Source of the DNA: Podarcis liolepis
Taxonomy: Eukaryota
DNA: 64,000 bases
Assembly (NCBI GenBank): GCA_965112155.1
Contig: OZ218098.1
Reading direction: 5' to 3' (one strand)
Part shown: positions 1-64,000 of the stretch, in pieces
How positions within the stretch are numbered: position 1 is the stretch's first letter
Layout of the letters: every line of letters begins with the position of its first letter
Translations under genes and position numbers: made by a program
The notes under the pieces: generated by a model
Databases searched by the model: none
Seen by the model: the letters and a program-made list of their open reading frames with translations, nothing else
Told to the model about the DNA's origin: nothing

Positions 1-794
1 CCAGCCTGAGTTCAGGGGGGAACCTGTTGTTCCTGTCTGAAGCAGAAGCAGCTGTGCACAACAGTGATTGGCGGGGAACTGGTGAGATCACTAACATACA
101 TATACATCTCCAAAGGAGATTTTCAACATTTAAACAATTGATGCTGCTGATGCTGCTTTTTTGTTGTTGTTTTCTTTGGAGAGAGGGTGAATATATATTT
201 AATTAATTAAATAAATATATATCCAGTACTGTGAAAAAATAAGAAGGCAATCTGCTTGAGGCACTGGAAAAATGGGTTATTCATTCACCATTTGATCTGC
301 TGCCCAGTATGTCTGTTGAATGGGATATGAAGGCACCCTGCTTTGTACGGACGTACACACACTGACATGATCTTTGAAGAGGTCTTTGTAGCCAAAGGTC
401 TTAAATTCCAGTAGGCTGTGGGCTAGGGTGCATTTTAATTTTGTATTTACTATAATAAAAAAGGCAAATGCATTTGCTTGTGATGTAAAGGATGTATAAG
501 ATGAAAAATCCTAGTGGACAGTAATTAAAAGTAAATAATCATTGGTGGCCTTTTTAGCCACAAAAACGTTTGCAAAAGGTGCCAAAGCCTGAAGGAAATG
601 ATGATTTAAAAGGGTGGGGAACCCTCATATATTGCTCTAGCAGCTTCAGAGATGCCTCCGCATGTAAGCGGAATGGCTGTAAAGAGACCACAAAGACTGC
701 AGGAGGGCTGGGGAAAGCGAATATTAAGCCAAGCAGAAGCAGAACCCATAAAACAGAGTATCTGGAAAGTTTTCAGGGAAAAAAGAGGGGATGG

Positions 795-1100
795 CAATAT
801 AATAATAATAATACCCCACCCATCTGACTCTGTTTCCCCAGCCACTCTAGGTGGCTCACAGCATATATCAGAACACACTAAAACATCAAAAGTTAAAAAC
901 TTCCCGAAACAGGTCTGCCTTCAGATGCCTTCTAAAAGTCAGATAGCTGTTTATTTTCTTGACATCTGAAGGTTAGGGTGTTCCACAGGTAGGGCGCCTC
1001 TACTGAGAAGGCCCTCTGCCTGGTTCCTTGTAACCTCGCTTCTCACAGTGAGGGAACCAGCAGAAAATCCTCAGAGGAGGACCTCAGTGTCTGGGCTGAA
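795..1100 (-). mobile_element. Old L2 3' end fragment
   Basis: (AAT)n tail on the + strand followed by sequence resembling the reverse complement of the L2 ORF end and 3' UTR. Confidence 0.6.
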
Positions 1101-1269
1101 TATATACTTAAGCCAGAAGAAAAAATGCTAGTTTCTTTCAGCTCATAAACACCAAATATCCACAAAGATAACATATTAACAGATAACAATTAATGTATTA
1201 ATTGATCTGCCTCCTTTTTACTTTACTCTATGGTATTATGTATTGCATATTATTCTTTACTGTTACTTG

Positions 1270-1950
1270 CTCTCGGCCACCTGTCCCCATCATCAGTCTA
1301 GCTGTTGTATACCAGCAGGAGCTTCCGATGTGAACTGATGGCACCATGCTGAAAATATATTTTAAAAATCACTGCAGCCAGGTTATCCAGATCTAGAAAT
1401 GGTCGTAGCTGGCAAACCAGAGAAGAGGTACTCCTAACTGCTGAGGTCATGCAGATGTGAAGTGACAACTTAGTGTTGAGTAACACCCCCAGGCTATGTG
1501 CCTGCTACCTCATCCAGAACAGGTTGTCTCCCTAAACGCCAGGCATGGAACAACCACTTGCCCACAGCATCTCCACCTTATGGGGGATAAAGCCTTAGTT
1601 TATCGGTCCTCATAGAGCCAGTTACTGCTTGCAGACACCACTTGCAAAGCCCAATTCAGATGGAACCAGGAGGTAGAACTGGTTGTCGTCAGCATATCGT
1701 GCTCCACATCTCCGGATACCCCTCACCAGCAGTTTCTCAATGGCCAAGGAGCTGAGCCGAAGTCCCCGAGTTCTACATCTGGTAGGAGCAGCCCTGCAGG
1801 AAGGAGCAGAACCACTACAGTACAGTGCCTCCCTCTCCCAGCCCAAGGAGCTGCCATAGGGAGAAATGGAAAAGGAAAGCCAACAGAGCAGGCCCCACCA
1901 CCACCACCACATTCCATCTCTTCCCTAATTAATGGTCATCAACCAAAGTG
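1270..1950 (-). mobile_element. Degenerate L2 RT fragment
   Basis: ORF 1622..1912 contains YADDNQFYL, matching YADDTQLYL of the young L2. Confidence 0.65.
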
Positions 1951-1969
1951 AGCAAAGGCTGCTTCAGTA

Positions 1970-2184
1970 CAGTGGTACCTCAGGTTACAGACGCTTCAGG
2001 TTACAGACTCCGCTAACCCAGAAATTGTACCTCGGGTTAAGAACTTTACCTCAGGATGAGAACAGAAATCGTGTGGTGGCAGTGGGAGGCCCCATTAGCT
2101 AAAGCGGTCCCTCAGGTTAAGAACAGTTTCAGGTTAAGAATGGACCTCCAGAACAAATTAAGTTCTTAACCCGAGGTACAACTG
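1970..2184 (+). mobile_element. Tc1/mariner-type MITE (family A)
   Basis: TA-flanked, TIR CAGTGGTACCTC...GAGGTAC(A)ACTG, internal AGGTTAAGAA repeats. Confidence 0.85.
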
Positions 2185-2857
2185 TACTGTGTTTCGACCT
2201 GAAGCCAGACCGAAAGGTTAAAATAGGGTGTGCTTTTGTATCCTTTTAAGATCTTTTGACTAGTTTTAAATAAAAGCTTTCAAAAAACAACAACAACCAC
2301 CAATGATGATAACGGCAACATGCTAATAGCAATGACTGTACAGATGTTTTCCTAAATGTCGAATTTTGGTATTTGATGAAGCTTAACATCAAATTCCAGT
2401 ACTTTCTAAAGGAAAGTGATAACATAGGGAAATAGTCACTGCTGGATTCTTTCATTCTCTTTCCAAGAAAAGGATTTGTACATCTAATCTTAGTAGACCT
2501 GTTAAAATTAGAGGCAGGAATGAGGTGCTCTTCAAACAGCGTTGGACCATACGGAGCCGTTTTTTCCTGAAGCAGCTTAGCATTGTCATCGTTATATCAA
2601 GCCCTGCTCTCCATGCCAACTTTTCCCTCCCCATCCTCCCCCTCCCATATTTGTGTGTGTTCAGAGAGTCAAGCTTAGCCTGCTCATAAACTTCAGTTCC
2701 TGGGCGGACCCCACACACGCACAGCTGGATTTGAAACAGCTGGAACTGCCTCCCCTTCAATTTTAGACAGGAGCCCCACAAGCTCTGGATGGGCTGGCGG
2801 AGGATGAACCGATCAACGCTGTGAAGCAGGGATTCAGTTGCTGGCAAGATCCAGAAA

Positions 2858-2909
2858 ATGGGTTACTGGAGGAGCCTCACTCTGAGTCTGCTACTGCTGC
2901 TGTTGCTCC
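2858..2909 (+). CDS. TGFBR2L: TGFBR2-like exon 1 (signal peptide MGYWRSLTLSLLLLLLL)
   Basis: aaaATGG Kozak context, Leu-rich signal peptide, C|GTGAGT phase-1 donor that matches the phase-1 start of exon 2. Confidence 0.8.
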
Positions 2910-3640
2910 GTGAGTAAAGGAAAAAAGGGCTTCTGCTTCAGCTGTGCAAAGCAAGAGGCTGTTTATGTTCCTTCTCTCAGCTCCCTTCTCCTTTGCTGAT
3001 GACTGGAAGGATAAGAAATGTCTGATAATTTGGTATAAGCGCTAGCTGCAAGGCAGGCTTGGAAATCCAATCTCTGCTTCTTTCTATCGGTAGATGTTTG
3101 TCCCATATAGTCAGGCTTCTTGTAGCTGCAACTGTTACAGTACTTGCTGTAACCAAACGTGGGTTAATGTTAGATGAAGAAACTAATGTGTGTGTTTTTG
3201 GTGGGGAGGGAATTGCATTGGTTGTTTTTACATTGTATTGCAGCATTTTAAAATCAGCGGAAATACTTGGTTGAATAGTTTGAGATGGTCAGGGTTTTGC
3301 GATGGTTGTAACATAGCTTGTGTCACTCTCAAATTGACCCGTTCACACAAATTTAAGTGCAGTACTAACTAAACCAATTAAGTATGATGTGGAGGGAAAT
3401 GAGGATTTCTGCCATTGCATCTAGCTGCTTGGCAAGGCAGCCCAACTATCGCATAAGCAAATAATTATTTGTGGCAAGCACTGTGTTTCTGTTTCTGTTA
3501 ACGGTCTGTTAATACTGAAGATACAACTTCCATGGTGGATTTGATAGTATGCCCCACCAGGCTGCAAAGGCTCTTGTTTAAATCATAGATGCACACGTAT
3601 AGATGCTATATATACACAAGTCAGAAGAAGTATATACACT

Positions 3641-3642
<2 letters not shown>

Positions 3643-3686
<44 letters not shown>
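3643..3686. repeat. (GT)n microsatellite
   Basis: Direct observation. Confidence 0.97.
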
Positions 3687-3688
<2 letters not shown>

Positions 3689-6349
3689 CGCAAACAGCAT
3701 GGCTTTATATGGGATTTGTTTATTGCACTGATACACAAAATTTATTAAAAAAATGCATTCTGTGTCATTCTGTGAAACCATAAGGGTGCCTTTTGATGGA
3801 TGATTACTTGGCTGTCAGTTATGGCAATTCAGTGTACCCAACGCCTGGAGGGTAAGGCTATCAGTGGCTACTAGGCATGATGGCTGTGTTCTGCCTCCGA
3901 GGAAGTATGCCTCAGTATGCTAGTTTCTGGGAATCATAAAGGGGGGAATCATAAAGCAGGGAGAATTCTGTCGCTCTCAGATCTTGTTTGCAGGCTTCTC
4001 ATAGGCATTTGGGTCTTATATCTGATCCTGCAGAGCTCTATGTAGGCTCATGTGCAAGTCACACATACAGAACCTTGCCTGTTCCATGTGCTGCAGTTTC
4101 CCACAAGCACAAATAACAGGGCAAGGGTTATCTGGGGTGGGGGGCACTGTTTAAGTAACCTATTTTGGCAGCATTGTCATGTTTCTTCCTGCACAACCCT
4201 GAGCTCTTCTTCATGGTTCTGTTTCTCCCCCTTCCACGGGACAGGACGATAAGAACAGGGGCAGGCTCCTAGAATTATAGACCCATGAAGCTGTCTCATG
4301 CAACATCAGAGCATCAATGCCTCTGGTCAAATAGTGCCCACTGCAGCCTTCGACAGCCTGGTGGCCTTCCAGGTGTTTGGCGCAGGTAGGAGTTGGAGTC
4401 GAAAACATCTGGAGACCACCAAGTTGGCAAAGACTGGTCTGCTTCACTTGACAATGGCTCTGCAAGTTCTCAAGTAGAGGTCTTTCCTAGACTTATTTGT
4501 TTAGTAAAATGTATGTATACCACTTGACCGTCAAACCCGCCACCCCAAGCGGGTGGTATCATAAGGGCATGACTTTGGGGCAGAAGTCTAGAATGAGCTG
4601 GAAGGCTGGATGACTTCGAATAAGTGAAATAACTCATATTATCATCTAAAGAAAAGGACCCCATAAGGTTATTACATCAGAAATCTTCGGTTACCTAACT
4701 GCACCACTTCATAACTTGAGAAGCCAGGAACAGAATTTTCTGCATGCAAAGCCTATGCTTTTTAACTGAGTTATGGCTCTTCCCCATTTTTTTCTTGGGG
4801 GGGGGGCAGGCAAGCTCCTGCTTGCCACCCCCACCCCACTTCCAAACAGCATGCTAAAGAATGAGGACTGGAAGCAACAAGAGTTTCCTTTACTCCCGAT
4901 TCCTTTAAGGGAGTGCCTGGATCAAAACTCCCTCTGTTGCCAGTTTGGTGCTAAAGCAGAAATGCAGAAAGCGGAATGCAAAGTGAAGTAACATATATAG
5001 GAAGGAATACCATGTTTCATGTTCCTTTGCAAAACACCCCCCCCCCAACCTTTACAATTTTCTTAATTCTTCCCGTGTATAGTATGTAGTAACAGTGTTA
5101 CATCGGTGAAGATCTTGTGTAGTTAGTGAGGATCAGAGACTGTGAATCAGGACCTCTGAGTTCAGATACTGGGCACCAAACAGCCAAAATGAAGCACTTT
5201 GATTTCTATGGAAGGGCCTATTCAACATCCTGATCAAATGGATGCCTACCCAGAAGTAAATTCCACTGAGTTCAATGGGTATATTATATGAAAGACACCC
5301 TCTCTGCAAATATTTCATACCTCGTATCAATGCCCTGAGAAAATAATTCTTAATCATTTCAACAGCACTTCCCGAAGTATTTTATAACCATTGTCTTATT
5401 CCTACCCACAACAGCCCGTCAGATAGGGCACTGTGGTTTTCATTTCTAAGATGGAGAACCGATTTGCCCAAGGCAACTGGGGAATGTTTAGTGGGGCTAA
5501 GAATGCATGACTTTGAGGTCTCAGTCCAGAATGCAAGCTATGGTACAATGCAAGTACAGATATGCCTCAAGTGCCTTGAATTTAGGCAGACTCCTTCGTG
5601 ACAGAAAGAAAGACTGTGTATCTAGCCAGCAAGTAATAAGTTTGGCTTTCTTCAAACTGGACATATGGAACAGGCAATCACACATGTTAGACCAACAAAG
5701 CCTTCAGAACTTTTAATTTCTGTATTTAATTTGCAAATAGGCATCTTTCCAAGGTTGCTGGAAAATTCTGTAGGATATTCTCACCAGATGTACAGGAAGA
5801 TAGTTTTGGGGGGTTGCTTGCCATCCTCCATCACACATTCTGTTGTTGTTGTTGTTTCTCTAGGGATATAGTTCTCAAAAAGAGTGATCTAGTCCTTCCT
5901 ATAGAAATGCAAGGGTTACTTGAAGTTGGGGGAGATGAAAGGTGTCTCCCAAGAGGGAGGGGTTTGAACTGTGATTTGGCAAAGCAGAGACAGGCAAGGA
6001 AGAAGTGTCAGTTTATTTCGCAGCAGGGACTAGGATATTATCTCCTGGGAAGCTATTTGCCAGTCCTCTGCATGCCAGATAAGTGTGTTTTTTCTCGGAA
6101 AGAAACCCACCAAATAAGCCAAACGGAGGAAGGAGGTAACATTAAGCATAGCTTTCTTATGACCAATGAGAAGGTAGCAAAATAGTGAATAACCTTCATC
6201 AGACTGTTAAGTAAAGCATAGGGGAGTGAGAACAAAAGCTGGCTTCATATTGAAGCCATAATGTCTGCATTAGTGAAAAGTTAATTTTTCTTCAATAGTC
6301 TTAGTACTCCAGAATTTATCACTGGCTTTGAGAATGGTAGGCATACTGA

Positions 6350-6540
6350 ATTGAGTGTGGTGTCATGGTTAGTGTTGGACTAGGACCTGGGAGGTAAAAG
6401 TTCAAGTCCCCACTTGACCATGCCATGAAGCTCACTGGGTGACCCTGGGCCACTCGCTGCCCGTCACAGGGCGGTTGTGGGAGAGAACCATGGACATGAC
6501 CTTGAGCTCCTTGGAGAAAAGGGTGGCATATAAACAATAA
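6350..6540 (+). mobile_element. tRNA/L2-tailed squamate SINE
   Basis: A/B-box-like head, L2-like tail GAGCTCCTTGGAGAAAAGGGTGG; homologs at about 30070-30272 (-) and 62215-62400 (+). Confidence 0.6.
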
Positions 6541-9338
6541 GAAGAGCCCTGCTGGATCCGGTCAAAGGCCCATCTAGTCCAGTGTCCTGTTCTCATGGTG
6601 GTCAACCAGATGCCCATGGGAAACCTGCAAGCAGAAGCTGAGGGCCACAGGGCTCTCCCCCAGCCCCTTGTGATTCCCGGCAAGTGGTACACAGAGGCAG
6701 AATGTCTCTTGACAGTGGAGGTAGTAGCCATTGCTACATTATCCTCCATGAATTTGTCTAATCCTCATGTAAAGCCGTCTGGAGTTGGTGGCCATCACTG
6801 TGGCCATCTTGTGGTAATGAATGGTATAGTTTAACTATGTGCTATATGAATAACTACTTTATTCTCTATCTTTCCTTTTCTTGCCTACCACCATGTGTCT
6901 TGGTTTCTAGTCACTAGGCAACTGTAAATTGTTTTTGTCAGAGCAGTGGCTCATCAAGCTCAGTATTGTCTATACAGACTGGCCATGGCACTCCAGAGTT
7001 CTTTCTCAACCCTGCTTTTATTCCATATAAAATAAGGTATCCAAAGTTTAGGGATGGGGTGACGGCAGTAGGATGGCAAATGAAGTGCTATTGAGGGAGA
7101 CTATAATTCAGTGCCAGGACACATGTGTTGCATGCAGAAGATACCAACTTCCATTTCTGGAATGTCCAGTTAAAAAGGATCATAATTTCTGCTTGAAACC
7201 CAGGACTCCGCTATGCAGCTGCAAATGAAACATTTTAAGTGTGTTGCAAAGTTCAATATACAAAGGTGGCACTAGATGGCGAAAGTGAGCTATGGTAAAT
7301 TCAATATATTTTTCAAAACTCTTTTTTTTTTAACACACACATTTTCACTGTGTGTTTTTTATATGTGTGTTGATTCCACCCCAGTCACAGTAGGCAGTGC
7401 CAGGAGCTAGATGTTCAAATAACCTGACAGGTGTAATGAAGCTTTCTATGTTCTGCAGATCTACTTTGAATTGAAAAGTTTGCAGTCCAAAAATTGACTC
7501 ATTAGTTATAACCAACATACCAGGTTGGGAAAAGCTGCTTTAAGTCTATTTATTCCCTTTCAGCCACCTCTCACTAATTCTTTCTTGCCTCATTTCTCTG
7601 TCTCCTCTGTCCATTGAGCCTATCTACCTTACCCTACCTTACCAAACCACAGGGTTTGTGTGAGTTTTAATCCTACCCCACCTTTTTAATACCCTTGCAA
7701 ATCTGGACTAAAAGCATTTTAGCAGCTTTCCTTCAACAGCTGGAATGTTTATAAGCATTCCATGCCATCACACAGTTCAATAAATCAGAGGATTTGCTAC
7801 CACAAGCATAATGCTGTATCAATTCAGTATAAACTGAAATCCTTACCAAGTGTAAGGGACTGGCATATGAGTTAGAATTTTATTTATTCCAGCAGGCTTT
7901 TGGGAATTTGTGATCCACCTTGAGTTCCAGTTCTGGGGGAAAGGGAGGATATAGATAAATAAACTTAATAATCATAAAATAAAGAAGTCTTATTGTGCTG
8001 TTCACATTATAGTTACTGTAGTAACGCATAGAGGGCTATTGGCTGAGTTTTGCAAACCCAGCTGCTGTAACTTGCAAGGAGTAGCAAATAGAGGACCAAG
8101 AAATATGAGTCTCGCTAATTGATTATAAAGCAACATTTTTAAAAAAAATACATTTCAGTTTTCTAAGACTTTAAAAATAGTATCAGTTGGCAACTTTATC
8201 AGCTGCAAGGAGATGGTTACTGGAACTGTCTGATTAAGAAAGGGGTGGCATTAAATTTTAAACCCTTCTTCTTGCTTCTCATGATTTATAGCCTCTTGCA
8301 AGATTCATCATTGCAATAAAATAACAAAAAAGGCTGGAAAATGCTTAGCTTAGTGGACCACAGAAGTTTGTCACTGAGTTATAGCAGTTTCTTTGCTCTG
8401 ACATCTCTTTGTTGGCTCATCAAAGTCTTTCTGCCAGATGGTAAACAGAATGCCTGCCAGAAATTTTCAAACACTCCCCAGGAAGTTCATCTAAATCACC
8501 AGTAAACCATTTGCACTTAAAACAGAGCACAAACCCCCGTTGCTCAAATGTGACACAGATAACATTTCTGCCATGTTTACTGTTCCAAGGACAACACCAG
8601 ATTTATTTACACTGCACTTCCCAGTTCCTTCCCATCCACTTAGATGGGTCTACAATTCCTACAGGGGAAGCAAAATATAGGAAACATGAGTCTCAAGGAC
8701 AGAGTTGTCGCATGAAATTTGAGGTGCTTCCTGTGCAATCCTATGCATGCCTACTCAGAATAAGCCCCACTGAGTTCAATGGGACTTACTCCTGGGCAAG
8801 CACACTTGAGATAGCAGATTTAAGATTCTGAATTTTGGATCCAATGACAGATTCTTTGCTTTTGCTGCATTTTTGCAGACTTGTTGGATACAAGTCGCAA
8901 TGAGCCCATACCCTCATCTGCCACAGAAGGAGCGTATTTGAGCAATAGTTATCCTTAGTTATGGGGCTTAAGTCAAAAGGGAAAGTTGCCTGCATCCTTC
9001 TGGACATGATTGATGTGGATTGGTTATAATGTTACAGCAGGGATGGGAAACTGGTGGACCATCAAGTGTTGTACAACTACAACTCCCATTAGCAATAAAC
9101 CTTTTGTAGGCAAGATGATTGAAGAACCTTGGGACTGCATGGGATCTCTCTGAGAATCAGGTGTAGGGATAGCGGATTTGCTGCCTGCTGTTGGGGTGCT
9201 TCTTTACTTCCAGTGTCCTCTACCTGTGTGTCTGTAAGTAAAACAAATATTACAAACGTGGGAAACTGCAGTCAAATAGAACTCTTAAACTCAGGGCTAG
9301 TTAATGCACACAGGGGTTAAGACCACATAAATTGTTTT

Positions 9339-10378
9339 CATAGAATCATAGAGTTGGAAGAGACCACAAGGGCCATCGAGTCCAACCCCCTGCCAAGCAG
9401 GAAACACCATCAGAGCACTCCTGACATATGGTTGTCAAGCCTCTGCTTAAAGACCTCCAAAGTAGGAGACTCCACCACACTCCTTGGCAGCAAATTCCAC
9501 TGTCGAACAGCTCTTACTGTCAGGAAGTTCTTCCTAATGTTTAGGTGGAATCTTCTTTCTTGTAGTTTGGATCCATTGCTCCGTGTCCGCTTCTCTGGAG
9601 CAGCAGAAAACAACCTTTCTCCCTCCTCTACGTGACATCCTTTTATATATTTGAACATGTCTATCATATCACCCCTTAACCTCCTCTTCTCCAGGCTAAA
9701 CATGCCCAGTTCCCTTAGCCGTTCCTCATAAGGCATCGTTTCCAGGCCTTTGACCATTTTGGTTGCCCTCCTCTGGACACGTTCCAGTTTGTCAGTGTCC
9801 TTCTTGAACTGTGGTGCCCAGAACTGGACACAGTACTCCAGGTGAGGTCTGACCAGAGCAGAATACAGTGGCACTATTACTTCCCTTGATCTAGATGCTA
9901 TACTCCTATTGATGCAGCCCAGAATTGCATTGGCTTTTTTAGCTGCCGCGTCACACTGTTGGCTCATGTCAAGTTTGTGGTCAACCAAGACTCCTAGATC
10001 CTTTTCACATGTACTGCTCTCAAGCCAGGTGTCACCCATCTTGTATTTGTGCCTCTCATTTTTTTTTGCCCAAGTGCAATACTTTACATTTCTCCCTGTT
10101 AAAATTCATCTTGTTTGTTTTGGCCCAGTTCTCTAATCTGTCAAGGTCGTTTTGAAGTGTGATCCTGTCCTCTGGGGTGTTAGCCACCCCTCCCAGTTTG
10201 GTGTCATCTGCAAATTTGATCAGGATGCCCTTGAGTCCATCATCCAAGTCGTTGATAAAGATGTTGGATAAGACCGGGCCCAAGACAGAACCCTGTGGCA
10301 CCCCACTAGTCACTCTTCTCCAGGATGAAGAGGAACCATTGATGAGCACCCTTTGGGTTCGGTCAGTCAGCCAGTTTC
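9339..10378 (-). mobile_element. CR1 LINE 3' fragment (RT C-terminal half, one frameshift)
   Basis: ORFs 10056..10349 ([15 protein letters not shown]) and 9410..10039 ([22 protein letters not shown]); CR1-type ATTCTATG 3' end. Confidence 0.93.
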
Positions 10379-13300
10379 TTAGACTCAGTTAGGTCATGCC
10401 CCCTCACCTCCATTGAAGAAGGAAGTGAAGATTCTTTCTTCCTTCTCTTCCCCTATGTGAAGCTGACCAGGCAACATGCCTGGGCTTGACTGCTTTAAGC
10501 ACAGACCGTGTTCTCAGAAATATTTTTCTGCATTTTGTAAACCCAAGATTTCTACTTGTGTTCTTCTTGCTGCTGCATGGAATAAGGCATTAATCTGAGC
10601 TTTGGAGTTTGTAAGTAAAACATTTAAACTTAGTAACTGTATGGTCTGTTCATTGCAAGAGGAGTAGAAGGGAAATGCTGTAAGTGGCTACAACAGGATA
10701 TTTAAAAGGTCTGTTAATCTATTATTCCCATGCTTCACTGTGCTGCATAATCCTGTGATTTTAATACTCTGCTGGGGGCTCTCGAGTGTTTTCCTTCCAA
10801 TTCTTTTATTAATTACCCCACACAGGTGATCTATATCTAATTTCCACCCAATAACAAAGACACCATAAGATTTAAGGGTTCTCTCAGCCAAAGGAAGCCA
10901 AACACTGTGTAGCCCTATCCCTGGAAACTCACTGTTTAAGGAAGTGGAGAGGGCTTAACACAAAATATGATACTTGGGTATCAATGGGCTATTTGTCACT
11001 GAGATAATAAATCTGTTTGTTCTGAACCACTTCAGAATGCAGGTGGGAGCTTATGTGTTAAAAAGAAATTCCCTCCATACAGAAAATTAGATGCCAGGAG
11101 AAAACATTCTAACCTATCCTTCCAGACCTTATTATTTAAATGAAATGTGAGGGATATAATTTTTAAATTCACATGTCATCCTAAGAGTCCTGTTACCTGA
11201 AGTGCAGCGCATACATTGACAAAAAGAAAAACCCAAAGATTCCACCATAGTAACCCAAACTGCAGTTTGAAATAGTGAGGCCCAGATTCAGGCATTACCA
11301 CCTCTGCGAGAATCAAGCCTGTGCCCAAGTACAAATGGGTAGACAAGTTAGATCTTGTACTCTTAATACCGGGATGAATGTGAGAACTGTTTGTCTGGCT
11401 CCGAGGCCAGTCTGCCTGATATACACATGTAGCAAATTCTGCTGATGACAGAGAATGGACTGTGCCACTCCAGGTTGTCAGTGAGGGAAAGCCATTTCCA
11501 GTGTTCCTACATTCATTCATTTATGAAAACACTGTCAAAAAAAGAAAAATATCAAACATATCAGAGAGAAAAATTATTATATTGCCACTCTTGAAGTATT
11601 TTCTAGGCTTCGGCCAAAGCACCCCAAAGTCAGTGGGAATTTTTGTTGTTGGTGTCAATGGATTTTAGAAGAGGCCATGGACTTGCTCTTGGATTCACCA
11701 ATTCAGTATGCAATTTTGCATCTTCCCCCTTTTATTGAAGGATTTTCTTTGTTCACTGATCTGAATAATTTTCTACAAAGTGCTTCAGTAAAATCTTGAT
11801 CGTAAATCAGCTTATGAGAGCAAACTCTTTTATTAAACTTGAAAGAGAGCCCTAAAGAGGAGAAAATTGGCTTTACAGCTGTAAATGTTTATTGCTTAAT
11901 CTTCTAATCCCAGAGCAAATGGAGAATATGCGATCAACATATTTTGTAGTTTAGAATGCCATGCAGCTCCTCCATTACTTTATTTCCAAGGGCCGGAGGT
12001 CTGATTAGTTGGGAAAAGGAAAAGATTTATTGTGAAAGTAACAAGCAAAAAGGCGCATAGAAGAAATATTTTTCCACCACACACACGCATGCAGTTGTAT
12101 GTACCAGGGTAGCAGGATTGACCACGAATCCCCATTGCATGTACACACAAGCAAAAATACCGGCATATTGGCCACCATGTTTTCTCCATACCAGCATGAT
12201 GACAGAGACACAGAAGTGTGTAGAATGTTATAATGTATACCAACCAGAGAGTAAGAGAGCCTGTGTGATAGCTGCTATCAGACAGCAGCACCAAGCAGAA
12301 CATCTGCCAAAACCAAAAACTGTACAGTATTGCCTTCATTGCCTTCTCCCCGCAAAGTCACATCTTTAGAGGCAGGGGCTCCTATTGTTCTCTGTTCCAT
12401 TCCCACTAAACCGACATTCACCTTTGCCTTCTCCCCATTGCTTGCACCAGATATAGAATTGAAGTTTATTGGATTAGACACTAGTGCTGTCTGTTGCCAA
12501 TGAATACAATGCAATATGCATTGTGCAGGGATAACTGGACTGTCTTCAAAGATAGGAGTTGATTTATTATAAGTTTGCTGTGCTTCACCCCTCCACCCAA
12601 TCATATTTATACTAACATGACTATGTAGATACAATGACTTAAACGTTATGCAGAACAAATCTAATGGATTGTTTTAAATAATTTAATACAGATTAATGAC
12701 CAGCAGAGGCTTTAACCACTATTTTATAGACAGAGGTAGCAAAAATGGGGCAAAGGAATTGATTATTCCCCCGGGCGTTTTCAGTGCATATTTGTCTTTG
12801 AAACAGATTTTCTAAGTGCTGCTTCTGTTGCCATTTCCCCCTCCTGACATGAATTCTCATTAAGACCCTTGGGTTGTGCAAGTTTCCTGTTCAGCGTCTG
12901 TGGTTATTTGTGCTGACCAAGTTGTGTCTGAAAAGAACGCCACCCCTTCTCCACAGGCCATAAATAAGTCTTATAATGACTTTCAATTAAGGCTGTTATT
13001 AATTTGAACTGTTTCATTTCAGTATCTTTACCGGTAATTTCAAAATGTGTGCCAGTGGAGATGAGAGTACAGTGCAGGGATCGCCAGCAGGCCTGAAGAG
13101 ATAAATAATTTAACTTTCCTATGAACCCAGAATATCCACCGACAAAAGAGGCTGAAACACACCATGATAAATTCCTGGGCAGGGACTTATGCAAGAACAT
13201 GGGGAGTAGGCTCCTCATGGTGTTATTATATCCTGTTATCTTCCCCATATAATGGATGAGGCCTGCCCCAGGTAGCATATCTTGGATGCCATGAAAGGGC

Positions 13301-13929
13301 AGCCTACTATCAGTTACTTAACTTATTATTGTGTTTTTACTGGCAGAAAGTGGGAGAGGCACTTGTGGGATTTATTTATGTCTCAGTGATAAAATAACTT
13401 GACTTGGTGCCATTTGCTGCTTCATTTCAGGCATCAAAATGTATTGGGTCAGCCTTGGATAGCACTGTAGGCATGTTTATTTTTTGAAAGAATGAGAGCT
13501 ATGGCAAAGGAAAATAGACTAGTGAATGTGTCTTCATTAAGTATAATTTGTGTTCAGTTATCTTCAGCATTTCGGGCATATCATGGGGATTTGAATAATT
13601 GGATGTAAACAGGAGTGGTGTTTCCTTAACATTTCATGATGAATACAAAAAGAAACTGAATGAAGAGCCAAGTTCTTTTCACCCCATAGCTAATCTTTGA
13701 AACACTATGTAAGTCTATTCTTTGACAAATTTAAAATGCAATTCTTCTTAATCATGATCATTTGGAGAAAGTTCCACTTGAAACCATTCAGATTGGCATG
13801 GTTATGTTTCCCTATGTAAAATAAACAACTCCCTGAAAATATAAAGCTAGCAGAACAGGGAAATAACTGGTCTATAACCCTTCCCTAGTTTGCTAGTTTC
13901 CTGCTTGCATGGAATTATTTTCTTGGCGG

Positions 13930-13932
<3 letters not shown>

Positions 13933-13980
<48 letters not shown>
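13933..13980. repeat. (AT)n microsatellite
   Basis: Direct observation. Confidence 0.97.
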
Positions 13981-13982
<2 letters not shown>

Positions 13983-14148
13983 TCTCATCCTACAGTCCAA
14001 AATGGCCCAGCACTCTCGACCAGCTCATGGGTCTACTATCTCATTCTCTTGCATGTGCAGTAGTTCCAGTCAGGTAAATCCTTTGAAAACAAGCCAAGGT
14101 TTCCTCCCTTAATATAAGCTATGTGAAAGGTGTTTGGAAATGCAATTA

Positions 14149-14317
14149 CCATATTTTTTGCACCATAACACTCACTTTTTTCCTCCTAGAAAGTAAGGGA
14201 AAATGTCTGTGTGTGTTATGGAGGGAATGCCTACGGGTGGCATGCCTACGGATTTTCCTCCTCTAAAAACTACGTGCGTGTTATGGTCGGGTGCGTGTTA
14301 TAGAGCGAAAAATACGG
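14149..14317. mobile_element. pogo/Tigger-like MITE
   Basis: TA-flanked, degenerate TIR CC(A/G)TATTTTT..C..TATAACAC. Confidence 0.7.
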
Positions 14318-14867
14318 TACATCCTCAATGTGAAAAAGTGTTCCTCCCATGTGCCTTAAACAGTCTCACCCTGATAAATTTTGAAACCCTTGCTAATGGC
14401 CCTTTTGAGGTTAGGCTGATGAGAACCCATCCTCTTGAGCCATAGGCTCTCATAGACCTATCAACCCCTTCATCAGTAGGGTGTGAACTGTGTGCTTCCA
14501 AGTAGGAAGGGTATTCCATTGAGGAACTAAAAGTAACTGATACAGCAAACAGGAACACTAAGAAGAAGTGTGCTGACTGAAAATTATTGGATACACATGG
14601 AAGAATCAACAACATTGGTGCCTTAGCAATCCCAGAAGCATATTTCTTTTAGGGAAAGATGCTTTGCCTATGTGTCATTAGACACAGCTGTCAGATAAAT
14701 TGAAGACAGGCAAGTACACAAGTAGGGGCAACATATGCATTAAGAGGCACTCTATGGAAAAACTGAGGTTCATTGCATAAATGAATGGATCACTCTTGCT
14801 TTTATCTCCTACTGTCGATTATATTTTCTTTCTCGGTGCCAGGCGACACTGTCACATTCCTCCAGAT

Positions 14868-15002
14868 CAGCCTTTCGCAACCTGTGGGTCCCCAGATGTT
14901 GAACTACAACTCCCATCACCCCTAGCTAGCAAGGCCAGAGCTCAGGGATGATGAGAGTTGTAGTCCAACATCATATGGGGACCCACAGGTTGAGAACCGC
15001 TG
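14868..15002. mobile_element. Palindromic hAT MITE
   Basis: 8-bp TSD CTCCAGAT on both sides, CAG...CTG ends, internal inverted ACTACAACTCCCATCA arms. Confidence 0.85.
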
Positions 15003-16635
15003 CTCCAGATGATCATGTAGATGCAGTTCTTAATTTTGGGCTCTGGAATCCATGACCTTGCAGAGGCTTCCTCCATATTCACTCAATTCAAAATATGGCA
15101 AGCCAGTCCTCCTGCATTTGGGGCAGCTTTCCTGCTCATTCTGCTGAGAGGGGCCCTGGACCTCTGCCCCAAAGCCCTGCCCTGGCAGCACCACTGTGTG
15201 CAGATGCGCAGTGTTGGGTTGTGAAGAAAGACTAGTGCTAAACAATACTGTACATACATGCGGCGAGCCAGCAGATATTTCATGTGGCCACATCTGTACC
15301 TTTTGCACAACCTACTGACAGAAATAGGTTTGCCATCACCCTCATGCGTAGAGCCCTACTAGCCTTTCACCATGTTGCTGCCTATATAGTTATGCGGAGG
15401 AATTTGCAGTGTGAACTGGCCCTGATGAGATTCTACTATCAATCATGGGACCCACGGTAAACAAGCCCATTAATTGGAGCTATTGCCAAATCACACTAGG
15501 AACACACCCAAGTATTGCACGTGTAATCTTACAAAAAAAAAAGACACGTTCAAAAGAATGTTGGTTCTGATTCATACACTTCCCCAAAAGAAAAATCATC
15601 ACCAGCTGTGCAACAAGATACATCAAGACCAGTCTAAATGGGGGGGGGGATCTTAAGTGCAAAGGCAAATTAGGGTTGGAGGTGGGGAGTACTAACCAGT
15701 CTTCCCCAGCCTAGTGTGCTCAGGATGCTTTGTACTACAGCTCCAATCATCCCTGACCATTGGATCATGCTGCTGGGAGTTGTAGTCCCATACAACTTGG
15801 GGGACCTATGTTTGGGGAGGCTGGTAGGCTGGTCCATTAGGGCAAGTGAGGGGCTGCCCCACCAAGCTCAGTTAACCAGCTTTCCCTCCTTATTTACAAC
15901 CAGTCTTGGGGGGGGGGGAGGGAGGTATCCGGCTCCCTCTTCCTCCTCAATCTCAGGGTTTCCCCTTGTTGCAGAGAATTCAGCAGGGACAAGGATGGAG
16001 ACAAAACTAGAATTAGTTGGCTCTGCCTGTTATTGGCTCTGGCTCCACCTACTATTGGGCTCCCCAACTTCTACCCCACCAGTATCAATGGGCACCAGCC
16101 ACCACTATAGACCACTTATGAATCCAGATAAAGCACTGCCACCAAGTTACGAAAACTTTCAGTGAGAGGTTATTGCTAGCTTGCTTCATTATGTGATTCC
16201 CCCCCATCTGTTTTGGAAGGCAAGCTTTTGCATAGGAGCCCAGCTTCTTAATTAGTGAAAATCAGGGCAAGAAACTTGCTAAAACTACTATTAGAACTTT
16301 GTGTCCCTGAACCATTAGCTTGTAGTTTAACTGCCACATCACTCATCTTACCCCTAATTAAACCCAGATGAATGCTTTCAATGTTAATACTCAGATAATT
16401 TAATAAAGCTGCACAGGCAGTAAAGTAACAATAAGCTTCTACAAAAAGCTTTCCAGATGTTGCAGAGGCAAATACAAAGCATCAAAATAAAAACTTTTTT
16501 TTAAAAAAAAAAAAGATTGGGAAAGCAAAACTTGGCACGAACTATAAACTAATTAAATATGAGGATGAGGTCTCCAAGAATAAATGGAAGACATAAGGGT
16601 TTGGTGGTAGCCAATAATGATTGTACTAGTCAACG

Positions 16636-16713
16636 TCTGTCTTTCTGTCTGTCTGTCTGTCTGCCTCTGTCTCTGTCTCTCTCTCTCTCACACACACACA
16701 CACACTCACACAC
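16636..16713. repeat. Compound (TCTG)n-(CT)n-(CA)n microsatellite
   Basis: Direct observation. Confidence 0.9.
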
Positions 16714-18218
16714 AAACATCGGAATTCACCAATCATAGGATTACTGTCTCTTTTGTAATGCAAAATTTCATTTTATGCATCAGGAAATGGGATGGGAGAT
16801 TTATTGCTGGTTGCCAGAAACTAGAGAACAATAAAGGGTCAAATCTGAATATTGGTATAAAATATTCTTTGGAAGAACATCATGATAATCAGAACCAGAT
16901 ATCTAGGTCTGCTTTTCAGCTTCTGAAACAGCATCCATTGACTCTTGGCTATAACAAATTTGCTGAGTACTGAATCTAACAAAATTGCTCTGCCTCATTC
17001 CAAAGAATTGGGGAGCTTTGCAAGCTTCTAGTAGCAAGGGTTAGGAACCCTGATGGCCACAGGATTTCACCTGTGGATGAGATTAAGTTTAATAGTGTTT
17101 TCCTTGACCCTCACTGAAACTGACTGGGGAGGCAGTCCATTGTTCTGTACTGTCTTGATCTTTCAATCAAGCATGTTGCCTTAATTTGCTATTCTGCTAC
17201 TTTTCGTCTTCTCCATCTGTCAGAGCTGTGCCAGATAGGTCAACACAAATGTTTGTGGGAGAGAAGGCCTTTTCTGTGTGATCAGCCAAAATGTGTCCCA
17301 ATCACATTTTAGCCCTTGCTTGATACCCCCTCCTAGTCTTGTTCATGTGAAAAGGTAATGTCAGAGCGGTTCTGAGAGCATCACACATGGGTTGTCCCCG
17401 GACCACAGCACCATATGTACAAGATAGTTATGCTCAGCCCATTTTGAGTGTACAGAACTTACTGGGTTCTGCTTCCTTTGGAAGGAGGTCAGTGGCATGC
17501 TTATGGCATTTTGTAATATTTGAGTTCATTTACAGATATGAAGGTTGATTATAGGTAAAGACACAGCTTAAATACTTCAAAAGACAGCCAAAGTCTACAT
17601 CAGATCGCCAGATCATCAAATCACCAGGGGCTTAATTTCCCCGAATACTTTGATTCAAACTGCATTTCCTATCGTTTCTCTTCACACACAAGACATCTAG
17701 ATTACATCATCAAGGGGGAGGAGGTCTGCTTTTGCCCGATTCATAAGACGCAAGGAGGATTGTCTAATAATTAGTTTCTATGGAAACACATCACCTGAAT
17801 ACTCAGGACTATTAACAGCCTCCTCTGTCAAGACTCTGGCACATACTGCCTTAAAACAACTCATGGTGATAGTCCTATTCACCAAAAAAAAAAGAAAAGG
17901 GGGGGGGACCCAACTTACAGCAAAACCCATTGCAGTATATTGCCCTTTGAGTGCTCAGTGGATACAATATCCCCATAACAGAAGTGCAACCTTGAGAGAA
18001 GATGAAGTTTGCTATAAGCCGATGCATTAAGATAAACGTATGCAGAAACACCCAGAAAGCTTGTGACTGTGCATGTTAGTGAAAATTGTTTTGCATGTTG
18101 GTGTGACAGTGCATGGATGTATGAATGCAAGACACAGAATTAATGAGTGCACTTTTAATGAGGCCTAAAGGGAAACAGAGTATGGTCAGTGTTTGCTACA
18201 GAAAGAGAATCCCCTTAT

Positions 18219-18220
<2 letters not shown>

Positions 18221-18262
<42 letters not shown>
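18221..18262. repeat. (CA)n microsatellite
   Basis: Direct observation. Confidence 0.97.
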
Positions 18263-18264
<2 letters not shown>

Positions 18265-18631
18265 GGGCTCAGCTATACAGCTGCAAATAAAATGTTTTAA
18301 GTGTGTTGTCAAGTGCATTATACAAATGTGACACTAGATGGCAATGGTGAGCTATGGCAAAGTCAATATATTTTTCAAAACGTTTTTGAAAAAAGCATTT
18401 TCGCAACATGTTTTTATGTGTATCTAGATTCCACCAAACACACACATTCACATGGTGCTTGCAATATGTGAAACCTGTGCGTTCCCTCCCCGTGGATGAC
18501 TGTCTCATAGTACTGTATGTCAATTAATGACCCATGTGTGAACTCAGAATCAGCAGATGAGACGTATGTACAAAATGGGTCATTCAAACAACTAAAGATG
18601 CTCCTTTTGTTTGATTTCTTTTTACTCACAG

Positions 18632-18782
18632 CACATGACGGCCAAGGAGGGCGGAATGTGAAGAGCAATTTATGTAAGTGGTGTAATAACACGTACCCAG
18701 TCTGTAAAGATCAGGAGTGCTACAGCAACTGTGATCTCAGCTCCTATTGTGAAAAGTCAGAGGAAATCTGTGTGTCTATATG
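18632..18782 (+). CDS. TGFBR2L: TGFBR2-like exon 2 (ectodomain N-half)
   Basis: Polypyrimidine tract + cag acceptor; LCKWCNNTYPVCKDQECYSNCDLSSYCEKSEEICVSIW parallels TGFBR2 LCKFCDVRFSTC...CEKPQEVCVAVW; TG|gtaagc donor. Confidence 0.92.
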
Positions 18783-19639
18783 GTAAGCAGGCAAAGAGCA
18801 CCAACCCTCATTAAGCACATCCCTAATGGGCGATGAAACAAACTGTCAATGAAATCAAATGCACAGATATATTAGAATATTAGAATATGGGTAAAAGGAA
18901 ATATATACATTATAAGCAGGGCTTTTTAAAACCCTCTCAGGTGGGTTCTGGCACCTCTGTTAATAAAAACATTTACATATTAAATGTAAAATAAAGTGCA
19001 AGAACATAGTTACGGAAAGATCCACACCTAGCAGTTACATTTTCCAACTGCTGCACATTATATCTTGAGGATTCTAATAAGTACAAAGTCATGGTTGGGG
19101 ACAAGCAATTGACATTTTTAATTTATATGGGAGTTCATCTGATAGGAATGAAAGTGTTGTCCTGTACCTTCCCCCCTTTAAATGTGGGGGTTTTGATCCT
19201 GTCGATTTTGGACTTTCCAAGGATGGAAAAACCTTACATTTCCAGGTTCAAGACAACAGTATGATGAGGAGGCTGCCATGTGGACACCACTGCTTTAATG
19301 GGGAGGCAGGCAGGTGCAAATCTGTGTTTTGCTCCAGTGTGGACAAGCCCAAAGACAACTTTTGGATACACTTCCAGTTGGCATCGGGAAATATTAACAG
19401 CCTTGGGCAGCATTCACCTAATGAGCCCCATCATCAGAAGCCCCGTGCAAGGACCTCCAGTTGTGCAACAAGACTCCCCCTCCTTCCCAAAATGGTCAGG
19501 AGAACCCCCAGAACAATATGCGGGGTGAGGAGAGGAAAGAATCATTCCATCTGGCAAGCCGCAGAACATTTGTAACAGGCAATTGTGAATTCCACCCCTT
19601 GCACAAAGCACTGCTTAGGCTACTGTGTCAAGGTACATC

Positions 19640-20246
19640 TATAGAATCATAGAGTTGGAAGGGATCCAAGGGTCATCTAGTCCAACTGATACAGGAATAT
19701 CAGTTAAAGCATCCATGGCAGATGGCCATCCAACCTCCGCTTAAAATCCTGCAAGGAAGGAGAGTCCACAGCCTCCCGAGGGAGACTGTTCCACCGTCGA
19801 ACAGCTCTTACTGTCAGAGAGGGATGTGGGTGGCGCTGTGGACTAAGCCACTGAGCCTCTTGGGCTTGCCAATCAGATGGTTAGCGGTTCAAATCCCCAT
19901 GACGGGGTGAGCTCCCATTGCTCTGTCCCAGCTCCTGCCATCCTAGCCGTTTGAAAGGACACCAGTGCAAGTAGATAAATAGGTACCGCTGTGGTGGGAA
20001 GGTAAACAGGGTTTCCATGCACTCTGGTTTCCATCACTCTGGTTGCACCAGTAGTGGTTTAATCATGCTGGCCACATGACCTAGAAAGCTTTCTGCAGAC
20101 AAACACCAGTTCCCTTGGCCTGAAGTGAGAAGTCACCTTGGACTGGACTTAACCGTCCAGGGATCCTCTACCTTTTTACCTTTACCTTACTGTCAGAAAG
20201 GTTTTCTGTATGTTTAGTTGGAATCTCCTTTCTTGTAACTTGAAAC
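19640..20246 (-). mobile_element. Short CR1 3' fragment interrupted by a Sauria SINE
   Basis: ATAGAATCATAGAGTTGGAAG terminus, homologous to 9339-9570, resuming after the SINE. Confidence 0.8.
19821..20185 (+). mobile_element. Sauria SINE
   Basis: tRNA-like head (GTGGCGCTGTGG ... GGTTCAAATCCC), (ACCTTT)n tail, TSD CTTACTGTCAGA(G/A)A at 19807 and 20186. Confidence 0.85.
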
Positions 20247-20354
20247 TATGTTCAGGACTGATTTATTATTTGTTTATGAACAAGTACATCAATGTTGGCT
20301 TACATTATTCTACCTTCACAGTGATCATTTTTTCCGATTAATTATGCATTTCAG

Positions 20355-20557
20355 GAAACAAGACAACGAGAGCATTAGAGTGAGTACTCTTTGTCACAAT
20401 CCACAGCTTCCCGTGGAAAATGTCATGGTTCCCAAGTATAACACATCCCAGTGTGTTATGGTCCGTCAGCACAATGAGGAGGGGATATTTTACATTTGTG
20501 GCTGTGTGAATGAACAGGAATGCAATGACAAACTCATTTTTGAAAAGCACACCAGTG
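20355..20557 (+). CDS. TGFBR2L: TGFBR2-like exon 3 (ectodomain C-half)
   Basis: ttcag acceptor; LCHNPQLP...CVM...YICGCVNEQECNDKLIF (Cys box CxCxxxxxCND); G|gtgagt donor. Confidence 0.93.
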
Positions 20558-20973
20558 GTGAGTATTCTTCCTGGTTTGAGTCCACCTTTCCCCATTTTAG
20601 AGGAGATTATTTTTATTGAGACTGTTGGCATTGGCAGACTTTGGGCTTTAAAATTTCAGTGGCACTCTCACCTTCTGTTGTTTGTCATTGTTGCGATGCC
20701 CCCGGTGTTGCACCCAGTGTAGGCAAACTGACTCTGCTCCCCTAAATCCGCCTCTGCCATTGGGGTGCGTGTGTTAAATCCTTTCTCCCCCACCTTCATT
20801 CCCAATCATTCTTGCCCCTGCTGCAATTGGGGTGAAAGGGGGGAGGAGAGGACTGATATAAAGGCAATGTTATTTGGGTTGAAATGATTGAGTCAATTCA
20901 TAGAGAGGAGAAAAAAATGACTCAAGCACAATGTAGAAAATGGCTAGACTGAACAATCTAACCTGGCGGATTA

Positions 20974-21217
20974 CAGTGGTACCTTGGTAGTTGAACGGCT
21001 TGGCTCCCAAACAAATCAGCACCTGAACGCTACAAACCCGGAAGTGGGTGTTCCTGTTTGCGAACGTTTTTCGGAAGCCAGACGTCCAACACAACTTCCG
21101 CAGCTTCCGATTGAGTGCAGGAAGCTCCTGCAGCCTAACAGAAGCCACACCTTGGTTTTTGCACCATTTTGGGAGTCGAACGGATTCTCTTGAATTTTGA
21201 GAACCAAGGTACCACTG
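20974..21217. mobile_element. Tc1/mariner-type MITE (family B)
   Basis: TA-flanked, TIR CAGTGGTACCTTGGT / ACCAAGGTACCACTG, different interior from family A. Confidence 0.82.
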
Positions 21218-22988
21218 TAGTAACACAGTTGGCCATTTCCACCTGGGGAAATGATGCGGCTATTCAACTGAATTTTAAGAAGCTTGACTTTCTGAGCTCT
21301 GAAGGGGTGGGGAGGGAAGCTGGACAGAACATGAGAGGGGGATGTTTTGTTCACAACATTATACATTCCCCAGAAAAAGTGAGAGAATGCAGTGTAAATA
21401 TTCCACAGTAAATGCTCAGTGTGAAAGTGGCCTATGTTGCAAGGCAGGGACGGAGTTCTGCCTAAGGTCTTGTTGACTGTCAAAGTAGATCAGTTACAGT
21501 AACTGACCATGAAAGTAGACCAGTAGTAGCCAACAAGGTGACCTCTAGATGCTGCTAGACGTGTGGGCCTTAGCCAGCGCAGCTGATGGCTAGGGAAGAT
21601 GGGAATTGCAGTCCAATAACATTGGAAGGGCAGCATACTGGCGACCCATGGTGGATTGATGGTTTGACTCCATAGGCATATGTTCAAGCCAGTATTATTT
21701 TAGACTTGTAAGCTAAGCCATCGCTTTCAGTGTTGACCTTATCAGATGTTAGTTTTGCGAGGAATGGGATCTGTTTCCTGCTTATACAGTCTAAAAACAG
21801 AGATGGCCCAACCACAGCTCCCCCCCCCTCCCAAACATTCCATTGAAAGTTTGCCTGTCAGGCAAAAACATAAAACACCAGGCTGGGTCATGTGTGGGAA
21901 GGAACAAAATGTAGCGGGGAGATGCCTCTCCCCATCCCTCCTGCCCTAATTGTGGGTCTGCTTAGTTTGGACCAAACTGTGGTAAAGTTTGATGCAGTTT
22001 TTGAGCTGTGAAACTGAAACTTGAGTTTATACAATGTGATCTCCTGTGCAATGATTACGTAGCCTGCTTTAGGAAGAAAATCGCCCCTTAAGTCACATTA
22101 TCAGCTTCAGAATCTATAGCTGAATTATAAATGGTGCTCCAGAAAATTCCGCAGGCATGATGGGCAGACTATTTATTTTAATGCAACATTTAATGCAAAT
22201 ATTTATTTATATGTCATGTGATATTACATATAAAAATCAAGGTTAGAACTGTTGTATCTTAATTGCATGGAAAAACAAGTAAAAAAGCATCAGAAGTGAC
22301 AACAAACCGTATTTGGAAGCAAGAGAGCAGTAGAATCTCAGTTGAACATGTAGGAACTTAGCATTCTGTGGTTGCTGTCATTGCACGCAGTTGATACTGT
22401 TCGCTGTGGTCTGGCTTACACCATAACACTAAGCCAGACCATAGCTAAGTGTGAATGTGCAAGTGTTCAGGTAGCAACAGAAAAAATCACAGCCACTTCA
22501 CTGTTCCCTCAGTCCTCCTGCAGCCATGCTACCTTGAGTTAAGCAATGGTTTGACATGTTAAATCTGTCCAGGGAGAGAAACTTGAGCATGGGTTTGGAC
22601 ATAACATTAAGCGAAATCATACCTTACTTTACAGCAGGAGGACTGGAGTGAAACAGACTTGATTTTTACTGTAAAAACACACACTTATTGAGGCTTAGCC
22701 ATGGTTTGGGCTTAACATTATGTGCACACAGGGCCAGTGACTGTTCTCTCAGCAAGGAATATATGAGCAACCACTTTCTTTTTTCAACACAGACCAAGTC
22801 CACATAACATAAAACAGAACTGTTTGACAGGAAAAGCATAATAACAACATGTGGCCATTAAATGAATTATCATTTTAGTTATCAGTAAGTTACACTGTTG
22901 ATTATGATCACATCTTATGGCAGCCAGTGCCAAGGTCAAATGGACAGTGCAGTGGCGGCGACAAAAATCATTGCTTTTCATTATAGAC

Positions 22989-23309
22989 CAGGGGTAGGCA
23001 ACCTAAGGCCCATGGGCCAGATGTGGCCCAGTCACCTTCTCAATCCGGCCCATGGGCAGTCCAGGAATCAGCGTGTTTTTTACATGAGTAGAATGTGTCC
23101 TTTTACTTAAAATGTATATCTGGGTTATTTGTGGGGCCTGCCTAGTGTTTTCACTTGAGTAGAATGTGTGCTTTTATTTAAAATGCATCTCTAGGTTATT
23201 TGTGGGGCATAGGAATTTGTTCATTCCCCCCCCCCCATATAGTCCGGCCCACCACATGGTCTGAGGGACGGTGGACCGGCCCACAGCTGAAAAAGTTTGC
23301 TGACCCCTG
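22989..23309. mobile_element. hAT non-autonomous element
   Basis: TIR CAGGGGT...ACCCCTG, perfect 8-bp TSD TTATAGAC. Confidence 0.88.
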
Positions 23310-23316
23310 TTATAGA

Positions 23317-23491
23317 CAGTGCATTTTTCCTGGAGAGGACGCAGGGGTACACATACCCCTAAACATTTTGTGAATCTTTGTACTTTTGTCCATTTACTGT
23401 ATTTCTTTTTCCCGATTTGAACTATAAAATGGTGGTTTTCTTGAGTCAAAATGAGAGTACCCCTAAAAAAAAATTAAGAAAAAAAGCACTG
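23317..23491. mobile_element. hAT-like MITE (older; its left TSD was hit by the 22989 element)
   Basis: TIR CAGTGC.TTTTT / AAAAAAGCACTG; TSD ATTATAGA at 22980 and 23492. Confidence 0.78.
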
Positions 23492-26400
23492 ATTATAGAT
23501 ATACTGTGTGTGAAGTTTTATACCTCGGGCCCTTTAGAGTTAGCAGTATGCAAAGAAACTCATATTCTCTTGGCTTCCTTGGATCATTTAAAGCAGTAGC
23601 ACATTATTGTTTGGTGTTCAGAAAGTAGCATACCGTATTCATTATATGCCATTTATCCTCCTACACCCTTTTGAGAGCAGACAAGGACCATAGGAAGGTG
23701 GCCAAGGCTATATTATAACTCTAAATCTACCTAATAGAGATTATATTGCTCGATTCAGAATATATCCATTGAGGAATATTTAGATGCCCTCAGCATTTCT
23801 TGTTTCATTTGACCGTGAGGTGGGTTTTTTTCTTTCTTCTAGAACCAATTCATTTCTGGCAGAGAAAGCAGTGGGAGGCACAGAGAAATATGAGGCGATG
23901 GTTTTCCTTTTCTTTACATTTCAGCATTTGTTTTCATAGAAAACAACTGCTTGCCTGATAATTCTTCAGGCTCATTTAATGATCCCTGCTACAAGCTGAT
24001 GACTTTGCAGCCCGGGAGGCAACATACTTATGCAGCTGATGGGAATTATGTACACAGTTATTACTTCAGGGTTTGCACATAAGAGAAGTCCTGGAAAATC
24101 CTCTGAAAACCATTCTGCTTTCCATTGGATTTCACAGCCTTTAGCGATGTAGTCATACCCATCAGGTAAATCCATTAGAGAAGCAGGAGATAGCCAGGCT
24201 TCGCGCTTTCCAAAACAAACTCAAATTATATCATTTGAGGTTGATCCTGTGGTTTGAACTCAATGCCTATTTTAGAAACATTCACAGCTTAGCAGAAGTT
24301 AGCTGTGGCAGATTTTTATTTTTTTGTAAACTGCCAAGTAAAACAGCCAAGTGCTTTGAGTTTCTTTTTCCAGTATCTGAACTGTAGGCTGCACCCACTG
24401 AGGTCATGCAGCAAAGGCTTTTTGCTTAGGGGATGGCTCTTGAACTTCTCTTCCTCACTATTATACTTGGCCAAGAATCCTTTCAAAGATTTTATTTGAA
24501 TTTCATGAGCAGCAGTGAGGAACTGCTCCTATCTCTTTGCAACGGGGAGAAGAGATCGTATCTCATATCTTGCCTGTATTGAAAACAACTCCCCTGGCTC
24601 CCAGCAGTTTCCAAGTTCAGTTGAAAGTGCCAGTATTAACTCTTAAAGCCACACGGTTTATCTTCCTAATACCTGATGGGCCATCTTCTCCCATATCAAT
24701 CTGCCCATCCACTGAGGTCACTGCCTGAGGCCTTCCTTAAGCTGGTCCCACCATCTGAAGTGTTGGTGGGCAGTGACCAAAAAGAGCCTTTTTAATGTAG
24801 GTCCTCAGCTTTGGGGTGCCAGCCTTCCTACTTAGACCCAGTTAGCACCCTTATTACTCTCATTTGGCTGCCAGGCAAAATCATTTATGGTTTCAGACTT
24901 TAAAGAACCTTTAGCATCAATGGTAGCTTTCTTTTTTGTAAACTTAAAATAGTTTCCATTTTTACTAGCTATCTGAATGAACTGTTCCCATTTTAGTTCA
25001 TTGAGTTAGTTTGTATGCTTTCTTTTATGAGTTTCATTTTTTAAAAAACGACAACACTTTTAACCATGTGTACAAATGCATGCACATGGACCTTACTTAC
25101 GGTTTATTCAAGGATGCAGTCAGTGAGTATCCCTTAGGTGGATCTCAACATGCAGAAACGTTGCAATGTAAACTCAGCAGTAAAGCTTGTTTCATTGCAA
25201 ATACTCCCAGCTAATGGGGCAGCAGCAGGTTCACATTACAACCAGCAGGTGGCAGCAAAGGGGCTGCAGCATCTGCGAATCAGAGGCGCAAGTACTGTAA
25301 GGCGCTATAGTTGCAAGTGCGGTTTACAAACATCCCCATCCTAGTAGTGATTTCACCCACTAGTAACTGCAGAACAGGATCTTTCCCACAAAGATTAGCC
25401 AGCCTGTTCTTGAAGCGTTCGGCATGGTTATAATCCAGCTCTTACAAGACCTGGCCTAATAGCAATCAATCTGCTCCGTAATCTTCACTTCACAAGGAAA
25501 GATAGTGGTGCCCAGTCTTGGTCTCTTTCCTGACCAGAGCTGCAATTCCAGGGCCACTCGGCTGCAGTGTGAAACAGGTTCTTACTTACTGAGTGTGGCT
25601 GGGGAGGAGAGTGAGCATCTATGGCAGCTCCACCCAGCAGGCTTCTTTCACAGTGATGCATTTTGTGCTTCTTATGAGTGCATTAACAGTACCCACCACT
25701 GGGTGCTTTCTGTTTTTCCCCCTACAGAGATTTACCTGTTTAGGTGCCTCTGGGAAATTAAGAGGTCTCAGCAGCACTGCACCTAGCTGCCCCATGATAA
25801 AATTAAAAAATCTGTGAGTTAAAAGGGTGGGGGAGGGAAGGGTGGGGGGTGGAAGGAGTATTGGGAGTCAGACCCTCTGGACCACGCTCCCACACTGCCG
25901 CTGGACGGACTGCTTTTACTTAGCATTCCTTCCTTAGATTAATCTGATCATTGATAGCAGGGCCATTTATATTTTCAAAAGACCTGGAGCAAAGGAGTTA
26001 CCAGCATTTTCCACCCTTGGCCTCTTGGGTTTATGATCTAAGAGCTGAGTTTTTGTAAAGACTGTTCATTTTAGTCGGCAAGATTTGGCTCTGTCATCTT
26101 GCGTGCACATGAAGCTGCTTATACCGTCGTCAGATCTACAGTACATATATACTAATTAACAGCACATCTCAAAAGTCTCTGGCATGTGCTTTACCCAATG
26201 AGTTGGGGCTTTTTCCCAGATCAGATCTCCTGACTATGTCTGAGAACAAAACAACTAACTTACCAAATTGTAAATTGTGGGGGAAATTTGCCTGTTTCCT
26301 AAATGCATGGTAAAGTGCTGCAATACAGACGACTGCGGCTGACTTGGTTGTAATCTTTGAGTGGCTGCTGCTCTGCCGACAGTTGCTGAGAATAAAACGA

Positions 26401-26536
26401 AAAGCAGAGAGGGACCTGATACACCATCTTGAGCTCCTAGGAGGAAAGGTGGGATATACATGTAATAATAAACAAATAATAAATTAACATTTGCCACGTG
26501 TTAAACTGCATGGCTATTTTTTCCAAAATCGCACTA

Positions 26537-26767
26537 CAGTGGTACCTGAGGTTAAGTACTTAATTCGTTCCGGAGGTCCGTTCTTAACCTGAAACTGTTC
26601 TTAACCTGAAGCACCACTTTAGCTAATGGGGCCTCCTGCTGCCGCCGCACGATTTCTGTTCTCATCCTGAAACAAAGTTCTTAACCCGAGGTAACATTTC
26701 TGGGTTAGCGGAGTCTGTAACCTGAAGCGTATGTAACCTGAAGCATATGTAACCCGAGGTACCACTG
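26537..26767 (-). mobile_element. Tc1/mariner-type MITE (family A)
   Basis: TA-flanked, CAGTGGTACCT TIRs, reverse complement of 1970-2184. Confidence 0.85.
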
Positions 26768-27124
26768 TATATATTAAAGAAAACAGACAACCAAGCAAAC
26801 CCATGGTAGAAAATGTTAGCACTTGAAATGTTGAGCCCTAGGATACAGGAGAAGGTACGGAGGAAGCTGCCTTATTCTGAGTCAGACCACTGGTCCAACT
26901 TACCTGAGTATTGTCTGCACTGAGTGGCAGCAGCTCTCCAGGGTTTTTAGACAGGGAACATTTCCAGCTCTACCTGGAGTAGTTGGGGGTTGCGCTGTGA
27001 TTCTTCCCCACAAGTTATTAGTTTTATGTTCATTCTTCACTAAGAAAAGCTGTTCATGTTGACTAACTGGCCTATGCGGAGATGTTCTTGCTGTGTATTA
27101 ATTTTTGCTTTCCTTTTGCCATAG

Positions 27125-27936
27125 GATACTCCATGCTACAAAGCAAAGAAATAATTCCCGTGGCAGCCATCAGCCTGCTGCCCCCACTGCTGGTTGCCAT
27201 CATGATAACGGTGACGTTCTATCTCTGCCGAACCCACAGGCAGAGGAGGAGAGCCAAGGAGTGGCCCCAGAAACAAGTCCAGCACCGCCCACTGCCTGAA
27301 TCCAGCAGAGCCACCAGCTACGACGAGATACTATCTGTCAAGATCGACCACCGCGTCACCTTGAGCACAGCCTGTGCCAACAACATCAACCACAACACCG
27401 AACTGTTGCCTATCGAGCTAGATGAGCGAGTCGGGAAAGGGCAGTTTGCAGAAGTCTGGAGAGCAAAGTTGAAGCATGCCTCTTCGGAGCAGTACGAGAC
27501 GGTGGCAGTGAAGATTTTCCCCTGCGAGGACTATGCTTCCTGGAAAAACGAAAGCCAGATCTTCAGCGATGCCAATCTCAAGCATGACAGCATCCTTCAG
27601 TTCCTCACAGCGGAAGAGAGGCACTCTGGACTCCAGAAAGAATACTGGCTCATCACGGCCTACCACAGCCAGGGAAACCTCAAGGATTATTTGTCCAGGA
27701 ATGTTCTGAGCTGGAGGGACTTGCAGAAGATGGCTGGCTCCCTAGTGAGTGGTGTGGCTCACTTGCACAGTGACTACACTCCCTGTGGCAGTCCAAAGAT
27801 CCCCATCGCCCACCGGGACATCAAAAGCACCAACATCCTCATTAAGAACGAACAGGAATGTGTGCTCTGTGATTTTGGGATTGCTCTGAGGCTGGATCCA
27901 GCCTTAAGTGTGGAAGATTTTGCAAACAGCGGACAG
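27125..27936 (+). CDS. TGFBR2L: TGFBR2-like exon 4 (TM, juxtamembrane, kinase subdomains I-VII)
   Basis: Lies within ORF 27082..27954; catag acceptor; [21 protein letters not shown]; kinase motifs; CAG|gtgagt donor. Confidence 0.96.
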
Positions 27937-29059
27937 GTGAGTGCTGTAGAATGAAACCAGCAGAGCAATCCATTCTGCTTGATGGAAAGTAGAAAGATCT
28001 TAGCCTCCTTCATGTGCTAGCCATGCAAAGAGTTCTGCGCACTGTGGGGGCTGTGCCACTGGCCCCACCCCAAAACATCATTTGATTTACCAATCCCAGC
28101 TTCCATGTGTTGAGCATGGACATTTGCATAGCGGAAGCCTGCCTTATATAGGTTTTCCATGTGATCTAGAACCCTGTGTGAATGGGGATCCAGGTCACAT
28201 GAAAGCCTGCTGCATCTGTAGAGCATGACACTCATAAGCTTCCCCTGGACAGCCAGTTCAGCATGTAAATCTTGGGGGTGGGGCCAGAAGTGCTGCCTGC
28301 TGCCCTTTCCATGGATGGAGGGCCCTTCTACGTGTGAAGGGGGTCCTTCAGAATGGCAAATATAACCCATAGCAGGCAGTATGAAAAAGCTCTGAAAAGG
28401 CAACGCTGCTATGGAATTTGCTGCAGGCATTCGGCATCTTCCATATACAAACATGCAACTATGATTTAAGTGAGTGCCCTGCTTGTTGGTACACAATTGG
28501 CTTGGAATCACCTTTGATGCTGAATGACAAATAGCTACTGTGTTCCGGGTTCTGGAGGGTATCTTGTTTTTGGCAGCTAGCTTGTAATCAAAGTCCGGGG
28601 CTACTAGATCTTCCCAAGCTCTTTTTGCATTCAAAATCTAACACCACTGAAATACTCAATGTCTTTCCCCTCATGGTGAAGCGGCAGGCAGAGGAGTGAT
28701 TTGAGCAGAAAGCTGCCCACTGACAGTAGAGTGGTACTTTCCTCCATTCAAACTCACAGCTGCCCACAGCACATTTTGGTTTGAATGAGACAAACAGAAA
28801 ACCCAGGAAAGAAGCTCTCAATTATTGTCACATCTAATTTGGGCCTTGGTTCCCATCCCAGTAAGGGCTGGTAAGTTTAGAGAAGATTTTACGGTCACTT
28901 TCCTGGCTACCCTATACTTGGACAAAAACCTAGAGATAAAGGGGTGGAGCAACTCTGGAGTACAAAAGGTCCAGTCTGTATCGCAGATCTTCTTTTAACT
29001 TGGAATCACCACGGCTTCTCTCCTCCACCCCTTCTAACATCTACTCAATTTATGGCCAG

Positions 29060-29201
29060 GTGGGCACTGCCAGATATATGGCTCCTGAAGTTTTGGAATC
29101 TCGAGTGAATCTCGAAGACCTGGAGTCCTTCAAACAAATGGATGTTTATTCCATGGCTCTGGTTTTATGGGAGATTGCCTCCAGGTGTGACGCCATAGGA
29201 G
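29060..29201 (+). CDS. TGFBR2L: TGFBR2-like exon 5 (kinase VIII-IX)
   Basis: [43 protein letters not shown]; cag acceptor and G|gtaagt donor; 142 nt. Confidence 0.96.
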
Positions 29202-30067
29202 GTAAGTCTATACCAGCAGAGCCCCGCTTTACAGGTCTACTGGGCAAAACAAATATGGCTGTTCCAACAAGAAGTTGCCAGAGGGAGGTGGGAGCAAACC
29301 TTAGTGCAGAGAAGCTAACCTATGGCCACCCCACCCTAGATGTTGATGAACTAAAACTCCCAGTATCTCTATGACTGCCAGTCATGTAGGCAGAGGCTGA
29401 TGAAAGCTGTAGTTCAGCAAACATCTGGAGGGCCACAGGTTAGCCATTCCTGCCTTAGCAGAAGGACGCATTTGTCAGATAGGAGGGCATCTCTTGCAAA
29501 AATGGGTCTCAGTTAGCAAGGCCAAGAAAGGCTTCTGGCCTCAGGACTCAAAAAGCCGCACTGCCCATAGCCAAGGCAAATAATCCTAGGATAGATGGGC
29601 AAATGACCTATCTCAACAGCATGGAGATTTGTGTGGCTCCAGTGGAGATTGTATTGCCTCTCCACTAGGAAATGATAGTGACGCCTCTTTTAACATAATA
29701 AAATGGTACAAAGAGCCTGCTAAAATGAAAGAAAATACCAAGAAGATTGAAGGAAGCATTTGGAGTGCGAATGGCCACTAAAGGAACCCACGTTTCATCA
29801 GCAGTAAAAAAAAATCATTAACGGGGATTAATTTATTGCTTTAGCATTTCCCGCTACACAATCAGGCTTTGAACTGGTAGAAGCAATGCTAACCTTTCCT
29901 GCTAATTCAAAGTGATTTGGGCTTGTGCTGATTCTAATTCTCATGAGATGCAAGTCCAGACACTAACATGTGGAACAGTCTACAAGGGCGGTGTATGTGA
30001 AATCTATGGGCAAATGTGTTAGCAGGATGGTGGGGATACAGCACTGGTGCAATATGGATTCTGGTTC

Positions 30068-30272
30068 ATTTATCTGTCATTACATTTATATCCCACCTTT
30101 TCTCCAAGGAACTCAAGGTGGCATGCAAAGTTTCCCCCCTTTCCACTTTTATCCTCAAAACAAACCTCAGGTTAGGCTGAGAGACAGTGAGTGGCCCAAG
30201 GTCACCCTGTGAGCTTCATGCCTGAGTGGGGACTGGACTCCTGGTCTCCCAGGTCCACCACCCTAACCACTG
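30068..30272 (-). mobile_element. tRNA/L2-tailed squamate SINE
   Basis: Reverse-complement homolog of 6350-6540. Confidence 0.6.
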
Positions 30273-30761
30273 CAACAAGCAACAAATACTTAGCGGCCTC
30301 TGCTGTGTCCTACAACGTGGTCCATTAAGGAAGTACCTGCTGTACATCCACACACACACACACCCTGCAACTCCACATCTCAAACACAACCCGGTTGGGC
30401 TGTAGGTGCTACTACTTTTAACAGTTCACAGGTTTTAAAACAAACTGTGGGCATCAACCAGCCAATACCGTGCTGCCAATACTAAATGAAGCAAGCTTCT
30501 TTTCTGAAACATACAGTGGCATTTCGACAAATCTTTCAATGTGCTGCCTGAATTTAAAAGTGTCCCCTGTTCACAACCTGGCTGCCAAGCTTTGTTATCA
30601 ATGAACAGTTCTTCACCAGGTACAGCTGCAAGCCGCCACTAGAGGTAGTTTTATTATCCATTTCCTGGTGAATGTTCTCGGTGGCACCACAGCAAGTACA
30701 TAGTCAAGGTGTATCTAAATTGCATGCACATCTAGCTAACATCAACGCTGCTTCCTTGCAG

Positions 30762-30889
30762 AGGTGAAGAACTATGAGCTACCATTTGGATCAAAGGTCC
30801 GGGAGCAACCCTGCATGGAGGTTATGAGAGATGTTGTACTGCATGGCCGAGGGCGTCCAGAGATACCTGGCAATTGGCTGGTGCATCAG
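30762..30889 (+). CDS. TGFBR2L: TGFBR2-like exon 6 (kinase X); GC donor
   Basis: [43 protein letters not shown]; ttgcag acceptor; ends CAG|GCAAGT; 128 nt. Confidence 0.93.
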
Positions 30890-31295
30890 GCAAGTACCAA
30901 AAAAGGAAGGTAAAATTTATGGCTTTGCCACGAGAACACCTTCTTTTGCCTACTCCTCCTCTTGAACTGTTTACATTCAAGCTTATAACTGAGAACTGGT
31001 GCCCGAGTTTGTTTTCTTCTTCCCTCCTCATCCGTTTTGGCTTCTTTTCTTTTTAGATCGTAAGCCTGAGGGCAGGGGCAGTCTTATTTGTTATTGATCT
31101 CATGTTATTGATCTCTGGAAGCCTTTTCCTCTGAAGAGCAGTGCAAAAATGCTTTAAATAAATATTTCTGAGCAGCAGACCTAGAGGTGCGTGTCTAGAC
31201 AAACAACATTTGCAGAAATCTTGAAGCCCCCCCCCCCAAACACTGTCCCCCTCCCCAGGTTTCTGAGGCAAAATGGAGACTTTGGGGGAAATTGA

Positions 31296-31353
31296 AATTA
31301 ACATACTTACTTTCTTATCAAACCAATTAACATACTTACTTTCTTATCAAACC
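31296..31353. repeat. Perfect 29-bp tandem duplication
   Basis: AATTAACATACTTACTTTCTTATCAAACC x2. Confidence 0.9.
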
Positions 31354-32396
31354 TAATATGTTTTAACATAAAATGCATCCTAACTTGACATAGTACAATT
31401 TTATATTTGGCATATTTCTGAAATGCAGAGAGTTGGCCTCTGTATGTTTACTCATAACTAATACTGATTCTGTTTGGTGGCACTCTCAAAGTACCTATGA
31501 TTACAGTCTCAGAAGAATAAATGCTTTATGTTTTGTACAAGCACCGTTGCAAATGCACCCAGTATCAAAGAGCACAAGCTGTCAACTGCTACCGTATGCT
31601 GCCTTGTACATTTTCTCATCTTAGTTTTTTTGCAATTTGAAGAGGAAAAAATAAAAGCTAAAAGAAGAAATCAATAACTTTGTATTAAACAAAGTGAAGT
31701 GTGCTTGGTGGACAAAAATGGCCTCATATAGTCACAGTCCTCTCATGAACAGTCCTCTTCTCCTCTTAAGGCGTTGTCCTGAGAGATGGGTCCCCCGCCC
31801 CCACTTTCCATTATAACACTGCCCAAGACCCTTCCAGTCAATTTTTAGTTGCCCCAGCAAAGATGGCGCTGGCTCTGGCAGGACTTGCACATAAGCTAAC
31901 TGGACAAATGAGGCAGGACAGAACCTTCTGTTTCCCCTGCCTGGTCAGCTCTATTGGGCTAGTAAAGCAGATCATCTGCTTCATCTGTTTGACTGGCTTC
32001 CCATACTGGCTGTGGAGGAAGTGTCTTCACTAATCACCAATACGTGCCTGAAAGAAATCAAGATTTATTGCAGCTTTCCCAGTAAATCATCAAAATATTT
32101 ATGTGGGCAATAGCATCAAGCAGAGTTTATTTTTTGGGAGGTGAATGGAATACGGTGTCCTTCAATAGGGAAAAGGAAATCAAGCACAAGGTCAAAAATC
32201 ATGTTCCTGAGCCAGTAACGCACACTGATTGCTCTTCTTTTTACTTCAAAAGTGGGCAATAATTGTAGTGAAGCAGAAGGAAGAGCACGGAGGAAAGTAT
32301 CAAAAATACAACGCATGTCCTTATTTTGATGCCCTGTTCGTTTCGTTCCCCCTAGATTTGAGATTGCTAACTTCCCAGCTTCCTTCTTAATTTCAG

Positions 32397-32630
32397 GGAA
32401 TGCATTTCCTGTGTGACACCATCACAGAATGCTGGGACCATGATCCTGAAGCCAGACTCACGGCTCACTGCGTGGCAGAGCGGTTCAACCTGATGGTGCA
32501 GACGGATTGCGATGACATCCTCAACAACAACAACAGCAGCAGCAGCCACGGCAGCAGCCTTGGTGATGAGGCAAGCAAAATGGGTTGCCCAATAGATGAG
32601 AATCAAGGGAGTGACAGGAATATCCAATGA
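32397..32630 (+). CDS. TGFBR2L: TGFBR2-like exon 7 (kinase XI and C-terminal tail, stop)
   Basis: tttcag acceptor; [30 protein letters not shown]...NIQ*; AATAAA downstream at about 32642 and 32726. Confidence 0.95.
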
Positions 32631-35346
32631 CTGGAGAAAGAAATAAAAGCTGGACAAAAGCACCAATGGGCATGCCACTCAGAAAAAAAACAACCTCCCC
32701 CAAACCCCATTTAGTTCTCTGAATGAATAAAACATATTTATAAGCCCTTTTAATTTACTAGGCAAAAAGGCAGAGTCACTGTATTATGTTCAGCACGCAA
32801 TATAAATCATTTTATACTTATTTTAAATGTATAACACAAAAAAATCTTTATTTTTAAAAAGATTCACAATTAATAGGCATTTTTTTTTAAAAAAAACACC
32901 ATCCAATGTTCATTCTTTACGAGGGGGTAAGGCAGAGTCTTGAACCTAGCCTGTTACTAGATCACACAAGAAATTGCTGGAACCATTAGGTGTTAATCAG
33001 AGAAGAACTCCATTCGCTTGCTTTTAAAAATAAATAATTTTTTCTATTCACACAGGCTTCCAAAGTTTTGAAAAATTTGTTACATCTCTCAGACTTTGAA
33101 GAAACCCAATATTGATACCATGTTTATTCCTAAAGTTAAGGTTTGACACCTAACTCTTTCTGCAAACTTTCCTTCCTAATTTCCACTACTGTCATCTCAG
33201 CCAAAACCCACATTTTGTCTAACCATCTTATTTGTTCTTTAAACTGTTCTTTCACTTCAATAGAACATCTATTAAATTAGAACTCCAAAGGAACGCAATG
33301 TGGGCTTCCGAGTAAGAGCCAGGGCTTTTCAGCATCCCACCCTTTCCACAGGCGTACCACATGCCACCTGAAAAGCCACTTGTGAAAGTCACTGCTGTCT
33401 TTGGACAAGACAAGGCGTTGGCTACTGGATGAGGAAGATCTCTGCACAGGCACGGGGCTCTCTGGATTCTGGACTAAGATTGCAACTGTAAGCATCCTGG
33501 GGAACTTAAGTTCCATTGAAACCAACAGGAGATACTTGAACTATATATATTTATGTTTCACAGTGACAGACACTGGCTTGTGCAGAAACCTGGCATTCTG
33601 TAGCAACTACTGGCAGATTTCTATTTCTTTTGTTATTTTGAATGGGCTTCTTTCCACGAAAACTATACAACAAGTTAATGGAAGCATATAGCTTGCCTAC
33701 AAAGCACCATCTCATCTTAACTCGCAAAAGCGGTGCAAGCTCTCTATGAAGAGAAATCTGGATGCTTCAGAAGTGGCATTTGTGTCATCTGCGTGTTTGA
33801 ATAGACAAGAGCAGTGTGGGACAGGAGAGAGAGAGAGAGAGAGCGCGCAGAGATATTCTTAAAAAGCTCACAAATTCTGAACTGGAAAATCCTATTCCAC
33901 AATTTGAAGCTGAATATGCTGTCAGCATTGAGCACCACATTGCTATGAACACAGACAAAAAACAAACAAACAGTTCCGTTTGGTAGCTTTATTTCCTTCC
34001 CTCCCCATTTTCTCACACATGGAATTGTACACTAGTCGCATTAAGATTTCAGTGCATTTCACAGCAAAAAAAAAAAAGTACAAGGGAATCTTAACACATG
34101 TGCATAACCCTCCCCCCCAAATCCCCCCAAACACTTTTCAGACTTTGTGGAAAATGAGGGCGATTACTTAACCACTCTCGGGTGCATTCGGATAACCTTT
34201 TCCCTTAATATGGAAGAAAAAACTAAACACACTTGACCAGCACACACAGAGTTTGAAAGTTTCCATGATGGCAGGGAGAGGCCCCACTGTTGACACAAAC
34301 CAGAAGATGACAGACAATGGTATATACACTGATTGGAAGACTACATCAGAAGAAACAGAGTAAGGCACCACTCTTAGAAAAATTAAGGTAGCTTGTAGTA
34401 ACAAGAATGAAAGCCATAAATCAGTACTATTCTTAATTGCCAGCAATTCTTAGACTTCAATAAAATATTGGTATCATAAAAAACAATGGACGTTTTTACC
34501 TGAACATGGTTTTCCGGTATCAGAATGCAACTGGTTTTGTATGCAGTCCCATAGCAAAAAAACAAGCCTTCTCAGGTGTTGTAGAAAAACCAAAGTGACG
34601 GTCTTTGTACTCAGCAGGCACACAAAGATGTCTGACTCGGAACTTACACAGAAGACAAATGAAATCACTTGCCTGGGCAACCTGTAACACTGACTCTGTC
34701 TCAGAGATGATCCATGGAGAACAGTGAGTGGGGGCAATGAGCTAAAGTATATATAGAGATATTTAAAAAAGGACACATCAGTCAGGTCTGAGCTCCAGTC
34801 TCTTCAAAGAGACAGAACATCTTCAGGGTATTTACAGCAGTTTGCTAAGGAAATGAAGCTGGCGGGAGGTTAAGGGAAATTCTAGAGCTGAAAATTGTTC
34901 TGAATTTTACTGCTCCCACCTTTCTCTCCACAACTCTTTCACATATAGGAAACACCCCATAGTTACAATTCTAATCTACTTTAGAATGTTGTGTGTGGGG
35001 GGGGTGTTTTTAAAAAAGGTGTGGTTTACGTGACTCCCTCATTCTTCCACAGCCATGCACACATTGCCTCCGAAGAATAATTACAAAAAGAAGTGTCAAG
35101 TCCTGATCCAGACAGTTCAATAACACTGATTCCAAGGTCAACTTATGAAGAGCTTCCTCTTCAAGGTTTTCAGCAAGAATAATAATTCAGAGCAGCAAAA
35201 GGTGTTTCTCTATACGGGCACTGAGTAGTTCAGAAACAAGTGGGAAATGGAGCACAGATTGGGAAGAACTGTTCAGCTATTACTCCAGAAGCAATTCCAC
35301 TTGGGCAGAACAGCATAGCAGCTCTGAATGCTACTGTTTCTAGAAG

Positions 35347-35348
<2 letters not shown>

Positions 35349-35391
<43 letters not shown>
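35349..35391. repeat. (TA)n microsatellite in presumed OSBPL11 3' UTR
   Basis: Direct observation. Confidence 0.97.
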
Positions 35392-35397
<6 letters not shown>

Positions 35398-35701
35398 AAC
35401 ATCTTAGGCAGCTTTTGCAGTAGGTGTGCTTAGAAAGAATACAATACACAGTTCAGATAAAATCTTCAGTGCCATATAAAATGTTTTTTGAAGTGGGGGC
35501 GAGAAGACATACCTGGTAAGGTTCTCTCTCGCTATCTTTTGATTTTCTGCAACTTTAAAGTGCCCTAGTAGTTTATTCCATTATGCTTACTTAATTTTGT
35601 GCAATTGTATAAAAATCCCAAAGGACTGTTAGTGAGACACAGCATTTTGGAAGTTGTAGGGATTAGAACAAAAGAGAAGAATAATTTTGAAGAAATGTCA
35701 T

Positions 35702-35779
35702 CTAGTTTGTGTCTGCTGGTTGATTTTGTACGGCAGGCATTCTTTTCCAAAGAGGGTTATAATAAACCCAGCCCTCTCC
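35702..35779 (-). CDS. OSBPL11: OSBPL11 exon 13 (last coding exon)
   Basis: ttgcag acceptor; GEGWVYYNPLWKRMPAVQNQPADTN* parallels human GDGWVYHKPLWK...QPAE. Confidence 0.92.
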   Translation of the reverse strand, partial: GEGWVYYNPLWKRMPAVQNQPADTN

Positions 35780-36158
35780 CTGCAATTCAAACAGAGAACA
35801 AGATTACTCAGTTGAAGAAAAAAATTCCATGTAAATTCAATGGCAAATGCTAATTGTCCTAGGATCTGAGTAGTACACTACTGCCCAGAGACTGATCATA
35901 ACCATAATATCTGAAACCACAATTTGATCCTTCTCACTATCCACAGTTTAAACAAGCCACAGTTGCCTGAGTTTGGATACCCACAAATTTCAAATCAGAA
36001 GCTGAATGTACAGGTACAAAACTGGAGAGTTGGAAGGGGACTATATATGCCTGAGGCTCACTATGACTCCCTTACCAGAAAACCAGAGCTTTCTAATACA
36101 TCTAGGAACACAGGTGACCATTGTTTTCACCCTGGCATCTGATTGGCTACTGTGAGAA

Positions 36159-38232
36159 CAGGCTTTTATGAAAACCTACGAGATGGCGGTGAAGGCTGCA
36201 AAGAAGTCATATTTCTCGGCCTCCATTGCATCCGCTAGCTCTCGCCCAGCGCAATTATTTAGTATAATCAGGTCTTTAACGTCCCTTGAGGGACAGCCAA
36301 ATTTAAATAGCAAATTGACACACGGCTGTGAGGCATTTGCGAGCTTTTTTGCGGAGAAGGTCTTGTCGCTCCGCCATGACCTCCCTGCCAATTTGGATAC
36401 AATAAAGGAACTGGAGGCCCCTCGACTGTCCTCGGGTCCAGTATTGGACCACTTCGACCAGATATCCCCAGCCGATGTGGACAGACTCCTCCGAGCTGGA
36501 AAGCCCACCACCTGTCCTCTCGACCCGTGCCCGTCTTGGCTGATTAGAGCGTGTCCAGACGAGGTGCGGGCCCTCCTGGGGGATATCATCAATTTGTCCC
36601 TTGGCACGGGGACATTCCCAGGGGAACTGAAGGAGGCAGTGGTGCGCCCGCTCTTAAAGAAAACATCATTAGATCCTTTAGATCTATCCAATTACCGCCC
36701 GGTTTCGAATCTTCCGTTCCTGGGTAAGGTGATTGAGAGAGCGGTTGCTGAACAGCTTGGTGGGTTTCTGGATGAAACATCGGCTCTGGATCCATTCCAG
36801 TCCGGCTTCCGCGCTGGTCATGGGACCGAGACGGCTCTGGTCGCCCTAACAGATGACCTTCGTAGACAGCTGGATCGAGGCGGGTCGGGGCTGCTGATTC
36901 TTCTAGATCTATCAGCAGCTTTCGACGTGGTCGATCACGAACTTCTGGACCACCGCCTTGCCGACGTGGGGATCCAGGGCACAGTCCTTCAATGGCTGCG
37001 CTCGTTTCTCTCTGGTCGGGGACAGAGGGTGGCGCTTGGGGGGGAATTGTCATCGCGCCACTCCTTGGTGTGTGGAGTACCTCAGGGTGCGATACTCTCC
37101 CCGATGCTTTTCAACATCTTTATGCGCCCCCTCGCCCAGCTTGTTCGGAGTTTTGGGCTGGGTTGTCATCAGTATGCCGATGACACCCAACTCTATCTGT
37201 TGATGGATGGCCATCCTGACTCGGCCCCAGACACACTGACCAGATGTTTGGAAGCTGTGGCTGGATGGTTACGTGGGAGCCGGTTGAAGCTAAATCCTTC
37301 GAAGACAGAGGTCCTGTGGCTGGGACGGGGCGATATGGGATTGGGGGGGCAACTCCCATCTCTTGCGGGGGCGCAATTAGTGCCAGCACCGTCCGTTAAG
37401 AGTTTGGGTGTAATCTTCGACACCTCCCTTTCCATGGAGGCGCAGATTGCAGCTATAACAAAGGCGGCATTTTTCCATCTCCGCCAAGCTAAGCAGTTGG
37501 CTCCTTACCTCTCTCGCCCTGACCTAGCCACTGTGATCCATGCGACGGTCACCTCCAGACTGGATTATTGTAACTCGCTCTACGTGGGGCTGCCCTTGAG
37601 ACTGACCCAGAAACTCCAGCGGGTGCAGAATGCTGCAGCGAGACTCCTTACGAGGTCTTCGCTGCGAGATCACATTCACCCGGTGCTATACCAGCTGCAC
37701 TGGCTCCCGGTGGAGTACAGGATCAGGTTTAAGGTGCTGGTTTTAACCTTTAAAGCCCTATATGGCCTAGGACCCTCGTACCTACGGGACCGCCTCTCCT
37801 GGTATGCCCCACAGAGAAACCTACGGTCTTCAAATAAAAACATCTTGAAGGTCCCAGGCCACAGAGAAGTTAGGCTGGCCTCAACTAGAGCCAGGGCTTT
37901 TTCGGCTGTGGCTCCGATCTGGTGGAACACTCTGTCACAAGAGACCAGGGCCCTGCGGGACTTGACATCCTTCCGCAGGGCCTGCAAGACAGAGCTGTTC
38001 CACCAGGCCTTTGGCTAGGGCACAGCCTGACTCCCTCCCTCGGCAATCTTCGCAGAGCTCTGGCCCAATGGTTGCTAGTGGCTTGAATTAATTAATTTTT
38101 ATAATGAATGATTTTAGAATGTTGTTTATGTTGTACTTTTGTACTGTTTTATTGTTGTTAGCCGCCCTGAGCCCGGCTTCGGCTGGGGAGGGCGGGATAT
38201 AAATAAAATTTATTATTTATTATTATTATTAT
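36159..38232 (+). mobile_element. Young 5'-truncated L2-clade LINE in OSBPL11 last intron (antisense to the host gene)
   Basis: Uninterrupted RT ORF, CpG-rich sequence, 3' UTR with a terminal stem-loop and a (TAT)n tail. Confidence 0.93.
36168..38018 (+). CDS. L2 LINE ORF2 fragment: reverse transcriptase domain and C-terminal region (616 aa, endonuclease absent)
   Basis: NYRPVSNLPFLGKVIE, QSGFR, LLDLSAAFD, GVPQGAILSP, YADD, LKLNPSKTE, LHWLPV motifs. Confidence 0.9.
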   Translation: MKTYEMAVKAAKKSYFSASIASASSRPAQLFSIIRSLTSLEGQPNLNSKLTHGCEAFASFFAEKVLSLRHDLPANLDTIKELEAPRLSSGPVLDHFDQISPADVDRLLRAGKPTTCPLDPCPSWLIRACPDEVRALLGDIINLSLGTGTFPGELKEAVVRPLLKKTSLDPLDLSNYRPVSNLPFLGKVIERAVAEQLGGFLDETSALDPFQSGFRAGHGTETALVALTDDLRRQLDRGGSGLLILLDLSAAFDVVDHELLDHRLADVGIQGTVLQWLRSFLSGRGQRVALGGELSSRHSLVCGVPQGAILSPMLFNIFMRPLAQLVRSFGLGCHQYADDTQLYLLMDGHPDSAPDTLTRCLEAVAGWLRGSRLKLNPSKTEVLWLGRGDMGLGGQLPSLAGAQLVPAPSVKSLGVIFDTSLSMEAQIAAITKAAFFHLRQAKQLAPYLSRPDLATVIHATVTSRLDYCNSLYVGLPLRLTQKLQRVQNAAARLLTRSSLRDHIHPVLYQLHWLPVEYRIRFKVLVLTFKALYGLGPSYLRDRLSWYAPQRNLRSSNKNILKVPGHREVRLASTRARAFSAVAPIWWNTLSQETRALRDLTSFRRACKTELFHQAFG

Positions 38233-38931
38233 GTTCTTCTAGGGAGCTGCCTTACACTATGCCAGACTATTGATCCATCTAGCTCAATATTGCCCACATT
38301 GTTTGGCAGTGACTCTGCAAGGTTTCAGAGAAGAACATTCCCAGTCCTACTTGGAGAAGCCAAGGATTGAATTTAGGCCCTTCTCCATACAAGTCAGATG
38401 CTCCAAGGCTAAACTACAGATGAACTGAGTCAGTGTGAAGTCTGGCCCTTACAAGACAAGAAAGCCTAATTTTGGACTTCCTCCCTGGGCGCTAGAGATT
38501 CTTCACCATAGTAGCTAATAGTTCACTAGGAGATCCCTTGTTCAGATCTCAGCTACAGACTCAGGGAGTGGCTTCAGACAAGTCACAATATCTTATGCTT
38601 GCAAGATAAGGATAAGAATGCTAACCTACTAGACAGGATTGTTGCAAATGTGACTTATTAATATGAAGCCAAATCTACAGTTCAGTTCCAAAAAGAAGCA
38701 TATACATTGAGCATGTAGAGAAACTGAAGTGAAGGCATTAATCTATCAAATAAAGTGGCAAGAAAAATGTTCCAGCAGAGGCTATTTATATTCACCTATC
38801 TTCTGTTTCCAAAAAAAATGCAAAGAACTAAGTAGAGGAATTTTTTTTATATTTATAGAGGCAAGCAGTAGCCCCTATGACATGCTGGAAGGTTGGCATT
38901 TTAAATATTCGACTTGTGTTGAGTTACTTAC

Positions 38932-39085
38932 ATCTTTGACGAAGTACTTAGTTTGCCACGGTTCTCCTGTCTCAGCCCGAAGTCGTTCTTCATTTCTCTG
39001 CCGTTCCTCAAGTGCTTTCTTATGCTCTGTCGCCTTATCAATGTCCCCGTCCCTCAGAGACTCTGTCACATGTTGCCACAGCTTC
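38932..39085 (-). CDS. OSBPL11: OSBPL11 exon 12
   Basis: [51 protein letters not shown]; cag/gtaagt. Confidence 0.95.
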
Positions 39086-39588
39086 CTGAATTAAAAAAAG
39101 GACAGCTGACTTCAAGCTCTCTTAGCAGGTCAGTGTCTTGTCAATGCTTGCAGCACATGAGCAGAATTCACAGCTATAATCTTGGCTCCTCTCATATTAA
39201 GAATAAGGTGAACTGAAAGGCAAGAAGGAACTGCCACCACATCCTGGAAGTGCTTTCTCTCCAGAAAAAATTATGAGAAACTTGCAGTGCAATATAGAAT
39301 ATAGCTGTTACCCAACTGAAGAATAAAAATGCATGGCAGCAGTGGAGAATCTCAGTGCAGCCACATTTAATGGAAGTGCCAAACCATTCTGTGAAGAACC
39401 TCTAATTCTCTGGGCCATTTTTTGAGAGCCTCCTATGCTCATTTTGGTTTTTCTTAGGTTTTCCTAACACATTTTTTAGAAAATAAAAAACCACTTTGGC
39501 TCCCACAAATATGAATGAAAAAGAAATGCAGGCATCTAAGTGTACCCAGTAAGTGTTAATTGCGAAAACATAAAAGAACTTCTCTTAC

Positions 39589-39771
39589 CTGGATTCAAAT
39601 GCCCCTTGTTTCTCAATGGGTCGGACTCGTTTTCTTGTGACAGACAGCTTTGTCAAGTCCATGCATTTTGTCTCTCCATTGCTGTAGGTGAATTCAAGGA
39701 TGCTATTCCATTCCCCTTGCACTCTACAGACAACAGTGTTGGTAGCATTCTGTTTCACCTCACCAGTAACC
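39589..39771 (-). CDS. OSBPL11: OSBPL11 exon 11
   Basis: [35 protein letters not shown]...[15 protein letters not shown]; tag/gtaaga. Confidence 0.95.
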
Positions 39772-41164
39772 CTAAAAAAACAGCATTCAAAAAGTAAAAT
39801 GTGACAATAGCTGGATTAGCCCATGCTCTGTATTCATGTAGGGTTACAGCTCACATTGTGTTATTTCTTTTTAGAAACAGGAATACATGCAAGTTCCAGT
39901 ACAGCAAGATTTGAGTGCTCATCATCTTCTTTGCAAATGTGTTTTAAAAAGCTACATTTCTAATGTTTAACTATGCAGCTAGTTCAAAACAGTTTTCAAA
40001 AGAAAATAGTAAACTTAGGAGCCCATTAGGGGCCCATTAATTATTTTTGCACTCATATCTTGCATTTTACTTCTTTAAAAATCATTGTTTTCTATTGATG
40101 GCAGCTCAAGAATTTCATGCCATGGAGGGTTGAGAGAGAGAGAGAGAGATAGACTTTTAAATATGTGGCTTGCCAAGTAATACTGAACAACAAAGTTTAA
40201 TGGGAACTTCACCAAATTTGCGAAATCTAGCGTACCAAAAAAGGAGCATTTTGCTTACAATTCAATGCTAGATGAGTTTCTGGTGGCCTCCTCTAAGCTT
40301 TCTAAGATAGGAATACATTAGACTGGATAAACGTTCCTCTGCATCAAGGTGGCTACCCTGTAGCCCTCTGGCTGTTGCTGGACTCCAACTCCCATCAGTC
40401 CCAACCAGCATGGCCAATGGTCAGGCATAAGGGGAGCCGCAGTCCAACAACCTCTTGAAAGGCTATTGCTTGGCCGCTGCTACCTTAACATGCTGATTAC
40501 AGTGAAGTATTGCAGATTTTGGATTAAAGAGAAATATGCAGTTTTCCCAACATCCTGTTAAAAATACCAATACCGACCAATACTAAATATGAAATAGTGT
40601 CTAGATATTATATTCTATTTTAGGTAAAACTCCCTGAAACCAGATGTTTCCCTAGCATTATTTTAAACCTAAGCAAATGCAAATTGTACTATGGAAGCCA
40701 ACTTCTGCCTCAGCAATTCAGCTGTGCACAATACAGTTCCGCTCAATAAAAAGTATTTAATAGTAAAGTTCTCTGAAAAATCTATAGTAGCATTATTTTC
40801 ATTACAATATCAACTAGCAGCAGAGTCACTATGACAGCATTTTCTCTCTTGTACTTATGACTACAAAAAAGCTCATACAAACACTAACCCAAAGTCCCAT
40901 TGGAAATTGAAACGACAGACAAGTGCTTTGATGTATTTGATTTACTTGAAATAGTTATTGGCCATCTTTCAAGGCAAATGCTCTCTCAAGGCACTTGATA
41001 TAGAAGCATAAAATTAGGAAGCACAATTTCAATAGCACAACACAATACATAACATTCTGTCATTATTTTCCACTATTTCCCTGCCAGGGGCCAGAGTTCA
41101 ATCAATCTTCTGCAAATATTTAACTAGTTAAATAAATCAAGATGGTTTAGATGCTGAAAATCTA

Positions 41165-41237
41165 GTTGAGATTCCTGCACTGCAGGGGGTTGGACTAGAT
41201 GACCTTGAAGACCCCTTCCAACTCTACAATTCTCTGA
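41165..41237 (+). mobile_element. CR1 3'-terminal fragment
   Basis: GGGGTTGGACTAGATGACC...CCCTTCCAACTCTACAATTCT. Confidence 0.65.
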
Positions 41238-41523
41238 AGATCCTTTTCGAGTTACTGAGACTCTGACTTGAAAGCGACATTCCAGCAAGCACCAAAAGCA
41301 TTTCAGAAAAGGTTTAGCTTCCTTTTAAATGTCCTTCTCAAGTTTTCAGAACAAAGTGGTAAAGTGGCTTGCTTAGATCAGCAGCAGCAGCATACATGGA
41401 CTTCGTTTTTACAACATCCAGCTCAAAAGAGGAAGATGAAAAGATGCCATTCCCATAAGAAAGTTACCTGCAATTGATTCTGCACTACATTACACAAAAC
41501 GCCTGCCAACCATAAATACTTAC

Positions 41524-41710
41524 CGGTGAAGCTTGCCGCCATAGAATGGTTTGGTATGGAAAGTAATACTTGCAGAGTATCCCGTTTTTGCACAATTAAC
41601 ACTGACTTTTCCTCCCAGTTCTACCCAAGGGACAGTCAGAATTGACCGAGCATATGCACAAGGCAGAGAAAACGTGTATTCCTCTCCATGGTCCAAGAGA
41701 TTTAAAATAC
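41524..41710 (-). CDS. OSBPL11: OSBPL11 exon 10
   Basis: [36 protein letters not shown]...[10 protein letters not shown]; cag/gtaagt. Confidence 0.96.
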
Positions 41711-43199
41711 CTGCGAGACAAGAGAAATTCACATCAGCTCCACAATAACAGAAACAAATAATTCATACTCCCCGTACTTATATTAGAGGATGCAGAGAAC
41801 CAGGACTTTTTTATCAGTTAGTATTATCAATGATATACCACTTACTTAAGGTGACAACAGCCCTTTTCTTTTAACTCACAGAGGAGCTATTTGCACTAAC
41901 AGTATAGGGTTGTATCCAGCCAAGCTTGTTTATTTATAAAAATATTTATATACTGCTATTTCATTAAGTTATCAAAGTGGTTTACAACAAAAGTACATAA
42001 ACCATGCAGCAAAAACCATATTAGAAAGATTAAAATCAGTTGCTGTTCCGTTAGTGCAAGGACTTTTGCCTGTGCAATATAACTTTCTCCCCCTGAGACG
42101 ACCCCCCCCCATGCCTGCAAATATGCTCTAGAGGGTTGGGAGATCCCTTGGAATAGATGGGAAGAAGTCCTATTGCATAGGTGGAAATCCTTGCTCTAAC
42201 AGGAGTTTGTTGTATATACAACCCATAGTATATGTTAGGAAATTATGATCATTAATTGTAAAGACAGAAGATATACCCCCTGTTTTCCTGTGAGAGATAA
42301 AATTCATTGGGATCATCCCCATTTGCATTTTCTACTTAAGAGGCCAACATAGTTTGTAAACTAGTAAAGCCTATGACCCTCCCCGCCCCCCCCAGCACAA
42401 TTCCTCTACATTTCTGAGGCTTGCTGGTATCTATGTCTTACTGTGACTTGTCAAACAACCCTACATTACAAAAAACGTCTCCACTGTATAATAAGTTGAG
42501 CAACGGAGTAAGATTAGTTTTGGGTGCAGGATGGACGACATCACCTCTCACAAGGAACTAGAGCAAAGCAACAGTTTCAGAAAAAGGGGTCTGTGCACCT
42601 GAAATTCTGTAGGAAATATCTGAAATTAACAGAAATGTGCAATGCAAAAGAAGCAAAGAAGAAACTGGAATGCATACTAGGGCCAGGACATAGGCATCAT
42701 AAAAGAAGACACAAAAGACATCATCTGGAGACAAACATTTTTATCATTTTCACGTGCTACAAGATTTCCGAACTTGGTCCCAAGTGCTCCCAAAACAACT
42801 GAGGTCCACTGTAAGTTCTGACAGGACTGGAGCCTGTCTTCTTCTCTGACCAAGAGACCAAAGAGAGGTTGCCCTTGGAAGGAGCACCTAATCCTGTAGT
42901 CTGTTGCATCTGCAGCTGGCTGGGACAGAGGGCATAAAAGCTCAGCTGCACTTGGGTGTTAGGCTTGCCACCAAAAGGGTGACACTAAAGGGGTTCATTC
43001 CTCATAAGGTGTCTGTGCTTCTTGCACAGGGTGAGAACCTGGACAGTGAATTGTATGACTGGAGAAAGTTGCCAGATTCTCCCAGGGCAAGAGCCTGCAG
43101 TGTGAATATGAGGCAGGATTGGAGTGTGGCAGGGGCTGGGTGGTTTGTACATGCTTTTAGTAAAGCTGTTCTTAACCAGATAGATACCTTCTGGGATAA

Positions 43200-44450
43200 C
43201 TGATGGGTAGTAGTACATTTTTGTTGTTGGGCTGTTATTTATATCATGGGCTTGTGAAGAGCCGAACATGGTTAGGGAGAGAAATGGCTATGGGAGACAA
43301 GTTATCACAGAAGTCGAGGGAGAGGCTATTTACACCTTGATTCTTGCTCCCACCTCTCCCATGGCTGGGTTCCTGGTGGTTCATCTGCTGTGGCCATCAG
43401 CCTGTCCATGGTGCCTATGAGACCTGGGTGGGCAAGCTGGGAGTTGATCTGACTCAGCTCTGTCCACCTGACTACAGCATCAGCACAAGCTACAGAGATA
43501 GGGTGGCAATGAAGTGGATGTGGCTCATAGTACCGGTACTTCCATCTACATCACCAGAAAAAAAACCCTGTCTTGGAGCTGGTTGTTAGGGCCGGTACCT
43601 GTTGTTGGGCCAAGAAGACAGTCAACAAGGGTCACTGCTGGTTTACCATCTAATCTGCTGCTAACCAGCTTATCTGACCAAGCTGATGGGCATGGTGATG
43701 GAGGAACCCCTAACAATAGCCCTGGATGATGTCAACATCCATGCAGAGGATGCCTCAGGTGTTCCTTTTCAGGACTTCATGGCCTCCATGACAGCCATGG
43801 GGCTGTCCCAAGTTATCAGTGACCCAACACACTGGCCAGGGCACACCCTCAATCTGGTCTTTGCTCCAGATGGAGGAAGGGGTTGACTGGAAGTAGCAGG
43901 GGGCTCATGGTCAAACCACTTTCTGGTGAAGTATGGTCTAATGGCTTTGATCCACCCCTGGAGGGGTGGGGTACTGAATTGGATGGCCCACTCTCACCAC
44001 TGGAGATTAATGGAATCCAATGGGTGCCTAAATGCCCTGGGCCTTTTTCCCAGTGAGTAGAGCAGACAATCTGATTGAAACTTAGTTGCGCTGTTGAACA
44101 GTGAAGCACAATGAGCTCTTGAAATGGCCATCCCTGAGCATCTCTGGCACCATGAAGCCCTGCCTTCACAGGTTAGATCAGTGTTTCCCAACCAGGCGCC
44201 ATATGGCCCCTGGTGGCCCCCAGGATATTCCAGGGGGCCAAAGGTCAAAATCTCGTAAATGGGGGGCCACAGCACACAACTGCCCCCCCCCGGCTACGTC
44301 CATGGGCAGGCCACAGGAAGGAAACAAGGTCAGAAGGGAGCCACGGTTAGAAAAAGATTGGAAAACATTGGGTTAGCTGACAAGTAAAGCACAAGTGGTG
44401 AAACACACACTGTAAAACCGACCAAACATGAGTGAGCCGATGTGGCAAGT
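43200..44450 (+). mobile_element. Degenerate L2 ORF2 5' (endonuclease) remnant
   Basis: DDVNIH...MGLSQVISDPTHWPGHTLNLVF resembles APE-type endonuclease motifs GDFNIH and PTH..GHTLDL. Confidence 0.6.
44179..44370. mobile_element. hAT MITE with the same TIR type as the 61934 element
   Basis: CAGTGTTTCCCAACC left end, degenerate right end, TSD GGTTAGAT/GGTTAGCT. Confidence 0.78.
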
Positions 44451-44476
44451 GGCTAATTGCAGCGTTCTTCACTTAC

Positions 44477-44966
44477 CTTCGCCAACCATAGTGACTCCTA
44501 TTGACATTCCTAGGAATTTACTTTTAGTCCAGACGTGAGCATTGACACACATATTCCTTTCTACGCATTCGGCATAAAACCCTGAGACTGGAGGGTGATG
44601 GGACACTTGTTCCGCTACAAATTTGACTGTGTGGTAGTCCGACTCTGCTTGTTCCTGTGACTCTTCTGAGACAGTCCCTTGCTCAGAGAGGGAATGGGAC
44701 GAAGAGTTACTACTCGTGTCGGACGGTACTCGGCTCTTCCACGAGCAGTGAAACGTTTCCCCGATGATCGGGTTGTATGGCTTTTTCGCTATCGCCCCTT
44801 TGCGACCTTCATGAAAGGAAGTGAGGTAATACTCAACAAAGCGGATCATCCTCTCCTCGGGGCTGGCGCCACTGGAAATCGCAATGAAGAGATCTGGGTG
44901 GGACATGAAGTCAGCATACATTTCCAGCAAAGAGCGTTTCTCTAATATAAAAGTGGGGAGTACCAC
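44477..44966 (-). CDS. OSBPL11: OSBPL11 exon 9 (ORD core)
   Basis: [15 protein letters not shown]...[12 protein letters not shown]...[13 protein letters not shown]...TMVGE; cag/gtaagt. Confidence 0.97.
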
Positions 44967-45330
44967 CTGAAAAGAAAGAAAGGCATGAAGCACACCTAAA
45001 GCTTCGAATTGAAAGTGACTGGATAAGGGTATAACGCTTTTCTAAGCAAAGAGCACAACCTTAACTAGTGCAAACAAGAGGAAGACATGTTACTTTGTGT
45101 ATTCTTAAAACACTATGAAATACTTCCTCCTCCTTTAGGTGTTCCAACACAGTGGAGGGTGGCTGTCTGAAGCTAAGGCATCATTTATACTTATCGGGGC
45201 TCCCTGAGTGTTCTAGAACCCCGATTTTCCAGGGCTCTGAAATGTACACCAAGCCTCCACAAGTGCAGGAAGCTTCCCATTTCAGTCCATGGTGGTCAAC
45301 AGGAATGACAACCTGGGGTGAGATGGAGCT

Positions 45331-45333
<3 letters not shown>

Positions 45334-45367
<34 letters not shown>
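45334..45367. repeat. (AC)n microsatellite
   Basis: Direct observation. Confidence 0.97.
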
Positions 45368-45371
<4 letters not shown>

Positions 45372-45616
45372 AGCAGATTCCTTATTACCCAAAAGAATTC
45401 CTAAATAAACAATTCTGAGAGCGCAGTTCAACTAGCTGATATAAATTCAACTGGTAGGAATGTCTTCAGCGAGGGCTTTTTTGTGGGAAGGGGAGCAAAG
45501 GCTTAATTCCAAGTTAATTAAGTTGTCTGTGCAAATCCAGATGTGGCTGGGCCAGCCTTCAGTTCCAGAAGCACTTCCCTCTCAATTTCAAAAAGATTAA
45601 TGTTTCAGTCACTTAC

Positions 45617-45757
45617 TCTTGTTAAGTCCATGCCAAGTTTGAGTTGAGACAGGAGATGCAAGATAACGCTACGCTGTTCTTCCACGGCTCCAAGGTCATC
45701 CTCTTTAAGTTCACATGTATCCTCTATCTCCTCATCTGGGTTTATTTCCTCTGGTTC
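45617..45757 (-). CDS. OSBPL11: OSBPL11 exon 8
   Basis: EPEEINPDEEIEDTCELKEDDLGAVEEQRSVILHLLSQLKLGMDLTR; tag/gtaagt. Confidence 0.95.
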
Positions 45758-47791
45758 CTAGTGTAAATTCCAAAAACAAATTACACTTCAAATAATTTAC
45801 CAGCCCTAAATATCTGGGCTTTATAACTTAATCCCTCTTCCTCCCAAGCACAACGGTTCAGTCATCCTCCCAAACCTCACAGATAATCACTCATGTCTCA
45901 AGCAACATCATTTGTTAAGTGGCTTGTAGGAGTGATACTGAACAAGCCACTTAACAACAGTTAAGGCTGCAAGCTTCAATTAATAGCGTGATCCTGAGAA
46001 TGACGAATCAGAAGAAAGACTTAGTTGCCTAACTAATTTCTTGGGCTGACTGAAGAGAATATCACTGTTCATCCTCCACAGACACACTAGCTCTCTTCTC
46101 CCTATGGAAGTTTTATTTTGTAAAAAAACACAAATTTTATTTTTCGTTTCTCTACAAAACTAGCCCATATGTATGATTTCACTTCTAGGAATAAGAGACA
46201 CAAGCTAGTAAAGCTGACAGCACTCAGTTTAAACCAATGTCAGTGTATCTCTTCTGCAATACGGGTGGGATTTCAATATGCTCATTTTTTGTGTCTCTAG
46301 GGTGCTATTAAAATAGGAATTATTATACAATCTGGATTTCTACATTGATAAAAAATAAATAAAGATGGTTCAACAATGAATAGTAGCCTTTGCTTACAGG
46401 TTCTTATGCTGCCCAGGAGCATTCTTTAATGATCTCAAACACCCACCTCAAACACACTCAGGGTTTTGGTAATATGCACATTTACTTGATCTGTTAATTA
46501 AAAGCTGGGTGTTTCATCAACTGCGTTTTAACTTCAGCTGATAGACCTGCTTAACAGATAGGTATAATCATATTTTGCCTTTGATGGAACAATTTTTTTA
46601 TATTTCTAGTACTTGCTGTCAATTTCCTGAAATGAACAAGACAAAATCACTGAGTGGGAAATTTAAAAACCCACTTTAATAACAATTAAATGTAAAACAA
46701 AAATAAGAGGAGTAACATATGTTATGTTTAATGCTAATGATGCTCAGTTTCTCCTATGTAGAATGATGACTTCAAGTATTACAGATGGAAAAAAGTGGGA
46801 ACAGTAAAAGTTCTCTGACAGACTTGCCCTGAATATAAAATGTGCCAACACACAAAAAAAGAAATAAATGAAGTATAGCCTGCATGTATCCATGTATCAC
46901 AGATTATGAAGTTTACTCTCCCAGAAGGAATTCCTGCTTGTCCTAAGTGGAATAGCCAACTACAAAACGGCTATAGACCAAGCATAGAAGAAGTATTTAG
47001 TAAGATGACCTGGACTCAAAGGTCTATTAGCTCCAATGGCAGAGAGGGAATGATATATTCAGTATCATGTCTCACCTTGGAAGAGGCAGACTGAAGACAA
47101 AGACAGATAAGGCACACCAAGTATTTGTTTTTAACTAATTTTAATGCTGTGTTTTAAATTGCTGTATCCCACTCTGGAACCTTGTGGTGAAAGGCAGGTA
47201 ACATTCTGAATAAACAACAAGGAGTCTTATCCACTTGGCCACTATGGTATCTATCAAAATAAGCAAAGCCTTTTCAAACATACGGACCCAGGAGTTACCC
47301 TCCATATTCCACAAAATATTTGTCAGTGATATTAATAAAGACTGCTTATAGAACAGAATAACTGTGAATGCTTATTGTTCCATGTCCCATTTGAAGTGCC
47401 CTTCAAAGCTATACTGAGTAGACATCTTCCTTTAATAGTTCCTCGGAAATGTGCAAAAACATTTCCCCGCTCTTCCCTGCTTTCTCTACAGGCACCAAAA
47501 TGCACCAGTATTTTAGGCTGTGACAACGATTCTCCAACAGAAGGTCTGGGAATGCCAGTGGGTCCCAGTGCACTTTCAAGTGGGCCTCACTGACACAGCC
47601 CACACTGTGTCTCCTCACTTGCCCGCCCTGCCCCTGCCATTTTGATTGGACTGGTGCCAGTACCAGCAATTCCTTGCAGAGAAAGATGGGCGGGAGTCAG
47701 AGTTGGGATGGGGGAGGAAAGGGAGTTTTCCCTTCTCTGAGAGGAAAGGGCAAGAGGAATGGAAGGAAATTAGAGATGCAAAAGGCTAATA

Positions 47792-48001
47792 CAGTGGTAC
47801 CTCAGGTTACAGACTCTGCTAACCCAGAAATAGTACCTCAGGTTAAGAACTTTGCTTCAGGATGAGAACAGAAATCGTGCTCCGGTGGCGGGGTAGCAGT
47901 GGGAGGCCCCATTAGCTAAAGTCGTGCTTCAGGTTAAGAACAGTTTCAGGTTAAGAACGGACCTCCAGAACAAAATAAGTACTTAACCCGAGGTACCACT
48001 G
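47792..48001 (+). mobile_element. Tc1/mariner-type MITE (family A)
   Basis: TA-flanked, CAGTGGTACCTC TIRs, closely similar to 1970-2184. Confidence 0.85.
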
Positions 48002-48079
48002 TACTTAAAAATAAGTAGCAACTGGAAACAGAAAGAAAGGAGATGAGAAGAAAGCTGTTGCAGAAGAAAGAAGTGAACA

Positions 48080-48204
48080 CAGTGGCGTAGCGTGGGGGGT
48101 GCAGGGGGTGCCGGCCACACCGGGCGCAACATCTGGGGGTTAGGGTTAGGGGGCGCAAATTACTTGCCTTGCCCCGGGTGCTGACAACCCACGCTACGCC
48201 ACTG
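48080..48204. mobile_element. 125-bp hAT MITE with internal telomere-like repeat
   Basis: Perfect 17-bp TIR CAGTGGCGTAGCGTGGG, 8-bp TSD AGTGAACA. Confidence 0.88.
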
Positions 48205-50200
48205 AGTGAACATAAAAGGGTAAGGGAGGAGGAAAGGAAAAACTGGCTGCTTAGGTAGATAAGGCACAAGTGTTAAAGGAGAAGAAATAACAGGAGATGA
48301 ATAAAGACTTTGAAATGGGGGGATAATATAAAAAGACGTCTCCATCTAGAGCCTCTGAAACAGCAAATTCTACCTAAAACGGGCAGGCTGAGTCATATCA
48401 CCTCAGGGCCAGTATCTGTACTGCGGAACTTCTTGCCACAAGGAAATCGCTCTGCCAGGGAATTTAGAGATTTCTGAAGTGTAATTAGATATCAATAAAG
48501 AGCAATGTCAGTACCTGCCAGCTGATTATGCCTGTCTCCATCTCTACCTGCCACCATTTTGTAATTGTTTCTGCCCCTGCCCTGACACCCAACAGTTTTG
48601 TAAGTGCTAGCCTTCAGTCCTCTCAAGTGGGCCCTGGGGGCAGAAAGTTTGAGAACTGCTGGGATACCTGAATTAATTTTTCTGGGATGGAACTATGGTG
48701 GATATTCATCCCAGTGCGCGCAGAAAAATAGCTGAGAGAACAGTCACATTCACACTACTACTGCTATTGTGGAAACTCAAAAGCTTTGCAACAGGCCTTG
48801 CTCCTCCCAGCAACTGGGAGCGAATACTAAGGAACAAGGGATACAGGAGCAGAGGTTGGGGGGCAGCAAGAACAACATAGGAAGTGGGCTATGAAACTGA
48901 CTCTTCCCTATGGCTGGTGAGGGAGATGTGATTTCATTTTAAATCATCTAGTTGCATCTTACTAAATGAGTTTATTTTTTTGCTTGTATTTGTATTTACT
49001 TGTATTCCTCTCCCAGCCTTGAAGTTCCCTGCTCACGGCATACTGCACTCCGAATTCTATTCAGTTACATACACTCATCATTTAGGAATGCTTGGGTGTG
49101 TGGAGATTTCTGCCTCAGTGAAGAATGGGTTGGGCACCAGGTCTTTTCAGGTACAATTCAGTAACTCTTCTAGGTAACACCGTCAAGTGCTGCAAGCAAC
49201 AGGGTGTGTAGTGGGAATTTGCCATCTCCTAGAGCAAAGTGTGGTGGTAACCAGGGAGAAGTAAAGAAAAGCAGTAAACAGCAGTCATCAGAACAGGAGC
49301 AGCAGCCATGACGGGGTAGGCAGAGAAAGGGAGACTATTTTCTTGCATTGTCTCTCCAGGGTGCGAACAGCTGCTGAACTGTCAGTAAGTATGCTGGCAT
49401 CACATTCTTCCAGTAAGGGTATTCCACTTCTGTAACTCAGTTTCTTGTTTGGAAGCAACCATGATTCAAAGCCTAGCTTTGGCTTCCAACTCATTAAAAA
49501 AACTTAAACACACACACACTTTAAGTAAAGTTTAAATCAAATAGGCAATCACTAAATTTCTTCATTTTTAATGTGGGAAATGAAGAAATGACAGCATCCA
49601 TTCACTACAACTTTCATGGTTTGCTTTCTGAAATATGGTCGTATTACAATTTTTTTATAGCTTTCATTATATCCTTTCAATTTAAGATATTTTAAGATCA
49701 GATATGTAGTTTTACAATGAGATCTTACAGCTTGTTGCTCCATTACTATTCTAATCTGCTGTTAATTTTCAAGAAAGGTATCTATAGATTAAGTGACAAA
49801 ATATATATATTAAAAACATCCAGTTGCATTCTCACTTTATCTTGACCGATTTGGGCACATATACCTGGAAATGTTTTCACCGTTTAATCTGCTTATGGCT
49901 TTGCAACTATATTTAACTGCATGGGATTTATTATAATTTACTTAATTATTCCTTTCATCAATGCTACCTTTTCCATATTTCCTCCTGTTAATGACAGAAG
50001 GGAAAAAGCTACAACTTAAGAAGTGATACCTGTATTGATACTGTGTTACACTCACAGAAACTATTTACACTCTGATTTTTCTCAATGATGCCTACTCAAA
50101 ATAGTAGTATATTAAAACCCTGAGCCGTCCCCATTTCTCAAGTAAAGGAGGAAAAAACCAAAAACAAAGCACACAACAGGGGCTTTCATGTTAACCTTAC

Positions 50201-50346
50201 CCTGGTTAGCTGACTGGAACCTGAAATGGACTGCTCCTCTCTGATCGATGATGGCTTGTTTTGATCTGCTGGGAAATTCTGATCTGCTCCATTTTTGAAG
50301 TGGTTTGGCAGGGAGATCTTTGGTTCCAACCAGCTGATAGTTGTCC
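50201..50346 (-). CDS. OSBPL11: OSBPL11 exon 7
   Basis: GTTISWLEPKISLPNHFKNGADQ...QLTR; cag/gtaagg. Confidence 0.92.
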
Positions 50347-51526
50347 CTGAAGCAAACGAGAGTTTACGCTGAAACTTGCTCATATTCTAGAAGCGTATTT
50401 TGTTTTTCGAAAAGGCAACTGTCATTAAGCAGCTTTACTCCCCCCTCCCCCCAAAATGACTAAAAAGCAACTGAGCTTGCTCAAGCAGCTACAAAAAAAC
50501 AAGGATGGGTGCAGGAGAACACCACCTCCTCGGGTCATTAGAATGATGCCTGTGATTGGGCCATGATGAAACACACAACTTGCTCCGGCGGAGGAGGAGA
50601 TGGGGTTACGAAAGGTGTAATCAGACACCAGTTAAAGAACCCAATAAGACTGGGTTGTTACGTAATCCCTTTGGACAGGTTGCAGCATCGACATTCTAGC
50701 AACACCATTAGGGGAAAACAATTGCAAACTGCAATTTATTTCTAGGAAGTAAAGCTAAAACTAAAGAACACACGTTTTGCCAGAGGTCTTGTTGGGGCAT
50801 TGACGGGGTGGAGGGAATACTTGGTTTTGCACAGTTGAATAAATCTCTGTTGAATAAATAATAGTTGCTTGAAAATAAAAGCTGCATCATTTGGAAAACT
50901 GTCACCCGTTCGTTTAATGATTCTGGTGTCTCCAATTACCCCCCAGCTAGTCTATCGGAATGGATACAATTCCTCATCAATAATGAAAATGTTCCATTCT
51001 GTTCTCAAAGGCTAGTGTGTGTAGACTCTAATAATGCCCTATTAAAAGAAACACATACACAAACTTGAATAAAAGAACAGTCAATCTGGGACATAAACAT
51101 TACTGGTAACTTGGCATCTTCTGCCGACCACAGTGCCGGATTCTGAGCTGAGCTGTTACACCATACAAGGACCCTGGGGAAGTTCAGCAGCAGCAGCAGC
51201 TATCTAGGTTGACTGAACATTCCCCTTCGGGTATGATCTGAAGGCACATGAGGCCACCACCATTTGGAAACTAAGCAGGTCTGGTCTGGGTCTGGGTCTG
51301 GTGCCTGGATGTTGACCACTTAGGAATGCCATGTACACCATTGTGAATTCCATGAAAGGAGTGATGTAAACTCATGATAGGCAAATGCTAAAGTGCAAGC
51401 AGCAAAGTGGAAACGTAAGAACTCCAAAGTACTGAAGGCATTTAAATATGTTTCCTATTTTGCACGGAAGAGAAAGATCAATTCAAGGCTTTATTAAAAG
51501 AAGAAGACAGAGCAAATATAACTCAC

Positions 51527-51728
51527 CAGTAGGTAAGGACCCTTTTTGTTGCGATGCATGCTGGAGCTGAAGAATGTGGAAACAATCGTTTAAGCAATTC
51601 ATTGTGGCCATAGAGGTTGCCTTGAGCATCAGCAGGTCTTGGTCCAAGGAAGAAAGATGGCCAGAGGAAGGAAGACATTCTATGTTCCTTATCAAGTCTC
51701 TCTGCTGTCCCTCAGCTTGCGACATCAT
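51527..51728 (-). CDS. OSBPL11: OSBPL11 exon 6
   Basis: [20 protein letters not shown]...[11 protein letters not shown]; tag/gtgagt. Confidence 0.94.
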
Positions 51729-54009
51729 CTAGCAGGCAATCAATGCACAAAAGGCTGAGGTTTGGGTCATCTGAAACAACAGCTGAACTCTTATTTACCT
51801 AAAACCCCTTGTTATTCAAATTCAGTGTGCCAACGTAACATTACGAAAAGAGCACTCGGGCTTCATCCAATCCCCTGAACTCTTCAAACATCCAAACTAT
51901 ATAGATTGTTAAATGAAGCTACTTCTTACTTCAGTGGAGACAGTGGAACAATGTCCTTCACCATGCCCAAGAGCTAACGGCTAGTTATGGGGGCACAGGA
52001 CAGGTCATACGTAACCTGCCTTCCAGAAAAAAGGAACAGCCACGGGCTCAGCAAAAACATCTGGGGTGGGTGTGTCTGCCTCCATTGCCTCCCAGGTCTC
52101 TGCCTAATTATAGGGCCTGCCTTGCATTGCAGAAATGGCTTGAGACCTCAGGTGGTTCTTTAGTCAAATTATCTTGGGAAATAACTCTATCTAAACTCAC
52201 CTAGCCAGTTTTTTTGGCTAACCTACGCATTCAAACCAGCAAGAACATATTGCATATTCAGACTAAATAAGCAAACACACACACACACCAATCTATTTTT
52301 AAAAGCATCATAAGATGGTGCCAATCCATTCCTTTAGAACCATAATCATATAAATGATCACATTCCACTCCTTTGCTGACACCTATGGTAGCAAATTGTT
52401 AGTTATTTAATTTATTACTATTGCATTTTTATTGCCAGGGAGAGGCGATTGTGGGCCTTTTTGTCTCACATTCTAAAATAACAGAGTTAGCCTTGGTTGG
52501 GCCAGTGGGTTGGGGTGGGGGAAGGTGGAGAAGACAACCATTTACTGTGAAATGTCTTGGGCTGAACCTGAATGGAAGAAACATTTGTGCTAATAATCTA
52601 CCACACAAAAGTATCAGCCCTATATTAAAAAGAAGCACTATTCTTTTCTCTACTCAAAAGTTTTATCTTTTGTGGATGCTTCAGATGGGATGGAAACCAG
52701 GTACGATATCACATATCTCCAGAGTCCTGCACCTTCCCTCTTGTCTTGTCTTAACCCCCCACCCACCCCGCTCTCTGAATGAAATACTTCAGCGTTGTTT
52801 TTAACCACAGTCAAAGATTAACCACAATTCTTCACCATCTTGAAGCCTCAAACCTGTCCAGTTCTCTGTCCTGCTTGTTCTTAATGCTCTTTTTAGACAG
52901 AGGAAAGCCAGAAATGTGGTATGGTTAACACTGCCGGAGCAAAGCCAAGCACCAACCTAGAAGTTAAGACACAGTAGCAGAAATAGCTCTGCTTTGGATT
53001 TATTGAGACTTTAGAAATCCACCTTTTGAATGGAACTAGGTTCACCCTGACGTTCATCATAGTTGGTGCTCAGTAGGAATGAGGAGTTACCATATCATCA
53101 CCCTCAAAACCCAAGGGTAAAAGGATGTCAATGGATCCTAAACTCCAGTGTTTTCGACTTTGTTTTGAGCAGATGATGAGCAGGCAGCACAGGACGCCTT
53201 GTCCATGATCACTTGAGAGAGTACTGAGAGCACAACTGGGTCACTCTACTTTTTGGCTACGTGATCTATTATGAATGGCGATCTCAACCTTCTGTAGCCA
53301 GCAATGAGAGCAGATTACATAGATAATTCACTGCACAGCTTATTCAAACGAATATAAGGGAGGCTACGAGAGGGAGACTGATAGAATTTCATCACCATCC
53401 AGTGCTACATTCCAGCCCTAAGACTTATTACAGGAGTGATGATGGAACTAGTCATGTGTTTCCTGCTCAGTTTACTAATTTAAAGAATCATGGTCCAAGT
53501 GTCTGAGCTTGCTTTTCAAGAAAGAGCCAATCCCAAGTTCAGAGAGTAAGGTATCTCCCCACCCCTGTTAGGTCAAGATAACACCTGTAACCCCTTAGTT
53601 CCATGTGTAAGATTTTCTTTCTCATCATGAAAGGATTATTTATTAAATTTATGCCTTGCCTTTCCATACAAAATACTCAAGGAAGCCAACAATAAAATAA
53701 ATAAGAATAAGTCGCAACTATCACCCCCGGGTACCCAGATAAAGAAGTATAGAGAATGGAAATAGCAGTTTATCAATTACTAGAATGAGAGCACATGTTG
53801 AGCTCAATGCTCACTGCCAACCTCAACCTGAGTAGATTAAGGGAAAAGTAACCAGAATAAGTCATTGACGCTGCAAGGTGTAAATTACTATGATCATAAA
53901 TTCAATTATCATGCTGAATTTCAGATAGTACAGGGACTGTTTGCTTCCCAAAGCAAGCTATTCTTAACCAAGAAACTGGTAAAAAAGAAGAAGTTAAGAT
54001 TATACTAAC

Positions 54010-54189
54010 CTCTCGTACATCAATTAAATGATCTGGCTGCAAAATGGGAATTCTCCTCCCAGCTGGCAGCTTGTGATGCCCAACATTAAAAAAGGAAGCT
54101 GCATTTTGGCTGGGTCTTCTTTGCACACCAGGGGAGCCACTTCCTTGAGATGCAAGAGAGAAGCTGCGAGATTTCAGAGGAGGATTGTT
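54010..54189 (-). CDS. OSBPL11: OSBPL11 exon 5
   Basis: NNPPLKSRSFSLASQGSGSPGVQRRPSQNAASFFNVGH...DHLIDVRE; cag/gttagt. Confidence 0.93.
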
Positions 54190-55031
54190 CTGGTGAACAA
54201 ACATACATATTAGGAAATACTTGAAAACTAATCTTTAAGTCTCCACCTTTTTTTACTTATATACATATTAAGTACATAGATATACTATCAGAATATGCAC
54301 CCAATAATTTTGAAAACCCTGAGGACTGGCTAAATCATCAACATATATTCAGGCCTTGACCAATACTAAATACTCATCAGCACCCATGGGGCTGCTGCTC
54401 CATCTCCCCCACCATGCTGCAGTGTATAAAAGAGAATAGACACCTTCTCTGTTGTGCTGTACGCACTGTACACCTAATTTACATCTACAAGAAAAAACAG
54501 ATCCACAGTCTAATCCCATGGATGCTTCCTCAGAAGTCAATCGCACTGGGTTCAACAACGATTACTCCTAAGTGAAAGGGCTGCAGTTTCAGTTTTAAGG
54601 ACTGCATTGCCATTACAATTTAAGGAAACAGACTTCAGATTTCCCAAGTGCAGAAGAGACAGTGGTCCATGGAAAAAGCCAAACCTAGTTGGAAAGTTGT
54701 AGAATTTCCTTCTCTGGGTGTTTAGCTAACTACCTGTCAGATTATTTTGTTTTACTGAACAGTGCCATTAGAAGCTACGGAGAAGTCACTTCAGTGGCAA
54801 TCAGAGGAGGTCCCCGCTATTCAACTATTTCAACAAATACACGCTTAAGTTTGCAGCGTCACATTTCAAATAAAACGACATTAAAACCTAATTCGTCTTG
54901 GCATTGCTGTCACCTTTCTATGGTAGGCTCACGCTTCTTCAGCAATTGTAATTATGACCCTTTAAGCTACATAATTGATGGGCAGTTTAAATAACTGCTG
55001 CATAACTTAAAGTATATGTTACAGACAGTAC

Positions 55032-55111
55032 CTTTCCAATTGCTTCAGTGTGGTGCTGTGTGCATATCTGAAGCCTGCTGACCCAATGCTGCCGTTCTTT
55101 GGCATCAGTAG
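55032..55111 (-). CDS. OSBPL11: OSBPL11 exon 4
   Basis: ATDAKERQHWVSRLQICTQHHTEAIGK; poly-T + cag acceptor, gtactg donor. Confidence 0.94.
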
Positions 55112-56509
55112 CTGGATTAAAAAAAAAAAAAAATCAGAAGGAAAAGGAAGTTCAGAGGCAGACAAGGCAAGAATGCAATTATTTATTTCAAGTTAAGTTT
55201 TGTTTAGGGAACATCCCAGCAATGCAGAAGGAAGGAGAGGGTGTGCAAAATGTGGCATAGATACAACCTGTGGCACCTCTTGCTTTGGGTTACTGGGTCT
55301 TATCCTGAGGCATATCATAACTCTAACCTCCCACTGCAATGGTTCTGTGGTCGATGTAGTATTGGTTGTCCACAGTACGCTTTTAGGTGATGCCAGGGCC
55401 ACAGTAAAAATAGAGGAAAATGTTTTCTACAGCAAACAATGACAAATGTTGAACTAAAACTACTCTTCCTGCACTCTGAGGAAGCTATACTGAAAAAGGC
55501 GGGTGCACATGTCAAAAAGGAGCGCTAAGCCCTGGTGGGCTGCCCCTTATCCCCTTGTTACTGACGGACAGTCAGCCAATCAGGATTTTTCTTCTTCACT
55601 TCTCACTTCCCTCTGTGATCCCTGGCCTCTTGTTGTGGCCCCCCATTTATGCATTTTTCACCTGGGCCCCCCTTAGAATATCCTGGTGGGCCCCGGTTGG
55701 GAAACACTGTTCTAACACACCCACACCTTTTCACAATCCACTGATTGGGCTGGGACAAATATGGGAATCAGATAAGTGCAACTGTAAGATATACTAAGTG
55801 TTGCAAGTATTCACTATGAGTCAGAAGGAACATTACAGTCTGGACTACAACAGAAAGCTCCTCTTCAATGAAATGTGGCATTTGTCTGAACGCCTGTATA
55901 AAAGGGTAAAGACCTATCAGCCCTCATTCTTCAGCAGTCACATTTTGCAGCTATGCATTTTAGTAAAAATTGACAGCACATTGATTGGTTACATCTCTTG
56001 TTTTGACTAAAAGCACCACTCTCCCCAAACGATGCATATAGAAAAAATGTGACTGTTTTATGCCAACTATCAAAGTGGAATGGTTAACATGATTTCAATT
56101 GTTTAAAATATATATTTTTAAAAAACTTGAATAAATCTCAAGAACACACGGTAATTAAAATGCAAAGTTTTGTATATACCTAGAATATGCATATAAATAT
56201 TTTACCACATGGAGACGTTATATTCACCAACATTTGTGTTATAGTCATTATTCCTAAATTAGAGGATTTCATTTATCTTTAGTATTTCTCTTGTCTACTA
56301 TGCATTTTTTATGTAAAAAGAAAGTGCTTTATACCTCTAGCAGTTTAATTTGTAAAAAAAAAAAATGTTCAAATTCAGACACAGTAATTTTTCAGAATGC
56401 ACAAAATAGCAAGCAGACATTGACTTGAAGAAGACAGCTACCCAAAGACAAGAAAAAAAGAGGAAAGGCTTCCTCCTAGTGGGGAAGTCCAAGAACTACG
56501 GAGTCTTAC

Positions 56510-56685
56510 CTCGCAGCTTATATTGTTCTCCACTAGCTGCATTCACTGTGAACGTATGAGAATCTTCATCACTAGGAGAGATCACAGCTCCAGCCAGCTG
56601 TAATGTACCCCTGGGCTTCTGGTTTCTCAGCTGTTCATTCACAAAATACTCCAGGAGACCAGCTTCATTGTTCAAGACAAAATAC
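56510..56685 (-). CDS. OSBPL11: OSBPL11 exon 3
   Basis: [58 protein letters not shown]; canonical splice sites. Confidence 0.95.
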
Positions 56686-57429
56686 CTGTAAGTTTTGAGG
56701 GAAATAAACCATGTAAGAGTAAAGCAAGACTAAAGGTTAAACAAACTACTCTTTACGCAGATGGCCATATTTAGATATTTTGGGATTACAGAAAACTGGG
56801 TTGTGTCAATAATAGAAGTGATTAGTTTTGGAATGCCCATCAACTGACTGATCAAATATTCCTTGAAGACCAGTCCGCCAGCTATAACCAGTTTCTTCCT
56901 GTTAGTTCAATAAATTGACTCCCCACTCAGTGAATAAACTGCCTCTGGATCCACAGTCATGCTAAATGTACAGGCTGAGGGACAGGATCTCAGATCCTGC
57001 AGTTCCCCAGACTGGCAAGGAAGTCCTTCTACCACGAAGTAATTGTACATGTGCGTGGACATTTTGTCCTTAGAAAAATATTATTTCTCCCCTTGGTATG
57101 TGACTCTGCGCTGCTACCGAGGCTAATGTTTTTGATGTGGGGGCGGTGAGGCTTTTCAGAGCAGAACACTGTTAGGCCTGAATGTTGGGGGATTAGGTCA
57201 CCAAAGTTCATCAGAATACTCTCTCGTCACCAGAAAACCTCTTGAACTTGGAACTGGCTTAGAGGGTCTGCATCTGGTGCTGGGCCACAAAAACAAACTA
57301 GGAATACCACTGCTGTGCCACCCCCCTTTGCTGCTCAGTAACTTCAGTGACTGAACAGGCTGAAGTGGTCTCTGGGAAGACTTTGGAAGAACAAGGACAA
57401 TTATTCTAGGCAATTTCAATTTTCATGTG

Positions 57430-58530
57430 GGGTCTACTGTCTGTCCAGCTTGGCATTTCCTAGCCTCCATGGCTATGATGGGAACGCCACAACAGACCGC
57501 ACAGAACACAGCATACCCTGAATGTGGTTTTTGCTCTGAACAATGGGAGGAGCAGTCTGAAAGGAGGGGATTCCACAATACCCCTGTGTCACGGACAGAC
57601 CACTTACTGGGAAAGTGCGGACTTCTGGTGCCAGTGTCTCCCTACAGGGATGGAGGACCAAGAGGGATAGCCTACCCTTGAGATTTATGGAATCCAAGGG
57701 ATTCCTGAATGATATCTGGGGGATTTCCCACAGGTGAACCTGTTGAAGATTTCATAACATTTAGAAAAAGTGGGGTAACACACAATTGACCGTGAGTGTC
57801 CTCTCAGGTGCTGCAGAGTCTAGGCAGCCCCATGGTACTCTAAGGAGCATAGAAGATGAAGCAGGCTGAATAATGACTAGAATGCAAATGGCACATGTCT
57901 CATCCTGAAGCTGATCAAACACTAGTTAGAGTGCACAACCATGCCGACTATGCAGTAGTGCAGATGGCAAAACTTTATCAGATGCACTGCACCTTCCAGT
58001 AAATGTCCAACTGAGTTTTCTAATGTGGCCTGAAGTTTGATCACAACTGCTGTTGTGGGTGGACCTGTAGTGTCCTTGGAAGCCCTTTGTGACCATTTTG
58101 CTTTGTACTTTTGAGGACAAACTCACTTGATGCCCGAAGGACATCTCTGTTGAGGTGTCCGTTGCCATGTCTAACCTGCTGCTGCAGCCTGGTGGCACTG
58201 ACAGGGTACACACAGCAATGCTCTCTTGACCCCTGCTCTTCTTGGCTAATAAAAACTAGGAGAAAGGGTGTGACTGGGTGGGTTCAGAATGTAGTTAACA
58301 CATTTCTGCATTGGGGAGGGTCCCTGCTGTCTTCAAGGCAGCAGAGGTGTAGCCACTCCTCAAGCAGCCTACCCTGGACCTTTGATATAGGGCAGCTTCC
58401 TTTCTAGAGGAGGAAAGTCATGGTGGAATCATGGTGGAGCAACTGCAGGCATGCCTAGAGGATACCAATTTTCTAGACCCTTCCCCGTCTAGGTTCAGGT
58501 ATGGTTATGGGATGAATCACCCTTGGGTCA
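57430..58530 (+). mobile_element. Degenerate L2 ORF2 remnant
   Basis: CSLDPCSSWLIK and FLDPSPSRFRYGYG match TCPLDPCPSWLIR and LDPFQSGFRAGHG of the young L2. Confidence 0.65.
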
Positions 58531-58542
58531 TTCAAAGGATTA

Positions 58543-58783
58543 CAGTGGTGCCCCGCAAGACGAATGCCTCGCAAAACGAAAAACTCGCTAGAGGTTTTTG
58601 GGTTTTTGCATTGCTTTGCTAGACGAATTTCCCTATGGGCTTGCTTCGCAAGACAAAAACGTCTTGCGAGTTTGTTCGCTTTTTTCTTAAAACCGCTTGA
58701 AGAGGCGCTGTTGCGACGGACCGTGCTTCGCAAGACGAAAAGACTCACGGAACAAATTAATTTCGTCTTGCGAGGCACCACTG
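58543..58783. mobile_element. Tc1/mariner-type MITE (family C) at the end of an old L2 remnant
   Basis: TA-flanked, TIR CAGTGGTGCC(C/T)CGCAAGACGAA, internal GCAAGACGAA repeats. Confidence 0.85.
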
Positions 58784-60687
58784 TACCTTTATTAAGAGCA
58801 GGACACAGAAAGTATGATCATTCTCCTTATATGGTTTTTTATAGTACTGACAATGGCATCCTCTTGGCTTACTCTGTGAAATGAGTACAGGAGGGACTGC
58901 ACTGTATTATCTCCAATACACATCTGCAGGGTCCAGAGAGCAGGTTTAAGACCCTCTGCCCAATATTTTTATTTAGCCAGAAAGGAACATTTAAGAATGC
59001 CACATGATGTTTGCCTTGCTTCCAAAAGATAGAAGTCCTTTAAACTGTCTGTGCATAGGTTGTGGAACTCCTTCCCTATTACTATTAAGCAATAACAATT
59101 GGTGCTTTGTTTCAGATTCCTGCTTAAGACTCTTCTGTTTGCACAGGCCTTTTCTGATGTATGGCTCAGTCACTGGTTATTGTGCATTGCAGCCAATATA
59201 TTTGCTAAGTACTTTATAGGGGGAGGGAAACACAGCAGCAATTTAGGGTAGAATCATCTAGATTAGGGAACAGGGCTTAGGGACTCCTCCCCAGCACTGA
59301 TGCTCTGACCAAATTCAGAGTTCTATGCCTGTGTTTAAAAAAACGGTTTGCTGCTGTTTCTTAAAAAAGATTGGTAGATCCAGTCACATATCATGCATGG
59401 CTTGGTCCTAAGGGTATACATACTTCTGTTGCTGTACTTGTAAATTATGTGTACATCATTTTTAAAACTTGCTAAGTTGTCCTAGACATCAGGGCTGGGG
59501 AAGTGGGATAATTTTTTGTGAAGGACTTTTGTGGCACTCTGATGGCTCACCCCCCCAAAGAACACTAATGATAATTATATACTACCATTTCCGTTATTAA
59601 AAGATGAAATTGTGCTACTGCTGCTTCATCACCGCCTGTTTATAGGACAATAAAAATGCAATGGTTTCCTATGGGGTTAGTTTAATCACTATGTAGTACC
59701 AATAACAAAATGTGTATTTGGGAAACCTCAGTGCAACGAAACCTAGTTGTTGACACATTGAGAGTTCAAGTTCAAACTGCACAGGCAATAAAGATGGGAG
59801 AAGCAAATTGACACAGCAGATATTTAGAGGAAATTGTGAAATGCTGTTCCCTTAGCTCAAAACACACAATGCAACACAACTAAGGCATTAGGAGAGAAAA
59901 GGAAGGTGAAGTGCTTGGTTCACTTTTTAATTCTTCCCCTTAACCAGCTCTAAAGTCCAAGTGAATTTAACAGGCTTTTAGAATATACTGATGTGATTAA
60001 CCTGAACCAAAACATAGTGGATACTTCAGAGAGCCGGGGGGGGGGGCGGGGAAAATAAGGAGGGGCATACCCAAATCTGTCAAATCTAAATAACATTGAG
60101 CTTTCGGGGTAGAAGGAAAGACTGCAGGGGTTGGGAGCAACAGCAAAATTTGAATTCCTCAAAGCCTCTTTAGATTTGTGAAAAACAAGCATTTCAAACC
60201 TTTTTCAAATGTCCCCAAATACTAGGTATGCTAAATATTCTCCAAGAAGTATCTCAGAATACCATCAGTAATATTCAACAGGGATGCAGTATTTTCTCTT
60301 GTAAACACTATGCTTTTCAAATGTACTGTACAATATAACATTTGAAAGCAAAGCATGCCTCATTATTTGCACTTTACTCCCAAATATTAACTGTGCTCTG
60401 GGTTTTTCGAATGTGTTTCATAGCAGAGTTTTCCCTCAGAAACACACAAAACCTACTAGTCGAATGAGGGCATTTACAGCTCAGGCAATCAATGCCTGGC
60501 ACAAAAATAAGAGATTACTGATGCAACACTTCTGCCTTTATCTGTAGTTTGCTTATCCTTTTCTAAAACAGAACAAAAGCAGCCCTTGACTATTTCCAGC
60601 ATTTTAAAACAAATCCCTGCCTACTGATTAAGACAACTTCATTTTATCATTAGGTAATACAGTGAATTTTTAAGAAACCGTACTTAC

Positions 60688-60756
60688 CGGTACTGCCAGC
60701 CTGTGACAAGATTTGTGTATTTCATTAAATAGCCCGATATATTTTCCATGTGGTCA
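60688..60756 (-). CDS. OSBPL11: OSBPL11 exon 2 (PH domain start)
   Basis: DHMENISGYLMKYTNLVTGWQYR; cag acceptor, gtaagt donor; 69 nt, phase 2-2. Confidence 0.93.
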
Positions 60757-61509
60757 CTGTGACAAATATAAGAACAAAGTCCATCAGAAAAAGAGTAATA
60801 ATGACAATGAAAACATTTCACGTAGAAGTTCTGCAATTTCATATTTGCAGCCTAAACCTTCTTCCAATAACTTTATTTTTAGAAGCTGACTCTAAGTCAG
60901 CATTAATGTCAAATGACTCTGAAACAGAGACTGCTGCAAGTGCTTGGTCTTCTCCTTGTCTTTGCAGTGTGGATTCAGAACTGAGACGCTTTACACCTAC
61001 TACGCAGATTAAGGGGAGCCAATTCCAGCATTACTGACACAGAAACCACTTTGAATCTGCATTAAAATTACGCGGCACCTCTCATTTATAAAGCTTCAAC
61101 ATTAAGATTAAATTACTCAACACACTTAAGGTTTCTAATTTCCCCCAAGATTACGTCTGGGCTCTTGGACAACTTTTCACTATGAAAATTGTTCTTAACT
61201 AAGGCTAAAAAGAACAGGCTTAACAGAATGGAGTTAAGCAAATCCATCACTGGGCACTAGTAATTAAGGAAAGAGTTGTGTTCATTTCCAAACACACTGT
61301 TCTTGGAACCTCTAAGTGCACATTATAAATTATAACCCTCATTGGAAAATGGAATATTTGGTGCAATTCCAAAAATCTAAAAGAAAGCTCTGAAACCCTG
61401 CCATGGTTCAGAAGATCATAGGCTTGTTTACATGTTGCACTGAACACAGATGCAAGCAATCTTTACATACATGCAAGTGTTTGTGCAAGCATGTGCACTT
61501 CCTAATTGA

Positions 61510-61859
61510 TAAAGGTAAAGGTAAAGGGACCCCTGACCATTAGGTCCAGTCGTGACCGACTCTGGGGTTACGGCGCTCATCTCGCTTTATTGGCCGAGGG
61601 AGCCGGCGTACAGCTTCTGGGTCATGTGGCCAGCATGACTAAGCTGCTTCTGGCAAACCAGAGCAGCGCACGGAAACACCATTTACCTTCCCGCCGGAGC
61701 GGTAAATATTTATCTACTTGCACTTTGAGGTGCTTTCAAATTGCTATGTTGGCAGGAGCAGGGACCGAGCAACGGGAGCTCACCCCGTAGCGAGGATTCG
61801 AACCGCCAACCTTCTGATCGGCAAGTCCTAGGCTCTGTGGTTTAACCCACAGCGCCACC
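61510..61859 (-). mobile_element. Sauria SINE
   Basis: (AAAGGT)n tail on the + strand, B-box GGTTCGAATCC on the - strand; homologous to 19821-20185. Confidence 0.88.
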
Positions 61860-61933
61860 TATACAGCTCAGCTAATCTGTATAGGCTGTACACTCATTAA
61901 ATGTTATATGTGAAGGTCTGTAGAAGTGTACAT

Positions 61934-63355
61934 CAGTGTTTCCCAACCTTTTTTGGGCAAAGGCACACTTGTTTCATGAAAAAAATCTCGAGGCACACCA
62001 CCATTACAGCCCCGTGACGTCAGCGCGCAGCGTCACGCCGGGAGGGACATGAATTGCTAGCAAATTACATAATCACCTCCTTGAGGGCTGGCTCATCTTC
62101 TCCGAAGGCAGAACCCCATTAATTAACAGCACAGACTCACACCATAGCCAAGACGAGGGGGGAAAACCTCAGTCATGCACAGTCATGCACATGTGGGGGC
62201 TAAATGAGGACGAAGACCGGGCAGAGAGCAGGGTTCAAATCACCCACCTGGCCAGGACAATCCCTGGGTGCTCCCTTGGGCCACTCGCCTGACCCACCTC
62301 GCAGGGCTGTTGTTGCGAGGATAACACGGGGAGAACCACGCGCGCCCCCGGGAGCTCCTTGGAGGAAAAAGCGGGCGATGAATGCAATGCACGAAATATA
62401 TGAGAGGCGACCAGGTTTTGCAGGTGAGGGGCCCCCGCCAGCCTCCGCTTCCAACACCCGGCGCAACGACACCGAAGTTTCCCCCCGGGCTCGGCTCGGG
62501 GAGCAGCGCTGCTCCCCCCCCCGGCTCCCCTTCGCCCTCCCGGCTCTCTCTGCCGCCCACTGGGGACCCCCCTCACCTGCCAAGTCCGGAGCGCCGGTGG
62601 AAGTTGCATGCATGCATGAAGGGCGCCGCGTTGCCATTGCATTGCACTGCACTCCATGCAACGCCTGCACGCAGGCATTGCCTTGCACGCCCGCCAAGGG
62701 GTCTCCCCGCAGTCCGATGCGTCCCCTCCGGCGCGGATGCAGCATTGCAAAAATAACCCCCCCCCGACGCAGCCCTACCTGGGGGGCAGCCTCCGCCGCT
62801 CCGCCTCCGCGGGGATCCCCGGGCTCCATCCTGCCACCCGATCTCCGCGGGGGCGCAGGCAGGCTGCGCGGGGTCTGCGCGGAAGAGCCCCTGCCCGCCC
62901 GGCCGCTGCCGCTGCGCTCATTCCATGGCCGGGAGAAGAGCGCTTCAAACGAAACGCCCGGCCCGCCAGGCCACGCTTGGAAACGTAGTTCGCGCACCCC
63001 GCGCGGGCGCGGAGCCCAAGGGCGAGGGGACTACGGATCCCGGCAGCCCCCGTGCCGGGGACGGAGGGGGAGAGGCCGGGTGCAGGGATGGAGGGACGGG
63101 TGGGCGAGCGAGTGAGTGAGTGGCAGCCGCCAAGCCTTTCCCGAGAGCCGGGAAGGGCCTCCCCGGAGGAGGAGGAGGAGGGAGGCGCAGAGCGGGAGGG
63201 AGGGAGGGAACCCCAGGGGTCATCTAGTGACGGCGCCCCAATCAAAAATTTGACTTAAAAAAAAATCTTTCGAATTTTTTAATTTTTCCCGCGGCACACC
63301 AGGCAACATCTCGCGGCACACTAGTGTGCCACGGAACAGTGGTTGGGAAACACTG
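61934..63355. mobile_element. Non-autonomous hAT (Charlie-like) element carrying about 1.2 kb of captured CpG-island cargo (Pack-hAT)
   Basis: Perfect 15-bp TIRs CAGTGTTTCCCAACC (61934-61948) and GGTTGGGAAACACTG (63341-63355); identical 8-bp TSD GTGTACAT (61926-61933, 63356-63363); subterminal GGCACAC motifs in both arms; no transposase. Confidence 0.88.
62200..63225. promoter_or_regulatory. CpG island / promoter-like segment (cargo of the hAT element)
   Basis: Very GC- and CpG-rich compared with the rest of the window; GC boxes, two ACTAC-n-TCCC-like motifs, Kozak ATG and splice donor. Confidence 0.75.
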
Positions 63356-63679
63356 GTGTACATATCAACTCTTTGTGTATACAGATCATACACTTGTTGA
63401 ATGTAACATCTGAACACCCTTCATATCTTAGCTTAATAAAGTAAGTTCACTAGGTGCAAATAGTAAACAGCTGCTACCTCTGTCTCTGTCTCTGTCTCTC
63501 TCACACACCTCTCCCTCCCTCTCTCTGCCTAAGTGCATTTCTCCCTCATACAAACCACACATTCAAATATACCTCCCCGCTCAGACACTACACACATATA
63601 TATCCATCTCTGTGCCCAACTGTGTAATTCTTAAAACACACAGTCCTTTCATGGGGTGAAGCAAGTGCCTTCTGTAAGC

Positions 63680-63733
63680 CACCCAGAGTGGCTGGGAAAA
63701 CCCACCCAGAGTGGCTGGGAAAACCCACCCAGA
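63680..63733. repeat. 23-bp tandem duplication within an L2-type 3' end
   Basis: CCACCCAGAGTGGCTGGGAAAAC x2 plus a partial copy, followed by an AT-rich tail. Confidence 0.8.
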
Positions 63734-64000
63734 TGGGCAGGGTATACCGGTAAATAATAATATCATTATTATTGAAATTATTATTTTTATTCTGCCAGTT
63801 CCAGGTAGGCAACAAAGAAGCAAAGAGGATGGGCCACTAGGCAAGCAAGGAAGTCATTCCTACCATTTCTCCCCCCTCCACAATCCTTGCAGACCAACCA
63901 AATCCAAGGCAGCAGGCCCTCCCAGCTCAACCCTGCCCCCTGCCCCCAAATATTGAGGGTTACCAAGCTGGCAGTCGTAGGCGCCATGGTGTCTGGAAGA

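Follow-up and report, generated by a model that had tools for sequence, protein, structure and literature searches.

A probable young copy of an abundant non-autonomous hAT family with a CpG-rich interior in an OSBPL11 intron of Podarcis liolepis

The 64,000-nucleotide stretch of Podarcis liolepis DNA analysed here (contig OZ218098.1 of assembly GCA_965112155.1), referred to as the window, contains a transposable element of approximately 1.42 kb within an intron of OSBPL11. This element is very probably one young copy of an abundant non-autonomous hAT family, and its GC- and CpG-rich interior is in all likelihood the common body of that large, young family rather than a promoter and exon captured on one occasion. 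A transposase of hAT type, supplied in trans from outside the element, would recognise the 15-bp ends together with GGCACAC subterminal repeats, excise the element and insert it at a new location with duplication of an 8-bp target. At OSBPL11 this target would have been GTGTACAT, in the intron upstream of exon 2. The interior, including a SINE-derived piece and an ATG...GT string that resembles an exon, would be the ordinary family body present in thousands of copies and would not have been acquired by the window copy from another gene. At the family level, a young and still-mobile DNA transposon appears to have provided a vertebrate genome with thousands of CpG-island-like sequences, and the family can serve as a natural test of the methylation, decay or co-option of such sequences.

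Structure and classification of the element

Both boundaries of the element are exact, as the original prediction had claimed. The left target-site duplication (TSD) GTGTACAT at 61926-61933, with TA at its positions 4-5, is identical in 8 of 8 bp to the right TSD at 63356-63363. The 15-bp terminal inverted repeat (TIR) CAGTGTTTCCCAACC, which starts with CAGTG, occupies 61934-61948 on the plus strand and 63341-63355 on the minus strand, and all 15 positions are complementary. By our own calculation, a 15-bp inverted repeat combined with an 8-bp direct repeat inside 3 kb is expected by chance approximately 3e-6 times per 64 kb. The element is 1422 bp long. Subterminal GGCACAC repeats had been described for both arms, and the motif is strongly enriched there: it has 10 matches in the window, five of them in two ~70-bp subterminal arms. 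The left arm (61949-62045, plus strand) carries GGCACAC at 61962-61968 and 61992-61998 and TGACGTCA at 62015-62022; the right arm (63231-63340, plus strand) carries it at 63293-63299 and 63315-63321 and in inverted form at 63324-63330. At position 63331 the window copy has A where most copies have G (GCCGCGG).

Between the arms lies the GC- and CpG-rich core (62046-63230), the supposed cargo, which is family-wide and has no Pfam or Rfam match. It includes a SINE-derived segment (62215-62395, plus strand) with a B-box-like GGTTCAAATC at 62232-62241; this is the “old SINE” of the original prediction, which we take to be a squamate tRNA-type SINE. The reported absence of a transposase agrees with a Pfam search of the six long ORFs of the element, none of which contains a domain, and an Rfam search of the element at a permissive E-value returned nothing relevant. 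The element is without coding capacity.

Transposons of the hAT superfamily have the terminal motif YARNG, short TIRs of about 10-25 bp and an 8-bp TSD, and they are moved by a transposase with BED, RNase-H-like and hAT dimerisation domains. The 8-bp TSD and the 15-bp TIR opening with CAGTG, which fits YARNG, agree with this definition, and together with the subterminal repeats and the lack of a transposase they bear out the assignment to non-autonomous hAT elements. Transposition itself is documented by an empty site in a related organism, by family-level depth with many variant contigs and by ORF variants of other copies, all described below. Within the superfamily, SPIN-type elements of tetrapods offer a Buster-group non-autonomous comparison. 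The Ac-type TSD consensus is nTnnnnAn, which GTGTACAT fits as well as it fits the Buster-type consensus. The latter is nnnTAnnn (PMC3517528), and TA stands at positions 4-5 in all three TSDs found next to the CAGTGTTTCCCAACC end, three sites only: GTGTACAT itself, GGTTAGAT at 44171 of the window and CTCTAGAA in a metagenome contig (L002). With three TSDs and no transposase seen, a Buster-group affiliation is suggestive but thin. The element shares with Buster-group MITEs, such as the Mar MITEs of Drosophila, short TIRs starting with CAG, an 8-bp TSD with TA at positions 4-5, short subterminal repeats, a lack of coding capacity, high copy number and recent mobility (PMC3517528). Unlike a typical MITE, it is 1.42 kb long, with a body of 67% GC, near-undecayed CpG and a SINE-derived piece.

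Abundance and composition of the interior

Region 60401-64000 was covered with contigs at 90% likeness from two DNA runs (X1 and X4) and a probable RNA run (X15), and was compared with the raw stranded RNA reads of a further run (X23). Unique flanking sequence has a depth of 52.5 in X1 and 71 in X4, whereas summed contig depth is 0.2-1.5 million in every bin of 61961-63400. In both DNA runs the depth of the core (0.2-1.3 million) is comparable in order of magnitude to that of the arms (~1.3-1.5 million), and the core exceeds the single-copy flanks approximately 10^4-fold. Arm sequence outnumbers core sequence by a factor of 2-6 in X4; in X1 the two are similar. The SINE-derived segment has a depth of 0.2-0.7 million, which is the family level, and the segment thus belongs to the family sequence.

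Nearly all depth carries a letter other than that of the window copy at no fewer than 15 variable sites, each represented by 28-115 distinct contigs (mostly 50-100). The ~10^4-fold depth contrast and the many variant contigs indicate a large repeat family in which one sequence clearly predominates; the window copy deviates from this majority sequence at no fewer than about 1% of positions. Letters private to the window copy include A at 62367, 62471, 62711 and 62836 and T at 62907. Seven of 15 differences are CpGs of the majority sequence that the window copy has lost by transition; such loss is the usual fate of a methylated repeat. The family would comprise roughly 10^3-10^4 copies, an order of magnitude only, since summed contig depth is not equal to copy number. 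A joint from 61956 to 63290 belongs to a short MITE relative of ~96 bp, which is built from the element's own ends alone. Within the window, a BLASTN search with the element gave no second copy of the core, and only the 15-bp end recurs.

Other copies were also recovered at the protein level. A search with the plus-strand ORF at 62204-63112 matched four Logan ORF clusters with 16 distinct variants (P0001-P0016), which sit on ~20 Logan contigs of 0.9-1.4 kb, the longest being 1406 nt compared with 1422 for the element. The same search matched the MIEF2 model of Podarcis muralis (UniRef A0A670JQG5; P0003), whose residues 55-126 are 88% identical over 72 amino acids to the plus-strand translation of ~62624-62839. 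A 66-residue stretch of this model derives from another copy of the family and is annotated as coding sequence, in the direction opposite to that of the proposed exon; it represents either exonisation or an annotation artefact. In the model, the transposon-derived segment (residues 51-126) replaces a poorly conserved linker.

These observations bear directly on the idea that this element transduplicated the promoter and first exon of another gene. Shortly before landing, a single element would have picked up its cargo, and one donor locus and few copies at most would be predicted; the perfect TIRs and TSD and the promoter-like interior suit such an event. However, the whole interior is as abundant as the arms at ~10^4 times single-copy depth, exists in many distinct variants, has further copies on many contigs and within the MIEF2 model of P. 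muralis, and in the window copy departs from the family majority letter at 15 or more sites. We therefore consider a capture by this single element very improbable. An interior that is as abundant as the arms and recurs on many contigs is instead the common body of a large repeat family, as proposed above.

The comparison with known gene-capturing elements leads in the same direction. Pack-MULEs of plants (PMC5861414) and Turmoil-1 of C. elegans (PMC2572040) resemble the element in being TIR-bounded without a transposase and in having a GC-rich interior similar to host gene 5' sequence. Pack elements have an identifiable parental gene and usually a low copy number per capture, whereas the “cargo” here is present in thousands of copies and no parental gene was found for it. 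Neither a protein match to the minus-strand “exon” frame nor a domain pointed to a host donor gene; MIEF2 of P. muralis, the only annotated match, contains an internal copy on the opposite strand and is not a donor. Nor is the supposed captured fragment specific to this element or to a small subfamily, the core depth being close to the arm depth. Literature searches returned no description of the element family or of hAT gene capture in lizards.

The CpG-island-like composition of the core is real. Region 62000-63240 has a GC content of 0.67 and a CpG observed/expected ratio of 0.77 (0.75-0.77 for the core), compared with a ratio of 0.30 window-wide. It had been called the only CpG island in the window, but with CpG-rich sequence defined by GC of at least 0.55 and a ratio of at least 0.6, a LINE ORF region at 36.4-37.8 kb passes too. 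This region falls within an unbroken, CpG-rich reverse-transcriptase-like ORF of 616 amino acids (…YADDTQLY…; 36168-38018, plus strand), which lies inside an OSBPL11 intron and looks like a young LINE copy. Young CpG-rich retroelements such as this LINE ORF (36.2-38.0 kb) and the hAT element are alike in that both are young repeats that pass CpG-island criteria, because methylation-driven CpG decay has yet to act on them. They differ in that the LINE ORF encodes a reverse transcriptase and the hAT element encodes nothing.

The empty site and the OSBPL11 context

A recent insertion had been proposed, together with a search for an empty site bearing a single TSD, and such an unoccupied target is found in X4, a related organism. 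One X4 contig (record 23), 423 nt long and with a depth of 83, matches 63356-63701 from letter 84 onwards, so that its right-hand piece begins exactly at the right TSD. The sole X4 contig over positions 61871 and 61890 also has a depth of 83, with from_end values of 29 and 36 that define a piece of 83 letters at 61843-61925. Because the depth-83 contig carries the variants at 61871 and 61890, the first 83 nt of record 23 correspond to 61843-61925. The contig thus joins 61925 to 63356 with one GTGTACAT, an empty site that we infer by combining two tables; the joint is a reconstruction and is absent among the joints listed (15 of 330). In X1, the contigs of the two flanks stop, without loss of depth, at 61925 and 63359, and they share both flank variants with X4. 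At 61871 and 61890 the window has G and A, and X1 and X4 have A and G in all depth; no other flank difference separates X1 from the window. With A/G at these two positions in both runs, the haplotype with the insertion is seen in neither.

The X4 empty site implies that 8 bp were duplicated upon insertion and that the insertion, missing from a closely related genome, would be recent and either lineage-specific or still polymorphic. It also implies that the CpG island is not the native OSBPL11 promoter. OSBPL11 lies on the minus strand, with exon 2 (xxT-DHMENISGYLMKYTNLVTGWQY-CG) at 60688-60756 and later exons further left, and the element is located in the intron 1,170 bp upstream of exon 2, in the same orientation as the proposed promoter-exon unit. 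If the island were the native promoter and exon 1 with incidental flanking repeats, its position 2 kb upstream of exon 2, its orientation and an in-phase ATG at 62921 would be accounted for. However, none of the block is present in the X4 contig, which has just one TSD; the block is high-copy, and no exon 1-exon 2 joint occurs among the joints listed (15 of 330). This explanation is barely credible, and the reading as a copy of a repeat family is retained.

The letters of the “Kozak ATG exon” of the original prediction are as described, but its use as an exon gained no support. On the minus strand, an ATG at 62829..62827 with A at -3 and G at +4 opens 17 codons (51 nt; 62779-62829) that end in CAG|GTAGGG, the GT being at 62778-62777; no protein match was obtained, and an RNA contig reads across the site unspliced. 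The 51 nt from this ATG to 62779 end in phase 0, and exon 2 opens with T-GAC, so the next codon would be TGA. From an upstream ATG (62919-62921, minus strand), 143 nt lead to 62779 in phase 2, which would read into exon 2 with AG|T as Ser. According to coordinate arithmetic and the ORF list, a phase match with OSBPL11 exon 2 is therefore given only by the ATG at 62921 and not by that at 62829. All three minus-strand frames are open for 156-265 codons, and since the DNA is GC-rich, an open frame in the element means little. A protein search with the minus-strand ORF holding the putative exon (proteins of 146-464 amino acids) gave no match.

RNA evidence agrees with this assessment. A 1026-nt X15 contig covers 62019-63040 unspliced, reads through the putative donor and carries majority family letters. 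No joint from 62779 to 60756 occurs among the joints listed (15 of 330), and the ATG at 62921 is without RNA support. In the OSBPL11 context, RNA cover is limited to the exon 2 bin (30.4 in X15; 3.3 in X23, with the first mate on the plus strand). Each 120-bp bin of the element receives just 5-20 X23 reads, in most bins from both strands; divided among thousands of copies, this leaves a negligible amount of RNA for any one of them. Nearly all of these reads carry the letters of other copies; 2-3 reads carry those of the window copy at 62836 and 62907. A minus-strand bias is present at 63041-63280 (15.8-19.7 vs 0.5 on the other strand); the reads there all share three non-window letters and so derive from another copy. 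The locus itself represents an ordinary intronic transposon insertion with no shown effect on OSBPL11, and may be of use as a presence/absence marker.

Elsewhere in the window, exons of a type II TGF-beta-receptor-like serine/threonine kinase lie at 20248-32630 on the plus strand, with a transmembrane and kinase exon at 27082-27954 followed by exons at 29000-29200 and 32400-32630. This gene and OSBPL11 converge at their 3' ends, the last coding exon of OSBPL11 being located near 38875-39069.

Origin of the core and other elements sharing the end

The origin of the family body is a question separate from the history of the window copy. One explanation is that the CpG-island promoter of a host gene was taken up by an ancestral hAT element, together with the first exon and a SINE-bearing part of an intron, and that the chimera was then amplified to thousands of copies. 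In this case the idea of capture would be right for the family founder and not for the window copy. In its favour, the core is host-like, with CpG-island composition and a degenerate SINE-like piece within the family sequence, other MITEs of the window combine these ends with unrelated bodies, arm sequence is 2-6 times as abundant as core sequence in X4, and the RNA over 63041-63280 is stranded (minus strand, 15.8-19.7 vs 0.5). On the other hand, the searches gave neither a donor gene, nor a protein resembling the minus-strand “exon” frame, nor a Pfam domain. The RNA contig shows no splicing at the putative donor, and an RNA depth of 5-20 reads per bin, with both strands represented in most bins, is low for a family of thousands of copies. 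In DNA of 67% GC, chance alone is expected to produce ATG...GT strings and long open frames. We regard a founder capture as possible but unlikely.

A second explanation, also possible and also unlikely in our view, is that the core is the 5' part of an autonomous hAT element (promoter, leader and first intron) and that the family is an internal-deletion derivative without the transposase gene. Internal deletion is the usual origin of non-autonomous hAT elements, arms and core are similarly abundant in X1, and the core forms one unit that points inward from the right end. However, no frame contains traces of a transposase, whether of a BED or of a hAT dimerisation domain, and an embedded SINE piece would be unusual for a master element. 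Under either explanation, the window copy is no fresh capture.

In its most far-reaching form, the capture explanation holds that the whole family goes back to a hAT element that had acquired a CpG-island promoter, first exon and intron piece from its host, and that it has multiplied to thousands of copies and is still moving. This is doubtful; if true, the transposon is distributing portable CpG-island-like modules by the thousand through a lizard lineage. Genes would then already have taken up some of these modules, as exemplified by the MIEF2 model, the minus-strand RNA at 63041-63280 and the frame-compatible ATG before OSBPL11 exon 2.

The end of the element is found on other sequences as well. 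A complete 192-bp MITE at 44179-44370 (44171-44378 with its TSDs GGTTAGAT/GGTTAGCT) is bounded by CAGTGTTTCCCAACC. A second MITE at 55500-55717 has the right end only, at 55709, followed by TTCTAACA. The body of both MITEs (…GGCCCCCAGGATATTC…) is unrelated to the core of the element. The same 15-bp end on unrelated bodies indicates that it serves several non-autonomous families. In metagenomes, a scan with a 32-nt right-end pattern gave no match, and a scan with a 23-nt end pattern gave only two contigs, arthropod-like, and no lizard copies. These JGI metagenome contigs, L002 (1040-1075) and L001 (the same locus reversed), carry the terminal 23 nt CAGTGTTTCCCAACCACTGTTCC after CTCTAGAA, and look like arthropod host DNA as judged from a LINE-tail ORF and composition. 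This distribution may reflect either conservation of the 23-nt end between very distant hosts or horizontal spread of the family.

Two further repeats of the window can be mentioned. A short inverted-repeat element at 14868-15002 has the ends CAGCCTTTCGCAACC and CAGCGGTTCTCAACC, which presumably resemble SPIN-type hAT ends. Just left of the insertion site, at 61510-61860, lies a tRNA-type SINE with a summed depth of 35-39 million vs 52 for unique sequence, and it is heavily represented in the RNA runs.
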